Below, one piece after another: positions 1 through 64,000 of a stretch of DNA of 64,000 bases (its first letter is position 1; each line of letters opens with the position of its first letter). The stretch covers positions 2,829,916-2,893,915 of the forward strand of contig CAWJWJ010000002.1 in assembly GCA_963846575.1 (NCBI GenBank). The letters are read 5' to 3'. The notes under the pieces are model-generated. The model made no database searches and was not told the DNA's origin. It saw nothing but the letters and a program-made list of their open reading frames with translations. The stretch is from an uncultured Nitrospiraceae bacterium (GTDB taxonomy: Bacteria > Nitrospirota > Nitrospiria > Nitrospirales > Nitrospiraceae). Both the position numbers and the translations under genes were made by a program.

Positions 1-1
1 C

Positions 2-1432
2 CATGAGGCCCCTCTCCCCCTGGCCGCAGCGGTCGGATTCGCCGGTGGCCTGGGTGCCGCCTATGGCACGCTTCATTGGGTATTCGAGGTTCCCGGTTTC
101 GAACTGCAGCACTCACTGTTAGCCGCGAGCTACCTGGCCCTGTATCCCGCTGGCTGGTGTCTGGGCCTCTCGCTCATGACCCGCGCCGGCGTCACGCCCC
201 TCCTCCCCGCTGCCGCCCTCTGGGTGCTGCTGGATTACGTACGCGCCCATGCGGGATTTCTTGCCTTCCCCTGGGGCACCCTCGCGCACACCCAGCACCG
301 CAATATTCCCCTGCTGCAGCTTGCCGCGATCACGGGCGAATACGGCGTGACCTTCGTGGTGATGGTCGCAAGCCTCGCGTTTTCCGGACTCATCCTGCGT
401 CGCGCCTGGCGGGAGGCCGCCTTCGCGGCCGTGCTCCTCGCGATGGCGCAGGGCGGAGGAGCCCTGGCACTTCACGCCGACCCTCCCGGTCACACGATTC
501 GCCTGGCCGCCCTGCAACCGAATATTCAGATCGGCGAGCAGGATACGCAGGAAGGCCGCCACGCCGCGTTCACGCGCCTCGAGCGCCTCACATTCACCGC
601 CGCCGCGCAACGGCCCTCCTTGATCGCCTGGCCCGAAACGGCCATTGCCGGAAACCTGCAGGCCGACCCGCTGCTGGCCGCCGATCTGCAGGTGTTGGCC
701 CACGAAGCTGGAATGCCGATCGTACTGGGTGTCTCGGAGGTCGAAAAGTTTGCCTCACGCGACGCCTCGGGAACATCACGCCGGCGGGCCTACAATTCCG
801 CCTATCTCGTCTCCCCCGGGGAACCGCTCCCCCCACCCTACCGCAAACGGCTCCTGGTGCCGTTCGGCGAATATGTCCCGCTGGCAACGATGGTCCCCTG
901 GCCGGCATGGATGGGCGGGAAGCGCTTCGATTCCGAACCGGGCCAGGCATCTCGTCTCTTCAGCCTTCCGGACGGCAGCCCGTTCGCCGTGATGATCTGC
1001 TGGGAAAGCCTCTTCAGCGATCTCAGTCGAGAATCGGTGCAAGCGGGGGCGCGCCTGCTGGTGCAACTGAACAACCCGGCCTGGTTCGGCCGGACGGCGG
1101 CGGCGAAGCAGCAGAATATTTCCTCCGTCTTCCGGGCCGTTGAAAATCGCGTGCCGGTCCTGCTCGCGTCGAACACCGGACCCTCGCAGATCATCGATTC
1201 CTACGGGCAGGTCGTCGCGGAGAGCGCCACCATCTTCGCTGCCGGCCTGGTGGTTGGCGACGTGGTTCTCGGATCCTCCGGAACCCTGTACACCCGCATC
1301 GGCGATGGCTTCGTGTGGTGTCTGTCAGGTGTCTCACTGCTGCTTGGCCTGGTCCAGGTTCGTCGGACAAGTGTCGCCCCACCGGTCTCGCGGCGACGCC
1401 CATCGTCTCCCGGGGCACCAGCGGTTTCATAA
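2..1432 (+). CDS. lnt: Apolipoprotein N-acyltransferase, 5'-truncated by the window edge
   Basis: The frame is open from position 2. TM helices are followed by a nitrilase domain with the triad motifs WPETA, YRKRLLVPFGEY and ICWE, plus QPNI and RAVENR. Confidence 0.93.
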   Translation, partial: HEAPLPLAAAVGFAGGLGAAYGTLHWVFEVPGFELQHSLLAASYLALYPAGWCLGLSLMTRAGVTPLLPAAALWVLLDYVRAHAGFLAFPWGTLAHTQHRNIPLLQLAAITGEYGVTFVVMVASLAFSGLILRRAWREAAFAAVLLAMAQGGGALALHADPPGHTIRLAALQPNIQIGEQDTQEGRHAAFTRLERLTFTAAAQRPSLIAWPETAIAGNLQADPLLAADLQVLAHEAGMPIVLGVSEVEKFASRDASGTSRRRAYNSAYLVSPGEPLPPPYRKRLLVPFGEYVPLATMVPWPAWMGGKRFDSEPGQASRLFSLPDGSPFAVMICWESLFSDLSRESVQAGARLLVQLNNPAWFGRTAAAKQQNISSVFRAVENRVPVLLASNTGPSQIIDSYGQVVAESATIFAAGLVVGDVVLGSSGTLYTRIGDGFVWCLSGVSLLLGLVQVRRTSVAPPVSRRRPSSPGAPAVS

Positions 1433-1442
1433 GGAGGTCCCG

Positions 1443-2492
1443 ATGCACAGGCTCAGACTGTTCGCCATGGCCGCTTGTGCGCTCCTCATGGTGGTGTCGC
1501 CGCGGCAGGCCTCCGGAAAGGGCACGCTCCTCGAGCTTGGGCCGGATTATTTCTGTATCGACCACGCTCCCCAACGCGTCGCGTTCTCGCCGCCACCCTT
1601 CACCTACCTGTTCGGCGGCATCTGCAACCTGCGTCATACGCGATTGCAGATCCCCGTGGACGTCCCCTGGACAGGAACAGGCACCTACGACCCCGCGACA
1701 GGCAAGGTCACCGAGGACATCAACATCCCGGCCCCGACCATCAGCCAGCCCTCCCGCCCATACGGGCGTTTCCTGGCTTATATGCACTGTCCGTCCGATC
1801 CCTGGCGCGATCCAAACGTGAAATGCGACCAGGTGGCCGCTTCGTCGAAGCCTTCGGCGTCGGACTATCCACCGGGTCCGTACGGAGATTACGCCCGGAG
1901 CGTGGTGTTGCAAATCACCAGCCACATCCAGGGCTATCGGCGGCCCTATACGGCCCGCATGAAGGATACGCATCGGCAATATCTGAACGCGCAGTACAAG
2001 GCCTATGTGACAGCGATGAACAAACAACAGCTGATCCAGAAGGGCGCAGTTCAGTCTGAAGCTTCCGGTGCCTCCGGAGCGGCGGACGTCTACCGAACAC
2101 TGCTCCATCCGTCAGTCCTGTCGCCAAGACCCGGACAAATCCTGCTGTCACAGACCGCGGTTCCTATCAAGCTGGCGGCGCCGAACGGGTGGACCGTCAC
2201 CGGCTATACGGTCACCATCCAAAGACGAGACGCGAAGGGGGCCTGGGTCAATCACGTCACCATCCCGGTGAGTGAAGCCGAGGCGCGATCACCTGCCGGC
2301 TATAAGGGATTCGGGAATGGCGCGCCCCCGGCATTCCTGGTCACGCCGGGGAGGTGGCGTCTGAATGCACAAGTTTCCGTTCCGAAAAAGTCAGGCGTGA
2401 GTGACTGGGTGGAGTTTAACGTGACGCCCCATCAGGATGCCTATCAAGACTCGGCTCAGACGAAAAAGCGCAATCCATTTCTGAATCCATGA
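1443..2492 (+). CDS. Secreted Cys-containing hypothetical protein (paralogue A)
   Basis: AAGGAGG RBS before ATG 1443; signal-peptide-like N-terminus; full-length similarity to the next ORF. Confidence 0.8.
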   Translation: MHRLRLFAMAACALLMVVSPRQASGKGTLLELGPDYFCIDHAPQRVAFSPPPFTYLFGGICNLRHTRLQIPVDVPWTGTGTYDPATGKVTEDINIPAPTISQPSRPYGRFLAYMHCPSDPWRDPNVKCDQVAASSKPSASDYPPGPYGDYARSVVLQITSHIQGYRRPYTARMKDTHRQYLNAQYKAYVTAMNKQQLIQKGAVQSEASGASGAADVYRTLLHPSVLSPRPGQILLSQTAVPIKLAAPNGWTVTGYTVTIQRRDAKGAWVNHVTIPVSEAEARSPAGYKGFGNGAPPAFLVTPGRWRLNAQVSVPKKSGVSDWVEFNVTPHQDAYQDSAQTKKRNPFLNP

Positions 2493-2676
2493 GGAACCCA
2501 GGCACATCGTGAGCAGAAATAGAAACCAGCGGTTCACGAATGACGTCTAGGCGACGAACAACCAAACCGGAGCAATGCCCGCACCCCATTGTCGTGAGAA
2601 GCGCTGAAAGAACCAGATCCGTATCCACTGAGGTTTCAACGATCTGCCGTACCGATTGTCAGAAAAGGAGACTTTC

Positions 2677-3720
2677 ATGAGACTTGTGAGGATTTCTGTC
2701 TGTGGTGTTGGACTGGCGTTCTGCCTGATGATGAGTATGGCGACCCCACAGGGTGCATGGGCATCCGGCAGATTGCTGACAATTGAGGAAGAGTATTGTT
2801 ACAAATTCGCCTTGCAAAAAGTCATTCTTTCCCCCACGCCTTCCACCTACTTATTTACCGGAACATGCGACCTGGCCCATACACGCCTACTTCTCCCCGT
2901 TAAGGTCACGTATACCACTGTGGGCAGGTACGACCCCACGAACGGGAACACCACGGAAGAGATTAGTGTGCCCCCGCCCGCGATCAACGAACCCTCCCGA
3001 CCCTACGGCCGGTTTTTCGCCTCCATGCGTTGTGCTGCGGATCCGTGGCGGGACCGCAATGTGAAGTGCGATCAGGTCGTCGCCTCGGTTAATCCCCCCG
3101 CGAGTGCCTACCCGCCCAATCAATCGGGGGATCTTTCAAGAAGCTTGATCAGGCAAATCTTTGATCAGATCACCAAGTACTCCCTACGGCCGTACACCTC
3201 GTCTCTCACCAGCGATCAGAAAAAAGTGGTCGATGCGCAATATGATGCGGCTCTGGCCTCCGAACGGAGATCCCAACAGCTCCAGCAAGGGGCCAAGAAA
3301 ACAGAGGGGACATCCTACAGCGCAGGCCTCTCGCCCTCCGTGCTGTCGCCCGCGAGCGGACAAACGGTCGTAGCGCAAACGCCGGTGCTGATCAAGCTGT
3401 CGCCGCCCAAGGGGTGGAATGTGACGGGGTACATGGTCAATATTCAGAGAAAAGATGCGAAGGGGATCTGGGTTCATCACACCACCATTCCCGTGAGCGC
3501 GGCCGAGGCGCAATCACCCACCGGATACATGGGGTTCGGCAACGGCGCGCCACCGGCATTCTTGATCTTCCCCGGCGCATGGCGGCTCAACGCCCAGGCC
3601 TCGTCTCCCAAACAGTCCGGCACGAGTGATTGGATTCAGTTTTACGCGACGGCCTATCAGGGACCGGTGCAGCAGGCGGCCCCCAAAAATGGAGCCCACC
3701 TTCAGTTCAAGATCCCCTGA
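2677..3720 (+). CDS. Secreted Cys-containing hypothetical protein (paralogue B)
   Basis: AGGAG RBS before ATG 2677; signal peptide; shares PSRPYGRF, CxxDPWRDxNVKCDQV, GFGNGAPPAFL and WRLNAQ with paralogue A. Confidence 0.8.
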   Translation: MRLVRISVCGVGLAFCLMMSMATPQGAWASGRLLTIEEEYCYKFALQKVILSPTPSTYLFTGTCDLAHTRLLLPVKVTYTTVGRYDPTNGNTTEEISVPPPAINEPSRPYGRFFASMRCAADPWRDRNVKCDQVVASVNPPASAYPPNQSGDLSRSLIRQIFDQITKYSLRPYTSSLTSDQKKVVDAQYDAALASERRSQQLQQGAKKTEGTSYSAGLSPSVLSPASGQTVVAQTPVLIKLSPPKGWNVTGYMVNIQRKDAKGIWVHHTTIPVSAAEAQSPTGYMGFGNGAPPAFLIFPGAWRLNAQASSPKQSGTSDWIQFYATAYQGPVQQAAPKNGAHLQFKIP

Positions 3721-3813
3721 GCCGGCGGGCGGAATGGCTGCGCTGATCGGAACAGGTATGACGACGACAGGGCATCACCGGGGGCACAACGCAGGATTCG
3801 ACGGCCTGTGTGC

Positions 3814-4776
3814 TTACCGCGGCAGGTATTTCACGACATAGTCCGTGCCGTGGAAAGACGATTCGATGACCTGGATCTGGGCGGGGCTCATGGGGTTGAT
3901 ACCGGCCTGCATAAGCAGATCGCTACGGAGGGTCTGCCAGACCACCTGATCGAACTGGCTGCGGGTTTGCGGATGGCTGAGAGCTTCGCGCACACCCGTC
4001 TCAATGGCGTTGGCGAGACTCTCGAGGTATTTCTTGGACACGTCGCAGATGTTGATCGGAAACAGCACATCGAACCAATAGACGCATTTGTCCTGCGCTT
4101 TCAACCCTCCGCGAAATCCGGTCCGCACGGCTTGATAGGTCGGAAACCCCCCTTGGTTGGTCGTGGGGATGATGAAGATATCGACAATGGCGTTCTCGCC
4201 CACGGTATCACCGACCGCTTGATCGCCCTCCGGCGAGTAGTCGCGGTAATAGGTCTTGAATTGTAACGAGGGAAAATGAAACTCCAAATGGAGTTCCGTG
4301 CCTTCCGACTTGACGACCGGCGGATTCGAGAGGCCATTGGCATGCACGTACACACGGCCTCCATTTGAAGCCTCATGCACATAGGGCGGAACCGTGAATC
4401 GTCCGGCCAGACTGCGCCCGATGGTAAAGTTCGAATCGATTTGGCCGCGCAAATTGGTCAGTTGCACGAACGACTTCGAGAGATCTCCGCCGAGGAGCAG
4501 CGCGAGCGGAATTTTTTTGGTGAGAGGCGCGGGAGGCGGCGACTGGTATCGACCGGGCGCGGCACCCTGCGGAGCCAGCCCGTGCGGCATCGGCTGTTGT
4601 CCCGGTGGTGGCGCCGTGTGGGCCTGGCCCGGTGAGAGATTCGGTTGGGCCGGAACCGACGGGGTGTTGGAGCGAGGCGGAAACACCTGCCCGAGGGCCG
4701 GGGCATCACTCCCCCCGGCGAGCACCACACCCGTCACCAGCATCCAGAGGCCGGCCGTACGCATCGTCGTTTTCAT
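3814..4776 (-). CDS. Secreted hypothetical protein with a Pro/Gln-rich N-terminal region
   Basis: Signal peptide, P/Q-rich linker and a globular domain with two Cys; directly downstream of the lipoprotein gene. The start could be 4797. Confidence 0.75.
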   Translation of the reverse strand: MKTTMRTAGLWMLVTGVVLAGGSDAPALGQVFPPRSNTPSVPAQPNLSPGQAHTAPPPGQQPMPHGLAPQGAAPGRYQSPPPAPLTKKIPLALLLGGDLSKSFVQLTNLRGQIDSNFTIGRSLAGRFTVPPYVHEASNGGRVYVHANGLSNPPVVKSEGTELHLEFHFPSLQFKTYYRDYSPEGDQAVGDTVGENAIVDIFIIPTTNQGGFPTYQAVRTGFRGGLKAQDKCVYWFDVLFPINICDVSKKYLESLANAIETGVREALSHPQTRSQFDQVVWQTLRSDLLMQAGINPMSPAQIQVIESSFHGTDYVVKYLPR

Positions 4777-4799
4777 GCGATCCGTGACGAGCCTCACCC

Positions 4800-6398
4800 C
4801 TATTGGTGTTTGAACCAGCGAGTGACCCGCACGTCCTCACCGGGCTTCGCCGCGACGTAGGACAGCGCCGTGACCTGGGCCGGCTGTTGTGCCTCATCCC
4901 GCACCAGCGTCGCATGACCGGCCTGAGTTTTTCCGAACCCGTTGGGGAGCACCGCCGGCTCCTCGACCTGGGCAGCCGCCTGCCCCGCAGGCCGCTGCTG
5001 CCCCGCGAGTTGTGTCAGGATCTCCTCCAGATCGGTACGTCTCGCCGGTGATGCCACCAGAAACAAGGTCTCCACCCCCTTGAACTGATCCAGCGTGAAC
5101 CAGTAGGGCCCGTCTGGAAAGGCCTGTTCGGTTTCGGGCTTCAGGGGATTGACGACCGTGCCGTCGGCGACGGGGAAAATCGGCTGCGCCCAGCCGGAAC
5201 CATCCACCGACACGACATAGACGAAACACTCGCAGTTCGTGCGCACGACCAGCTTGAAGCGGTCGCCTTCCGGTCCGCCCTTCAGCGCTTCACCGTCCTG
5301 CATCAGGGAGACTTCTTTTCCGGTCGGAGTCGTCACCTGACGGATCAGCGCGACATCCAACGTGACCGGCTCCGCCGGTCCCGGCACCGACCGCGTATAG
5401 ATCTGACCGGGGTATCCCACGCCCATATTCGGCGCTTGTCCCTGGTAGCCATATTGCTGCCCGCCCATCGGCTGTTGATAGCCCTGCATGGGCTGCTGTT
5501 GGTACCCCGCCGGCATGCCCTGTTGCTGATAACCCTGCATCCCCTGTTGCTGGTAGGGATCCATCGGCTGCTGGTACGCCCCGCCCATGGCCTGTTGCAT
5601 CGGTTGTTGCCCATAACCCGGCATGGCCTGACCGCCGGGGTACCCGGGAGCCATCGGCTGTCCCATCGTTCCAGGGGCCGCGGCAGGATAACCCGGCTGC
5701 GGAGGCAGGTTCTGCCCGCCCGGATAGCCCGGTTGCGGCGGATAGCCGCCCATCTGTCCTCCGTATTGGCCCCCATACTGTCCGCCATATTGCCCGCCGT
5801 ACTGCTGGTTCATTCCGTAGGCCGGAGCCTGGACGTTCATGCCAGGCACGGAGGCGTAGGGATTGTTCGGATCGTAATACTGTCCGGCCTGGCCTTGGTA
5901 GCCGTACCCCGAACTCTGCGCGGCTCCATACCCGCCCGTTCCGCCGTACCCATAGGCCTGCTGCCCGTAGCCTCCCGGTGGATAGCCGGCGCCAGGCATC
6001 GCGCCGGTGGGATTGTAGGGATCGACATAGCTGCCGCCATATCCAGCGGCGCCGGACTGGCCCGCCATCCCGGGCTGTCCCCCCATCTGATTCATCATCG
6101 CCTGCTGCTGTTGCTGCAACATCACCGGCGGAACCAGCGCGGCCGGCGACGTCCCCATGGGCAAACCCATGGCCACGTAGGGCGTACTCAGACGCACCAT
6201 GAGCCGATTCATGTCTTCGGAATATTTCCCGCCGTAGTTCTTATTGCCGGTCATGAGCAGATTCCGGGCAAACTCGATTCCAGCGGGGATGAGGAAGGGA
6301 GCGGCAGCGCAGGAGGCTAACAGGAGAAAAGGCAGAAATGCCAGAATTCCCGCATGTTGACCGGTAGAAACTCTGGGCGACCTGTGACATCCGTTCAT
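4800..6398 (-). CDS. Lipoprotein with a long G/Q/Y/P/M low-complexity tract and a C-terminal DUF4384-like domain
   Basis: Lipobox LLASC. The C-terminal GDRFKLVVRTNCECFVYVVSVDGSG..IFP..FTLDQFKGVETLFLVAS fits the DUF4384 pattern. GAGGTG RBS. Confidence 0.8.
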   Translation of the reverse strand: MNGCHRSPRVSTGQHAGILAFLPFLLLASCAAAPFLIPAGIEFARNLLMTGNKNYGGKYSEDMNRLMVRLSTPYVAMGLPMGTSPAALVPPVMLQQQQQAMMNQMGGQPGMAGQSGAAGYGGSYVDPYNPTGAMPGAGYPPGGYGQQAYGYGGTGGYGAAQSSGYGYQGQAGQYYDPNNPYASVPGMNVQAPAYGMNQQYGGQYGGQYGGQYGGQMGGYPPQPGYPGGQNLPPQPGYPAAAPGTMGQPMAPGYPGGQAMPGYGQQPMQQAMGGAYQQPMDPYQQQGMQGYQQQGMPAGYQQQPMQGYQQPMGGQQYGYQGQAPNMGVGYPGQIYTRSVPGPAEPVTLDVALIRQVTTPTGKEVSLMQDGEALKGGPEGDRFKLVVRTNCECFVYVVSVDGSGWAQPIFPVADGTVVNPLKPETEQAFPDGPYWFTLDQFKGVETLFLVASPARRTDLEEILTQLAGQQRPAGQAAAQVEEPAVLPNGFGKTQAGHATLVRDEAQQPAQVTALSYVAAKPGEDVRVTRWFKHQ

Positions 6399-6418
6399 CG
6401 TAGCACCTCACCGTCTAG

Positions 6419-6449
6419 CCGTTTGTCGCCGCGATCCGGAGAAGGTTCA
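6419..6449 (-). promoter_or_regulatory. Putative ECF-sigma promoter of the lipoprotein operon (TGAACCTT-N13-CGACAAACGG)
   Basis: AAC-type -35 and CGAC-type -10, 20 nt upstream of ATG 6398. The same motif and spacing recur before the caspase gene. Confidence 0.7.
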
Positions 6450-6453
6450 CGGG

Positions 6454-6483
6454 ATTGTAGGCTCCGGGTCCCCGGCGGGTCAA
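6454..6483 (-). promoter_or_regulatory. Putative sigma-70 promoter (TTGACC-N18-TACAAT)
   Basis: 5/6 matches at both -35 and -10, immediately upstream of the ECF-type promoter. Confidence 0.45.
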
Positions 6484-6574
6484 CCGGCTGCTATTGAGAG
6501 GCTGCCGGCTTCTATGTTACAGCAGAGGCGCCGGCACGTCGGTACCTCTGCCTTTTTCTCGAACATGTGGGCCC

Positions 6575-7159
6575 ATGAGCGCGACTCACGAGCACAACGC
6601 GGTGGAGGGCACGCTGGTGATGCGGGCGGCAGGCGGAGACACCCACGCTTTCGAAGCTCTGTACCGACTCTACGAAAAGCGGGTGTTCCATTATATCTGC
6701 ACCTTCGTGCGCGACCATTCGCTAGCGGAAGAGGTGGTCGGGGAAGTCATGCTGGCCGTGTGGCGCGGAGCCTGCCACTTTGCGAATCAGTCTCGCGTCT
6801 CGACATGGATCTTCGGTATCGCCCGTCACAAGGCCCTCGATGCCGTCCGGCGAAGCGGCCGGCCTGATCACAAGGCCGTGACGATCGACGACCTGCCCGA
6901 TCTTCCCAGCCAACAGGACACGCCGATCGAACAGATTCAACGGGAACAGCTCGCCACCGTGATGCGGCAGGCGCTTGGTGCCCTGTCGCCCGAACATCAG
7001 GAAGTGTTGCGATTGGTGTTTTACGAGGAACTTCCCTACGAAGACATCGCGCTGCTGCTCAGCATTCCGGAAAATACCGTCAAAACCCGCGTGTTTTACG
7101 CCAAGCAACAGCTGAAACGACAGATCAATCGCTCGATCTCCAGAGAGACCGTCTTATGA
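6575..7159 (+). CDS. ECF RNA polymerase sigma factor
   Basis: Region 2 (AEEVV..VMLAVW, STWIFGIARHKALD) and region 4 (LSPEHQEVL..YEDIA..IPENTVKTRVFYAK). Confidence 0.95.
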   Translation: MSATHEHNAVEGTLVMRAAGGDTHAFEALYRLYEKRVFHYICTFVRDHSLAEEVVGEVMLAVWRGACHFANQSRVSTWIFGIARHKALDAVRRSGRPDHKAVTIDDLPDLPSQQDTPIEQIQREQLATVMRQALGALSPEHQEVLRLVFYEELPYEDIALLLSIPENTVKTRVFYAKQQLKRQINRSISRETVL

Positions 7160-7833
7160 CGACGCCGAACGAAGCCTCCATGGCCCACCCGGCTGCGACA
7201 CTCCTTCCCTGGTATCTGACCGGCACCTTGAAGGAGGCCGAACGACGAACGGTGGATGAGCACCTGGCGACCTGCGCCGACTGTCGCGCTGAACTGGACA
7301 GTCTGGCCCAGCTGCGTGCTCCGCTGCAGGCGGCGCTGGCCGCGGAGCCCACGCCGGTCCTGCATGTGAAGGAGGCCGTGATGGCGCAGGTCCGGACGGA
7401 ACGGGAGGCTCGTCACAGTCCCAATGCGTCGCCATCTGATGGATGGGCCGGCCATGCGGTGGAGCAGTGGTTTCGCAATCTGTTCGCACCGCGGTGGGTC
7501 CCCGCACTCGCCGCGACCCTGTTGATCGGTCAATTCGCCCTGCTCCTGTGGACGGCCGGCCCGCAAACCATCCCGCCCCCTGACCAGGTCACCAGCCGGG
7601 GTGTTTCGCCGGCGGCCGTCCGCGTCATGTTGGTGTTCCAGAAGTCGGCATCCGAGGCGCGCATCCGGGCCGTCATTTTGAACTTGAAGGGCCGCCTCGT
7701 CGATGGGCCCACCGCGGACGGCGTCTATACCATCACCATCCCGGCGGCCGAATCGGCAGGACTCGAGGCCAGCCTCAAGCGGCTGCAGCAACAAACCGAT
7801 CTGATCCGGAAGGCAGAGTTGGTCCGCCGATGA
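7156..7833 (+). CDS. Zinc-binding (zf-HC2/ZAS) transmembrane anti-sigma factor
   Basis: ATGA overlap with the sigma gene; LLPWY, HLATCADC (HxxxCxxC), one TM helix and a small extracytoplasmic domain. Confidence 0.9.
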   Translation: MTTPNEASMAHPAATLLPWYLTGTLKEAERRTVDEHLATCADCRAELDSLAQLRAPLQAALAAEPTPVLHVKEAVMAQVRTEREARHSPNASPSDGWAGHAVEQWFRNLFAPRWVPALAATLLIGQFALLLWTAGPQTIPPPDQVTSRGVSPAAVRVMLVFQKSASEARIRAVILNLKGRLVDGPTADGVYTITIPAAESAGLEASLKRLQQQTDLIRKAELVRR

Positions 7834-7861
7834 ACCTTTACCCGCGCGATCCGACCCACGG
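7831..7861 (+). promoter_or_regulatory. Putative ECF-sigma promoter of the caspase gene (TGAACCTT-N13-CGACCCACGG)
   Basis: Matches 6419-6449 in sequence and spacing; ends 21 nt before ATG 7883; the -35 overlaps the anti-sigma stop codon. Confidence 0.7.
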
Positions 7862-7882
7862 ATCAGGACACGAGGACAGGAC

Positions 7883-10105
7883 ATGACCCCACGATCTTTC
7901 TGCTGCATGACGCTCGCCTGTGCCATCCTGACCATGGGCGGTGTCGGGCGGGCGGCCGATTCCACCAAGACGGCCACGAAACGCGCGTTGCTCATCGGCA
8001 TCAACCGCTACCAGGCGCTGCCCTCGCTCAACGGCTCCCTCAACGACATCGAAACGATGCGGCAGGTCCTCACGACGCGGTGGGGATTTCAACCGCAACG
8101 CATCACGATGCTCACCGACCAGGCTGCCACCCGCGCGGGGATGCTGGCCGCATTCGACAAGCTGGCCAAGGAGACGGGCCCGGATGATGTGGTGTACGTG
8201 CACTATTCCGGCCATGGATCCCAGGTCGAAGATTTCAGCGGCGATGAGACGGACGATCACCTGGACGAGACACTGGTTCCGCACGACGGCCGGACGGCCA
8301 ATGTGCGGGATATTACCGATGACGAGTTGGATGAGATCTTCTCCCGGCTCCAGGCCCGAAGCGTCTTGATCGTGCTCGATTCCTGCCATTCCGGCACGGC
8401 GACGAGATCTCTCGATATCCGTACCCGTTCCGTCCCCAAGGACAGCAGGGTAGAGTTGTACCGCCCCTCCGCCGTGCAGACCCGCCAGGTGGTGCCGGTC
8501 GTGGCTTCACGGTATGTCCTCATGAGCGGGGCCGCGGCCAATCAGGAAGCCCTGGATGGTCCGGTTGAAGGACGGTATCACGGATTTTTCTCCTACTCCC
8601 TGGCCAAGAGCATCGGGAGCGCCGACCGGGCCGCGACTCCGCGCGACATTTTTGCCGGCGTCGAACGCGAAATGCGGCGCATCCAAACCCATTTCGGTCG
8701 CACGTCCATGCCGGAGCCGCAACTGGAAGCTCCCCCCGTTCTGTTGGACAGGCCGCTCCTTCCTTCCTTGAAGGCCCCGGCGTCCCCGGCGGAGGCTGGC
8801 GCCCCGGCGCGTCTTCCCTGGGTGGAAGTGAAAGCCGCCGGAGGCGATGGGTTCCTGCTGCTCCAGGGAGTTCCCCTCGGTGCACAGCCCGGGTCCAGCT
8901 GGACGGTCTTTCCGCCGAACGAGACGGCATTCGTTCCGGGGCAGGCGCTCGGGGTCCTGACCGTCACGCAGGTTCGTGGGAAAGACGCGCTGGCCAAGCC
9001 ACAGAGTGACCCGTTCTCCATTCCCCCCGGCGCGAGGGCCGTGGCGTTTCTTCCTGCGGCTCCACCGGAGCGCATCCCGATACGCCTGTTGGATGTCCCG
9101 CCCGGCCAACGTTCCAAGATCGAAGCGGTGTTGAAACAGTACGGACGCGACGCCCAGATCGTGGAGGCCGGGCAACCGGCGCAGTACCTCGTCGAGGTGA
9201 AGGACAACCGCCTGCAACTCTATTCAGCCGACGGCTTACAGGTCATCAGTTCATTCGCCATGGACGGCCCCCAATGGGGCGCCGGCCTCGCCCTGGTCCT
9301 CTCACGTTCCGCGAATGCCTCCGAACTCCTGACCCTGGACAACCCCTCCTCTCAACTGAAGCTCGCCGTCAAAGTGGCGGGCAGCGCACGCCGGGCCACG
9401 CGGGGGATCGCCGTCGTCGCGGATACGCAGCCGGCTCAGTATCATATTCGCCGGAATGGGGAACCCAGAAGCTCGTCCAACAGTCTGCAACTGGAAATTC
9501 AGGCGAGCGGCGATAGCTACATCACGATCGTCGATGTCGATTCCGAGGGCCATCTCAATCTGCTGTTTCCCAACGACCATCAACAACCGGCCTTCTATCC
9601 CGATGGGCACGTGCGGGCAGGCGAACAGGTGACGATTCCCGATTCTCCACAATCCGGCAACCACGCGGGCTTCCACTGGGATTATGCCGATCCGGCCGGG
9701 ATCGATACCGTTCGTGTCTTCGCGTCCACCGACCTGGACACGGCCCGGGCCATTCGTCAGCGGGTCCGATCCGTTCCGGCACCCGCCGCCGGTACCGCCC
9801 TGGTCATGACCCGATCGGTGGTCGCCAAAGAAGTCATGGACCTTCGACGCGACCTGAGCAAAGTCGCCAGCCGGGGGCTCACGCCCATTTACGATCCCAC
9901 GCCGGCCGCCCTCACCAACCAGCCACCGCCGGCCCCTGATCTTCCCCAGCCGCCGGCTCCGCCGGTCGGCGTTCCACCGCCCCAGCAACAGGCCATGGAG
10001 GCATCGAAGCCTCCCGCCCCGGTCCATCCGGTGACGCAAACGGTGGCCGCCGTTCCATCGTCCGATTGGACGGCCACATCGCTCACCATTCAGGTCGAAC
10101 CCTAA
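7883..10105 (+). CDS. Exported caspase-family (peptidase C14, metacaspase/orthocaspase-like) protease with DUF4384
   Basis: Signal-peptide-like N-terminus; KRALLIGIN.Y, HYSGHG (catalytic His), LDSCHSG (catalytic Cys); C-terminal YITIVDVDSEG.LNLLFPN..GIDTVRVFAS (DUF4384-like) and a Pro-rich tail. Confidence 0.9.
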   Translation: MTPRSFCCMTLACAILTMGGVGRAADSTKTATKRALLIGINRYQALPSLNGSLNDIETMRQVLTTRWGFQPQRITMLTDQAATRAGMLAAFDKLAKETGPDDVVYVHYSGHGSQVEDFSGDETDDHLDETLVPHDGRTANVRDITDDELDEIFSRLQARSVLIVLDSCHSGTATRSLDIRTRSVPKDSRVELYRPSAVQTRQVVPVVASRYVLMSGAAANQEALDGPVEGRYHGFFSYSLAKSIGSADRAATPRDIFAGVEREMRRIQTHFGRTSMPEPQLEAPPVLLDRPLLPSLKAPASPAEAGAPARLPWVEVKAAGGDGFLLLQGVPLGAQPGSSWTVFPPNETAFVPGQALGVLTVTQVRGKDALAKPQSDPFSIPPGARAVAFLPAAPPERIPIRLLDVPPGQRSKIEAVLKQYGRDAQIVEAGQPAQYLVEVKDNRLQLYSADGLQVISSFAMDGPQWGAGLALVLSRSANASELLTLDNPSSQLKLAVKVAGSARRATRGIAVVADTQPAQYHIRRNGEPRSSSNSLQLEIQASGDSYITIVDVDSEGHLNLLFPNDHQQPAFYPDGHVRAGEQVTIPDSPQSGNHAGFHWDYADPAGIDTVRVFASTDLDTARAIRQRVRSVPAPAAGTALVMTRSVVAKEVMDLRRDLSKVASRGLTPIYDPTPAALTNQPPPAPDLPQPPAPPVGVPPPQQQAMEASKPPAPVHPVTQTVAAVPSSDWTATSLTIQVEP

Positions 10106-10352
10106 CCGGCTGCGCGCACGGGTGGCCTGCGGCGCTTACGCGACCTCGACCCGTTCATCCGCGTGACTGAGTAGTTGTGAGTCTCTAAGCTGGTGCCGGC
10201 CGGCTGGGGACTGCGGGTGATCGATCTGAGCGGCGGTGCTTCGAGGATGGCAGGACACTGAATGACAGCGTTCAGGCCCTGCCTCTGTGTAGTGACCACC
10301 GCCGCAACAGGCAGAGGGCGGCGCCTCGCTGAGCAAGGCGCCGCCCGACTCG

Positions 10353-13300
10353 TTACGGCATGGACGCGGTGGAACGGGAAATCTGTCCCTCCCCCTGTTC
10401 CGACTTCGCCCTCTTCGTCGACGGCCCATGCTGACTCAACGGGAGAATCCGTTGGTCGTCCAGCGGGAGGACCTTGAGCAATCCCCACTGGCCGGACTGG
10501 GCGTAGGGCAATCGCTGGTTGCTCCAGACGTAGTCGCCCGGCAGGCGGAAACTTCCGCCAGCGGCGGGAATGAAGGCGTCCAGCGTCTCGGATGCGGAGA
10601 ACTCCACGACGCTGATCTGGTCGGCCCCGCGCATGAACGGCTCGATCGGCCATTCATGTTTTTCGACACCGAACATGCCGTTCTGCTCGTTGCTGGCGCC
10701 GAACACATGGATGCGCACGGGATCACCCGCATGCGCCTCAATGAGCGGCGTCGCAAGACTCTCGGGCTGATCCACCGAACAGGGTTGGAACATCCTGCCT
10801 AAGGTACAGCCGTTCGATTCACGGAACTTGTACGGCTCCGACCGGTAGTTCACGGCGGTCAATCCCGCCGTGTTCTGCACATAGGGCATGAAACTCGTCC
10901 CGATGATGTTGTCCTCATCCTGAAAGAACAGGGCGACATCCCGGTAGTTCGAACGATGCTCGTAGCCCTGAATGGTCCGGTCGACGATCACGTCCGCGAT
11001 CCAGCTATTCTTCGTCGAAATATCCGCGCCGGTCTTCGGATCGCGATAGGAGGCTCCCTTGGGGCCGATCACGATTCCGCCGAACAGGCCGTTGCGCGGG
11101 TTCGTCATCACATTCCCCCAATCCCACACCAGGGAAGCGGTCTCTCCGATGAATGGATCGGCGTAGTAGGTGTACAGCCGGCTCTCACCGGGCGCGACAG
11201 TCTGATCGCCCGGATTGTTGCCGACGTTCGCGCCCAGGGAATCCTTCGGATCGAACGCCAGACCGATCGCCGAGAACGAGGCTCGGCTCTCCTTCATCCT
11301 GTTGGTCAGCTTGACCTTGAGGCAGTCGCCGATATTCGCCCGCAGCGTCAGCGGCATCGGTTGCGCACCGGACGCCACGGTCGCCACGTCTTCCTCCAAG
11401 ACGTAAATCTTGGCCTCGGGGTTGACCATTTGAATGGTCCGCTCGAAATCGACCTCGATGGCGTCCGGCGCCTTCTGGTTCAACTTCATCGACGGGAAAT
11501 CGATCGCCGCGACGTTGAAGCTCTTCACCGGCGCATCGGCAGGACAGACCGCCGGTGCCGGCGGAATCACATTGCGTCCGCTGTAACCGGAGGGCAACTT
11601 CTGCAGATCCGGCACATCCTTATCCAACACCCGCAGGACACCCCAGGCGCCCTCGGAGAACTTGGACGAGCGACCGTTAAAGTGGATGTAGTCGCCCGAC
11701 TGCAGCCTCGGCCCGCCGGCTTGCGGCACCACCAGATCGTACCGCTCGGCGATGCCGATATGAATGGAGTTTTTCCGGTTCGCGTCGCCGGCATACCGTT
11801 CAGTCAAGAAGGTATGACCGGACAGCGTCCAGACCATGCTTTCGTTGGTCATGGTCTGCAACAGCCGGAACACGACCGTATCGCCCAGGTAGGCCCGCAC
11901 CATCGGCGTGTAAGGATCGCCGTGTACGGCGCTGCTGAACAGTTTCGACGGATCCGGATCGGCCTTCAGGCGGCCCGAGATCGGTTCCGCCCTGAAATTG
12001 AGGCTGCCGCCGGTCGTATGTGTGCCGCCGTTCAGGAACGGCATCGGTGTCATCTTGATATGGTCCGGAATCGGGAAGGACACGGTCTTCCCCGCTTCCA
12101 ACGCCACCTCGATCGGCTGACCGGGCGGGTTGCCCGCCGTGACGATATTGATGGTGTGCGGCACGCTATCGTTCAACTGGACCATGAGTTCACGGAAGCT
12201 GCCGTTGACGCCATACCCCACCGGCTCCACGGTCCGGATGTCCGCCAGCGGCCCGCTCCGGATCGGTTTCCCGGTTTTCGGATCGTGGTAGGTGGATCCG
12301 ACCGGCTCGACGATCATCGTGCCGAACCCGCCATGGCCCCAGGTAATCCGGCCCAACGCATGGTCGTGCCAGAACACGGTGCCGACGTCCGAGTCGACCC
12401 AGAACCGCTGCCTGACGAATTCCACCGTCACGATATCCTTGACCGGATGATCGTGTTTCAGCGGCCGAACCAGGGTCAGTTCATTGCCCTTGATCGACTT
12501 GATCCGCCCGACTTCATTCCCGCCCACATTGTCCGCGCCGATCAGGATTTCCACTTCGGGATGGTACTGCGCGGCATTCTTGACGGTAATCACGCGGTCG
12601 CCCTTCTTCGCGGCCTTCGTGAACACCGTGTTCAGCGGCAGCGGCAGACCTTTCTTGGTCTTCTTCTCGAGCATGGTGAAGGGACGCACCGATTGTTCGT
12701 TTGAGAAGCCGGTGATCACGCCGTCCGACGACTGGTTGTCGAACTGCAGGAAGTGCCAATGGGTATTGACCTTGGACGAATGGAAATTCGAGTAGTCGTC
12801 GTCTTCCCATTCGCTGGTCAACATCCAGTCGACGCAATCGTAAATGTTCGACCGCACGACCAACGGGTACTTCAGGTCGTTGTTCTTCCTGATCGCGGCC
12901 TCTTCTTCATGCAGGACATAAATCAACCCGCCTTCATCCTTGATCGCCGGCGTCTCGCCCTGCTGATCGGCCAGCGTCATCGGCGTGTTGATGAAGTGCA
13001 CGTTGTATTTCTTCGAGCCGGCATTCTCAGGACAGAGGCTCCACCGCCCGTTCTCACCGGGCTTCGCAGGATACGAGCTCGGCAATCCGTCGTCGTCCAG
13101 GTGGATCATTTCCAGCCAGGGAGACGGATTGTGATTTTTTGAAAACGGGACGCGCCGCCCGAAATGCGGCTTCAGATGCGGCCATGATACTTTGCCGGTC
13201 AAGGGCTCGAAGACAATCGGCAGCCGTTCACCGGGATGGGCCGACTGGTAGCGCGGATTCGGGACGGTGTTTTCCGGCTCGGTCATCGCGCGATTGCCCT

Positions 13301-15236
13301 GCCAGCCCCAGTTCAACACGCTGGCATCATAGGAACGCGTCTGGTCCCGCTCATCCTGTTTGTGTCCCGGCAGCCCTTGCGGCGGGAACTGCATGTCGAC
13401 CCAGTCTTTCAGGGTGACGATGGCCGGTTCCGCCTTCCAATCGGTTTTGCCCTTCTCGATGATCTTGAATTGTTTCCCAAACCAATCGACGGTCTTGCCG
13501 ATCAGCTCATCGGACGTCACGCCCGTCTTGATGCGGCCCTTGCGGTCCGGCAGCTCCAACAGGTCCGGCATGACGTCGTTATGGTTCGCTCCCTGCTGGA
13601 TCGTGTTGTACACGCGCCAGTAGCCCCACATCCCGGCGATGTAATGATGGGCGACGTGGCAATGGAACAGAAAATCTCCCGCCAGTTGCTGACAGAGCCC
13701 GGACCCGCACTCGGTTTCCAGATCCATCGTTTCGGACGGGCCGATGACTTCCACGTCGACCCGGTCGGACTTCATCCGGATCACCGGATATTTCACCGGA
13801 CCGTTCTTCGCCGCATGCCACAGCGGCATTTCATCGATGGCCCGGGGGCTTCGCGGCCACCGGATGGAGCCGCCATGCGGATGGTGAGAGTGGAAGACTT
13901 CCGACCCGCCGTGCACGAGACGGAACTTGGCCGGGTCGCCGAGGTAACTGCGGGGAATCGTCGTGGCGGGATCGCCGAACGTATAGGCGCTGTAGGCCAT
14001 CGATTCGTCCTCGAACCCGAAATATTCGTGCTGGGTCTGCATGTTGTCGACCCCGAACGGCTCGCTGCGGTAATTCAGCGCGCGGGCCACCGGTCGGTAG
14101 ACGTCGGTCAGGGGATCGCGCTGCGGAATGAAGTCGCCCTTTTTGTTCAGCGGGCGAAAGGCCTCATCTCCGACCTCATGGTAGAAGAGGACGAACTCTC
14201 GAAAATCCGGGCCGGCTCCGTTCTTGATGATGGCCTGCCACCCGCTCTTGGTCGGCTTGGGATCTCCGGTCCCCAGCGGTTCGAGATACTCGGATCCCTT
14301 CGGCTCGATCACGAAGGAACCGAACAGTCCCATCACGGTCAACTCACGATCGTTGCTATAGGAATGGAATTGGCGGCTGCCCTCCTGCTGCGTGGGCGGG
14401 ATGTACCATTCCATCTCCACCGCCTTTCCCGGCGCGGCGATGCTGTCGGGATTCGTGGTGGTGGCCGGCTGACCGGTCGACGACACAATCATGCTGGAGC
14501 CATGGATGTTCAAACTGACTTCTTCGTCGCCTTCCAACTGGTTGCGCAGCGTGAGCTTCACGCAATCGCCCTGGTTGCCGCGCAGGACCAGCGGTTGAAT
14601 CCATTGATTCTGCAATCCGTTCATCACGGCGCCCGGATCGAATCCGTCCTGCTCGCGCGCGTCACGATTCTTGGTCTCTTCAGCGCGAACCTGATCAAGC
14701 GACTCGGTCAGGGCGTACATATAGCCGGGATAAAAATCGAGCCACATGTTCAGCGTGATCTCGACGTTGATGGCCGAGACGTCGTAGCTCCGGACCGGCG
14801 CGCCAGCGGGACAGCGCCCACCCGACAACGACACGGGCTCGACGCCGCTGTTCGACATCAACAACATGTCCTGGGCCCCGGCCCCGTACTGATGCAGCAT
14901 ATTGACGTTGTTGTACATCCCATCGGTGCGCTGATGGTTCGAATCCTGCGCGAGCTGATCGTTGATCTTGTCCATGATGCGCTGGTGCTGCCGCTCCATC
15001 ATGGCCGTCCGCTCGACATGCCCTTCATGCGCATCTTCGACGATGGTTTGCCCCTTGAGTCGCTCCGCCCAGGCCGGCGTCTCGTGCGCCGTCGCATGCA
15101 GGTCGGCAGGCGCCGCCGAGACGACCTGGAATGCCCCGACGCACAACGATGGCAGCAACAGACCCATGAGGGACATCCAGGCCGCCGACGGCCTTCGCTG
15201 AGACCCCTTGCTCGCCCTAGTTCGTGCCGATTTCAT
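10353..15236 (-). CDS. Very large multidomain multicopper oxidase (MnxG-like size)
   Basis: Cu motifs HSHHPH, HCHVAHH..GM, THWH and WHDH; signal sequence; GAGGAGG RBS before ATG 15236. Confidence 0.88.
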   Translation of the reverse strand: MKSARTRASKGSQRRPSAAWMSLMGLLLPSLCVGAFQVVSAAPADLHATAHETPAWAERLKGQTIVEDAHEGHVERTAMMERQHQRIMDKINDQLAQDSNHQRTDGMYNNVNMLHQYGAGAQDMLLMSNSGVEPVSLSGGRCPAGAPVRSYDVSAINVEITLNMWLDFYPGYMYALTESLDQVRAEETKNRDAREQDGFDPGAVMNGLQNQWIQPLVLRGNQGDCVKLTLRNQLEGDEEVSLNIHGSSMIVSSTGQPATTTNPDSIAAPGKAVEMEWYIPPTQQEGSRQFHSYSNDRELTVMGLFGSFVIEPKGSEYLEPLGTGDPKPTKSGWQAIIKNGAGPDFREFVLFYHEVGDEAFRPLNKKGDFIPQRDPLTDVYRPVARALNYRSEPFGVDNMQTQHEYFGFEDESMAYSAYTFGDPATTIPRSYLGDPAKFRLVHGGSEVFHSHHPHGGSIRWPRSPRAIDEMPLWHAAKNGPVKYPVIRMKSDRVDVEVIGPSETMDLETECGSGLCQQLAGDFLFHCHVAHHYIAGMWGYWRVYNTIQQGANHNDVMPDLLELPDRKGRIKTGVTSDELIGKTVDWFGKQFKIIEKGKTDWKAEPAIVTLKDWVDMQFPPQGLPGHKQDERDQTRSYDASVLNWGWQGNRAMTEPENTVPNPRYQSAHPGERLPIVFEPLTGKVSWPHLKPHFGRRVPFSKNHNPSPWLEMIHLDDDGLPSSYPAKPGENGRWSLCPENAGSKKYNVHFINTPMTLADQQGETPAIKDEGGLIYVLHEEEAAIRKNNDLKYPLVVRSNIYDCVDWMLTSEWEDDDYSNFHSSKVNTHWHFLQFDNQSSDGVITGFSNEQSVRPFTMLEKKTKKGLPLPLNTVFTKAAKKGDRVITVKNAAQYHPEVEILIGADNVGGNEVGRIKSIKGNELTLVRPLKHDHPVKDIVTVEFVRQRFWVDSDVGTVFWHDHALGRITWGHGGFGTMIVEPVGSTYHDPKTGKPIRSGPLADIRTVEPVGYGVNGSFRELMVQLNDSVPHTINIVTAGNPPGQPIEVALEAGKTVSFPIPDHIKMTPMPFLNGGTHTTGGSLNFRAEPISGRLKADPDPSKLFSSAVHGDPYTPMVRAYLGDTVVFRLLQTMTNESMVWTLSGHTFLTERYAGDANRKNSIHIGIAERYDLVVPQAGGPRLQSGDYIHFNGRSSKFSEGAWGVLRVLDKDVPDLQKLPSGYSGRNVIPPAPAVCPADAPVKSFNVAAIDFPSMKLNQKAPDAIEVDFERTIQMVNPEAKIYVLEEDVATVASGAQPMPLTLRANIGDCLKVKLTNRMKESRASFSAIGLAFDPKDSLGANVGNNPGDQTVAPGESRLYTYYADPFIGETASLVWDWGNVMTNPRNGLFGGIVIGPKGASYRDPKTGADISTKNSWIADVIVDRTIQGYEHRSNYRDVALFFQDEDNIIGTSFMPYVQNTAGLTAVNYRSEPYKFRESNGCTLGRMFQPCSVDQPESLATPLIEAHAGDPVRIHVFGASNEQNGMFGVEKHEWPIEPFMRGADQISVVEFSASETLDAFIPAAGGSFRLPGDYVWSNQRLPYAQSGQWGLLKVLPLDDQRILPLSQHGPSTKRAKSEQGEGQISRSTASMP

Positions 15237-15424
15237 GCCTCTACCTCCTCGTGAAACCGTCATCACCGTAACCTCAATTCAAAATCGTTCGGTCAGGCGC
15301 CGCCGAACCTGCCGCTCATGGAGTGGATCACTCCGGAGGCCGGTCCTTTGTTCACTCATCCGTGAACCGGACGGGTGACCTGTGGTCCTTACACCGTTGG
15401 ACCTGTACGTACCAACGGCAGTAG

Positions 15425-15440
15425 AGCAACTCCCGTTCCT
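15425..15440 (-). promoter_or_regulatory. Putative sigma-54 -24/-12 promoter (AGGAACG-GGAG-TTGCT)
   Basis: GG-N10-GC spacing and TTGC, oriented toward the oxidase gene. Confidence 0.6.
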
Positions 15441-15512
15441 CATCTGAACAGTCTGAAAAAGCGACAATCCGCCGTGAATTGTGGCGGAGAACGATCACGG
15501 CCGGATCGGGAA

Positions 15513-15624
15513 ATGGGACATCGATGCCCCATCATCAGCGGGTGAAACAGGTGTAAGCGATCGAGTTTGTTATCGAAGTGTGGTGGTCGGAAGATTGCGC
15601 CCGCATGGGACATCGATGCCCCAT
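15513..15624. promoter_or_regulatory. Two identical 20-bp near-palindromes ATGGGACATCGATGCCCCAT (15513-15532, 15605-15624); putative enhancer-binding-protein UAS
   Basis: Exact direct repeat of a dyad-symmetric sequence, about 70-180 nt upstream of the sigma-54 element. Confidence 0.65.
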
Positions 15625-15717
15625 GGCGGAGGCCGGTCACGTCGAACGAAATGTCCGGCCATCGGAAACGGTGAGTTTTGACCGTTTCAGGAAACGGCCG
15701 GCCTGCTTAACGGGGCA

Positions 15718-17136
15718 TCAACAGAGCGCGCGGAGTCCGTGTTTCTTCACCATGCGCTCGATGGTCTTGCGGTCGACACCGGCCTCGCGCGCGGCGCGGC
15801 CCATGTGCCCTTCGTGCCGCTTCAAGAGCTCGATCAGGAAGCTGCGCTCAAACGTGGTGACGGCCGCTTGTTTCGCATGTTTGAACGACGCGGCTTCGCC
15901 GGAACCTGCATCATCCGTCTCGATCTTGCGCAGGCGCTCCGGCAGGTGGGCATTCAAGATGAGCGGACCCTCGGCGAGTACCGCAGCCCGCTCGATGACA
16001 TTTTGCAGTTCACGGACATTGCCCGGCCAGGAGTACCGGCACAACAGGTCCGTCGCGGACGCACTCAACTCCGGCACGAACGCGGCGCCGGGTCGTTGTT
16101 GTTTCAGGAACCGCCGGAGAAATTCCCTGGCCAGGAGCGGAATATCCCCGTCCCTGTTCCGCAACGGCGGCAGAGCGATGGGAATGACGTTCAGGCGGTA
16201 ATAGAGGTCCTCGCGAAACTCACCGCGCCGGCAGGCCGCTTCGAGATCTTGATTGGAGGCTGCAATCACGCGCACGTCCACCTCCATGAACCGGATTCCG
16301 CCGACCCGTCGCATGTGCCGCTCCTGCAAGACGCGCAACAGGCGTGACTGCAGGGTCTGGCTCATCCCGCTGACTTCGTCGAGAAAGACCGTCCCGCCCG
16401 ACGCCACTTCAAACAACCCTGGTTTTGATACGTGAGCCCCGGTGAAGGCCCCCTTTTCATGGCCGAAGAGTTCCGATTCGAGCAAGGTATCGGGAAGGGA
16501 AACGCAATCCACGGGCACGAAGGGGCGGTCGGCCCGGAGGCTGGCGTCATGAATCGCATGCGCGACCAACTCTTTTCCTGTTCCGCTTTCCCCGTAGACC
16601 AGGACGTTCGAATGGGTGGGGGCGACTTTTTGAATCAGATCAAAGACCGTGTGCATGGCCCGGCTTTCGCCGATGACGGACGCGAATCTGGCGGGCCTGC
16701 GTGCAGGCATCGGATTCCGGTCCTCCTGTTGTCCGGCCGCTACGGTTTCCGGACCGAGACCCGCGCTCCCTGCCGCGAACGCGCGACGGGCCACTTGCAG
16801 AAGATCGCTGCTCGCAAACGGCTTGGTGATGTAGTCGAACGCCCCATACCGCATGGAACTCACGGCGGTCTCCACGGTGGCGTGGGCCGTCAGCAGGACG
16901 ACCTGCACGGAAGGATCGAGACGCTTGGCGGCCGTCAAGACTTCGATCCCGTCCAGATCGGGCATTCGTAGATCGGTGAGAATCAGGCCGGGGCGTTCGC
17001 GCTGAATGATCTCGAGCGCGCGCACCGGATTACATTCCGTGAGGCAGTCGTACGGGACGCGGCTCAGGATGCGGCGACAATTGTCCAGTGCATCCTGCTC
17101 GTCGTCGACGATCAGGATTTTTCCTGCAATCCCCAT
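15718..17136 (-). CDS. Sigma-54-dependent response regulator (REC-AAA+-Fis HTH)
   Basis: [36 protein letters not shown] and a C-terminal HTH. Confidence 0.95.
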
Positions 17137-19151
17137 GGTGCTCCTTCATCAACCGGAATTCCCAGGCCCGTGCCCGGCAGATACACATCGAACGTCGCGC
17201 CCGCGGTCCCGTTTCGCGCCTCGATCCGGCCGCGGTGGTCCGAGAGAATACCGAAACTGAGAAACAGGCCGAGCCCGGTCCCCTGACCGGCCGGCTTGGT
17301 GGTGAAGAACGGATCGAACACCCGGTCCAGGATCGCGGCTGGAATGCCCGGCCCGTTGTCAGAGACCGTGACCCGTACCCACTCGTCTCCATTCATGCGC
17401 GCGCGGGCCGTGCTCACCGTGATCACGCCCTGGGCCGTATACCCGGTCACCGCATCAATCGCATTGTTGATGAGATTCAACAGCACGGTTTCCAACCGGT
17501 CACGATCTCCCATCACCGGCGGTAATTCCGGCGCCAGCCGGGTTTCGAGCCGCATGGCACGCCCGGCCACCCGTTCGCCGGACATCGCCACGCAAGTCCG
17601 GACCACACAATTCAAGTCGAGCGGTTTCAACGTCGACACCGTGCCGCGGGAAAACGTGAGGATGCTGCGGGTGACCCGGGAAATCCGCTCCGCCTGAATG
17701 CGAATCGTGGCGAGATCCCGCTCGACCTCATGGGTCAGTTGTGTCTGGGCCGCATCGGCCTCCATGCATTCGATCCGGTTCAAGATGATGCCGAGCGGAT
17801 TGTTGATCTCGTGGGCGATCCCGCTGGCGACCTTGCCCAGGGTGGCCAGGCGTTCCGACAGCTCCAGTTTGCGCATGTGCCGGGTGATCTCAGCCGTTTT
17901 TTCTTCCACGCGATGAGTCAGCGCCGCGTTCAGGGACTCCAGCTCCGTTCGTGACGCCTGCAAGCGATCCGCCATGCGATGCACCGCCCCGGCCAGTTCT
18001 TCGAACTCATCTCCGGTTCGCAGATCGAGCGGACCGTCGTAGGTTCCCCGGCTGATGGCTTCGACTCCTGTCTTCAACACCTGGATCGGACGCGCAATTC
18101 TGGTCGCCACATAGCGCCCGATCGCCCACAGGAGCCCCACCATCACGAGTCCGATCGCCGCCAGGTTGCGGAGCTGGTCTCGAATCGGCGCGTAACTCTC
18201 CACCGGCTGCTGCCGCACAAAAATATGCCAGCTGTTGTCCGGCAGGGTCAGACCGGTGACGGGCGCATACCCCACCACCGTATCGGTTCCGCCATGCCCG
18301 TCGTCATCGGCAATTCCCCAGCCGGGATCGGACGAGACGATCATGGCCATCAGCTGACCGGGAATGCGATGGGCCTGCCGGGGAAGGATGGGACAGACCA
18401 ACGGCTCTCCGGCCGCGTTGAAGAGCATGGCATGCCCGGTTTGCCCGATCCGGATCTGGTTGATCATGCCGAAGAGGGTGTCGAACCGGTAGGAGGCTTT
18501 GACGGCCCCGATGACGGTATGGTGCCGGTCGTCCAGAATCGGCACCGCGATATCGATCGTTTCTTCCGGCGTACGGAACGACCCTTCCTTGGCAGGTATC
18601 AATCCGCTGACATGCACCCCTTCGGTGCCGCCAGCATGGACCGCATTCCACCAGGGTTCCTGGCTGAACGAATAGTGATCGGGTTCCGAACTGGCCGCCA
18701 CCAGTGAGCCGAACCGGTCGACGATCAAGAGGCCCACGACCTTGTTTCCGCTTCGCACCTTCGTGTCGAGGAGGAAGCGAGAAAGCCCGTCATCCAATAA
18801 CCGCGCCGCAGCTTCCTTGCCCGTTTCCCAGACCTGCATACGTTCCTGGATGAGCTCAGCAGCCTCGCCGGGCGCTGCGGGATAGGCGCGGTTGGCGCCC
18901 TCCACCGGTTGACGCACCCGGAGCGGAGCAGAACCCAGGAGGCGGACCGCCTGAATTTCGCTCTGGACCAACATCGTCACCCGGTCGGCTGCTTGCACCG
19001 CCACCGCCTGCAGGTTGCCGCCGATGAGGTCCCGCAGCGATTGCATGCCGGACATGTAGGCGAGGACAAGGCCGATCACGAGCGGGACGCAGCCCACCAG
19101 CACAATCGCCAGCACAATGCGGCCCTTGATGGTACGTATCGTCGGTGCCAT
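17112..19151 (-). CDS. Membrane sensor histidine kinase (Cache-like, HAMP, HisKA, HATPase)
   Basis: Two TM helices, HAMP (GDEFEELA), AHEINNPL, NLINNA, DNGPG and GTGLGL. Confidence 0.93.
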   Translation of the reverse strand: MAPTIRTIKGRIVLAIVLVGCVPLVIGLVLAYMSGMQSLRDLIGGNLQAVAVQAADRVTMLVQSEIQAVRLLGSAPLRVRQPVEGANRAYPAAPGEAAELIQERMQVWETGKEAAARLLDDGLSRFLLDTKVRSGNKVVGLLIVDRFGSLVAASSEPDHYSFSQEPWWNAVHAGGTEGVHVSGLIPAKEGSFRTPEETIDIAVPILDDRHHTVIGAVKASYRFDTLFGMINQIRIGQTGHAMLFNAAGEPLVCPILPRQAHRIPGQLMAMIVSSDPGWGIADDDGHGGTDTVVGYAPVTGLTLPDNSWHIFVRQQPVESYAPIRDQLRNLAAIGLVMVGLLWAIGRYVATRIARPIQVLKTGVEAISRGTYDGPLDLRTGDEFEELAGAVHRMADRLQASRTELESLNAALTHRVEEKTAEITRHMRKLELSERLATLGKVASGIAHEINNPLGIILNRIECMEADAAQTQLTHEVERDLATIRIQAERISRVTRSILTFSRGTVSTLKPLDLNCVVRTCVAMSGERVAGRAMRLETRLAPELPPVMGDRDRLETVLLNLINNAIDAVTGYTAQGVITVSTARARMNGDEWVRVTVSDNGPGIPAAILDRVFDPFFTTKPAGQGTGLGLFLSFGILSDHRGRIEARNGTAGATFDVYLPGTGLGIPVDEGAPWGLQEKS

Positions 19152-19235
19152 ACGGTTCCGCACATTGTAAACAGGGGGGAAAAGAAAACGCCACCGTCCG
19201 GGCGCGCGTGGGCCTGGTGGCGGACGATGGCGCGC

Positions 19236-22200
19236 TCAAGCGGCGGGATGGAGGGCGCCGGCACGGGACTTGGCCCAACGGAGCCGGAGACGGTCGAGAT
19301 ACAAATACACGACCGGGGTCGTGTAGAGGGTCAGCACTTGGCTCACCAGCAGGCCGCCCACGATGGCGATGCCCAGCGGACGCCGCAGCTCCGACCCCAC
19401 CCCCGTACCGACGGCCAGCGGAAGCGCGCCCAGCAGAGCGGCCATGGTCGTCATCATGATCGGACGAAACCGCAACAGGCAGGCTTCGTAAATAGCTTCG
19501 GCCGGCGACGTGCCCTCCTCCATGCGCTCCCGTTGCAGCGCGAAGTCGATCATCATGATGGCGTTCTTCTTCACGATGCCGATTAGCAGCATGATCCCGA
19601 TGAGAGCGATCATGGTGAGTTCCGTGTCGAACAGCAGCAGGCCGAGCAAGGCGCCGACCCCGGCGGATGGCAGGGTCGAGAGGATCGTGAGGGGATGGAT
19701 ATAACTCTCGTAGAGGATCCCCAGCACGATGTACATGGCGAGCAACGCGGCCAGGATCAGCCAGGGCTGATTTCCGACCGAAGACTGAAAGGCCTTGGCG
19801 GTGCCCTGAAACGTCCCCTGCACGCCGGCCGGCAACGCGAGCTCATGCATGGCCTGGTCGATAGCTCGCACCGCCGCACCGAGCGACACGCCCGGCGCCA
19901 TGGTGAACGACAGGGTCACGCCGGGAAACTGGCCCTGGTGATTCACCGACAGGAGGGTATTGGCCGCCTCGTATCTGGTGACGGCGCTCAGCGGCACCTG
20001 GGCGCCCGTCGGCGCGCGGACATAGATGTCATGGAGGGCGGAGGGGCTCTGCCAATACTGCGGTGCCACTTCCATCACGACGTGGTATTGATTCAACGGC
20101 GTGTAGAGAATCGACACCTGGCGTTGGCCGAACGCGTCATACAGGGTATCGTCGATGAGTTGAGGGCTCAATCCGAGCCGCGACGCCGTGGCCCGATCGA
20201 ACACCACCAGCTGTTGCTGCCCCTTGTCCTGCTGGTCGCTGTTGACGTCCACGATCTCCGGCAGGCTTCGCAACTTGGCCTCCACGATCGGAGCCCAGGT
20301 GTTGAGTTCAGGCAGGTCCACACTCTGCAGCGTATATTGGTATTGTGCGCTGCTGGCCCGGCCTCCGACGCGCAAATCCTGAATCGGCTGGAAGTAGGTG
20401 GGGGCACCGGCAACCTTCGCCAGTTTCGGACGCAGCCTGGCGATGACCTGATCGGAGCTCATACCGCGCTCCTCGAGCGGCTTGAGCGACACGAACATCC
20501 GTCCGGTGTTGGTCGTGCCGTACCCGCCGCCGCCCGTGAAGCCGTTCACCTGGTCCACCGCGGGATCACTTTGCACGATGTCCATCACCTCGTTCAGCTT
20601 TTCCCGCATGGCTTGAAACGAAATGTCCTGCGCGGCCTGAATGCTGCCGAAGAGCCGGCCCGTATCCTGATGGGGGAAAAACCCTTTCGGCACGATGATG
20701 TACAGATAGACCGTCACGGCCATCGTACCGAGCGTCACCACCAGCATCGTACGAGGGTGCCGCAGCACCCACGTCAGGCTGCTCGCATACCCGCGGCGCA
20801 TGGCCACGAAGATCCGCTCGCTCACGCGATAACTCCAGCCATGCGAGCCGTTCGGTTCCGACTTCAACACCCGGGCGCAGAGCATCGGAATGGTTGTGAG
20901 CGCGACCACCAGGGACACCAGGATCGCCACCGAGAGCGTCACCGCGAATTCCCGGAACAGCCGTCCGAGCATGCCCCCCATGAAAAAAATCGGGATGAAC
21001 ACCGCCACGAGCGACAGGGTCATCGAGAGCACCGTAAAGGCCACGTCCTTGGCTCCACGGAAGGCGGCCTCCATCGCCGGCATCCCCTGTTCGCGATAAC
21101 GTGAAATATTCTCGAGCACCACGATGGCATCGTCCACCACGAACCCGGTGGCGATCGTGAGGGCCATGAGCGAGAGGTTGTCGAGGCTATAGCCGCCCAG
21201 ATACATGACCCCGAAGGTGGAGATCAGCGACACGGGGACGGCAATCGTCGGAATCAGCGTGGCCCGCAGGTTGCGGAGAAACACGAATACCACCAGAATC
21301 ACCAGCGCGACGGAGATCAGGAGGGTCTTCTCCACCTCATGCAGCGAGGCGCGGATCACCGGGGTGCGATCCATCACGACGGACAACGAAATACTGCCCG
21401 GGAGCGAAGCGTTCAACTGGGGCACCAGTCCGCGCAGGCGATCGACCGTCTCGATGATGTTCGCGCCGGCCTGCCGGAAGATGATCACCAGCACGGCCGG
21501 CTTCCCGTTGGTCATCCCCATGTTGCGCAGGTCTTCGACCGACTGTTCGACCGTCGCGACATCGGAGAGGTGAACGGCGCGTCCGTTGCGATAGGCCACG
21601 ATCAGGTCCTGATAGTCCTCGGCGCGGTGCAATTGATCGTTGGTCCTGATCTCCCATGTGCGATCATCGGAAGCCAGCTGCCCCTTCGGACGATTCACGT
21701 TGGTCGAGATGAGCACCTGCCGGACATCGCCCAGACCGATGCCGTACTTATTCAGGGCCGTGGGATTGAGGCCGACCCGTATGGCCGGAAGCGATCCTCC
21801 GCCCACATAGACCTGCCCCACCCCTTCCACCTGAGAGAGCTTTTGCTGGAGGATGCTCGACGCCGCGTCATACATCTCTCCCTGGCTCACGAGTTCGGAG
21901 GTTAACGACAAAATGAGAATGGGGCCGTCGGCCGGATTGACCTTGCGGTACCGTGGACTGCTGGGGAGATTGGCCGGCAGGTCGGCGCGAGCGGCGTTGA
22001 TGGCCGCCTGCACGTCGCGTGCGGCGCCGTCGATATCGCGGTCCATCTCGAACTGCAGGGTCACGCTGGTCCCCCCGATGGTGCTCGAAGACGTCATTTC
22101 GGTGACGCCGGCGATGCGTGAAAACTGATGTTCGAGCGGCGCCGCCACCGAAGAGGCCATGATCTCGGGACTCGCGCCGGGCAGGGAGGCCGACACGCTG

Positions 22201-22334
22201 ATCGTTGGAAACTCCACCTGGGGAAGCGAGGCGACGGGCAGGAAACGAAAGGCCACCAGACCGATCAGCGTGACGCCGATCGTGAGTAACATCGTCGCGA
22301 CGGGACGCCGGATGAAGGGAGCCGAGACATTCAT
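19236..22334 (-). CDS. mdtC: RND efflux permease MdtC-like
   Basis: [32 protein letters not shown] and RFRPIMMTT; second RND gene after the mdtB-like gene. Confidence 0.88.
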
Positions 22335-25300
22335 GACGGTCCCACCGGCACCCCTACCGGGATCGTGCCGGGGCGAGGGTCGCGACGGAATCGGGCCGCG
22401 AGCCGATCCAGCGCGAGGTACACCACCGGCGTCGTATAGAGGGTCAGGAGCTGGCTCAATAAGAGGCCGCCGACAATCGACACCCCGAGCGGCCGCCGCA
22501 GCTCCGATCCCACGCCGGAACTCATCGCCAGCGGCAGGGCTGCCAGCAGCGCGGCCATCGTCGTCATCATGATCGGACGGAACCGGAGCAGCGCCGCCTC
22601 ATAAATGGCCTCCTCCGGCAACTTGCGCTCGCTCCGTTCCGCATCCAGGGCGAAGTCGATCATCATGATCGCGTTCTTCTTCACGATGCCGATCAGCAGG
22701 ATAATGCCGATGAGCGCAATGACGCTGAACTCCATGCGCAGGACCATCAAGGCCAGCAGCGCGCCGACGCCGGCCGAGGGCAGGGTGGACAGAATCGTGA
22801 GCGGGTGGATGTAACTTTCGTACAAAATGCCGAGCACGATATACACGGTGATCAGAGCAGCCAGGATCAGCAAGGGTTCATTCCCCAAGGCGGCCTGGAA
22901 GGCCTGTGCCGCTCCCTGGAAACTGCCACGGATGCTGGCGGGCAGCCCCAGTTCCTGCTTCACCTGCCGGATCGCCTCCACAGCCTCTCCGAGCGAACTC
23001 CCCGATGCAAGATTGAAGGAGATGGTGACAGCGGGAAACTGGTCCTGCCGGCTGACGACGAGCGGCACCTTGGTTTCCGTCACCGTCGTGAACACGTTCA
23101 AGGGCACCGAACCGCCGCTTCCGCGCACTTCGATCAGCTGCAGCGCGTCCGGCCCCTTTTGAAATTCCGGCATCACTTCGAGAATGACGCGGTATTGATT
23201 CAACTGCGTGAAGATCGTGGAGACCTGCCGCTGCCCGAAGGCGTCGTACAACGTGTCGGTGATAAGTTGCGGGGTAATGCCCAACCGGGAGGCCGTCTTG
23301 CGGTCGATTTCGACCAACGAGGCCAACCCCTGGTTTTGCTGATCGCTGCTGACATCCCGAAGTTCAGGCCGTTGTTGGAGCGCTTCCAACATTTGGACGC
23401 CCAGCGGTGCAGCTCGGCGGTATCGGCGTCTTCAAGCGTGTACTGAAACTGGGTGCGACTGACCCGGTCTTCGACCGTCAGATCCTGCACCGGTTGCATG
23501 TGCAGCGTGATCCCGTCCACCCCGGCGGCTCGCGCCGCAAGCCGCCGGATCAGGTCGCGGATCTCCTCCCGCCGCTCATCAGGCGACTTCACGTTGATAT
23601 ACATCCGCCCGCTGTTCAGCGTCGCATTCGTGCCATCGACCCCAATGAAGGACGACAGGCCTTCGACCGCCGGTTCTTCCAGAAGGGCCGTTGCCAGAGC
23701 CTGCTGGCGATCGGCCATCGTCTTGAAGGACACGGACTGCGGGGCTTCGGTGATGCCGAGAATCATGCCCGTATCCTGGATCGGAAAGAAGCCTTTCGGG
23801 ATGATGACGAACAACATCAGGGTCAGGACCAACGTGCCGGCCGTAAGCACCAACGCCGCCTTCTGCCGACGCAGCACCCAGCGCAAACTGGTCCCGTAGC
23901 CGGCGATGATCCGGTCCAACACCCGTTGCGACGCCCGGGCGAACCGGCCGGGCTCTTCCTCCCGCCGGCCGCGCAACAGCCTGGCGCACATCATCGGCGT
24001 GAGCGTCAGGGAGACGACGGCGGAGATGAGGATGGTAATACTCAGCGTCACGGCAAACTCACGGAACAATCGTCCCACCACATCGCCCATGAAGAGCAAC
24101 GGAATCAGCACGGCGATCAGCGAGACGGTCAGGGAGAGAATCGTGAAGCGCAATCTGTTTCGACCCCTTGAGGGCCGCCTGGAGCGGCGACTCTCCCCGC
24201 TCGATGTACCGCACGATGTTCTCGATCATGACGATGGCATCGTCCACCACGAACCCGGTCGAGATCGTGAGGGCCATCAACGTCAGGTTGTTCAGGCTGA
24301 ATCCCATCAGGTGCATCACCCCGAAGGTGCCGACCAGCGAGAGGGGAACCGCCGCCGCCGGAATCGCCGTGGCGGACCACGTCCGCAAGAACAAGAAGAT
24401 CACGAGAATGACCAGGGCCACCGCCAGGGCCAACTCGACCTGCACGTCGCGGATGGTCGCGCGGATCGACGTCGTGCGGTCGGTCAATATCGTCGCCTGC
24501 ACGGCGGGAGGAAGCGTGCCCTCCAACTGCGGCAGGATGCGCTTGACCCGATCGACGACCTCGATGACGTTGGCCCCCGGCTGACGTTGTATATTGACGA
24601 TCACCGCCGGCACATCGTTCTTCCAGGCTGCCTGTTTCGTATTTTCGACGTCGTCGATCACCACGGCGACATCGGACAGGCGCACCGGGGCGCCGTTTCG
24701 ATAGGCGATGATCAAGGCCTCATATTCCCTGCCGGAGAAGAGCTGATCCGTGGCATTGATGATCGAGGACCGGCGCGGGCCGTCGAATCCGCCCTTTGCC
24801 TGATTCACATTGGCGGCCGCGACCACGGATCGCAAATCCTCCAACGTCATCCCGTAGGACGCCAGGGCGCGCGGATTCGCCTGGATACGCACCGCCGGAC
24901 GCTGCCCGCCGCTGATGCTCACCAGACCGACCCCGGAAAGCTGCGAGATCTTCTGCGCGAATCTGGTTTCCGCGAGATCGCGAACCTGCGGGAGCGGCAG
25001 GGTCGCGGAGGTCAGCGCCAGGGTCAGAATCGGCGCGTCGGCGGGATTGACCTTGCTATAGACGGGCGGAGTCGGCAGGTCGCGCGGCAGGAAGGTGGCG
25101 GCCTGATTCATGGCGGCCTGCACTTCCTGTTCGGCTACATCCAGGTTGATCTCGAGACTGAACTGCAGCGTGACGACCGAACTTCCGCCTGAACTGACGG
25201 AGGTCATCTGGATGAGTCCGGGCATCTGGCCGAACTGGCGTTCCAGCGGTGCGGTGATGGACGACGTCATCACGTCCGGGCCCGCCCCGGGGTAAAACGT

Positions 25301-25444
25301 CATCACCTGAATGGTCGGGTAGTCGACTTGCGGAAGCGCGGAGACCGGCAACTGGCGGTAGGCCACGGCCCCGACGAGCAGGATGGCAATCATCGTCAGG
25401 ACCGTTGCGACCGGTCGCACGATGAACAGCCTCGAAGGGTTCAC
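22331..25444 (-). CDS. mdtB: RND efflux permease MdtB-like, split by two frameshifts (~24150, ~23393)
   Basis: MNPSRLFI.RPVAT start; three ORF pieces join into one collinear MdtB. Probably sequencing indels. Confidence 0.85.
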
Positions 25445-26676
25445 GTCCGCTTCCCCGGTTGTACCGGCGCGGGGCCGGGGGCCGGACCTCCCTGACTCGC
25501 CGGGACGGCCCCGGGCGCCGGCCGGAGTTCGACCTTGCTGCCCTCGCGTAATTTCTCGGTCCCGTCCACGACGACCTGCTCACCGGAGGTTAGGCCGCGG
25601 TCGATGGAGGATTCTTCTCCCTGCGTCACACCTACCGCGACGTCGCGCACGGTCACGGTCTGATCCTCTTTCACCACATACACGAAGGGCCCCTTGGGTC
25701 CCCGCTGAACGGAGGCGGAAGGTATCAACACCACATCCCGTTTGACATCCAGCAACAGGCGGGCGTTGACGAACTGATTGGGAAAGAGCTCGCTGTCGTC
25801 GTTCGGAAACACGGCCTTCAGCCGGACCGTCCCGGTGGTCGGATCGATTTGATTATCCACGGTCAGCAGGGTTCCGGTCGCCAGCTTCTCCTTCTGCTCG
25901 CGATCGAACGCCTCGACGGTCAGCTGCTTTCCCTGCCTCAGCTGTTCGAACACGGCGGGAAGATGATCCTCCGCCAGGGTGAACACGACCGTAATCGGTT
26001 GCAGTTGCGTGATGACCAGGAGCCCGTTGGAATCGTTCGCGCGCACGATGTTCCCTGCATCCACGAGACGGAGCCCCACCCGTCCATTGATGGGAGCGGT
26101 AATGTTGGCATAGGTGAGCTGCAGCTTGGCATTGTCGATCTGCCCCTGGTCGGCCTTCACGACCCCTTCCAGTTGCCGCACCATCGCCGCCTGAGTATCG
26201 AGCTGTTGCTTGGGGATGAAATTCTGTTTGTAGAGGTCCTTGTAGCGCTGCAGATCCAGTTGCGCATTGGTCAATTGCGCCTGGTCGCGAGCCATCTGGC
26301 CCTCGGCCTGCAGCAATTGTACTTCATAAGGGCGTGCATCGATCTGGGCCAGGAGGTCGCCCTTGCGCACGAGCTGGCCCTCCTTGAAGAGCACCTTCAT
26401 CAACTGGCCGTCGACGAGACTCTTGACCGTGACCGTGTTCATGGGGATGACCGATCCGAGGCCGTTCAAATAGATACTGATTTCGCCGGTCCTGGCGGTG
26501 GCGGCCACGACGGGCGTGCTTCGCGCCCCCTGTGTGCCACGCCTCTGCGCCCCCTGCGGTTGCGCCTCGTCGGATCTGGTCATCACCGCATAGGTCCCCA
26601 GGGCGAGTATGCAGGCTGCGGACAAACCGATGAGCCAGCGCTTCACTGAGGACACGAATGAGATCGACTCCGCCAT
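25441..26676 (-). CDS. mdtA: RND periplasmic adaptor MdtA-like
   Basis: N-terminal [32 protein letters not shown] and FPNQFVN. Confidence 0.9.
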
Positions 26677-27018
26677 ACCGCTATTCCTTCCGTCCCATTG
26701 TATCCTGCGCTTGCTGTAAAGAGTCGCTGGTCCTGGGAGACGCCGTTGAAGCCGGCATGCAATCTGGAGATGTTCCGCATCATACCCTATCTGCCCCCGC
26801 GACCACAGAAGCCTGGTTGACCGTCCCGCACATGGCCGGAACGCGGCCACGGGCGCCAACGACATTCAAGCATAGGCCCCCCGGAAGGGGCTGCCTCCGG
26901 ATGACCGGTCTGAAACAAGAACATCCTCATTGCGGCGCACCGGGGCAGGAACGCGATCAGTTCGTGCAGTCCATCGGCCAGCCCGGCCACAATCAGGTTG
27001 AGGGAGAGATGAATGACT

Positions 27019-27912
27019 CTACCGCCAGCACTCTTTCACGACGGCCCTGACCTGATCGGCCAGCGCCCGGACGGCACCGCTGTGATACCCGCCTTTCTTC
27101 CACAGGAGCCCGACCGCGCGGCGCGGGGTCGGATGCCTGAGTGGAATGCCCCGGAGCGCACGATTGCGATCGAGCCCCAGGGACAATCGCGGCAGGATCG
27201 TCGCAAGCTTACTCGTCCGTACGGTAGCCAGAATGCCTTCGATGGAATTCATTTCTACGATGATATTCGGTTGGATGCCGGCCTTGGCAAAACTCGCATT
27301 CAGTAACCGGCGCGTACAAAAGATGCCTGGCAGGAGAATCAGGGGCTCGTCCCCCAGGGCCGAGAGCGAGAGGATCCGTCGCTTGGACAAACGATGGCGC
27401 GGGGACGTGATCAAGACAAAATCTTCCTCGAACATCGTCTGGCTCTCGAGCCGCTCGGAGGTGACCGGCACGAATCCAATACCCACGTCCAGCAACCCGC
27501 TTTTCACACCGGATTCAATATCGGGACCGGACAGCTCATCCAGCCGTAACGCGACGTGAGGGTGGAGACTCGAGAAGCGGGACACGATTTCGGGCACCAG
27601 ATAGGCGTTCACCGTTTGAACCACACCGACCGCGAGGGTCCCGCTCTGCAGACCTTCCGCCTCGGCAATCGCCACTTGGGCCAGTTCCATCTCCCGCAAC
27701 GCGCGCCGGGCATGCTCCCGGAAGATCTCTCCCGCCCGCGTCAGTTGCACTGAACGTCCGACACGATCAAAGAGCGGCACCCCGACTTCCTGTTCCAACT
27801 GCTTGACCTGTGCAGACAGGGCCGGCTGCGAGACGGGTAGCCCCTCCGCGGCCTTGGTGAAATGAAGGGCGTCCGCCACGGCGAGAAAATACCGGAGATG
27901 TCGGAATTCCAT
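27019..27912 (-). CDS. LysR-family regulator, CynR-like
   Basis: RHLRYFLAVA..LHFTKAA...VSQPALS HTH; overall resemblance to CynR. Confidence 0.92.
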   Translation of the reverse strand: MEFRHLRYFLAVADALHFTKAAEGLPVSQPALSAQVKQLEQEVGVPLFDRVGRSVQLTRAGEIFREHARRALREMELAQVAIAEAEGLQSGTLAVGVVQTVNAYLVPEIVSRFSSLHPHVALRLDELSGPDIESGVKSGLLDVGIGFVPVTSERLESQTMFEEDFVLITSPRHRLSKRRILSLSALGDEPLILLPGIFCTRRLLNASFAKAGIQPNIIVEMNSIEGILATVRTSKLATILPRLSLGLDRNRALRGIPLRHPTPRRAVGLLWKKGGYHSGAVRALADQVRAVVKECWR

Positions 27913-27936
27913 GGGCTCTTCTTATCATAACTAGAA

Positions 27937-27993
27937 CTGATCAATCTAATCAGAAGAAACGCTTTGACGCACCCTTCGGCAGGACGCTAGGTT
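27937..27993. promoter_or_regulatory. Divergent control region: CTGAT-N7-ATCAG dyad and TTGACG-N18-TAGGTT
   Basis: Inverted repeat at 27937-27953 upstream of a sigma-70-like promoter facing the MOSC genes. Confidence 0.35.
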
Positions 27994-28021
27994 GATCAGG
28001 CAGATAACCATGGAGCCCTTG

Positions 28022-28846
28022 ATGACTATGATACAGCCTGATGAGGCCGGCACGGTGGCTACGCTATGGCGCTACCCCGTCAAATCGATGCGCGGTGAAG
28101 AATTAAATGCGGCGGAGATCACCCTGAAGGGGATGGCAGGCGACCGGAGCTACGCTGTCGTCGATGCCTCAAACGGCAAGATCGCCAGCGCCAAACATCC
28201 GAAAAAATGGGGACGCCTGTTCGACTGTCGCGCGGTCCTGGCACCGATGCACACGAATGGCAAGGAGGGCCCCCTGTACGTGATGTTTCCGGACGGAACC
28301 TGGACCACGGGCGGGTCAGCGGACATCGAAACCCGGCTCTCGGCCATACTGGGTCGAGCCGTCCGCCTCACTGGCGTCGTCCCGGCCTCGCCTCAGCTCG
28401 AAGAGTATTGGCCTGACGTACAGGGACGCGCCAGACAGAATGCCGTCACGGATGAAGCCATGCCGGCCGGTACGTTCTTCGATAGCGCGCTCGTGCACCT
28501 CATGACCACCTCCAGCCTGGACGCCCTCAGAGGGCTGTACCCGGCAGGCCGTTTCGAAACGCGGCGGTTTCGACCGAACCTGGTCGTGGCATCGGCCCAG
28601 ACGGCGCCGCCCTTCGTCGAAAACGAATGGATCAACCGGACCCTGGCGATCGGCGAAGAGGTCCGGGTGAAGGTGACTGGTCCCTGCGCGCGTTGCGTCA
28701 TGACAACCCTGCCGCAAGGAGACTTACCGGAAGATCCCGGCATTCTCCGGACGGCCGTGCAGCACAATCGCGCCGCCGTGGGCGTCTACGCGACAGTCGT
28801 AACACCTGGTCGAGTAGTTCGAGGAGACCGGGTCCGGCTTCTGTAA
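28022..28846 (+). CDS. MOSC protein, YcbX/mARC-like (MOSC_N + MOSC, no 2Fe-2S domain)
   Basis: LWRYPVKSM, GDR.YA, RRFRPNLV and CARCVMT. The start could be 28010. Confidence 0.9.
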   Translation: MTMIQPDEAGTVATLWRYPVKSMRGEELNAAEITLKGMAGDRSYAVVDASNGKIASAKHPKKWGRLFDCRAVLAPMHTNGKEGPLYVMFPDGTWTTGGSADIETRLSAILGRAVRLTGVVPASPQLEEYWPDVQGRARQNAVTDEAMPAGTFFDSALVHLMTTSSLDALRGLYPAGRFETRRFRPNLVVASAQTAPPFVENEWINRTLAIGEEVRVKVTGPCARCVMTTLPQGDLPEDPGILRTAVQHNRAAVGVYATVVTPGRVVRGDRVRLL

Positions 28847-28868
28847 GTCTCACCCGGCGTGGCTCATC

Positions 28869-29606
28869 ATGAGGACAGAGCACAGCACCCGCACGATCAC
28901 CGGACTGTTGCAGTCCATCCAGATCGGGCTCCCGCGATCGGCACCATCCACTGATGGTGCCGACTCTGCGGAGCGGACCTGGACGACGGGGATTTATAAA
29001 TCACCGGCGCAGGGCCCCGTCTGGCTCAGCCGGAGCAATCTGGCAGGAGACGGGCAGGCAGACCTCGTTCACCATGGAGGACTCGACAAGGCGGTGTGCG
29101 CCTACCCGGCGGCACACTGGCCCCATTGGACTTCCGTGCTCCCCCCTGACCAGCTCCGTGGAGGGGCGTTCGGAGAAAATTTCACGCTGGCACAACTCAC
29201 GGAAACAGAGGTCTGCATCGGGGACGTGTATTCGGTCGGCTCGGCTATCATTCAAATCTCTCAACCACGCCAGCCCTGCTGGAAACTTACCCGCCGGTGG
29301 CAGATCAAGGACCTTGCGCTCCAGGTTGAACGGCTGGGCTTCACGGGCTGGTATTTTCGTGTCCTCCAGGAAGGGTTTGTCGATACCCGTCAATCCCTTC
29401 ACCTCATCGACCGCCCTTGTCCCGAATGGACGGTCGCGGCGGCCAACCGCGTCATGCATCATGAGCGGCAGGACCGCACTGCCGCCGAACGATTAAGCCT
29501 CTGCAGTCTCCTCTCTGCCAGCTGGCAGCGGACCCTGCGCCAACGTGCGCTGACGGGGGCGGAACCGACGCACCAGCGACGGCACGTTGATGTCGGGCAC
29601 TCTTAA
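28869..29606 (+). CDS. MOSC protein, YiiM-like (MOSC + 3-alpha)
   Basis: GDGQAD..HHGG.DKAV, FGENFT, QPRQPCWKL and TGWYFRV. Confidence 0.92.
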   Translation: MRTEHSTRTITGLLQSIQIGLPRSAPSTDGADSAERTWTTGIYKSPAQGPVWLSRSNLAGDGQADLVHHGGLDKAVCAYPAAHWPHWTSVLPPDQLRGGAFGENFTLAQLTETEVCIGDVYSVGSAIIQISQPRQPCWKLTRRWQIKDLALQVERLGFTGWYFRVLQEGFVDTRQSLHLIDRPCPEWTVAAANRVMHHERQDRTAAERLSLCSLLSASWQRTLRQRALTGAEPTHQRRHVDVGHS

Positions 29607-29623
29607 CTTTACAGGAGGTTCCC

Positions 29624-29962
29624 ATGAATCGTGTGTTCCTCGCGGCCTGTATCCTGACCCTCGGCGCTGCCGTGGCCCTGAGTTCAAGCGGTGCAACGCA
29701 AGGTCCGGCAAGCATCAGCATTCTCTCGCCTCACAACGGTGAGACTGTGAAGAACACGTTTGCCATCACCTATGAAATCCTCAATGCTCCCAAGAATAAT
29801 CATGCGCATGTCTATCTGGATGGCACCTATCAGAAGGGATTCAAGGGGACCTTTACCCATGTGCCGAAGGGCGAACACACCATTACGGTCAAGGTTGCCG
29901 ATCACGACCATAAAGATGCAGATCTGGCAACGGACAGCATCACGGTCAAGGTCGCCGATTAG
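29624..29962 (+). CDS. Small secreted beta-rich, His-containing protein
   Basis: AGGAGG RBS, signal peptide, HAHVYLDG..GEHTITV. Confidence 0.75.
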   Translation: MNRVFLAACILTLGAAVALSSSGATQGPASISILSPHNGETVKNTFAITYEILNAPKNNHAHVYLDGTYQKGFKGTFTHVPKGEHTITVKVADHDHKDADLATDSITVKVAD

Positions 29963-29999
29963 CTCACAGCTACGATGCCGCGCGTCGGACAGCGCGCCG

Positions 30000-30668
30000 C
30001 TACGGTCCGCCCTGAGTCGACGCACGATTCGTGCTGCTCTGCAGGTCCATGTCAAACATGACCGGCCCGGCGGGATTCTTCGGATCGAGTTGGATCGGCA
30101 TGCGGTCGGCCGCCAATTTGACCAATGGCACCGCCACGATATGAGTGGCCTTGTCCGACGGGTTCGAATGAAGCGCCAAGCGGATTGTCTTCGGACGGTG
30201 CTCCGGGGCCACCTGATTGATGAGATCCATCGACACAAATCCCACCAGCATTCCGCTCCCATCGGCTAATTTATGAACCTCATACGCATTGGCCCCAGGC
30301 GCCGATCGTTCTAAAGCGAGGTCCGGGCTCCGCGTGACTAACACGAGCCCTAACGGCCTCGGCTCAATGAAACCATAGGCGCCGGTCGGCGCTTGGGAGA
30401 ACATCACTTTCGGGGTCGAGGCGCTGAGTTCGAGCACTCCGGTCTTGGTACGGAGTTGTCGTCGTAACTCCGCTTCACTGCCTGTCGTCTCGATGAATAC
30501 CGCTGCAGGAGCGGCTTTTTGCACCGGTAGCACTTCGGTCTTGCCTCCTCCCCTTGCCGCCGCAAGCGGAATCGGAAGGAGCCCCGTGAACAACAGGCCG
30601 AGCAGGCCCGCGGCAACCAGGCGATGGGGACAAACGAGTTTAGTCACGTCAGCAAGGGCATGATGCAT
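30000..30668 (-). CDS. Secreted hypothetical protein
   Basis: Signal-peptide-like N-terminus; GAGGAG RBS. Confidence 0.65.
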   Translation of the reverse strand: MHHALADVTKLVCPHRLVAAGLLGLLFTGLLPIPLAAARGGGKTEVLPVQKAAPAAVFIETTGSEAELRRQLRTKTGVLELSASTPKVMFSQAPTGAYGFIEPRPLGLVLVTRSPDLALERSAPGANAYEVHKLADGSGMLVGFVSMDLINQVAPEHRPKTIRLALHSNPSDKATHIVAVPLVKLAADRMPIQLDPKNPAGPVMFDMDLQSSTNRASTQGGP

Positions 30669-30830
30669 AACTGCAGATCCTCCTCAACGGTACGGTCTTG
30701 TCGGAGGATTCTAAGAAGCCGCCGGTGGAAAATCAAACCGGCAGGAACAGAACGGAAGGCGTGCAAGCTGGGGCTGCCCATCACCTGTCCCGTCCATGGT
30801 CCTGCTTCGCGTCCGCTGGTCACGAACACA

Positions 30831-31271
30831 TCACGGGTAGAAACTGAACCGGCGGTTGGCGATGGCGCGCGCGACGGAAGCGAGCATTCGGTCCCGCTCT
30901 GCCGGTTTCTCCAGGTATTCCACAACACCTTCCTTGAGCAGGGAGAAGGCCAGCTGTTCATCATGGTATCCGGTCAGGACAATCACCGGCAGGGAGGGGT
31001 ACTGGGCGCGAAAATAGCTGATCGCCTCCACTCCGTTGATACGGGGCATTCGGATATCACAAATGATGACATCCACCATCAGCGGATTATCACCGCTGTT
31101 CAATAGTTCGACCGCCTTTCCACCGTCCTCGGCTTCCTCCACATCGTACCCTGCTTGGACTAGCATCATCCGCAACAGACTTCGAATTGATTCCTCGTCG
31201 TCCACCACCAGCACTCGCCCCAGACATTGTTTGTCACCCGTGCTGAGTCCAAACGGCCAGGCCATCCCCAT
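30831..31271 (-). CDS. Single-domain response regulator
   Basis: VLVVDDE, DIRMP, LTG and EKP; GAGGAGG RBS before ATG 31271. Confidence 0.9.
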   Translation of the reverse strand: MGMAWPFGLSTGDKQCLGRVLVVDDEESIRSLLRMMLVQAGYDVEEAEDGGKAVELLNSGDNPLMVDVIICDIRMPRINGVEAISYFRAQYPSLPVIVLTGYHDEQLAFSLLKEGVVEYLEKPAERDRMLASVARAIANRRFSFYP

Positions 31272-31639
31272 GGGCAACCTCCTCTCTCTCCCAACATCGT
31301 GTTCTCCCTGTCTGAACTGCAAGGACGACGCCCTGAGGATGCTCGAGCGCGGGCATGTGAAATCAGCTGGTTAGAGAGGACGGACCCTCTCGAGCGAGGT
31401 TGTGTGGAACCCCTCTGGTGGAGGCGCACCACCAGCGGTGTAAATGAACCACCTCGGCCGGCCGAGTGGGAGGGGCAGGCCTCATCACGGTATCGGCCCC
31501 TGACCGCACGCGGCCCGGTTCAACAGGGTTCGGTGCGACAGCTGTGCCACGCTCGCGTTGGGTGATCGCCGGGCAACCGGAGGCGAGAGAGGCACATCAT
31601 TTCACGGGGGAACTGATCGCAGGACAACGCGGAAGGGTC

Positions 31640-32377
31640 TCATCGGGCGTCGTGAAAAATCACCCCGGCCGCGTAGCGATGGCCTGAGATGAGACGACTT
31701 ACGCCATGCCGCAGGGTGACGCGGTAATACCCCCGCGCACCTTGGAGGGGACGGTGCCGCACCGCGAAGACGACGGCGTCACCCTGTCGAAGCGGCACTA
31801 CCATCGGCCGGGATTGCATCCGCGGGCGCTGCTCGGTCATCACGAACTCGCCGCCGGTGAAATCCTGTCCCGGCCGGGAGAGCAGAAGCGTCACCTGGAG
31901 CGGGAACACATGCTCGCCGTAAAGATCCTGATGCAGGCAATTGAAATCATCCCGACCGTACCGCAGGAGGAGCGGCGTCGGTTTGACCTGTCCGTCCCGG
32001 TGGCAACGCGAGAGAAACTCCGCATGCCGGTCGGGAAATCGCACGTCGATGCCCATCGCCTCATTCCACCGATTGGCAGTCGGCACGAGATGAGGGTAGA
32101 GCGCGGTTCGCAAACCGGCGATAGGGTCGGGCAGCGGATAGGCAAAATATTTATACTCCCCTCGCCCGAACCCATGCCGTCCCATCACGACATGGCTGCG
32201 GAACAGTTCCTCCTGCCGGTAGAGCGCCGCCAGCGCCTCACATTCGTGCGTCGACAAGAGTCCCTCAGCCAAAGCGTAGCCCTGCCCGTCGAGATCGCGC
32301 GACATCCGGTCCCATTCGATTCGCTCCACGCGCTCCGCGACGTGGAAGGGTGATCCCGTCATGCCGCTCCCGGTCAC
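31640..32377 (-). CDS. 2OG-Fe(II) oxygenase (DUF2086/prolyl-4-hydroxylase-like)
   Basis: GFGRGEYKYF, LHQDLYGE (HxD), EQRPRMQSR, RHGVS and IFHDA. Confidence 0.88.
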   Translation of the reverse strand: MTGSGMTGSPFHVAERVERIEWDRMSRDLDGQGYALAEGLLSTHECEALAALYRQEELFRSHVVMGRHGFGRGEYKYFAYPLPDPIAGLRTALYPHLVPTANRWNEAMGIDVRFPDRHAEFLSRCHRDGQVKPTPLLLRYGRDDFNCLHQDLYGEHVFPLQVTLLLSRPGQDFTGGEFVMTEQRPRMQSRPMVVPLRQGDAVVFAVRHRPLQGARGYYRVTLRHGVSRLISGHRYAAGVIFHDAR

Positions 32378-32581
32378 GTGCGAGTCTCCCGGTCAAGGGC
32401 TGTGCATTGGCCCGTCATGTGCCAGCGTAACCCGACCAGTTGCCGTCCTGCCGTCGACGTATGCGGTCTCGCCAACGCCCGCCTCGGGGTTTCAACAACG
32501 ATGTGCCGGCGGAATCCGCCCAAGGTACTCTCGACGAGCCGGCAGACTCCGGGTCCGACCAGCTGCGACCGCTGACAGCCG

Positions 32582-32968
32582 TCACCGTGTCTGCAGGGGC
32601 CGCGATAGCTCGAGCAAAGAGGCCCCCAAACCGCTCCTGTCCTGAGCCGCGAGAAGCTCGTACCGTTCCTGTGCGAGCAGGGAAAACTCAGGCCGGCGCT
32701 CAGGAGCGACAGCCAACAGCTCGCTCGCCGCCTCCAGGTATTCGCCCCGCCCCTTTGCCAGGTCGTCTTTGAGATTCTCCATGTTGCTCGCCAGAAACAC
32801 ATCCATCTTATGCTCGGCTTTCGGCAACCCGTCACGGCTGTACCAGTCTCCGGGGGAAGTCGACGAGAGGAAATCGTTGATGGTCTCGGTGGTCGAGCAG
32901 CCACTGAGCGTGACGCTCAGCAACGGAATCATCAGCAGCTTGGACAGCGTCAATCTCGAGCAGGACAT
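32582..32968 (-). CDS. DUF3015-like lipoprotein
   Basis: AGGAG RBS; lipobox LSGC; NMENLKDDLAKGRGEYL. Confidence 0.75.
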   Translation of the reverse strand: MSCSRLTLSKLLMIPLLSVTLSGCSTTETINDFLSSTSPGDWYSRDGLPKAEHKMDVFLASNMENLKDDLAKGRGEYLEAASELLAVAPERRPEFSLLAQERYELLAAQDRSGLGASLLELSRPLQTR

Positions 32969-33325
32969 GACAGGTCTCCTTTCGTGCATGAGATGGACTT
33001 TCAGCGACCCTTCGGCGCTCCGACCTGATTTCCCGCAGCAGGCCTCCTCCAGCATAGGAGGGTGAATGAGTCTATTCAAAGGTTTTTCGGGCCTCTCTCT
33101 GTTGGCCGGAGCCGCAGATCCACCGGTTGCCGGGCACCTGCCACTTGATCAGCGCCGTCACGCCGGATATAGTCGAATGCCGGTCATGCCGGTTTCTTCC
33201 TTCGTTCAGAATGACCTGTTGCGCCAGTGGCGCAGCGCCGGTTGTCGGCACGCGTCATGGTCTCATGCTGACACCCTTTCCCGCGCGCGAACCCGACACG
33301 GTGATCAACCGGAGTCTGATGCACG

Positions 33326-34681
33326 ATGCCAGATACCCTGCCCGGTCCCCATTCCCCGATTCCAGCCTCTGACTTTCAAACCCTCTTTGAATCGGCACCA
33401 GGACTCTACCTGGTCTTGACTCCGGACTTCCGGACCGTGGCGGTCAGCGATGCCTATCTGAAGGCGACCCTCACGAAACGGAGCGAAATCCTGGGGCGGG
33501 ATCTCTTCGAGGTCTTTCCAGACAATCCCGATGATCTTCACGCCACCGGAACCACGAACCTGCGCGCGTCCTTGAACCGGGTCATACAGCAGCGTATCCC
33601 GGATGCCATGGCGGTGCAAAAGTACGACATTCGGCGACCGGAGTCCGAGGGGGGTGGATTTGAAGAACGCTATTGGAGTCCGGTGAACTCCCCCGTGTTC
33701 GGGAAGGACGGGCACCTGTGCTATCTCATTCACCGCGTCGAAGACATCACCGAGTTCATCCGACTCAAACAGCGAGGATACGAACAGCACCACGCGACTC
33801 AAGAGCTGCAGACGCGTGCGCTGGAAATGGAGATCGAAATCTTCCAACGCGCGCAGCAGCTTCAGGAGGTCAACAGTCAACTCCGCGATGAATTGGCGGC
33901 GCGCCGGCAAGCGGAACAGGCGTTGCGGCGGGCGCAGGAAGAACTCGAAGCCCGTGTGGCCGCACGGACAGCGGATCTTTCCCTCAAGACCCGCGACCTC
34001 GAAACGCTGCTCTACGTGACCTCACACGATTTGCGGGAGCCACTCCGATCGATTTCAAATTTCTCCCTGATGGTTCACGACCGGTATGCGGCACAACTCG
34101 ACGACAAAGGCCGTGATTTTCTGCGGCGTATCATCCGTGCGGCACAACGGATGGATCAGTTGATGGCGGATATCCTCGCAGTCTCGCGCGTGCAGCGGAT
34201 GGAACTGCTCACGGAGGAGGTGGACGGTGAAAGCCTCGTGCGAGAGGCGCTGCGTCAGCTCGAAGACAAGGTCCGGGAAACCGGTGCCGTCGTACGCGTG
34301 CTCCCGGGTCTCCCCCGACTGAAGGTCAATCGCACATGGGCGACCCAAGGGATGTATAATCTGCTGGTCAATGCGTTGAAATTCCGCCTGAACGGCGAAC
34401 CGCCGGATGTGGAGGTGGATGCCTACCGGGCGGAAGGCCTAGAGATTGCGGCGAACGGCATCGTCATCCGGGATCGCGGTCCCGGTGTGTTGCCTGAGCA
34501 TGCGGAGCGGATTTTTCAGCTTTTCCAGCGCATGGTCGGCCGGGAAATCGAAGGTACCGGGGCAGGGCTGGCCATTGTCCGACAAGTCGCCGAGCGCCAC
34601 GGCGGACGGGCGTGGGTCGAGCCCCGACCGGGTGGCGGCTCTCAATTCATCGTGACATTCGGAGCGCCGAACCCGGCATGA
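33326..34681 (+). CDS. Soluble PAS histidine kinase (Cph1-like kinase core)
   Basis: PAS/PAC, coiled coil, SHDLREPLR, DRGPG and GTGAGL. Confidence 0.92.
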   Translation: MPDTLPGPHSPIPASDFQTLFESAPGLYLVLTPDFRTVAVSDAYLKATLTKRSEILGRDLFEVFPDNPDDLHATGTTNLRASLNRVIQQRIPDAMAVQKYDIRRPESEGGGFEERYWSPVNSPVFGKDGHLCYLIHRVEDITEFIRLKQRGYEQHHATQELQTRALEMEIEIFQRAQQLQEVNSQLRDELAARRQAEQALRRAQEELEARVAARTADLSLKTRDLETLLYVTSHDLREPLRSISNFSLMVHDRYAAQLDDKGRDFLRRIIRAAQRMDQLMADILAVSRVQRMELLTEEVDGESLVREALRQLEDKVRETGAVVRVLPGLPRLKVNRTWATQGMYNLLVNALKFRLNGEPPDVEVDAYRAEGLEIAANGIVIRDRGPGVLPEHAERIFQLFQRMVGREIEGTGAGLAIVRQVAERHGGRAWVEPRPGGGSQFIVTFGAPNPA

Positions 34682-35124
34682 CACACAGGGCCTCGAAACA
34701 AGCACTCGAGATCCTGCTGGTGGAAGACAATGAGGACGATATTCTGATCGTGCAGGAAGCGTTTGCGGACATGAACCGCGCCATTATGGTCAGCGCGGTC
34801 CGGGATGGTGAAGAAGCCCTGCGGTATCTCCGGCGTGAAGGACACTATTCCTCCAGCCCCACCCCGGATGCCGTGCTTCTGGACATCAACATGCCCAAAA
34901 AGAACGGCTTTGAGGTGCTGGCAGCGCTGAAGCAGGAACCGGCTTTCCATTCCCTGCCGGTCATCATGCTGACCATGAGTGAACGGGAAGAGGACGTGGT
35001 TCGCGCCTATGCGCAGGGAGCCCGCTCGTATATCCAAAAGCCGGTGGACTTAAACGAGTTTAAAACCCAGCTCAGCCGATTTCATGATTATTGGACCCAG
35101 GTCTCGCGACTTCCCCTCCTCTGA
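34678..35124 (+). CDS. Rcp1-like single-domain response regulator
   Basis: ILLVEDNEDD, LLDINMPKKNG and YIQKP; ATGA overlap with the kinase. Confidence 0.92.
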   Translation: MTHRASKQALEILLVEDNEDDILIVQEAFADMNRAIMVSAVRDGEEALRYLRREGHYSSSPTPDAVLLDINMPKKNGFEVLAALKQEPAFHSLPVIMLTMSEREEDVVRAYAQGARSYIQKPVDLNEFKTQLSRFHDYWTQVSRLPLL

Positions 35125-35267
35125 ACTACCGACGCCCTTGCGATTCGTCCTGCCGCTTGCCCGGACTCCCGTCAATATTCGCCTCTGACACCGGTGCGCG
35201 ACCGGAGTCATCGCACAAGGAGGGAAGCTGAGCCCCAGCCGGCACATGCGCCCACGAGGTGACGGTG

Positions 35268-35447
35268 TCACGTCGTCAGTTTTCGCGCGACCACAATTCC
35301 TGCGACGAGAAACGTGAAGAAGATCGCCAGGAATATGTAGAACAGGATCTTAGCCACGTCGGCGGCTCCCTCGGCCACTCCGGTAAATCCGAATGCCGCC
35401 GCCACCATGGCAATCACAAAAAATATGGCCGCCCATTTGAGAAACAT
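35268..35447 (-). CDS. DUF1328/UPF0391 small membrane protein (59 aa, below the ORF-track cutoff)
   Basis: Manual translation MFLKWAAIFFVIAMVAAAFGFTGVAEGAADVAKILFYIFL...; GGAGG RBS. Confidence 0.9.
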   Translation of the reverse strand: MFLKWAAIFFVIAMVAAAFGFTGVAEGAADVAKILFYIFLAIFFTFLVAGIVVARKLTT

Positions 35448-35675
35448 AAGCCCTCCACCTCATGAGAGTTACGCGAACCGGGTACCTCGATGGGCATCGG
35501 CGGCACAAACCCGGAGCGCCCCATCCATCACCGTCACATCAACGCCATCCTACTCCCGGGCCGAACCGGTGCCACTGGGGGAATCCCTGGCCGGTTGCCT
35601 TAAATATATTGGAACAGGCCGGCTCCCCGTAGTCCCGCGAGTTAACGCGCCTCCCGGGTCCCCGGCTTGAGATGT

Positions 35676-37031
35676 CTACGCTGCAGGCTGGTGCAGGAGC
35701 CGGGTATAGAGTTCATAATACCGGCGGGCTTGTTGCGTTAAAGAAAAATTCGTGAGCGCGGACTGCCGGCAGTTCTCAGCAAATATCAAGCGGCGATCCG
35801 GACTCCGAAGCAGCTCCAGCATCGCGGCACCCAAGGCGGTTGCGTCATGGAGTGGAACGAGCAAACCGGTCTTGCGGTGCTCCACCATATCCGGAATCCC
35901 CCCGACATCGAACCCGACAGCCGGCGTTCCGCAGGCCATGGATTCGAGCACGGTGTTCGGTAGATTGTCTTGCAATGAGGGAATGACGAAAAGATCGGCG
36001 GCGCTGTAAATATTCGACAACAGGCGATCGTTATTGACGTGCCCTAAGTTGATATGGGGGAGTCTTCCCCCGAGATCAGGGCTGTTGTGTCCCACCGTAA
36101 TTAAACGGAGCTTGGGAATTCGGGTGCGCACATGTTCCAGGGCCTGCACCAGGACCTCAAAACCTTTCCTTAGGAGCGGCAGCCCATCCGCGACAAACAA
36201 GACGACCTTTTCCCCTTGCGGAATGCCGAACACCTCTCTGGCGCTCGTTTTGTCGCGTGGTGCGAATTCCTGAAGATCGATCCCATACGGAATCACCGAC
36301 ACAGAGAAGCGACTCAGCATAGGACTTTGCTTCACCTGGTCGGCTAACCACGAGCTGGGTGTCACGAAGTGAATCTGGTCTTTGGAGAGGCGGTCGAACA
36401 GTGATTTCTTCCGGTGCCAGATTTCACGGGACAGATCGTTCATGCCCGACGCGCGTAGGTGGGGGCATTCGCCGCATTGGTCGAGGTACCGGCCACAGCC
36501 CAGATCGTAATGGCACCCGCCCGTAAACGCATTCATATCGTGCAGCGTCCAGACAATCCTCCGTCCCTTCGACAGAGAGGCCACCAAAGACGGATAGTCC
36601 ACAAAATCAGCGACCCAGTGAAGGTTGAGGATGTCGTGGGCAGGAAGTTGCGAAAACAAGTCGGGTCCATATTCGGAGCGATCAAGTCGGAACGGTTCAA
36701 ACCGTTCGCTCGAGGGATGGAGAGCGGGCCGCAGCTTTCGCTGCAGGTGTTCGCGTCGAAGACGCCGCTCGATTCTGCCCCAGAAGGTGCCGGATGGTTC
36801 AAATTTGATGACCGAGCGATCCTTCGTCGCCGACTCGCGCACAAACATCGAGGAATCGACGCCGGCCTGACGCAATCCCGAATGCAGACGATAGGCCGCC
36901 CGGGCAGCTCCACCTGAAACGTCATACGTACTCAGGTGCACGATCTTTGCCGTCGGACCCTTCGGCGCCAGTGACGTCGTGACATAGTTCTGATGTTCGA
37001 ACGGCTCGAGAGACGGGATCAACTGCGGCAT
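35676..37031 (-). CDS. Glycosyltransferase family 4
   Basis: GGAARAA, WTLHDM..FTGGCH and DNLPNTVLESMACGTP. Confidence 0.92.
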   Translation of the reverse strand: MPQLIPSLEPFEHQNYVTTSLAPKGPTAKIVHLSTYDVSGGAARAAYRLHSGLRQAGVDSSMFVRESATKDRSVIKFEPSGTFWGRIERRLRREHLQRKLRPALHPSSERFEPFRLDRSEYGPDLFSQLPAHDILNLHWVADFVDYPSLVASLSKGRRIVWTLHDMNAFTGGCHYDLGCGRYLDQCGECPHLRASGMNDLSREIWHRKKSLFDRLSKDQIHFVTPSSWLADQVKQSPMLSRFSVSVIPYGIDLQEFAPRDKTSAREVFGIPQGEKVVLFVADGLPLLRKGFEVLVQALEHVRTRIPKLRLITVGHNSPDLGGRLPHINLGHVNNDRLLSNIYSAADLFVIPSLQDNLPNTVLESMACGTPAVGFDVGGIPDMVEHRKTGLLVPLHDATALGAAMLELLRSPDRRLIFAENCRQSALTNFSLTQQARRYYELYTRLLHQPAA

Positions 37032-37315
37032 TACTCACTATCCTAATCGAGGGATTTACATCAAAGGGCTTGATCACGGATCAAAGCAGTGCGCAACGAT
37101 TTAATTTCAGTACCACCATACGCGCTTGAACCGGTGGTTGCACTAGGTATCACCCTAGCGAGTCATGTTGCGACAACCATGATCGGCTCATGGCGACGCT
37201 CGCACTAAGCGCATTTCAACAGACCCACGCCGCATCGGGGCATTCGGTGACCAGGATGTAGCGAGCTAGAAGTACAGCAGCGGTGTTTTTTTCGGGCGCG
37301 GAAGGGATCCCCGCA

Positions 37316-38608
37316 TCAGCGGCGGGACTGAAGAGCGGCATGGCTCGACTGTTCCCAGTCGTATTTCACGAGAACGCACTTCCCTCTCCAATTGGGAGGA
37401 TAGGTTTTTCCCGTGCCGTAGAAATCCCCATCGACGACGACCAGGAGACTCGCATTGTGAATCCAATCCTGAACCTCTCTGTCACTCTCGACATAGGACA
37501 TCACAAAGTATTGTCCGCCGGACAGCGGCAGCTCAGGAATCCGAAAATCGATCCAGCCCTCGCCGTGCAGGTCGAGAGGCGACGGGTCCACCAGATCCGT
37601 GGACATCAGGAAATACGCGGTCTCATAGGGATCTCCGATCTTGGCATGCAGCGAAAGTTCCACCCGGCATTTGCGCACCACTTTGTCTGGTACGCACCGG
37701 TAGTGCCATCTCACAATGGTGTCTCTGCCGCAGATGACGGAGGGAGAAACACGCCCGTTCTGATCCAGTACTTCAATAGAGGTGACCCTTACATCCCCCT
37801 TCCCCTGCCGATCAGTCCGCTCGTGAACCGCACTTTTGGAGAGGTCCGCCGTCATGCCGGCGTAGGCCTCCACAACTTCCCGGGCTCCACCCATCAAGGC
37901 CACTCGTCCTTTGGAGAGGAGCATGGCCCGCTGGCACAGGTTTTCGATCACGGGCAAATTATGACTGACGATCAAGACCGTGCGGCCTCCCCGGCTGGCC
38001 TGCTGCATTTTCCCGAGGCATTTCTGTTGAAAGCTCGCATCTCCCACCGCCAACACTTCGTCCACAATCAGAATGTCCGGCTCCAGATGGGCGGCCACTG
38101 AAAATGCCAATCGCACATACATCCCGCTGGAGTACCGTTTTACCGGCGTATCGATGAAGTCCTCCACCCCGGAAAAATCAATGATCTCGTCGAGCTTCCG
38201 CTTCATCTCGGCGCGGCGCATGCCCAGGATGGCACCATTCAGGTAGATGTTTTCGCGTCCCGTCAGCTCCGGGTGAAAGCCGGTTCCCACTTCGAGGAGT
38301 GAACTGATCCGACCATAAATGTCGGCCGTACCCGATGTGGGGACCGTGATCCTCGACAGGATCTTTAACAGCGTACTCTTCCCTGCCCCATTGTGGCCGA
38401 TGATCCCGAACACTTCGCCGCGTGTGACGTCGAAAGAGACATCACTGAGCGCCGAAAAGATTGTAGGTTTGTGGCTCTCAGTGGAACGCGTCGTTCGCCA
38501 CGAGGCCATTGCACTGGCCAACCGATCGCGGAGCGTATTGTGCCGGGAAGCGGCGCCGATGCGGTAGCGCTTCGTGAGATGCTCAACGTGTAGGGCTATA
38601 TTTCCCAT
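37316..38608 (-). CDS. wzt: Polysaccharide ABC exporter ATPase (Wzt) with C-terminal domain
   Basis: GHNGAGKST, GFHPELTGREN, YSSGM and DEVLAVGD. Confidence 0.9.
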   Translation of the reverse strand: MGNIALHVEHLTKRYRIGAASRHNTLRDRLASAMASWRTTRSTESHKPTIFSALSDVSFDVTRGEVFGIIGHNGAGKSTLLKILSRITVPTSGTADIYGRISSLLEVGTGFHPELTGRENIYLNGAILGMRRAEMKRKLDEIIDFSGVEDFIDTPVKRYSSGMYVRLAFSVAAHLEPDILIVDEVLAVGDASFQQKCLGKMQQASRGGRTVLIVSHNLPVIENLCQRAMLLSKGRVALMGGAREVVEAYAGMTADLSKSAVHERTDRQGKGDVRVTSIEVLDQNGRVSPSVICGRDTIVRWHYRCVPDKVVRKCRVELSLHAKIGDPYETAYFLMSTDLVDPSPLDLHGEGWIDFRIPELPLSGGQYFVMSYVESDREVQDWIHNASLLVVVDGDFYGTGKTYPPNWRGKCVLVKYDWEQSSHAALQSRR

Positions 38609-39045
38609 AGGCCTCGTGACATGCTGCGTGACGCGCAGCTGGCGATTATTTGTTCGTTTCCATCCCAGTCGAACTCCCAGAACCGAGCGCCGTCGAACCG
38701 TTTGTCCGGCACCCATGTTATGCACCTGTAGGAGAAAGTTTCGAGGCTTCTCTTCTCGGCTGATGCGCCACCTACATGTGCCACAATGGACGGGTTCCAT
38801 GACCTGGGGGTTCCCCTAGGGGGCTGGGGTTGGTCTGGATTCATGACACGGCGAGGTGTGTGCCTGCCGCATGACCACCATCCGACACATTCCGGGGGCA
38901 CGGTCTCGAGGCCTTTTGGACATCAGCAGGGGCTATTCCCAGTGTCACGCTTCGAGACAGGACGGTAAGCTGAATTGAAAAGTGGATGATCGCGCACTAG
39001 GCCGACCCCCAATGAGCCAGAAACTTTTACACAACGGAGGTTAGG

Positions 39046-39360
39046 ATGAAACCATTCATGGCATTTTTTGCGGCGCTGTTCGCGGTGGCCTTATTTGCCG
39101 CTCCGGTACAGGCTGCCAATCCCATGGACGACAAGGAAGCGACGCCCTCTTTAAAAGAGCGGCTGATGAAAGACGCGATCAGCGGAACTCTCATGAACCA
39201 GGATGGCGAGTATTACACGATCAAGGACGAGGACGGCAAACAGCACAGGGTTCATGTCGATAAGAGCACCAAGCTGGATAAGGTCGTTGCGGGCGATCAC
39301 GTGAAGGCCTACATCACCGAGCAGGGCCACGCGACCACGCTACAACGCAAAGAACATTAA
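39046..39360 (+). CDS. Small secreted OB-fold-like hypothetical protein
   Basis: GGAGG RBS; signal peptide ending VQA; short beta-rich domain. Confidence 0.8.
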   Translation: MKPFMAFFAALFAVALFAAPVQAANPMDDKEATPSLKERLMKDAISGTLMNQDGEYYTIKDEDGKQHRVHVDKSTKLDKVVAGDHVKAYITEQGHATTLQRKEH

Positions 39361-39385
39361 TATACAGATAGAAGCGGCTCCCTGA

Positions 39386-39430
39386 GGCGGTGAACCTGGC
39401 GGCATTTCCTCCGCTGCCAGGTTCGCCGCC
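39386..39430. terminator. Long GC-rich hairpin between convergent genes
   Basis: GGCGGTGAACCTGGCGGC ... GCTGCCAGGTTCGCCGCC, an 18-bp stem with G-U pairs and no U-tract. Confidence 0.55.
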
Positions 39431-39499
39431 CGCCGGATTTCCAGACCATCTGCCACGTACCCTCTTCACCTAGCCCTGGCTTCTGTCATCCCCCTTACC

Positions 39500-39862
39500 T
39501 TATTTGGATTCTACTGCCATACCGTATATCTGGGTGCAGGCGCGCGAGAACAGAATGAAGTGCTGGTAATATCCATCCACCGTGACCTCTACCAAGGCGT
39601 CCGCGAGGATTTTTGTCCGGAGTGCGTCATGGACGGCATTCCGCGTCTCGTTGCCCCCGGTCAGGGGAATCAGTCCGAGAAGATGATAGACACAATCCTG
39701 CCCTCGCACATTGCCTAGTTCGGTATAGCCGCCCGGGAGCGGTTTAGTCGAGGGCGCGATCCCCCCCGGGTGATGCATACAGCCCGTGAATAGAGCCGCG
39801 CTCAGCAGGGCTGTGGCCATACCCCCCGTCCACCGCGCGACGAAACGTCCCTTCATGATCAT
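39500..39862 (-). CDS. Small lipoprotein (TRL-like family)
   Basis: Lipobox FTGC; GQDC..LLGLIP..ADALVEVTVD. Confidence 0.7.
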   Translation of the reverse strand: MIMKGRFVARWTGGMATALLSAALFTGCMHHPGGIAPSTKPLPGGYTELGNVRGQDCVYHLLGLIPLTGGNETRNAVHDALRTKILADALVEVTVDGYYQHFILFSRACTQIYGMAVESK

Positions 39863-40202
39863 GCAAATGCTCCTTTCCTGTGCCCGGACGCCACCGGCCG
39901 TACAGTGTCACTCCACGTTCGAGGAGCCATGCGTCGCGGATGTGGCGGAAAATCGGTAAAACGATTTACCCGGCAGGTAAAATTCTAAAGATCGCGTTCG
40001 TTATGTTGCACATCTCACCAGGCATCCTCAACCCTAAACATGCGCCGGCTTCATGATGGCCGCTAACTGGGCAACGTTCGAACGTGAGACATGTCGCCAA
40101 CCGTGCGCTCACGGAGCGAGCAGAAAGCATGCGGGTCCTGCGGCCTCCACGCCCGCGTGTGGCAGGTTGTAGCATGACCCTGTGGGAAGAAGAGTCGCAG
40201 CC

Positions 40203-40550
40203 CTACTCGCGAACCCGGCTCCAGCCTTTGTCGGCATGGATCGTTTTGTCGGGATTGATGAGCCTGGCCTTTTCCAGCAGCGATGCCCTGGATTCCGGAT
40301 AGCCAGGGTCCGGAATGCAGCAGTCATCCACTGGACAGACCGACGCACATTGCGGCTCGTCGAAATGGCCCACACATTCTGTACAGCGATCATGAGTTAT
40401 GACGTACACGCTGTCGCCGACTCCCTGGCCCTTGCCGACGTGATACCCGCCCGCTTCAGCGCTGCTACGCGTTTCAAAAATCGCTTCATTCGGACACTCC
40501 GGCAGACAGGCGCCGCAGGAGATGCAATCATCGGTGATACGCAAGGGCAT
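40203..40550 (-). CDS. YfhL-type 2[4Fe-4S] ferredoxin
   Basis: CISCGACLPECPNEAI and CTECVGHFDEPQCASVCP. Confidence 0.93.
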   Translation of the reverse strand: MPLRITDDCISCGACLPECPNEAIFETRSSAEAGGYHVGKGQGVGDSVYVITHDRCTECVGHFDEPQCASVCPVDDCCIPDPGYPESRASLLEKARLINPDKTIHADKGWSRVRE

Positions 40551-41151
40551 GGTGAACTCTCTTCCTCCTGAATGGGCGGAGGGTCGTCTCCGCCGCCTCA
40601 GGTCAAATGATGCCTGTTCCGTTCGTTCCTCTTGCCGTGAATCATCAGGACACCAGCCAATCTTCGACTCGAAGTCTCCCCTTCAGGCGTCAGCACCATC
40701 CCTTTCCCCCGGGCGACCTGTTCCTGCATGCCCCGGCACGTCCCTGGCGCGTCGCCCGGGCCACAACAAACAAGCGGAGCATTGCCGCTCCTGCTTGCGA
40801 AGGCAGCGTGAGACAAGCAGGGACCGCCGAAGGGATTCTCCGCGACTCTCTGAGGAATACCCTGGTTGGAATGGATCTTTGCTCGAAGGAAGACCATGGC
40901 CACCACCTCTCTAACAACAAGGTGGGTAGGAAGGGGAACTATTACTCTACGCCCTGCTCATAGATCGATCAAGCGCAGGGAAAGGGAGGGGAGGCGCGGG
41001 CCAATCAAGAGTGACCATGATGGCGAGTCGGATGGGATCCGGAACCCAGGCCCCTCGCCTGCTTACACGCTGCCGAGTACTGCAGCCGCGTGGCTGGGAT
41101 TTGACCGGATCACCGGTATCAGGCCGCCCCTCGTACGAGGCGAAGGATTTG

Positions 41152-41808
41152 CTACGTCTTTAGCGACGGACTGCCAGCGGCAAGATCTCTTTTGAGCCTG
41201 TCCAGCTTCTCCATCACGGCAACGAGGTCTCGTTTGTCGCCAAGGCTCATCAACTCCAGTTCCGCGAGTGCCTCTCCCAACGCCGCCTGAACATGGGCGT
41301 AATGCCGGCGCATCGACAAACTTAACTCCATCTGCTGGATCACGATTCGGGCCAAGGCCGGAAGAATACTTCGCTGCTGCTCTGTAAAGAACCGGGGATT
41401 CTTGTCAATGACGCAAAAGGTCCCGAGGTTGTATCCGTCTGTCGTATGCAAGGGCGCAGCGGCATAAAAGCGCAGCCCCAAGGCGCCGGTCACCAGCGGG
41501 TTCGCTAAGGTGCGAGGGTCCCGGGACGCATCGTCAACAACATACACCTCATCCCCTAAGATGGCAGAGGCACAGAGTCCTGGCGCCCGATCGACTTGCT
41601 GGGCATCCACGCCGGCCCGTGACTTGAACCAGATACGATCATGGTCCACCAAGCTGATGATCGCAATCGGCACATTAAAGATGTATGTCGCCAATTGCGT
41701 GAGCTCATCGAACGCACCATCGGGCGGGGTATCCAGAATCTCGTAACGATACAGGGCCCCTAATCGGTCACGTTCATTGGTCGGAAACGTGTTGCTGGTC
41801 TGTGACAT
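41152..41808 (-). CDS. Stand-alone GAF-domain protein
   Basis: ERDRL.AL..YEILDT, ISLVD.DRIWFKS, LRFYAAAPL and LGTFCVID. Confidence 0.88.
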   Translation of the reverse strand: MSQTSNTFPTNERDRLGALYRYEILDTPPDGAFDELTQLATYIFNVPIAIISLVDHDRIWFKSRAGVDAQQVDRAPGLCASAILGDEVYVVDDASRDPRTLANPLVTGALGLRFYAAAPLHTTDGYNLGTFCVIDKNPRFFTEQQRSILPALARIVIQQMELSLSMRRHYAHVQAALGEALAELELMSLGDKRDLVAVMEKLDRLKRDLAAGSPSLKT

Positions 41809-41829
41809 CGCACTCTCCTCCCTGTCGCG

Positions 41830-44625
41830 TTACTCGCGCACGCCCTTCATGGCCTGCTGGATGACAGTATATAACTGGTCTACCGCGGCTTCTTTTGTCA
41901 ATAATTGGTAACACCCCGCTTGGATCATGGCTTCGCGGGACTCGCCCTCGGCATTGACCGACAGTCCAATGATAATGGTCTTTGGGAAACGCTGAGAAAT
42001 GCGCCTGGTGGCCTCCACGCCGTTCATGCCCGGCATGTTAATGTCCATGAGCACGACATCAGGACGATGTTTCTCAACGGTATCAAGAGCCTCTTCACCA
42101 TTGGACGCTTCGCCGATGACTTGTAACACCGGATAGCCCTCCAACAAACTCCGTAAGCCTTGTCGTACCATTGCGTGGTCATCCACGAGCAAGACTGTAA
42201 TGACATCGGGAGATTCCGGCATCGCCACATTGAGCGTCAGCTTACCCGGGAGAAGCGGGGGGTTCCGTTGAGACTCTCCCTGCATCGGTATGGCCATACG
42301 TGCTCTGGTTCCCGATCCCGGAGCGGATTCAATCTCGAGGGAACCGCCGAGTGCCCGCATCCGTTCCCGGATACTAAACAGTCCGAACTTCGACGACAAT
42401 TCAGCCGGCGTTTCGAATGCCGCCTGCTGAAATCCCTTTCCGGAGTCCTGCACCACAATTTCCAACAGGCCGTCGTGTTCCCGGAGCACGACGGCGGCCT
42501 CCCCTGAACCGGAATGTTTCCAGCTATTTATAAGCAGCTCCCGCACGGATTGAAGCAACAACAAGGCTTGTTCATGGGGTACATGGCCCCTCAGCGTCCC
42601 TGGCGCAGACACGGTCACACATAAGTCGTACTTCTTCTTCATATACTCGCGCAACCACTTCACCGCCGCCGGCAGACCGTGATCGTGAAGAACTGACGGG
42701 CTCAGTTCAGAGACAAGCGTCCGTGTATAGTTGAGCGCGTCGGTGAGCACGTGGTTCACCTGTTGCATCACTTCCAGGTTCGACGCGACGGCCTGCGACG
42801 TGCGGACGCCCTGACTCAGCTTCAATTTGGCCAACACCAGAAGTTGCTGCAAGTGGTCGTGAAGCTCATCTGCGAGCCGCTTTCGCTCGCGTTGCTCGGC
42901 TAGATTCAGCTCAGTCGCCATGGCGCGCAGCCACTCCTGTGACTTGACTAACTCGGCCGTTCGTTCGTTGACTCGCACTTCTAATTCTTGAGCGAAGAGT
43001 TGCAGGCTTTCGGCATGGGCCTTCAGGTCAGTGATGTCATAATTAATGCCGACGAGGCGCTGGGGATGGCCATGAGAGTCCGTGAGCACCAGCCCTTTAC
43101 TGGCTAACCACCGTACCTCTCCGTTCTCGCCCACAATACGGAAATGATGCTCCAACTCTCCCCTGCTCTCGATGGCACGACGAACGGCCTTTTTCACAGG
43201 GAGCCGGTCTTCCTCATGAACACGCGCGTAAAACCCTGCTGCTGAGGGACTGATCGTGAGCGGATACCTCAGTAACGCATATTCCTTCTCGTCCCAGGTC
43301 GTTTCGTCGGTCAACAAATCCACATCCCACGTGCCCATTTGGCCGCCCGATAACGCCAAACGGAGCCGTCTTTCCCTCTCTCGCAGCGCTTCTTCTGCTC
43401 GTTTGCGATCGGTGATGTTCACCAGCTCGATGACCGCTCCGGATGCGACCCCATCGTGATCCACGATCGGACTCGCCGTGAGGGCCACTTCATAAATCTG
43501 GCCATCGTTCCGAATCAACACATTCTCGTGTTGCAGCTTGGTGTCGGCAGCAATCAGGTGCTCCAACGAGCAGGGGACCGAGGGGCATGATCCTCCGGTA
43601 CTGCCGCGAACATGCAGAATGTTGTGAAAGCTGGAGCCCTGGACCTGTTGCCGCGTGAACCCCGTCATCTTTTCAGCCGCGGGATTCATGAAACGGCAAT
43701 CCTGGTTGGCGTCGATAATAAACAGCGCGACGGTGGCGTTATCCGTGACTGTCTGGAGCAGTCGTTGATGAGCCCCGAGCGCCTCTTCCGCGACCCGTTG
43801 TTGGGTGACATCTTCAAACGTGACAACCCCGGCAATGATCGCACCATTGGGGTCTCGGATCGGAGTGGAACTCGCCTCAAGAAAGACCGTGCGCCCGTCA
43901 GGCCGCTCATAGCGGATCTGCTCCCGCGTGACTATTTCGCCCTGCTGGATACTTCTCGCCAATGGCCATTGCGCAGCCGAATAGAGGCGTCCCTCACGAG
44001 TGTAACTTCTATGGCTGGCATACTGCTCGATCCCCTCGGAGGCAATGAAGTGATGTCCGGTAATCTGTTCCACTTGATCGTTGACGAGCACGAGGCGTCC
44101 GCTCGGTGCCTCCGCAAAGATGACGCCCTGGGGTAACTGCTCAAGAACGGCCTGTAATCGTCCCTGCTCCAAGAGCGCCAGTTCGTCACTCTGTTTGCGC
44201 CGCGTGATGTCTAGAGAAATGCCGGCTAAACGAACGGCTTGTTTTTCTTCTACCGTGACGCTGCCTTTGGCGTGAATCCATCGAAGCTGCCCGCTTGGCA
44301 GCGTGATGCGATACTCGAATTCGTATTCCCGGGTGGTCGCGCTTTTCAAGCATGACTGAACCGCATCATTCACATACACCCGATCGTCCGAATGGACGGT
44401 CCCAAGAAATCGCTTATACGACAAGGGCTCGTATTCAGGGATACCGAACAGACGCCGGCAAGCAGCTGACCAATAGATCTCTTCGCGTTGAACATCCCAA
44501 TTCCAGTAGGCAATGTCGGCGCGATCGAGCTGCTCCACGAGCACGCTCACCGCTATGCGCGTTTCTTCGCTCATTCTTGCGATCGGTGGCGGTAGAAAGG
44601 AACCATGCGGCAGGCTACCATCCAT
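41830..44625 (-). CDS. Hybrid multi-PAS HisKA_3 kinase with a C-terminal receiver domain
   Basis: About four PAS/PAC repeats; ERKRLADELHD, DSGKGF, FGLFSIRER; VLLVDDH..DINMP. Confidence 0.92.
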   Translation of the reverse strand: MDGSLPHGSFLPPPIARMSEETRIAVSVLVEQLDRADIAYWNWDVQREEIYWSAACRRLFGIPEYEPLSYKRFLGTVHSDDRVYVNDAVQSCLKSATTREYEFEYRITLPSGQLRWIHAKGSVTVEEKQAVRLAGISLDITRRKQSDELALLEQGRLQAVLEQLPQGVIFAEAPSGRLVLVNDQVEQITGHHFIASEGIEQYASHRSYTREGRLYSAAQWPLARSIQQGEIVTREQIRYERPDGRTVFLEASSTPIRDPNGAIIAGVVTFEDVTQQRVAEEALGAHQRLLQTVTDNATVALFIIDANQDCRFMNPAAEKMTGFTRQQVQGSSFHNILHVRGSTGGSCPSVPCSLEHLIAADTKLQHENVLIRNDGQIYEVALTASPIVDHDGVASGAVIELVNITDRKRAEEALRERERRLRLALSGGQMGTWDVDLLTDETTWDEKEYALLRYPLTISPSAAGFYARVHEEDRLPVKKAVRRAIESRGELEHHFRIVGENGEVRWLASKGLVLTDSHGHPQRLVGINYDITDLKAHAESLQLFAQELEVRVNERTAELVKSQEWLRAMATELNLAEQRERKRLADELHDHLQQLLVLAKLKLSQGVRTSQAVASNLEVMQQVNHVLTDALNYTRTLVSELSPSVLHDHGLPAAVKWLREYMKKKYDLCVTVSAPGTLRGHVPHEQALLLLQSVRELLINSWKHSGSGEAAVVLREHDGLLEIVVQDSGKGFQQAAFETPAELSSKFGLFSIRERMRALGGSLEIESAPGSGTRARMAIPMQGESQRNPPLLPGKLTLNVAMPESPDVITVLLVDDHAMVRQGLRSLLEGYPVLQVIGEASNGEEALDTVEKHRPDVVLMDINMPGMNGVEATRRISQRFPKTIIIGLSVNAEGESREAMIQAGCYQLLTKEAAVDQLYTVIQQAMKGVRE

Positions 44626-44794
44626 TTCCCGTGTAGGTAAAGATGGGGAACCCCTGGTTGGACGCAGTCGGGCTGCAGAACGGTTCCCGTTGATTAAAAC
44701 TGCTCTTTCTCACCGGGCGCTCCTTATTCCAGTGAAAGTTCTCGGGCTTTGGAGGCCCGGGGGGCATGGAAGGATACCGGAGTCACCCTACCGG

Positions 44795-44990
44795 CGGGTC
44801 GGGATTCACGATTTGCACGTTCATGACCTCCGGCATACCTTCGCCACCGGGTTGCAGCATATCGGAGTCGACTACCAAGTCCGCAGGCGCTCCTTGGCCA
44901 TCGCATGGCATGACGGCCAACTCTTCCCATGGGGCCCGGAGAGCGGATCGAAAGCTGAGATCAGTCGCGGATAGATTTAGGAAACGTCTA
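44795..44990 (+). pseudogene. Tyrosine recombinase C-terminal remnant 1
   Basis: GIHDLHVHDLRHTFAT (HxxR), then a frameshifted GH...MTANSSH segment. Confidence 0.75.
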
Positions 44991-45572
44991 CCCGCTTGCA
45001 CTAAGGTTCCCCCGTTTATTTTATGCATCGCGCAGTGAGTGATGCTCCAACGACTCTATTGCTTCTATTGTGTGTCGAGGTTCTTGCGGGAGTCAGCACA
45101 CATCGAGCACAAGTAACTTTGATACCAGATAATCTGGTCCCTCACGAATTGTTGAAAGTGCTTTAACGCCGCCTCTCTCTCTGTCCTTCCCTCGTGGCAT
45201 GGGGATCCTTGCTTCTTCCAATCAGCCATCCCATCGTATATTTACAAGTTGTGGCAAGTGCATTAGGGGAAATTAGAAGCCACTGGAAAAGATAGAGGAA
45301 GATATTCCCATGCATCCTTAGGATTACTTAAGCAAGGTGAAGCGATAGCCCGGCGGAGCCGAGAACTCAGGTATCGGGAATTTGGGGGGCTGGCTACAGT
45401 GAGCGGCGCAAACGTATATAATGACCCTCAGAAAGGCATCCTGTGCAAACCTATGCGCGAGGGTTGACAAATGTGCCCCCCTCTACTTCACGGCAGATAG
45501 CAAGACTCACTCCCACTCGCTCCTCGACGACAAGACGAATAACCGTCGGAACAACCGAAAGGTCCCTGTAGG

Positions 45573-46899
45573 ATGAGCGCACAATTACGGGTTGGGTGGC
45601 GAGCGGTGCAGGAAAGTTTTTGGTTTGTTCCGTCGCTCATTATCGCCGCCAGCATCGCTCTCGCCCTCGCCTTGATTGAAGTGGATTCCACCGGGGACAA
45701 TCAATGGCTGGAGAACTGGCCCCGCCTCTTCGGCGCCAGTGCGGCAGGCGCACGGGTGATGTTGTCCACGATCGCCGCCTCGATGATGACCGTGGTGGGG
45801 ACCACGTTTTCGATGACCTTGGTGACATTGGCGCTCGCGTCGAGCCAATACACCTCCCGTGTCCTACGCAACTTCATGCGTGATCGCGTCACCCAGGTCG
45901 TGCTTGGCGTCTTCACCGGCATTTTCGTCTATTGCCTGATCGTACTGCGAACCATACGTGGAGGCGAGGAGAGCGGGTTCATTCCGAGTCTGGCGGTCAC
46001 GTGCGGCGTCGTCCTGGCGATCGCCGGCATCAGCGTCCTCATTTTCTTTATTCATCACATCGCCTCGTCGATCCAGGCCTCGAGCATTATTGCGTCAGTG
46101 GCCGCCGAAACAATGCTGGCTATTGACCGGATCTTTCCCGAACCAATCGGACACGAACACGATGACAGCGCGACCAATCAGTCTGCACTCCTCCGTGCCA
46201 ACGCAAAGCTGGAAGGCCGTCCGCGCCAATGGGAATGGCTATGTCCAAAACGTGAATGTTGCGGCGATTCTGGATTTGGCGAGAGCGCAGCAGACCATCG
46301 TGCGGATGGAGCGTGGCATCGGCGAGTTTGTGGTGCATGACACCGTGCTGGCCTCGCTTGCGCTCGCGCATCCGCCAGAACAAGATATGATCGTCGCCCT
46401 GCAGCAAGCCTACAGCCTCAGCCGACACCGCACATTGGAACAGGATGTCACGTTCGGTATCAGACAGATCGTGGATATCGCCTTGCGAGCGCTCTCACCG
46501 GGTGTCAATGACACTACGACGGCGGTGATGTGCGTGGATTATCTCACAGCGATTCTAGCGCACCTAGCCTCACGAGACATCCCTTCGTTGTACCGCTACG
46601 AGGGAGAGGATCTGAGGGTGCTCGCTGTCGGACCGACCTTTGTGAGTCTAGTGGCCGAATCGTTCGACCAAATTCGAGGCAGCGGTGTCGGCAATGTCGC
46701 CATTCTGTTGCGCATGCTAGACGCACTTGAAACCATCGGCAGTCGGACGACCAGCCCGATTCGGCGACGCGTACTCTCTGAACACCTCCAGTGGATCACC
46801 GAAGTGGCCCAACGCACCGTGGAGTCCCCGCATGACCGGACACGGTTTGAGAGCCGGCTGGCCCGAGTGCAGGGCGCGCTGCAGTCCGATCCGTCATAG
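45573..46899 (+). CDS. DUF2254-family membrane protein, frameshifted at ~46185
   Basis: SFWFVP, LASSQYTSR.LRNF, FIHHIA, then QDVTFGIRQIVDIALRALSPGVNDTTTA in the next frame. Confidence 0.85.
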
Positions 46900-47027
46900 G
46901 CCTTTGCAACAACTGGAATGGGCTTTGAGCGTTCATAGCCCAACGCTCGAACCCTGTTGATGTCCTCTAATACTGCCTTGAAGCTGGATGCAGCGTCGTG
47001 AATATTTTCTCTATATGACGTTCGGCA

Positions 47028-47336
47028 ATGGCACTATTAGACTATATCCGGGATGGGGTGAGCGCTATCGAAGAGACGGGAACTGCGTTCAGCGATCAAC
47101 TTCTCGAAAGCTATCGTTCCCTCGCAAGTGCACAAGGGCTCACGCGGGGGGTGACCCACCCGCAGAAGCAGGGCCGGCGGATCGCGGCCAAGATCCTTTC
47201 TAGCGTCGGCCAAGAAAGGCCCTTGTTGGTTGTCATCGAAGCAGACTGGGCTGTGTTACAGGAGGAGGTCTTACAAAGCCCACGCGCAGCGGCGCTTCCC
47301 CAGCTCCTGGTACGTCGGAGCCGCTTTCCCAGATAG
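47028..47336 (+). CDS. Hypothetical protein, possibly truncated or frameshifted
   Basis: Plausible globular composition only. Confidence 0.35.
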   Translation: MALLDYIRDGVSAIEETGTAFSDQLLESYRSLASAQGLTRGVTHPQKQGRRIAAKILSSVGQERPLLVVIEADWAVLQEEVLQSPRAAALPQLLVRRSRFPR

Positions 47337-47472
47337 CCGACCTGTACGAAGCCGGAGTTGGTCGCCGCCTTTCATGCCAATGAACTCTACGTCCTCTTGC
47401 CATCTTGTACCCACTGCCTGACCCAGGGGGTACGATGCGCATCGAGGGTCGATACTCCGTACACAGGGCCGC

Positions 47473-47676
47473 GTGGACTACGAAGCTCGGCAGACGCTCC
47501 TTGGCCATCGCATCCCGGGCATGACGGCGAACTATTCCCATGGGGGCCCGGAGTGGGATCGAAAACTGAGATTAGCCGTGGAAGGACTCGAAGAAGCCTA
47601 TCCGTTGTTCTATGGATTGGCCTATGAGACTCAGGCTGCAGCGGGGGGAACTGCAGAAGCTATTAATGAATGGTGA
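47473..47676 (+). pseudogene. Tyrosine recombinase C-terminal remnant 2
   Basis: LLGHRIPGMTANYSH (catalytic H and Y); aligns at DNA level to remnant 1; the stop overlaps the tRNA fragment. Confidence 0.75.
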
Positions 47677-47715
47677 GTCGGCTGGGATTCGAACCCAGGA
47701 CCCTCGCCTTAAAAG
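47671..47715 (-). mobile_element. att site: 3' half of tRNA-Lys(UUU)
   Basis: The minus strand reads CTTTTAA-GGCGA-GGGTC-CTGGGTTCGAATCCCAG-CCGACTC-ACCA; the 5' half is absent. Confidence 0.85.
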
Positions 47716-47846
47716 TTCGGCAAGTGGCATTTTACTAGCGGCTTGATTTTGCGAAGGTTTTCCAGTTTTTTATCTTTTGAATTAGCTAGTTATGACGTGT
47801 CTGTCTGTTCCAATACTTCCATCCTTTGTCATCATTTCGGCAGAGT

Positions 47847-47865
47847 TTTAGCACAAATTTAGCAC
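47847..47865. repeat. TTTAGCAC tandem direct repeat (candidate integrase arm-type sites)
   Basis: Copies at 47847-47854 and 47858-47865, about 130 nt from the att core. Confidence 0.45.
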
Positions 47866-48141
47866 GAGGCTTTGGGGTGAACCCCCGGGTGAGACAGTGT
47901 GGTCCTAGCACACTTGGTTAGGGTTAATCCTTGGCTTGAGGCAAGTTTTAGATCAACCACACTTGGTTTCAATAAAATGTTACTCCTCACACCCTTGAGC
48001 TGCTTTCAGGATGTTCTTCCTGTGGACGCCGCTTGAGCAAAGGCTCAAGGCCTGAAAAGCGAATGGGCCTAATACTATGGTTCGAACCAACCACAGGGCA
48101 AACCGTAGGGTGAGGTACTGGCAGACTAGAGACAGCCCGAC

Positions 48142-49140
48142 CTAGCGCAAAAGGCTTTTCAGATTGGTCGCTTTTCGGAAAAGGCCTGTGAGAAATCTTT
48201 CTGGATACCAGGTGGCAAGCAGGAGCAGGCCGCGTAGCCCTTCCCTAAACCTTCGATTGGAAAGATCCTCTTCAACCTTGCTGACTAACGGTTCGCCATA
48301 ATAGAGCTTCCAATTGATTCTGCCTCGGTTCAATGCCGAAGTGAGATTCGGATTACTCTTAATGAAGGGTCGTTGTTTGTTGAGAGCCGAGAGGCAGGCT
48401 TTGAGCATAATGCCCGGATCGTTGCTCATATTGGCAGCATGACGACGATACTCAATCACCGGATGTCGATGGCATGCGAGAGGGAACAATCGTGCGATCC
48501 GGAGATAGAGATCATAGTCGCCGGCCGGCCCGTTAACGAGATCGAACCCGCCGACTGCCGAGATCGCCCATCGACGATAGAGGGCCACCCCTGGATTCCC
48601 GATGACGTTCTCTTGCAGTAGTTCCTTATAGCCGTAGGTAAGAGAGGTCAAGGGGAAGGAGGGATTACGACGGTTGCCCTCGGCATCAATCATGAAGAAG
48701 GTCCCGAACGTCAATGCACAAGAGGGGTGCTCGCTAAGACTGCGTGTGCCTATTTCGATCGCATCCGCAAGAAGGCGGTCATCGGCATCCAGAAATACTA
48801 CATATTCACCCCGACTCATTCCGAAGCCAGTGTTTCTCGCATCGGAAACCCCTGCATTGCTTTGGGTCACATAACGGACTGCCGGATGTGAAATAGCGAC
48901 CTCTCTCGTGCGATCCGTCGAGCCGTCATCGACAACGACAATCTCAATATCAGAATAGGTTTGGCGAAGGATGCTGGATATCGCATCCGGTAGAAAGTGT
49001 GCCTGCTGGTAGCAGGGAATAATGATGGATACCAATCCGGATATGCCTGCTATGGATTCGCCAGAGTCCAAGTCGTGCGAAACATGATCCGCGCTTTTGG
49101 ACATGGCGCGATTCAATTGGGGATGCCCATGGTCCCTCAT
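48142..49140 (-). CDS. Glycosyltransferase family 2
   Basis: VSIIIPCY, VDDGSTD, ARNTG and FLDADD. Confidence 0.93.
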   Translation of the reverse strand: MRDHGHPQLNRAMSKSADHVSHDLDSGESIAGISGLVSIIIPCYQQAHFLPDAISSILRQTYSDIEIVVVDDGSTDRTREVAISHPAVRYVTQSNAGVSDARNTGFGMSRGEYVVFLDADDRLLADAIEIGTRSLSEHPSCALTFGTFFMIDAEGNRRNPSFPLTSLTYGYKELLQENVIGNPGVALYRRWAISAVGGFDLVNGPAGDYDLYLRIARLFPLACHRHPVIEYRRHAANMSNDPGIMLKACLSALNKQRPFIKSNPNLTSALNRGRINWKLYYGEPLVSKVEEDLSNRRFREGLRGLLLLATWYPERFLTGLFRKATNLKSLLR

Positions 49141-51056
49141 GGCCTGTTGTTCTTGGAACGAAAGAGACCTTGATGAGTCATATACTGAGCAAAGGCAAGG
49201 GCAATTTCAGAAGACGGCTCCCAACCTCTGCTTCCGGGCTGAGGAGGTGATGCGCTCCACGCCTTACCGGGTACGAAGACCTCAGAAAGATCGTAGTGTT
49301 CAATCTGTAATTCCGTGAGCATTGTCAGCAGAGCTTCCCGCCGGGCCATCTCTGACCGGCTCCACTCTTGCCTGGAACTTAGTGCCGGAAGGACTGCGAC
49401 ACTTAATCGAATATGATCGCGTGTGAGTCTATCCCTGAAAATCTTGAAGCTTTCGTGATATTCCTCCCATAGGCGATTTTGACTCTCTCGATGTGAGATC
49501 GTCAGACCTCTCAAATATCGATAAAGATAGAAATTCTCGAACCGTCCAGGGTCAAGGTCTTTCCGTGGGACGGCAGGACGGTACACCTCCAGTTCCGCGG
49601 TTTGATTTCTAAAGGCAAAGGGAATGCTCCCCACGTCATCCGGTTCGATGGTCAGGATAACATGATCGGGGGCGATGTGAGTGTTGGTTATCTGATAGAA
49701 CGCTATTTGCTGCAGCGTGTTGAATGTTGGCACTCCTGCATTCCAATATTCGAGCATGTCCTCCCCATGGAGGCTTTTTAGAGCATGAAGCAATGTTCCC
49801 TCATATGTCACTGTGTTGCCGACGAACAGGAGCCGTATATGGCTTGGGTCTTTGATTACGGTATAGGTATTATGCAGTGTCCCATACTCAGAATACCTCC
49901 CGGTTCGCAGCCACGGTCGTAGGCCTAACCTGGCATCAGTCGTAAACAGTTGCGCCGCACTGTAGGCCGCGTTCCGAAACCAGTCGGCTTCCGCTGCGGT
50001 CCCGAATCCTTCGCGAGGATAAAAGTTGCGAAGCGCCTGTTCTGCACCCATCAGTCCGAGGCACACCCCGGTGAGGGTCAAGATGCTGTCGATCACCCAG
50101 CCTGGATCCTGTCGACGGGGTTGGAATGGATTCGCGTGTCGATTCCTCACCAGTCGCCGACGAAAGGTTACTAGAAACCCTATCAATAGAAGGGGCCCCG
50201 CCATAGCACCGAGAATCGTGAGTGACGGCCCCCATCCTTTGTCTTCGTCACGATACAGGTATCCGGTCGGCAAGACGATCGCATTGCTTTTCACGCGAAT
50301 TGACGTACCATCTCGCACGACTTCACGAAACCCTTCCCTGCCCCCGCCCTCCCAAATATTAACGGTGGCACCTGTCGCGGACTGGGAGATTCGAAATCCA
50401 TAGTCGATCGCTGACCCGCGAGGCGCTTTCAGCGATACGACGAAATCCTGTTCGCTCTTTCTCATGGGAGTCACCATGACATTATTGGCCATCTTCGTAT
50501 TCGGTGGACGCAACGACTCTGGAACCGGAGACCATCCATTCACCCCCCATACCATCGACACCTCCTTAGCATCGGGCATGTAGTAATGAAATTCCTGTGT
50601 CACCAGGGACAAAGAGAGCTTTGAGCCTATTTCCGTTACTCCAGAACGCGTCGCTACCTCATCGTAATTTCCCTCGCAAAGAGGCCACGTGATATCAAAT
50701 GCATCGCGCTTTTTAGTGAGCAGGAAGCAATAGTTCAGCGCAGTGCCGCTTGGAACCAGCAGCTTTGTCGTAAAAACGTCTCCTTGTGAGGTCATCGGAG
50801 AGTTCATGAGGCCGTTTTTTCCTATCACTGTCCCTAAAGGTCGAGCAGCCTCAGGAAGGGTGTGCCAACCATTCACTCCCCACACAAGCCATACTTCGCC
50901 TGCTTCGGGCATGTGATAACGAATTTCCCTGGTCAACGTTCGTGACGGGCTAACCGGCACAGCAGTCGCGGTCTCGGCACCGGCCTGTGTCCCTCCAAAT
51001 GGCGTCATAATCGTACACCAACAGGCCATGCCCGCCACGCGAATGGCCGCTCTCAC
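49137..51056 (-). CDS. Membrane protein with two CBM-like repeats and a degenerate SGNH-like domain
   Basis: Two copies of EVxxVWGxNGW; two TM helices; LLFVGNTVT and YWNAGV resemble SGNH blocks I and II. Confidence 0.7.
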   Translation of the reverse strand: MRAAIRVAGMACWCTIMTPFGGTQAGAETATAVPVSPSRTLTREIRYHMPEAGEVWLVWGVNGWHTLPEAARPLGTVIGKNGLMNSPMTSQGDVFTTKLLVPSGTALNYCFLLTKKRDAFDITWPLCEGNYDEVATRSGVTEIGSKLSLSLVTQEFHYYMPDAKEVSMVWGVNGWSPVPESLRPPNTKMANNVMVTPMRKSEQDFVVSLKAPRGSAIDYGFRISQSATGATVNIWEGGGREGFREVVRDGTSIRVKSNAIVLPTGYLYRDEDKGWGPSLTILGAMAGPLLLIGFLVTFRRRLVRNRHANPFQPRRQDPGWVIDSILTLTGVCLGLMGAEQALRNFYPREGFGTAAEADWFRNAAYSAAQLFTTDARLGLRPWLRTGRYSEYGTLHNTYTVIKDPSHIRLLFVGNTVTYEGTLLHALKSLHGEDMLEYWNAGVPTFNTLQQIAFYQITNTHIAPDHVILTIEPDDVGSIPFAFRNQTAELEVYRPAVPRKDLDPGRFENFYLYRYLRGLTISHRESQNRLWEEYHESFKIFRDRLTRDHIRLSVAVLPALSSRQEWSRSEMARREALLTMLTELQIEHYDLSEVFVPGKAWSASPPQPGSRGWEPSSEIALAFAQYMTHQGLFRSKNNRP

Positions 51057-52309
51057 GAATCACCGTAGGGAATTATGACCCAGTTTGTTTCCACGGCGAC
51101 AATTCCTCCGGCTTGCGAGTTGCTCGTTCTTTCGTCGAACACATTCAACGAATGCATTTGCCAGTGAAAATCGTAGACATAAGACCAGTCGGTCGGATAA
51201 ATCCCGACATTGATGAAATAAGAGCCGGGCAACAATGGCAGTTGTTTGAGATGACATCGAATGGAACTGCGGGAGGTGATCTTGCCCAACGTTCCTTGGA
51301 CCGAGGAAATGGTGGCCTCAAAGCATTTGACATGAGCGTCGCTAAAAATACCGAGAGTGAGTGCGAAGTCGTCAATTGAAGGGGGCAAGCCGATCTCCAG
51401 GTGTACCATGATTCCTTCGCCACTGCGTACGGTTTCTACTGGGTGACCGTCCCGGTTAACTAACTGGACTGCTGCAATCGTAGCTTCCTGTGTTCCCTGC
51501 CTGCTCCCGGTGTGAGCCACGAGTGATCGCGTGCGACCACCCGGAATTTGAGCCGCTCGACGTTCCGTTCGCTGGCGCATGAGGTCATGATAGCAAGCGA
51601 TGGCGCTCTTGGGATCGCCCTGCATAACTGCGCGCCCTTCTTCAAGCACAAGTACTTCATCGCATAGTCTGTGGATCTGGTCCGTATCGTGCGAGGTGAT
51701 GACGAGCGTCTTTCCGGACGCTCGGAACGCCGCAATGCGGTCGAGGCATTTCTGTTGAAACCGCTCATCCCCGACGGACAACACTTCGTCGATAATTAGA
51801 ATCGCAGGATCAAACTCGACTGATGCGGCAAATGCGAGACGGAGATACATGCCGCTGGAATAGGTGCGAACCGGTTGGTCGATAAAATCCTCCAATTCCG
51901 AAAAGGCGATGATGCCTTGTTCTCTGGCCTTGACCTCCGATGCCAAGAGCCCGTTAAGGATACCAACCGTCATGAGATTTTGTCGTCCGGTCAACTCGCC
52001 ATGAAAACCGCCCCCTAGCTCCAGGATCCCGCTCACATAACCACCGGACTCGATACGGCCTGACGTGGGTCGACCAAGACCGCAGAGCAGCCTCAGAAGC
52101 GTACTCTTCCCAGCACCGTTATGGCCGATAATGCCGAAGACCCGCCCCTGCTCAATGGTGAACGTGACGTCGCGCAAAGCCCACATCGTACTCGCCGAGT
52201 CCTGCCGACCCTGTAACCATCGGTCGATGGTTTCGCGAATAGTGGTCACTTTATGGCGGGAGATGCGGTAGCGCTTCGACAATGCTGTGACCGTCATAGC
52301 TGCTTGCAT
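51053..52309 (-). CDS. wzt: Wzt ABC ATPase with Wzt_C domain
   Basis: GHNGAGKST, YSSGM and DEVLSVGD; adjacent to wzm. Confidence 0.92.
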   Translation of the reverse strand: MQAAMTVTALSKRYRISRHKVTTIRETIDRWLQGRQDSASTMWALRDVTFTIEQGRVFGIIGHNGAGKSTLLRLLCGLGRPTSGRIESGGYVSGILELGGGFHGELTGRQNLMTVGILNGLLASEVKAREQGIIAFSELEDFIDQPVRTYSSGMYLRLAFAASVEFDPAILIIDEVLSVGDERFQQKCLDRIAAFRASGKTLVITSHDTDQIHRLCDEVLVLEEGRAVMQGDPKSAIACYHDLMRQRTERRAAQIPGGRTRSLVAHTGSRQGTQEATIAAVQLVNRDGHPVETVRSGEGIMVHLEIGLPPSIDDFALTLGIFSDAHVKCFEATISSVQGTLGKITSRSSIRCHLKQLPLLPGSYFINVGIYPTDWSYVYDFHWQMHSLNVFDERTSNSQAGGIVAVETNWVIIPYGDS

Positions 52310-52318
52310 ACGTCGCTC

Positions 52319-53085
52319 CTAGACCGTGTCCACGACTTCGGGGAGATCATGGCGATATACTAGATACCCACACACCAGCAAGACGACACTCACTGCCGTA
52401 ATGTGCGCCCAAGCATCCCACGCAGGCAGGCGCCCTTAAAGAGAACACTCCGATAGCAGGAAATCAGCACCGCTAGAGGATTGACCTGAAAGATGACGGC
52501 ATATTTGGACTCCACCACCGGCCGGTAGAAAATCGGGGTAAGGAAAAACAGTAAGGAGAGGATGATGTTCACAAGTTGGGCGACATCCCGATAAAACACG
52601 TTCCATGTCGAAACTAAGAGACTCAAGCCCACGATCATGACGGCATGGATGACCAGAAGGGCAGGCAGTGCGACAAGGCTCACCGTCACACTGCGTTGAT
52701 ACCAGGCAAGCAGGATAAACAGGAGCGGAAGACTCAGGAGAAAGGTGACTAAATTTGAGAGCGTATTTACGACGATCAGGATGACGGGCTGAAAGTTGGG
52801 TCGACGTACGAGGTCACGGTGACTGAAAAACAGCGGTCCTGTTGACGCAAGACAGCTACTGAACCATGTCCACGGCAGGAGTGCGCTATACACGAACGCG
52901 GGGTAATCGTCGATGTTCACCGGGACAACACTGCCAAACGTAAACACAATAACCCCAAGCTGAGCCATTGGTATCAGCAATGACCATACCACACCCAAAA
53001 GAGAGCCCGAGTACCGGATACGAAAGTCTCTGGCCACGAGGTGACCAATCAAACTCCAATTAATGACCGACAACAGGGCCTCCAA
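52319..53085 (-). CDS. wzm: Wzm ABC-2 permease, with a frameshift near the 3' end (~52430)
   Basis: RDFRIRYSGSLLG..WSLL.P, YRDV, FFLTPIFY and NPL. The last TM (..VYRHDLPEVVDTV*) lies in another frame. Confidence 0.88.
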
Positions 53086-53112
53086 TTTTGCTCGTGTGAA
53101 AGCGACTTCTAG

Positions 53113-56100
53113 TTATTCCATCGCGTTTCTCATCACTCTCATTTTTACTTTCAATCGATCCCATAGCACGTGGAACGTGTGACGGAGGGATAGCTTGCCA
53201 CTACCGTATTCGAAGTCCGACGGTTCGCTGCCCAATTCCACTTGCACATTGGTCAGGTCGAAATCGAATGGCTGATCGTATGGCAGCTTAAGAAGAATTC
53301 GTGACTGATGCCCGCGGCGAACCTCTGTCTCCTGAATAGCTGGGCACATCACCGTGCAATTCCATCGTGCAAACTCCGAAGCGACCTCGATACGATGATC
53401 GGGCCAATCAAGCTGACGCCCGTCGCCGAGTAGATATCGCCCGCCCGCGATAATCCAGCTTTGTATGGCATTGAGCCGAGAGACTCCAGAGATGGTAATG
53501 CTTTGACCAGACAGCAGTAATGCCGAGGGAATAGTGAATTCAATCGCGAACCAGGAGCCTGCCTTGGTATATCCGTCATTTTCTATATGCAGAAATGTTT
53601 TGCCGAATGGCAGTTGCCGGCCGTCGGTTGTCCACTTGCGCTGTTCGAGACGGCACGATACCTGGCGCCCGTCATAACAAAGCACACAGCCGGGAATGAC
53701 ATCCCGAAACGTGTAGGTATTATGTGGTCCGCTTTGACTCGGGCCCAATCCTGGCCAATGACGGAAATCTCCATTCGACACCAGATTTCTTCTGTTTCTC
53801 GAACGGTGTTGATGTTTGGATGTGTGTACCTGCGTGGCGATGTACTGAACGCGTTGTTCAATGGTCCATAAGTAATCGTGAAGCCGCTGAAACTCCTTGG
53901 CCTGTTCCATTTTTGAACTGTGATGCAGTTCCCCCAGGGTCAGGAGTTCAGCCAATGACAGACCGGCTCCAGAATCAAGATCGGTTCTGAGCGCATCATT
54001 CAAAAGATCAATTCGTGAAGAGTGGTGTTGATCTTTCTGTGCGTGCACTGAATTCCCATAAATGCCTGTGGTGGTATTGGTCCGATGATGATAATTCGCC
54101 AGCGGATCAGGGATCACATCGACATCGAAGTGTTGCAGCAGACGAAGATGGAACTCCCAGTCACCCAGCGGTCCGTGCTGAGAGCGAAAGGGGCCGATGT
54201 GATCCATGGCCGCACGACGAAACAGGAACGAGATCGGCGGAAACCGGTTTTCTACGGCCATGTCGATTAGGGCCACATTATGGAGCTTGTCGTTGAACAC
54301 GAATCGATTGTGGACTTTCACCGCGCCGTCTTCGGACAGAGCTTCGACGATGACCCAGGACCAGGTGATCACTCCACCCAGCCGGGCGTTCCAGCTACGA
54401 TCATCCAGATGAGATACGGTGCGGGCCAGAAACGTGGGGTCCCAGGAATCGTCGTCGTCGTGGATGATGACGAAGTCGCTCTCGCAATGAGCAATGCCGG
54501 AATTGGAGGCGGATTGCATGCCCAGCGGCATCGGGTGGTGTACGACCAATATCCTGCCGGCCAAGTCCTCTCGCAGCTCATCCACAACCTTCTCAAGCCG
54601 TTCACAATCCCCGCCATCGTTGACGATCACCAATACCCAGTCCTTGAATGTTTGGGCCAACACGCTACGAATGGCCCGACGCAACAGCAGGGGGCGATCT
54701 TTGGTTCGCGTGATCACTGCCACCCGCCCGTAAGGCAGCGGGGCGTCGGGTTGACGAAGGGCCAGCGGCGAGGCCTCGCGTGAGGCGGCGCCAACCGTAG
54801 TCAGCGGCAATGTTGTGGAGAGTCCCTGTAGCAGCTGCACCAGATTGGCCTGATAACGCGGCAGCTTTTCCAGGTAGGGCCGGATATGTCGCCGTAGATT
54901 GGCGCTCTTATGAAGTTGTGTGCGTGGTCCGCGAAACATCGCGCTCTGGTCCATGCGGTACCAGAACAACGGGTCCGGAATACAGAGGATAGTGATACCT
55001 TCGAGCGAGGCGCGACAGAACAGCTCCCAGTCCTCGTGCGTGATACCGTAATCTTCCGTGAAACCTCCGAGTTTATCGAACGCGCGGCGCGCGTATAAGG
55101 CGTTGGCGTCTCCATAGCAGTTCGTGAAAATGCCCAATGCCGGATCCGCTCCGTAAGGAGTAAACCGGAGAGGCGGTGGCGCGTCATTCTCCAACGTCGC
55201 CTCATTATCGAAAACATCACAAAATGCCGTGATAATATCCGCGCCGGTCCGTTGCGCCATGGCGACGAAGGTGCTGAGTTCATGCGGCTTCGCCACGTTG
55301 TCATCGTCCATGAAGAGTAAATATTCTCCCGTCGCGTGCCGTGCCCCGAAATTTCTGGCCGCACCCAGGTAACGATTCTCCTGAAAGAGGATGCACCACC
55401 CCAACGGCTCTATTTCATCCTTGATCATGGCGAGTTCTTTCTGGACGTCGGGAGCCGGACTGCCGTCGTCCACCACGATCACTTCGAAATTGCGATAGGT
55501 CTGCTGTTTGAGCGATTGGAGCGCCATGCGTAATTTCTGCGGACGCGAGAAGTGTGTGATACAGACGCTTACCTTGGGTTGAGGCTCGCTCGGGGAGCTT
55601 AATGGAAGAGATGGCATGACGCTTTCATGGTCTGGAAAGATTCGCCCACCCTTCCAGAGCTGTGTAAGAGGCGAGATAGCAACAGTGAATTTCTGGGGTG
55701 GATTTCGTAGGAGCCGATTCACCGTCTGGAATATCTGCCCGGGGAGGAGACCGGCGTCTCGTTCTCTAATGGAGGGATGAGATTCGTCTGCTGCACCGAT
55801 ATGCAGAACGTTCTGGTGGCATCCCAGTATTAGGCGTGACCGAAGATGGTTACGCCGAGCCGTATTACAGACGATGATCCCCGGTCGGCCGGCAACGAAC
55901 GCGAGCTCATCCGCCAGAGAGAGGTCTCGTCTGATCGTCGTCTGTACACGCCAGCCTGAGCTCCGTAGGCGAATGTACGTTACCGCATCCACTCCACCTA
56001 CCGCTTGGCCAGCGCCTACAAAAATAATTTCCGTTGGCTCTTGCTTCGCAGATACCAAACGATCCACGACGTCACAGAAAAGCGGTAACCCTCCATCGGC

Positions 56101-56829
56101 GCCAAGAGGTCCCAAATAGATCAGTGCTGGTGATTCCGAAGCAGTTTCACCTTCCGAGACCACGGAGGGCGCAAGGGATACCGGCCACGTCAGGTCACAG
56201 CACCTGGCGTCAGAATTCAGGACGACTTTCTGGTCGTACCAATCCCAGGCTTTGGCATCGTGAATGTAGAGGATGTCTGCCCGTTCCACCGTACCTCGTT
56301 CCAGGAGATCTATGGCCAGGAGATCGGGATCATCGAGGAGCAAGTCCTGACACTCGCGGCGAAAGATGGTTCCCCCGACGACGTGAACGCAAAATAGGGT
56401 ACTGAGACAAAAGAGGCCGAGCCGCTTTGCCTGCGCCGGATAGTACACGTAGCCGTACCGGTCCAGGCAGTGCACCTCCTCGAATGCGCGTTCTTTCAAG
56501 AACTCGTAGACGTGATAGACGGCCTTATGCGCTGGAATGGCGAGGCAAGGGGTTATAGGATCCTTCAGTGGTTCAACCGTGACGTGCTTCAAGGTTTTGT
56601 CTGAGAAGAGGCCCTCGAAATTGACCCACCCGCTGATACTCTGTTCGACGGAGAGAATCGTTGCCTTCACGACTCGGGTTGGTGAAGCTGTGAGCAGTTG
56701 TTCCATCCTGGTCGCTGCGTAGAGCAGTAACTGAACGACATCTTCATCCTGAGCAGAGGAGTTATTCAGGGACGGCACAATGAAAGCCACCATTGTTGGT
56801 GATGGCTCCGGGGCTTGTGGGTCACTCAT
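53113..56829 (-). CDS. Multidomain glycosyltransferase (GT-B-like + 2x GT2 + coiled coil + CBM-like)
   Basis: Two GT2 sets (VDDGS/FMDDDN and VNDGG/IHDDDD); C-terminal NLVSNGDF...VQVELG. Confidence 0.85.
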   Translation of the reverse strand: MSDPQAPEPSPTMVAFIVPSLNNSSAQDEDVVQLLLYAATRMEQLLTASPTRVVKATILSVEQSISGWVNFEGLFSDKTLKHVTVEPLKDPITPCLAIPAHKAVYHVYEFLKERAFEEVHCLDRYGYVYYPAQAKRLGLFCLSTLFCVHVVGGTIFRRECQDLLLDDPDLLAIDLLERGTVERADILYIHDAKAWDWYDQKVVLNSDARCCDLTWPVSLAPSVVSEGETASESPALIYLGPLGADGGLPLFCDVVDRLVSAKQEPTEIIFVGAGQAVGGVDAVTYIRLRSSGWRVQTTIRRDLSLADELAFVAGRPGIIVCNTARRNHLRSRLILGCHQNVLHIGAADESHPSIRERDAGLLPGQIFQTVNRLLRNPPQKFTVAISPLTQLWKGGRIFPDHESVMPSLPLSSPSEPQPKVSVCITHFSRPQKLRMALQSLKQQTYRNFEVIVVDDGSPAPDVQKELAMIKDEIEPLGWCILFQENRYLGAARNFGARHATGEYLLFMDDDNVAKPHELSTFVAMAQRTGADIITAFCDVFDNEATLENDAPPPLRFTPYGADPALGIFTNCYGDANALYARRAFDKLGGFTEDYGITHEDWELFCRASLEGITILCIPDPLFWYRMDQSAMFRGPRTQLHKSANLRRHIRPYLEKLPRYQANLVQLLQGLSTTLPLTTVGAASREASPLALRQPDAPLPYGRVAVITRTKDRPLLLRRAIRSVLAQTFKDWVLVIVNDGGDCERLEKVVDELREDLAGRILVVHHPMPLGMQSASNSGIAHCESDFVIIHDDDDSWDPTFLARTVSHLDDRSWNARLGGVITWSWVIVEALSEDGAVKVHNRFVFNDKLHNVALIDMAVENRFPPISFLFRRAAMDHIGPFRSQHGPLGDWEFHLRLLQHFDVDVIPDPLANYHHRTNTTTGIYGNSVHAQKDQHHSSRIDLLNDALRTDLDSGAGLSLAELLTLGELHHSSKMEQAKEFQRLHDYLWTIEQRVQYIATQVHTSKHQHRSRNRRNLVSNGDFRHWPGLGPSQSGPHNTYTFRDVIPGCVLCYDGRQVSCRLEQRKWTTDGRQLPFGKTFLHIENDGYTKAGSWFAIEFTIPSALLLSGQSITISGVSRLNAIQSWIIAGGRYLLGDGRQLDWPDHRIEVASEFARWNCTVMCPAIQETEVRRGHQSRILLKLPYDQPFDFDLTNVQVELGSEPSDFEYGSGKLSLRHTFHVLWDRLKVKMRVMRNAME

Positions 56830-56986
56830 ACAATAGCTGTTGGCCTCCGTATATGGTGAATATCTCTTGCACGAGCTAATGCGGCTGACTCTATCTCATT
56901 TGAGAATACGTCACATGTGACGGGTATTGATTGTTTGCCCTGCAACCCACTCCAGTCTCTTTCACCCCGAACGCCAGTGAAATCAG

Positions 56987-59179
56987 TCAAGGGAATAGCC
57001 CAGGCTTTGCTTGAATGTCGATCTGTCCATCCTGAATCGGTCGAACGCTGTAATTGCCGTCAAACACCGGGTACACCAAATCGAACAAGCCTCGCCGTTT
57101 TGTGATTTGAAAACCATAATCGACTAGTGTGTCGACCGGCACTCTAAGGATGGTCACAAATACCCCCTCCCGCAGAATCATAGGGGTGTGCATGACTTTA
57201 TTACTAATGATCGTGCCGGCAGGCCACAGGGGATTGGGGGCGATATTCCAGCCGTTAAGGCCCCACACAAGGTGAACTTCTTTGGCCTCCAAGGATTGAT
57301 AGCGGATTTCCTGCGTCACCATTGCAAGGCTGACTTTGGAACGGACCTCCCTCACCCCGTCTGCGGTGAACCGCTCGTGGTAGTCCCCCTCGCAAAGAGG
57401 CCAGGTAATATCGAATGCACCACGTTTCTTCGTGATGAGAAAACAGTAGTCGACTGATGTACCTCTGGGAAGGGCCAGTTGGGCGATGAATGTATCATCT
57501 TGTCGGTTCATGGGTGTGTGCAACACATGGTTGTTCACCATTGTTCCAACCGGACGAAACACCTCGGGAGCAACTTGCCAGCCGTCGATGCCCCACACAA
57601 GAGACACTTCGCCGGCTTCGGGCATGACAAAGCGAAACCGTCTCCTGGCCAGCGGCCGTGATTCTGTCACGAGAGGTTCGGAAACCGTTTGGCGACCAGT
57701 GTCACTTCTTTCGGGAAAAGCCGCTTCTTCCGCCATGCGCGCGAATGGCATGATGCCGCTTTCCCGAAGCATTCTCAATTTGTCAAAACTGGTGTCCATC
57801 CATCGATATAAGTATTCACGATTCTTCTCGCCTACCTTGGTCACCGATTCTCCAGACCGCACGTCTTGATCGAATGCTCCGGCACCCTGGAGATACCAAT
57901 CGTGCCATCGGACTCCCTGGCTGGCATTCGCCGGGATGAGGAGGAACATTCCAACGACCAGAAGGCTTGGGATTACCTTTCGCGTGAGGTTCGATCCATA
58001 GAGTTCATAAACAAAGTAGGCAACGCAAAGGATGGGCACCGCAAAAAGGGAGTAACGGATAGGCCAGCTCCCTCCCCACAACGAAAGTACTTGTGCCCGT
58101 CCCCACCCAATGGCCAGGGCAGACAACAACAAATTTGCCGCGCAGATTGCGAGTCCCACAGCGCGGAAAGAGTTGGTGTCCTGCCGCATGAGAAGCTGAC
58201 GCGCGCCAGATAAAACGGCGGGCAGCAGACAGCAAATCGCTGCAAAGATGGACAGAAGCCAAGACATCCGTGCGGCCGGGCCGAAGCTTAGCGCGATAAA
58301 TTGCATGGCGGCATAGAGTGCGGCAAGTATACTCGGCGATTCGGCCCCATACGAGGGAGGTTCGTACTGAACGAAATATAGCCCGGACAATACCAGCGTC
58401 ACAAAGGAAGTGACCAACAAGTAGCAGCCTGTCCAGCTTCCCCCAGCGATGTTTTCACTGGCACGACCGGCTAGGATCGCAATCCCCCCACAGCCGATCC
58501 ACAACGCAAACAGCGGTGCATACAAGAGCCCATTCGCACCGCTTAACGGCAGCATGATAATGCAGACACCGGCTGCAATAGTTGGTCCGGCTGTACGAGG
58601 AAAACGACCGGCAACCACAATTACCATGACCGCGCAGAGCAGGGCCACGGGGAGGACCTGCGTAATTTGCCAAGTCCACAGCATATTCTCCGTATGCCCT
58701 AGATGGAGGAATGCGACCGGAAAGAACGCGTCCGCTACCCGCGCCTTACCGCCGCGAACATACCTCGCGGTTTCCATCATCGACAAGGCAATCGCACCGA
58801 GGACAAGGATATTGAATGCTCCTCCAACACGAAAATCACCCTGCCCCACATTGAGTAACGCAAGGAGAATGAGGCGCGGCACAGGGACACGGTGTTCGTT
58901 ATGCTGAGACCACAGCCATGTGCCGAGATGAGGTTCGTGGCCGGTGAGTGCTGGGACTAGCAACCAATCCTCGCTAAACGGCACGTTTCGACTGCCGTGG
59001 AACCAATTAACCAGCGCTACAATCACCATTCCCAGCCAGATGGTCAACACGAGAAGCCGCACTGATAAATTAGAGCGCCAGATTGCTGTATTGCCAGACG
59101 CCTGTTTCACCAAAGGAATTGTCAGAGGGAAATCTTTCCCGTGCACCATTGTTCCTTGCTCGTTGTTAGGTGACCCCAC
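56987..59179 (-). CDS. Polytopic membrane protein (GT-C-like, inferred) with two C-terminal CBM-like repeats
   Basis: About 11-12 TM helices; PFSEDW..WSQHNEHR in the first loop; two copies of EVxLVWGxxGW. The start is uncertain. Confidence 0.7.
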   Translation of the reverse strand: MGSPNNEQGTMVHGKDFPLTIPLVKQASGNTAIWRSNLSVRLLVLTIWLGMVIVALVNWFHGSRNVPFSEDWLLVPALTGHEPHLGTWLWSQHNEHRVPVPRLILLALLNVGQGDFRVGGAFNILVLGAIALSMMETARYVRGGKARVADAFFPVAFLHLGHTENMLWTWQITQVLPVALLCAVMVIVVAGRFPRTAGPTIAAGVCIIMLPLSGANGLLYAPLFALWIGCGGIAILAGRASENIAGGSWTGCYLLVTSFVTLVLSGLYFVQYEPPSYGAESPSILAALYAAMQFIALSFGPAARMSWLLSIFAAICCLLPAVLSGARQLLMRQDTNSFRAVGLAICAANLLLSALAIGWGRAQVLSLWGGSWPIRYSLFAVPILCVAYFVYELYGSNLTRKVIPSLLVVGMFLLIPANASQGVRWHDWYLQGAGAFDQDVRSGESVTKVGEKNREYLYRWMDTSFDKLRMLRESGIMPFARMAEEAAFPERSDTGRQTVSEPLVTESRPLARRRFRFVMPEAGEVSLVWGIDGWQVAPEVFRPVGTMVNNHVLHTPMNRQDDTFIAQLALPRGTSVDYCFLITKKRGAFDITWPLCEGDYHERFTADGVREVRSKVSLAMVTQEIRYQSLEAKEVHLVWGLNGWNIAPNPLWPAGTIISNKVMHTPMILREGVFVTILRVPVDTLVDYGFQITKRRGLFDLVYPVFDGNYSVRPIQDGQIDIQAKPGLFP

Positions 59180-59184
59180 GGCTG

Positions 59185-60729
59185 CTACCTCGCGTTCGGT
59201 GCCTGGGGACTGGAAGGACCGGATGATTTGTTCTCAGGACGAACCGGTATCGCTCCTGTGAGATGTCTCCACCACAGCCGAAACAGGACCATCATGTAAC
59301 CTCGGCCTACCTTGCCGAGGTGAAACGAGGACATGCCCATATCAGGTGTCCGGTTGATCCAGGAAATGGGCACCTCTTTGACGGAATACCCCATAAGCAG
59401 AGGTTGTAGTCCCGTTTCGGCATTCACGGCGAAGTGTGGCTGTGTCAGTTGAAGCTTCTCTACCACTTCGCGCCGCATCAACTTGAGATTATTGGTGAGA
59501 TCCCGGAACTGCCGCAAGAAAAGCATTTGCGCGAGTGCGTGAAAGGCGCGGTTAGCCAAGATTTTTTTAAAGGGATAATTGAGCAATACGCTATGGCGTG
59601 AAAAGCGACTGCCAATCACGACATCGTATCCCTGGGCCGCTGCATCGAAAAGATCCCTGAATTCAGGCAGGAGATGTTGAAAATCGCAGTCCATGGACAG
59701 GACGTACTGACCTGTGGCCGCTCGATACCCATCGGCAAGCGCTCTTCCCACCCCGTTCGGCGGAGTGCGGAAAACCGGCTTAATGCGTGAGTCGGCGCGT
59801 GCGAGGCGGCGGAGCACCTCAGCAGTGTGATCCCGGCTATTGTCCTCAATCGGAACGATCTCATGGAGATAGTCCCCGTATAGGGCTATTAATTGAGTCA
59901 CCAGGGACTCGACATTCATCTCCTCGTTGTGACAGGGAATCACGACGGAGATCGCGCGATGAAGTTGCGTATGTTCGCAAAGGGAACGAAGTGGCTTGGT
60001 GGTCGTACGAGGCGGCTTCTGGGCGTGCAGCAGGATTGAGCCGGCAAACGTTTGCACCCCCCTGGCATTCTCGAGAAGAATCGACATATTGCGGAGGAAC
60101 CAGATCAGCGAGCGGGTCAACGGTGCATACACGAAATCGTTGTAGCTGGCGAATACTCGAATGAATCCGACTTCCGACATCAACTCGTAGAGTACCGGAC
60201 GATTTAATAAGCGACGTGGATCATCGCCTCCGCATCGACGGCGCCAGAAGTGCTTGGCTCGCAAGGCGAGGTTCCATGGATTGCTTTCGTAGAAGACGAC
60301 TTGGCCGCCCGGGCGCAGCAACTCATAGATGTGTTGTAAAAACCAACCACAGTTACGTTGATCCAACAAATCCATCGCCACAATGAAATCATATTGTTTC
60401 CCCTGCAACGGACCTGGTAGTGCGGGGACGTGAAGAAACTCGACCTCGTCGGGTAAGGAGTCGGCACGGGTCTGGTGAGGCCGAAAAGTCACCGACGTGA
60501 CCGGATTCTCACCTCTCGACACGCGACAGAGGTGTGGCGTAAGCAATCCCCGCCCGCACCCCAGTTCCAAAATCGACTGATTGGGAAGGAGGTGGATAAT
60601 GTGCCGAAAGGTATGCGCGCGCCATAACAAGCGGTCTTGATAGATCGGGTCGCGATTCAAAAAATACTGGTCGCGGTATTCTTCCCTGAGGGCCAATGTG
60701 TCAATGCGAGTGTCACGCGGTTCGTCCAT
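59185..60729 (-). CDS. SAM methyltransferase fused to a polyprenol-P-sugar synthase-like GT2 (GtrB/DPM1-like)
   Basis: ILELGCGRG and LLRPGG; VIPCHNEE, EDNSRD, MDCDFQH and VIGSRF. Confidence 0.88.
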   Translation of the reverse strand: MDEPRDTRIDTLALREEYRDQYFLNRDPIYQDRLLWRAHTFRHIIHLLPNQSILELGCGRGLLTPHLCRVSRGENPVTSVTFRPHQTRADSLPDEVEFLHVPALPGPLQGKQYDFIVAMDLLDQRNCGWFLQHIYELLRPGGQVVFYESNPWNLALRAKHFWRRRCGGDDPRRLLNRPVLYELMSEVGFIRVFASYNDFVYAPLTRSLIWFLRNMSILLENARGVQTFAGSILLHAQKPPRTTTKPLRSLCEHTQLHRAISVVIPCHNEEMNVESLVTQLIALYGDYLHEIVPIEDNSRDHTAEVLRRLARADSRIKPVFRTPPNGVGRALADGYRAATGQYVLSMDCDFQHLLPEFRDLFDAAAQGYDVVIGSRFSRHSVLLNYPFKKILANRAFHALAQMLFLRQFRDLTNNLKLMRREVVEKLQLTQPHFAVNAETGLQPLLMGYSVKEVPISWINRTPDMGMSSFHLGKVGRGYMMVLFRLWWRHLTGAIPVRPENKSSGPSSPQAPNAR

Positions 60730-60739
60730 CCCAGGATCC

Positions 60740-62700
60740 TTACAAGATTCGCTTGCCGGCCGATTCTTTGAGCTTGAAAAATCCCGGATACCACATAGGA
60801 GGGATGCAGTCCGGAAGCCTGTCTCTCCACTACCTCCGAGAGGTTCCATTCACACGCTCCGGTGAGGCTTTTCATGCTGCCGCCAAAGTCGGTGGCGATC
60901 TTCAGCCGTCCGAAGACCTCGGCTTCTTCAATGGTTGGTTTGTGGATCACTCGCAGCCCCAGGCGGGCCACAAGTTCCGGGAGGAATGTTGCAGCCGTCG
61001 GCTTAACTCCTCGGCGCAGACGCGCGGCCACAAACTCAAATGCATCATGTTGTAATGGTTCGATGACCGTGCGGAACTGTTCCTGCTCGCTCTCATTTTC
61101 TTCGAGCACGGGTAAGATACGATTGTCTTTGCGTTCATATCCAAGTACAGATCCGTGACCCGCTGCATGGAACAGTTCGACCAGAGAAGGGCCAGCTCGG
61201 AGTAAGTTAGAGATCGACGCCGGCACATCATTCTCAATCAGAAATCCTTTGGCCTGTACTTCCGGTGACGCATCCGGCCCAGCAAAGGTCCCCAGATAGT
61301 ACCCCTGGACGGTATTCTTGAGACCCCGATGTAACAGGAGTTTGATGAGGCAATGCTGTAGCGACGCATGCCACCCGATATCAACGAACGCCGTAGGCTC
61401 GTCGGTTAGGAAGCATTCCTGGCGAAGGTAGTCGGCGACGAGGCTGCAGTGGACCTCACTTTTCGCAGACAGTATCGGCCAGATGGCATCGAGAAACCTG
61501 CTAAGCTTCGAGGTTGTTACTCGATTCGACGCTAGAAGAGGATCGGCGAGTCCATACTTCCCCAAGTCATCGCTAACTTCCTCGTGAGTGAGCAACATGC
61601 GCCTCAGCGCTTGTGTCATCGTCAGGTGGTCCCAGCTGTGGCAAAACAGGCGACGGGCCATCTTCGAATCGGTGAGAACTAGCGTTGGATAGAGTGCTGC
61701 CCGTGAAACATAAAGGTACCGGCTCTCGATCGAGACCCCCAAGGCTTTCGCGGTGACATCAAAAAACTTTTTCATAATTAGGCCGTCACGAGAAGCGAAG
61801 TAAACCCTGGTGTACCCCTGACTCGATACCTGTTGGACTAACCAGGCAGCAAACCCCTCATATAGCCAGGAGAGATGCTCGACGGCGCTCCGAGTGATCA
61901 CCATACGTTGATTATTTCCAAGCGGCTGCTCCTCAGCGGCCCTACTGATGTCGCACAGCCGAGCCGAAACAGCCTGATCGCCGCTCGGCCGGTCACTAAG
62001 CCCATAGCGCCACCTAAGCCGTTGCTTCGGATTGGTGGAGATGAAGCTTCGGAGCCCCTTGCCCAGCGCGGCCGTTGCGTCGGACAACGGATTATCGCCA
62101 ACGTGAAGCACCCGGCCAGCGGAGCAGTTCAAATCCTTCAGAACGATGTCAAACAGCGATCCGTGCTGCTTACTCTTTCCAAATTCCGAGGACGTATAAA
62201 CGCGATGGACCCTACTGAAGCCGGCCTTAACGAGTACATCCTGAAGAAAGGCCTGGCTTAAATAGGTATCGGATGTGACGACGACCGGTTTGTCTGCACG
62301 GATCGCGACGTCATACAGCCGCTTCCCGTTCGGCAGTGCCATAAGCGCGGCTCGGTTGTAGTCGAGCTCTATGGGGGTTTGTGGTGAGCGTGATGTGACC
62401 AGGAAGGCTCAGAATCTTTGTTAATTCGACATAAATCTCTTCGATCGTGGTTTCTTCGCTGTGCCGTGCTCGCGCTCGGACCCTGGCGATGCTTTTCGCC
62501 CGTACTCGGACGAGCGCGGAATCGTTCAACCGGATCGCACAGCGGTTCTCGGCGAGTGCTTGAACCTTATAGAAGAGATCTTTTGGACAGAATAATGCAT
62601 CCCGTTGAACGAGGGGGTGGTCGGACATGTCGAACGAAACACGCTCAGGGACCGCTGCGAGGAGCATCAGGAAATCGGCGGGTGTATCTGGTTGCTGGGC
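60740..62700 (-). CDS. HAD-superfamily protein of glycan loci; frameshifted (~62370, ~60825) and 5'-truncated or degraded at the junction
   Basis: SFD-like motif I, TSDTY, K..G.LF, HVGDN..SD, FASRDG and VDIGW..SLQ. Confidence 0.75.
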
Positions 62701-62703
62701 TCT

Positions 62704-62882
62704 AAAGTACTTTTTTAGTACTTTGTACTTAAAGTACTACTTTAAGTACTTTTCTAGTACTTGTACTTGTACTTTAAGTACTTTCCAGTTGAAGTACTTG
62801 TACTTGTACTTAAAGTACTTTTTTGCTCAAGTACTTGTACTTGTACTTAAAGTACTTTTGAAAAGTACTTTAAACAACACTG
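62704..62882. repeat. AT-rich AAGTACTT/TTGTAC repeat array ending in CAGTGTTG on the minus strand; resembles the end of an animal hAT-type transposon
   Basis: More than 15 GTAC-centred units; abrupt compositional break at ~62702. Confidence 0.6.
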
Positions 62883-63658
62883 TATAATAAAATCTTCAAT
62901 CTATAGCCTAGTTTCGTTAATTATTGATGACGCGGAAGAATCAATCAATCGTGTACATTTTGTGACGTGACTTTTATCACAGATGCACGCACGCTATAGC
63001 ACACAACGCAGGTTACGCAGCCACAGCTGCCGTTCTTTAGTCCACTTCCATGCATCATACGCACCGTTACAATTCTCCACCTGGGGGTCTTCAACACACG
63101 GCGACCCTCATTCACGTGAGTAGGCTATAGTTGAACGTGTTTAGGTTTGAATGATCACTGTCCATTGATCGGCAACATTTCAACTCTTCACGCTTTTAGC
63201 ATCAGTTACTAGATAGGCCTAGCTTATTTTAAAAAAGGGCTCAGCCAAATAAGTTTTTGAAGGGGCAAAAAATTGCCCCACCCAGTGGTCAAATTACGAG
63301 GAGCCGGGAATAGCCCTGGTGACCCTGTAACAACCGGTCAGTAGTTGAGGAGTCCGGGAGGACCTTAAGGGTTTTTTGAATGTTTTTTTATCAAGGTTTA
63401 TAGACCTATATGAGGCCCGTGGCCCCAAAAACAATCTTCCGATAATCTTTTCAGGCCCTATCAATACGTTTTTATAAATTGACCTGAAAGGGCCCCCCTC
63501 AAGTAAGGCAATTTTTCCGAGGGGGTGGTAGCCGAAATTAAAAAAAATTATAATTACGTTTCAAAATAAATGCCTGGGAAAATTGGGGAATTGCAAACAG
63601 TGGCGCCGGAACGTTTTTCTGAGTGGGGGGGCCCTCGCCCTAGCGAGACGCGGCGGGG

Positions 63659-64000
63659 TCAGCGGATCTCGATGTCGACGCGCCGGTCCTTGACCCAGCT
63701 GCTCTCGTCGGTGCCCACCGCATCGAGCTTGCCGCGCGAGGACGTCGTCACCTGCTCGGCAGGAACGCCGAGGCTCATGAGGAAGTCCTTCGCGCTCGCA
63801 GACCGCTGCGCGCCGAGGCCCATGTTGTACTCGTTCTCGCCGCGCGGATCGCAGTGGCCGGTCAGCAGCACCTTGCGGCCCTTGAGCGACCCCGTGAGGA
63901 TGCAGGCGGCGAGGCGCTGGAGGGTCGCCTTGGTGGGCCCGGAGAGCTCGAGTGAGTCGAACTCGAAGCTCGGCGACCCGAAGTCGCGGCAGCCCGGTCC
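63659..64000 (-). CDS. OmpA/Pal C-terminal domain fragment (start lies outside the window)
   Basis: FEFDS..., GHCDPRGENEYNMGLGAQRS, SRGKLDA and DRRVDI; the frame is open to 64000. Confidence 0.85.
   Translation of the reverse strand, partial: GPGCRDFGSPSFEFDSLELSGPTKATLQRLAACILTGSLKGRKVLLTGHCDPRGENEYNMGLGAQRSASAKDFLMSLGVPAEQVTTSSRGKLDAVGTDESSWVKDRRVDIEIR

Follow-up and report, generated by a model that had tools for sequence, protein, structure and literature searches.

An exported metacaspase on an ECF33-type sigma/anti-sigma layout in Nitrospirota suggests a self-amplifying circuit of protein maturation beyond the cell membrane

Introduction

Bacterial metacaspases have been discussed mainly as enzymes of cell death, and to our knowledge most of them have no known substrate. 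A locus in an uncultured Nitrospiraceae bacterium, in which a metacaspase with a signal-like N-terminus is encoded next to an ECF sigma factor and a transmembrane anti-sigma factor, raises the question of what such an enzyme might cut and whether the neighboring anti-sigma is among its substrates. Analysis of the window (the whole stretch of DNA studied, 64,000 nucleotides) and of related genomes demonstrates that the locus is conserved and bigger than an earlier, sequence-only reading had described, and suggests that it encodes a circuit, so far undescribed, which matures proteins beyond the cell membrane and amplifies its own activity. A literature search, with most subscription papers outside its reach, found no account of such a system. 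The locus provides an exported metacaspase together with its probable cleavage site and candidate substrates by the dozen, and brings to light uncharacterised disulfide-rich secreted peptides of nitrifying bacteria.

Organization and distribution of the locus

All five genes of the divergent locus that had been proposed were located at the expected place, with the sigma, anti-sigma and protease genes on one strand and the lipoprotein operon on the other (Table 1). The linkage is also conserved across genomes: an anti-sigma gene adjoins the caspase gene in 69 of 80 caspase loci, and among the other 11, seven are at contig ends while four have no anti-sigma gene despite full flanks. The caspase has a patchy distribution in Nitrospirota (19 of 401 genomes), and the system is also present in some Gammaproteobacteria. 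The locus had been considered independent of CRISPR, and the window showed neither an array nor a cas gene; PADLOC returned generic caspase and HEAT/WD matches only for 15 proteins of the locus and the adjacent island, with no CRISPR array or cas/CBASS genes linked in the material covered by these two checks.

Table 1. Coordinates of the features of the locus within the window
Feature	Position	Strand	Remarks
Lnt (lipoprotein N-acyltransferase)	1..1432	+	Start upstream of window; end of secreted-cargo island
Two paralogous secreted proteins, 52% identical	1443..3720	+	No Pfam match, no strict Arg motif; membership uncertain
Secreted protein, 327 aa	3814..4797	-	Second gene of lipoprotein operon, accessory; Pro-rich N-terminal linker
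Lipoprotein, 532 aa	4800..6398	-	Lipobox Cys30; DUF4384 377-451, E 4e-9
Lipoprotein Arg336, candidate cut site	5391..5393	-	Between low-complexity region and DUF4384
ECF33-type two-box promoter before lipoprotein	6421..6449	-	Boxes match ECF33 consensus
Degenerate promoter copy	6560..6589	+	Straddles sigma start codon
ECF sigma, 194 aa	6575..7159	+	Sigma70_r2 and r4_2
Anti-sigma, 225 aa	7156..7833	+	zf-HC2 15-44; one hydrophobic helix 115-133
Anti-sigma Arg148, predicted site-1 P1 residue	7597..7599	+	About 15 residues outside membrane
ECF33-type two-box promoter before caspase	7831..7859	+	Overlaps anti-sigma stop codon
Exported metacaspase	7883..10105	+	Peptidase_C14 33-279, E 3e-28; DUF4384 534-616, E 5e-15

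The nearest NCBIfam model of the sigma factor is PRK12515 (158 bits, below the cut-off of 236). A provisional ECF235 label was dropped; the consulted part of the Casas-Pastor 2021 supplement indicates ECF33, and describes for subgroups 2 and 3 of that group a sigma factor with a zinc-finger, one-helix anti-sigma at +1 and a subtilase at +2. The present locus shares this gene order, the type of anti-sigma at +1, the -35 consensus and the AC in the -10 element, and its anti-sigma family has homologs adjoining S8 proteases in 41 non-redundant loci; it is a caspase version of the ECF33-type layout. It differs in having a C14 metacaspase-DUF4384 protein instead of the subtilase at +2, an Arg motif instead of aromatic-x-x-Leu in the anti-sigma linker, an additional lipoprotein and cargo island, and hosts that are mostly Nitrospirota. 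The word "caspase" is absent from the supplement text searched.

Promoters of the caspase and lipoprotein genes

The prediction that the caspase and lipoprotein genes have a promoter in common was borne out, as two boxes 15 nt apart are found about 50 nt upstream of each. Among 17 caspase loci, 15 have the same two-box site at the anti-sigma stop codon, and all 13 loci possessing a divergent lipoprotein gene have it ahead of that gene, the boxes being kept while the spacers are free; by our own estimate, such a site is expected by chance less than 0.01 times per 100 nt. Both the ECF33-group -35 consensus and the AC in the -10 element are present. Full promoter copies were also detected over the sigma start codon in seven related loci, and a transcript from this position would lack the sigma ATG.

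An Arg motif in the anti-sigma tracks the type of protease

The anti-sigma consists of a zinc-finger ZAS domain, the membrane helix, a linker and, in the predicted model, a small ferredoxin-like ectodomain (residues 155-223). Arg148, invariant in 70 of 70 aligned anti-sigmas, is the sole invariant residue between membrane and ectodomain. It belongs to the motif [VI]xxR[GSA][VIL], and the suggestion that anti-sigma, caspase and lipoprotein share an Arg-centered motif was confirmed (Arg182, Arg201, Arg507, Arg644 and Arg664 in the caspase; Arg336 in the lipoprotein). The motif is present in the post-helix linker of 76/76 caspase-linked but 0/41 subtilase-linked anti-sigmas, whereas aromatic-x-x-[LM] is found in 1/76 and 36/41, respectively; because the caspase-linked sigmas form one clade apart from the S8-linked ones (one change, SH-aLRT 97, in a quick tree), the 76 should be read as one event and not as 76 tests, and the genomes compared here are kin, with counts across them not independent. 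Subtilisins prefer an aromatic residue at P4 and Leu at P1. It is this tracking of protease type by the anti-sigma motif that most strongly supports the earlier proposal of a caspase clipping the anti-sigma. The broad anti-sigma alignment was too divergent to drive a locus scan.

The ectodomain itself allows another reading, rather improbable in our judgment, in which it would act on the protease as a propeptide inhibitor does, by binding it; the sigma factor would then be freed when cargo competes for the protease and its capacity runs short, or through cleavage by a different site-1 protease, and the caspase would mainly be an output of the regulon. Subtilisin propeptides are indeed among the top, although weak, Foldseek matches of the ectodomain model (E 4e-3 to 2e-2), PF22148, which we take to be a fervidolysin-type prodomain, is present in 4 of 108 anti-sigma homologs, and the promoter copy over the sigma start would suit a damped circuit. 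However, the propeptides score no better than ACT and ribosomal S6 domains, and no Foldseek match reaches E 0.001; an invariant membrane-proximal Arg that changes with the type of protease is most easily understood as a cleavage site, and a cut there would take off the ectodomain, as canonical site-1 cleavage does. Complex prediction of the caspase with the ectodomain gave a score of 0.00 against a mark of 0.32, which counts neither way.

Features of the exported caspase

The caspase comprises a signal-like N-terminus, the C14 domain, beta-barrel and alpha/beta middle domains, and a DUF4384 domain with a long loop carrying the Arg motif. Its export is predicted from a hydrophobic N-terminal stretch, present in 96 of 98 homologous ORFs (duplicates counted). 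The catalytic dyad His111/Cys168 is invariant in the alignment, and so are Asp55 and Asp166, which align to Asp residues of yeast Yca1 and are presumably the acidic residues of the S1 pocket. The fold, with p20 and p10 parts, superimposes on AtMCA-IIf (Z 23.3, rmsd 2.6 over 236 residues), and metacaspases are the closest solved relatives; C11 structures reach a Z of only about 8 against 23 for metacaspases, and Pfam reports C14 alone with no Peptidase C11. As far as the consulted parts of PMC3501461 and PMC8283722 go, metacaspases cleave after Arg or Lys. Within the caspase, Arg175, Arg182 and Arg201 are invariant in 74 of 74 sequences and Arg507 and Arg664 are conserved in at least 90%; these Args are in or next to low-confidence loops of the predicted model, and the motif occurs in the inter-subunit linker. 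Because the acidic pocket residues are conserved and the motif is placed in this way, the enzyme is probably an Arg-cutting caspase. Likenesses of the middle domains to ATPase N-terminal barrels (Z 8 to 8.7) and to a curli-complex chain (Z 7.3) were too weak to be retained.

Secreted cargo and other exported caspases

Motif-marked secreted cargo outside the window, and further exported caspases travelling with the system, are both absent from the earlier description. The secreted-cargo island extends to the left of window position 1 and also encodes a DsbA-like protein. Just upstream of the window, unrelated secreted proteins have the Arg motif between an acidic pro-piece and the mature domain, and it occurs in 9 of 11 consecutive secreted ORFs; with "secreted" and gene calls following crude hydropathy and ORF rules, the island has nine matches in about 7,760 aa, compared with 20 in the remaining 829 secreted ORFs (243,189 aa). 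The stretch before the motif contains on average 5.0 Asp+Glu versus 0.45 Lys+Arg (n = 38). By their mature parts, 44 N-type cargo proteins with the motif fall into 13 families, and 24 C-type cargo proteins into seven. The motif was found in 27/157 secreted neighbors in caspase loci but in 0/57 in subtilase loci. Clusters of at least four motif-coding matches were detected in 7/19 caspase-positive versus 0/55 caspase-negative genomes, the other 12 caspase-positive genomes having no cluster with the pattern used. Similarly, a fascin-like cargo family is present in 9/19 and 0/55 of these genomes; 83 of its 102 signal-bearing homologs carry the motif, and several motif-less ones also lack the entire pro-piece. 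Going by database names, Nitrospira japonica and Nitrospira sp. KM1 are among the carriers of this family. For one cysteine-rich cargo protein, an Atlas search returned unnamed clusters or leads under 0.9 only. Because the motif marks many secreted proteins beyond the window, the caspase seems to serve in maturation as well as in regulation.

It might be argued that the Arg motif serves in binding or sorting, being recognized by DUF4384 or an export factor, since the fixed hydrophobic residues flanking the Arg would be compatible with a docking strand too and the motif is placed in loops of the DUF4384 domains. This seems quite improbable, given its occurrence in the caspase inter-subunit linker, its position exactly at the boundaries between pro-piece and mature part after acidic stretches, and its replacement beside subtilases by a subtilisin-like P4-aromatic/P1-Leu pattern.

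A division of labor among caspases is unlikely, but less so: the sigma-linked caspase would cut only itself and the anti-sigma, perhaps activating other caspases, and an exported WD40-caspase or another island caspase would mature the cargo. The WD40-caspase, which has an intact dyad and a conserved Arg-Arg site in its linker, is present in 13/19 caspase-positive versus 0/55 caspase-negative genomes, including all nine that encode the fascin-like cargo; in some genomes it is nearer to the cargo than the sigma-linked caspase (about 10 kb compared with about 100 kb in one of them), and the cargo could equally be cut by this enzyme. A second caspase-DUF4384 protein shows the same bias (5/19 versus 0/55), and a two-protease cascade is described for SAVED-CHAT/PCaspase in the available part of bioRxiv 2023.06.23.546230. 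On the other hand, the cargo motif is that of the sigma-linked caspase and the anti-sigma, the three other caspases have no strict copy of it, and in several genomes motif-bearing secreted proteins directly adjoin the sigma locus.

A proposed circuit

The reading that the caspase acts as site-1 protease and as proprotein convertase alike, with the sigma factor inducing more caspase, is somewhat probable on the basis of these sequence comparisons. The caspase would leave the cell as a zymogen and cleave after Arg in the shared motif, activating itself in the inter-subunit linker and loosening the DUF4384 loop. The active enzyme may then cut the anti-sigma at Arg148 and shed the ectodomain, after which, by analogy with known ECF pathways, an RseP-type site-2 protease would free the sigma factor; M50 proteases are encoded in the genome. 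Free sigma would transcribe the caspase and lipoprotein genes from the two conserved promoters, closing a positive loop, which is probably damped because the third copy over the sigma start could give anti-sigma without full-length sigma. Secreted cargo, comprising disulfide-rich mini-proteins along with fascin-like and other domains, would be matured as the output of the circuit: acidic N-terminal pro-pieces or C-terminal tails would be removed at the same motif, possibly with help from the DsbA-like protein and Lnt of the island. The lipoprotein may be a membrane-tethered, co-regulated substrate or modulator. Taken in its widest form, namely a caspase-based proprotein-convertase system in which one or more exported metacaspases activate their own ECF sigma through the anti-sigma cut and process dozens of unrelated secreted proteins and disulfide-rich peptides, all matured by way of a portable acidic pro-piece that has a single Arg site, thus an extracytoplasmic caspase cascade with positive feedback, we regard the proposal as evenly balanced. 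If it is true, a caspase joins the site-1 proteases, DUF4384 gains a context, and many subtilase-linked anti-sigmas are predicted to be cut by their neighbor at aromatic-x-x-Leu.

Relationship to known systems

Membrane-proximal cuts free transcription factors in DegS/RseA, PrsW/RsiW and eukaryotic SKI-1/S1P, the last of which illustrates that one protease may serve both regulation and proprotein maturation, and venom peptide precursors have an acidic pro-piece with a terminal Glu-Arg; the protease families of these systems differ, and their likeness to the present locus is a functional analogy only. The premise that known sigma-gating caspase-like proteases are cytoplasmic needs amending, since an extracytoplasmic caspase-like domain has been proposed to gate the ECF sigma of DdvA-DdvS in Myxococcus xanthus (consulted part of PMC11506125). 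That system likewise has a zinc-finger transmembrane anti-sigma and proposed caspase-fold gating before RseP, but there the anti-sigma is fused to a TPR-CHAT domain, which lacks a complete active site and controls a CBASS-CRISPR island (parts of PMC11506125 and PMC6061681); here there is no such fusion, the C14 enzyme is separate with its dyad intact, and maturation of secreted proteins seems to be the output. Type III CRISPR modules (Csx29/Csx30/RpoE; SAVED-CHAT/PCaspase/PCc-sigma), according to the portions of the sources consulted, also place a caspase-fold protease beside a sigma factor, and some Csx30 proteins have DUF4384 as C-terminal domain; however, they are found in CRISPR/CBASS loci and triggered by RNA or cyclic oligonucleotides, unlike the protease with a signal-like N-terminus described here. 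Fragipain and the doripains are exported caspase-fold enzymes with an activation loop that activate secreted proproteins after Thr-Arg, but they are C11 and not C14, and no linked anti-sigma sharing their site was found in the consulted part of PMC9308784.

The lipoprotein and its operon partner

The sequence-only reading had the lipoprotein scaffold or activate the caspase, the caspase clip the anti-sigma, and the freed sigma induce both genes; linkage, export, promoters and motif tracking speak for it, whereas a role of the lipoprotein as obligatory scaffold or activator is unsupported. DUF4384 is indeed found in both protease and lipoprotein (Table 1), but the lipoprotein is absent or unrecognized in 7 of 56 long loci, and the motif before its DUF4384 is retained in 30 of 68 homologs; it may equally be substrate, bait or inhibitor. 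The description "prion-like" fits only as far as composition goes: residues 91-335 contain 25% Gly, 20% Gln, 13% Pro and 13% Tyr, with Q+N at 24% and three charged residues of 245, but the Pro content is high for that label and the length of this low-complexity region varies from 0 to about 345 residues among homologs.

The divergent partner in Gammaproteobacteria is Q/P/G-rich and bears a Thr-Arg-Gly loop, and is at most a candidate DUF4384 homolog. The 327-aa secreted protein has no Pfam match, and its Thr-Arg was dropped as a candidate cut site because it is unconserved and in a likely helix. Atlas searches with this protein, which is encoded in 32 of 56 long loci, returned unnamed clusters or TULIP-like leads, all below 0.9.

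Organization and Conservation of the Locus

Sequence and domain searches bore out the sequence-only reading in its five genes and their domains, in the promoter motif common to the caspase and the lipoprotein, whose two-box sites were located, and in the Arg motif ([VI]xxR[GSA][VIL]) that both proteins share with the anti-sigma; the close relatives that homologue searches turned up are Nitrospira. The caspase possesses His111, Cys168 and a hydrophobic N-terminus, and the lipoprotein a lipobox, a G/Q/P/Y-rich stretch of 245 residues and DUF4384. A gene for a secreted, multicopper-oxidase-like protein of 1637 aa converges on the caspase, and two close relatives have a gene of similar size in the neighbourhood of their locus. 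Comparison of sequences shows that the genes are linked, supports the promoters and the residues of the catalytic site and the pocket, and establishes where the motif lies, its swap and its co-occurrence with secreted cargo. The following steps, taken jointly, are slightly favored: the caspase would be exported and then activate itself, it would cut the anti-sigma at Arg148, a site-2 protease cut would then release sigma, freed sigma would yield more caspase in a positive loop, and secreted cargo would be matured by cleavage at the motif.

Full-length anti-sigma matches (E below 1e-30) were found in 16 of 400 other genomes of the phylum, all 16 with an adjoining caspase, 15 with the lipoprotein and 10 with the secreted protein; the caspase was present in 19 of 401 genomes, the window's own included. 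A GTDB genome scan gave 257 caspase loci, of which the best 80 were kept, mostly from Nitrospirota with several from Gammaproteobacteria. The anti-sigma occurred at 69 of these 80, and the other 11 comprise seven at contig ends and four real absences. The linkage of anti-sigma and caspase, for which a gene-neighbourhood check had been proposed, is conserved. Among the 56 of these loci with at least 4.5 kb upstream, the lipoprotein was detected in 49 and the secreted protein in 32. The gammaproteobacterial loci have a different Q/P/G-rich secreted protein as divergent partner, followed in at least one case by a TPR-CHAT protease. One lineage of Nitrospirales has a divergent caspase gene, with two or three lipoprotein genes downstream of the anti-sigma; because this lineage still holds the linked genes, linkage outlasts rearrangement. 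In another locus (L119), on a long branch and labelled Solirubrobacteraceae, perhaps through binning error, the caspase lies between two anti-sigma genes.

Positions of features in the window and in loci outside it
Feature	Position	Strand	Basis
Sigma start codon, ATG	6575	+	sequence
Degenerate promoter copy over sigma start codon	6560-6589	+	window sequence
Multicopper-oxidase-like gene	10353-15266	-	
Intact RND efflux paralogue	19236-22334		
Apparently broken RND efflux gene	22331-25444	-	
Low-GC segment	35000-64000		
Palindromic repeats	62724-62866		
Caspase between two anti-sigma genes	L119:489-4777		
Anti-sigma with TPR-CHAT protease	L187:2029-5431		
Row of secreted ORFs, directly upstream of window position 1	L213:9248-18715 (G000:C2 ~2.820-2.830 Mb)		
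Three-caspase group	L214:4938-16366		

Linker Motif and Protease Type

Remoter members of the same anti-sigma family have an S8 subtilase downstream, a sigma/anti-sigma/subtilase layout that is described for ECF33 subgroups 2 and 3 in the accessible part of the PMC7826278 supplement; the promoters of the window locus agree with the -35 consensus given there for both subgroups. The 166 anti-sigma ORFs were reduced to 143 at 90% identity (76 caspase-linked, 41 S8-linked, 26 with neither visible), most S8 loci coming from a metagenome scan in which 80 of 466 matches were kept. In the linker past the membrane helix, [VI]xxR[GSANT][VIL] was present in 76/76 caspase-linked, 0/41 S8-linked and 2/26 remaining sequences, and aromatic-x-x-[LM]-[GSAQ] in 1/76, 36/41 and 16/26, respectively. 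The motif could alternatively serve binding only, which is considered very unlikely beside cleavage at Arg148. A tree built by a quick method from 107 sigmas adjacent to these anti-sigmas (74 at caspase loci and 33 at S8 loci, those lacking a protease or a full sigma being excluded) requires one change, with support 97: the protease/motif swap is one switch, not many. The conserved aromatic-x-x-Leu linker of subtilase-linked anti-sigmas (loci L144-L212) is a candidate site-1 site of the adjacent S8 protease. A further member of the family (L187) has neither linker motif and precedes a TPR-CHAT protease, possibly a third protease type.

The solved structures closest to the caspase are metacaspases (Z 23.3, rmsd 2.6, 236 residues), which cleave after Arg or Lys; caspase-DUF4384 fusions and exported bacterial metacaspases are already on record, without function in the accessible portions of these sources (PMC3501461, PMC8283722). 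Asp55 and Asp166, which align with Yca1 aspartates in yeast, do not vary among 74 caspase sequences; the same holds for Arg175, Arg182 and Arg201, located in the linker past the catalytic Cys, and Arg507 and Arg664 are conserved in at least 90%. In the caspase model (pLDDT 76.8), the conserved Arg residues fall in or next to low-confidence loops. Secreted proproteins are activated at Thr-Arg sites by C11 proteases (PMC9308784).

Regulation, Anti-sigma and Lipoprotein

Of 17 loci, 15 have the two-box promoter at the anti-sigma stop, and all 13 with a divergent lipoprotein have it ahead of that gene; ahead of the divergent caspase in three rearranged loci it was sought and not found. A promoter copy spans the sigma start codon in seven loci, and the resulting transcript would lack the ATG and could provide the anti-sigma only. 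M50 proteases, candidates for the second cut, are encoded in the genome. The modeled anti-sigma ectodomain is ferredoxin-like, with equal, weak scores for propeptides and ACT domains; an inhibitor-type sensor in place of the proposed proteolytic switch is unlikely. In the lipoprotein, the motif precedes DUF4384 in 30 of 68 homologues, without exception of the Nitrospiraceae type, and a copy lies inside a DUF4384 loop in 14 of 68; the low-complexity part ranges from absent to about 345 residues. The protein reads as a tether with a putative substrate or bait site.

Secreted Cargo and Additional Caspases

An island of about 33 kb, mostly of secreted proteins, ends at the window's left edge and also encodes a DsbA-like protein, Lnt and three further caspases with intact dyads. 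In its final 9 kb the motif occurs in 9 of 11 secreted ORFs, in two layouts: signal, acidic pro-piece, V-Q-E-R and mature domain, or cysteine-rich domain, R-R-G-V-E and acidic tail. With the locus excluded and ORFs called by crude gene and signal rules, this corresponds to 9 motifs in ~7,760 residues, versus 20 in the 243,189 residues that make up the other 829 secreted ORFs. Many secreted ORFs in the row directly upstream of the window (L213) contain 6-12 cysteines as well as an acidic pro-piece or tail, and one alone has a Pfam match (DUF7910).

Among secreted neighbours in related loci, 27/157 near caspases carry the motif versus 0/57 near subtilases. A DNA pattern of the commonest motif form was run on 19 genomes with the caspase (positive) and on 55 without it (negative), the latter chosen by hand and all belonging to the same order, a cluster being at least four same-strand matches within 30 kb. 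Among the matches listed, clusters occurred in 7/19 versus 0/55 genomes; none of the 43 further matches could make a cluster in a negative genome. The 12 positive genomes without a cluster by this pattern among the matches listed include some with variant motifs. Ten regions from nine genomes yielded 66 cargo proteins in 13 families with an N-terminal acidic pro-piece and seven with a C-terminal tail; these regions were picked for motif matches and therefore illustrate variety, not enrichment. A fascin-like family was found in 9/19 caspase-positive versus 0/55 negative genomes; of the 120 homologues listed for it, 102 bear a signal, and 83 of these 102 keep the motif.

A WD40-caspase, predicted to be exported, occurs in 13/19 positive versus 0/55 negative genomes, including 9/9 with fascin-like cargo, and a second caspase-DUF4384 in 5/19 versus 0/55. 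Both distributions count against a single enzyme; a cascade, in which a second caspase shares the work with the sigma-linked one, is unlikely. These accessory parts, cargo included, are nested within genomes that hold the sigma-linked caspase, one of the candidate enzymes for cutting the cargo. The three further caspases (L214) are a caspase-DUF4384, a 485-aa caspase and a WD40-caspase, each with intact His-Cys, and genes for a CHASE2 and a TPR protein accompany them; no genome lacking the sigma-linked caspase was found to hold either of two of these enzymes.

Comparison with Known Systems

The window locus would work like ECF33-type sigma/anti-sigma/protease loci, the ECF33 subtilase feature being missing here, and like site-1 proteolysis. 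In the accessible parts of the sources, the closest precedent for an extracytoplasmic caspase fold that gates an ECF is DdvA-DdvS (PMC11506125, PMC6061681); CRISPR-linked protease-sigma modules differ in trigger and context (bioRxiv 2022.08.17.504292, 2023.06.23.546230); and ECF54, with CHAT proteins among its neighbours, differs in having no anti-sigma (PMC8999054). Literature searches found no published account of a sigma/anti-sigma/exported caspase/cargo system. Cargo maturation, as proposed for this caspase-type sigma/anti-sigma/protease locus, is a bold extension and open to testing.

Additional Features of the Window

An RND efflux gene is apparently broken by frameshifts into three overlapping ORFs beside an intact paralogue. 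An intergenic region has four imperfect AT-rich palindromic repeats of 37 nt, not CRISPR-like. In the right-hand part of the window, GC drops from ~62% to ~54%, the ORFs are polysaccharide ABC-export- and glycosyltransferase-like, and duplicated segments lie 13.7 kb apart; this part is likely a separate acquired island.
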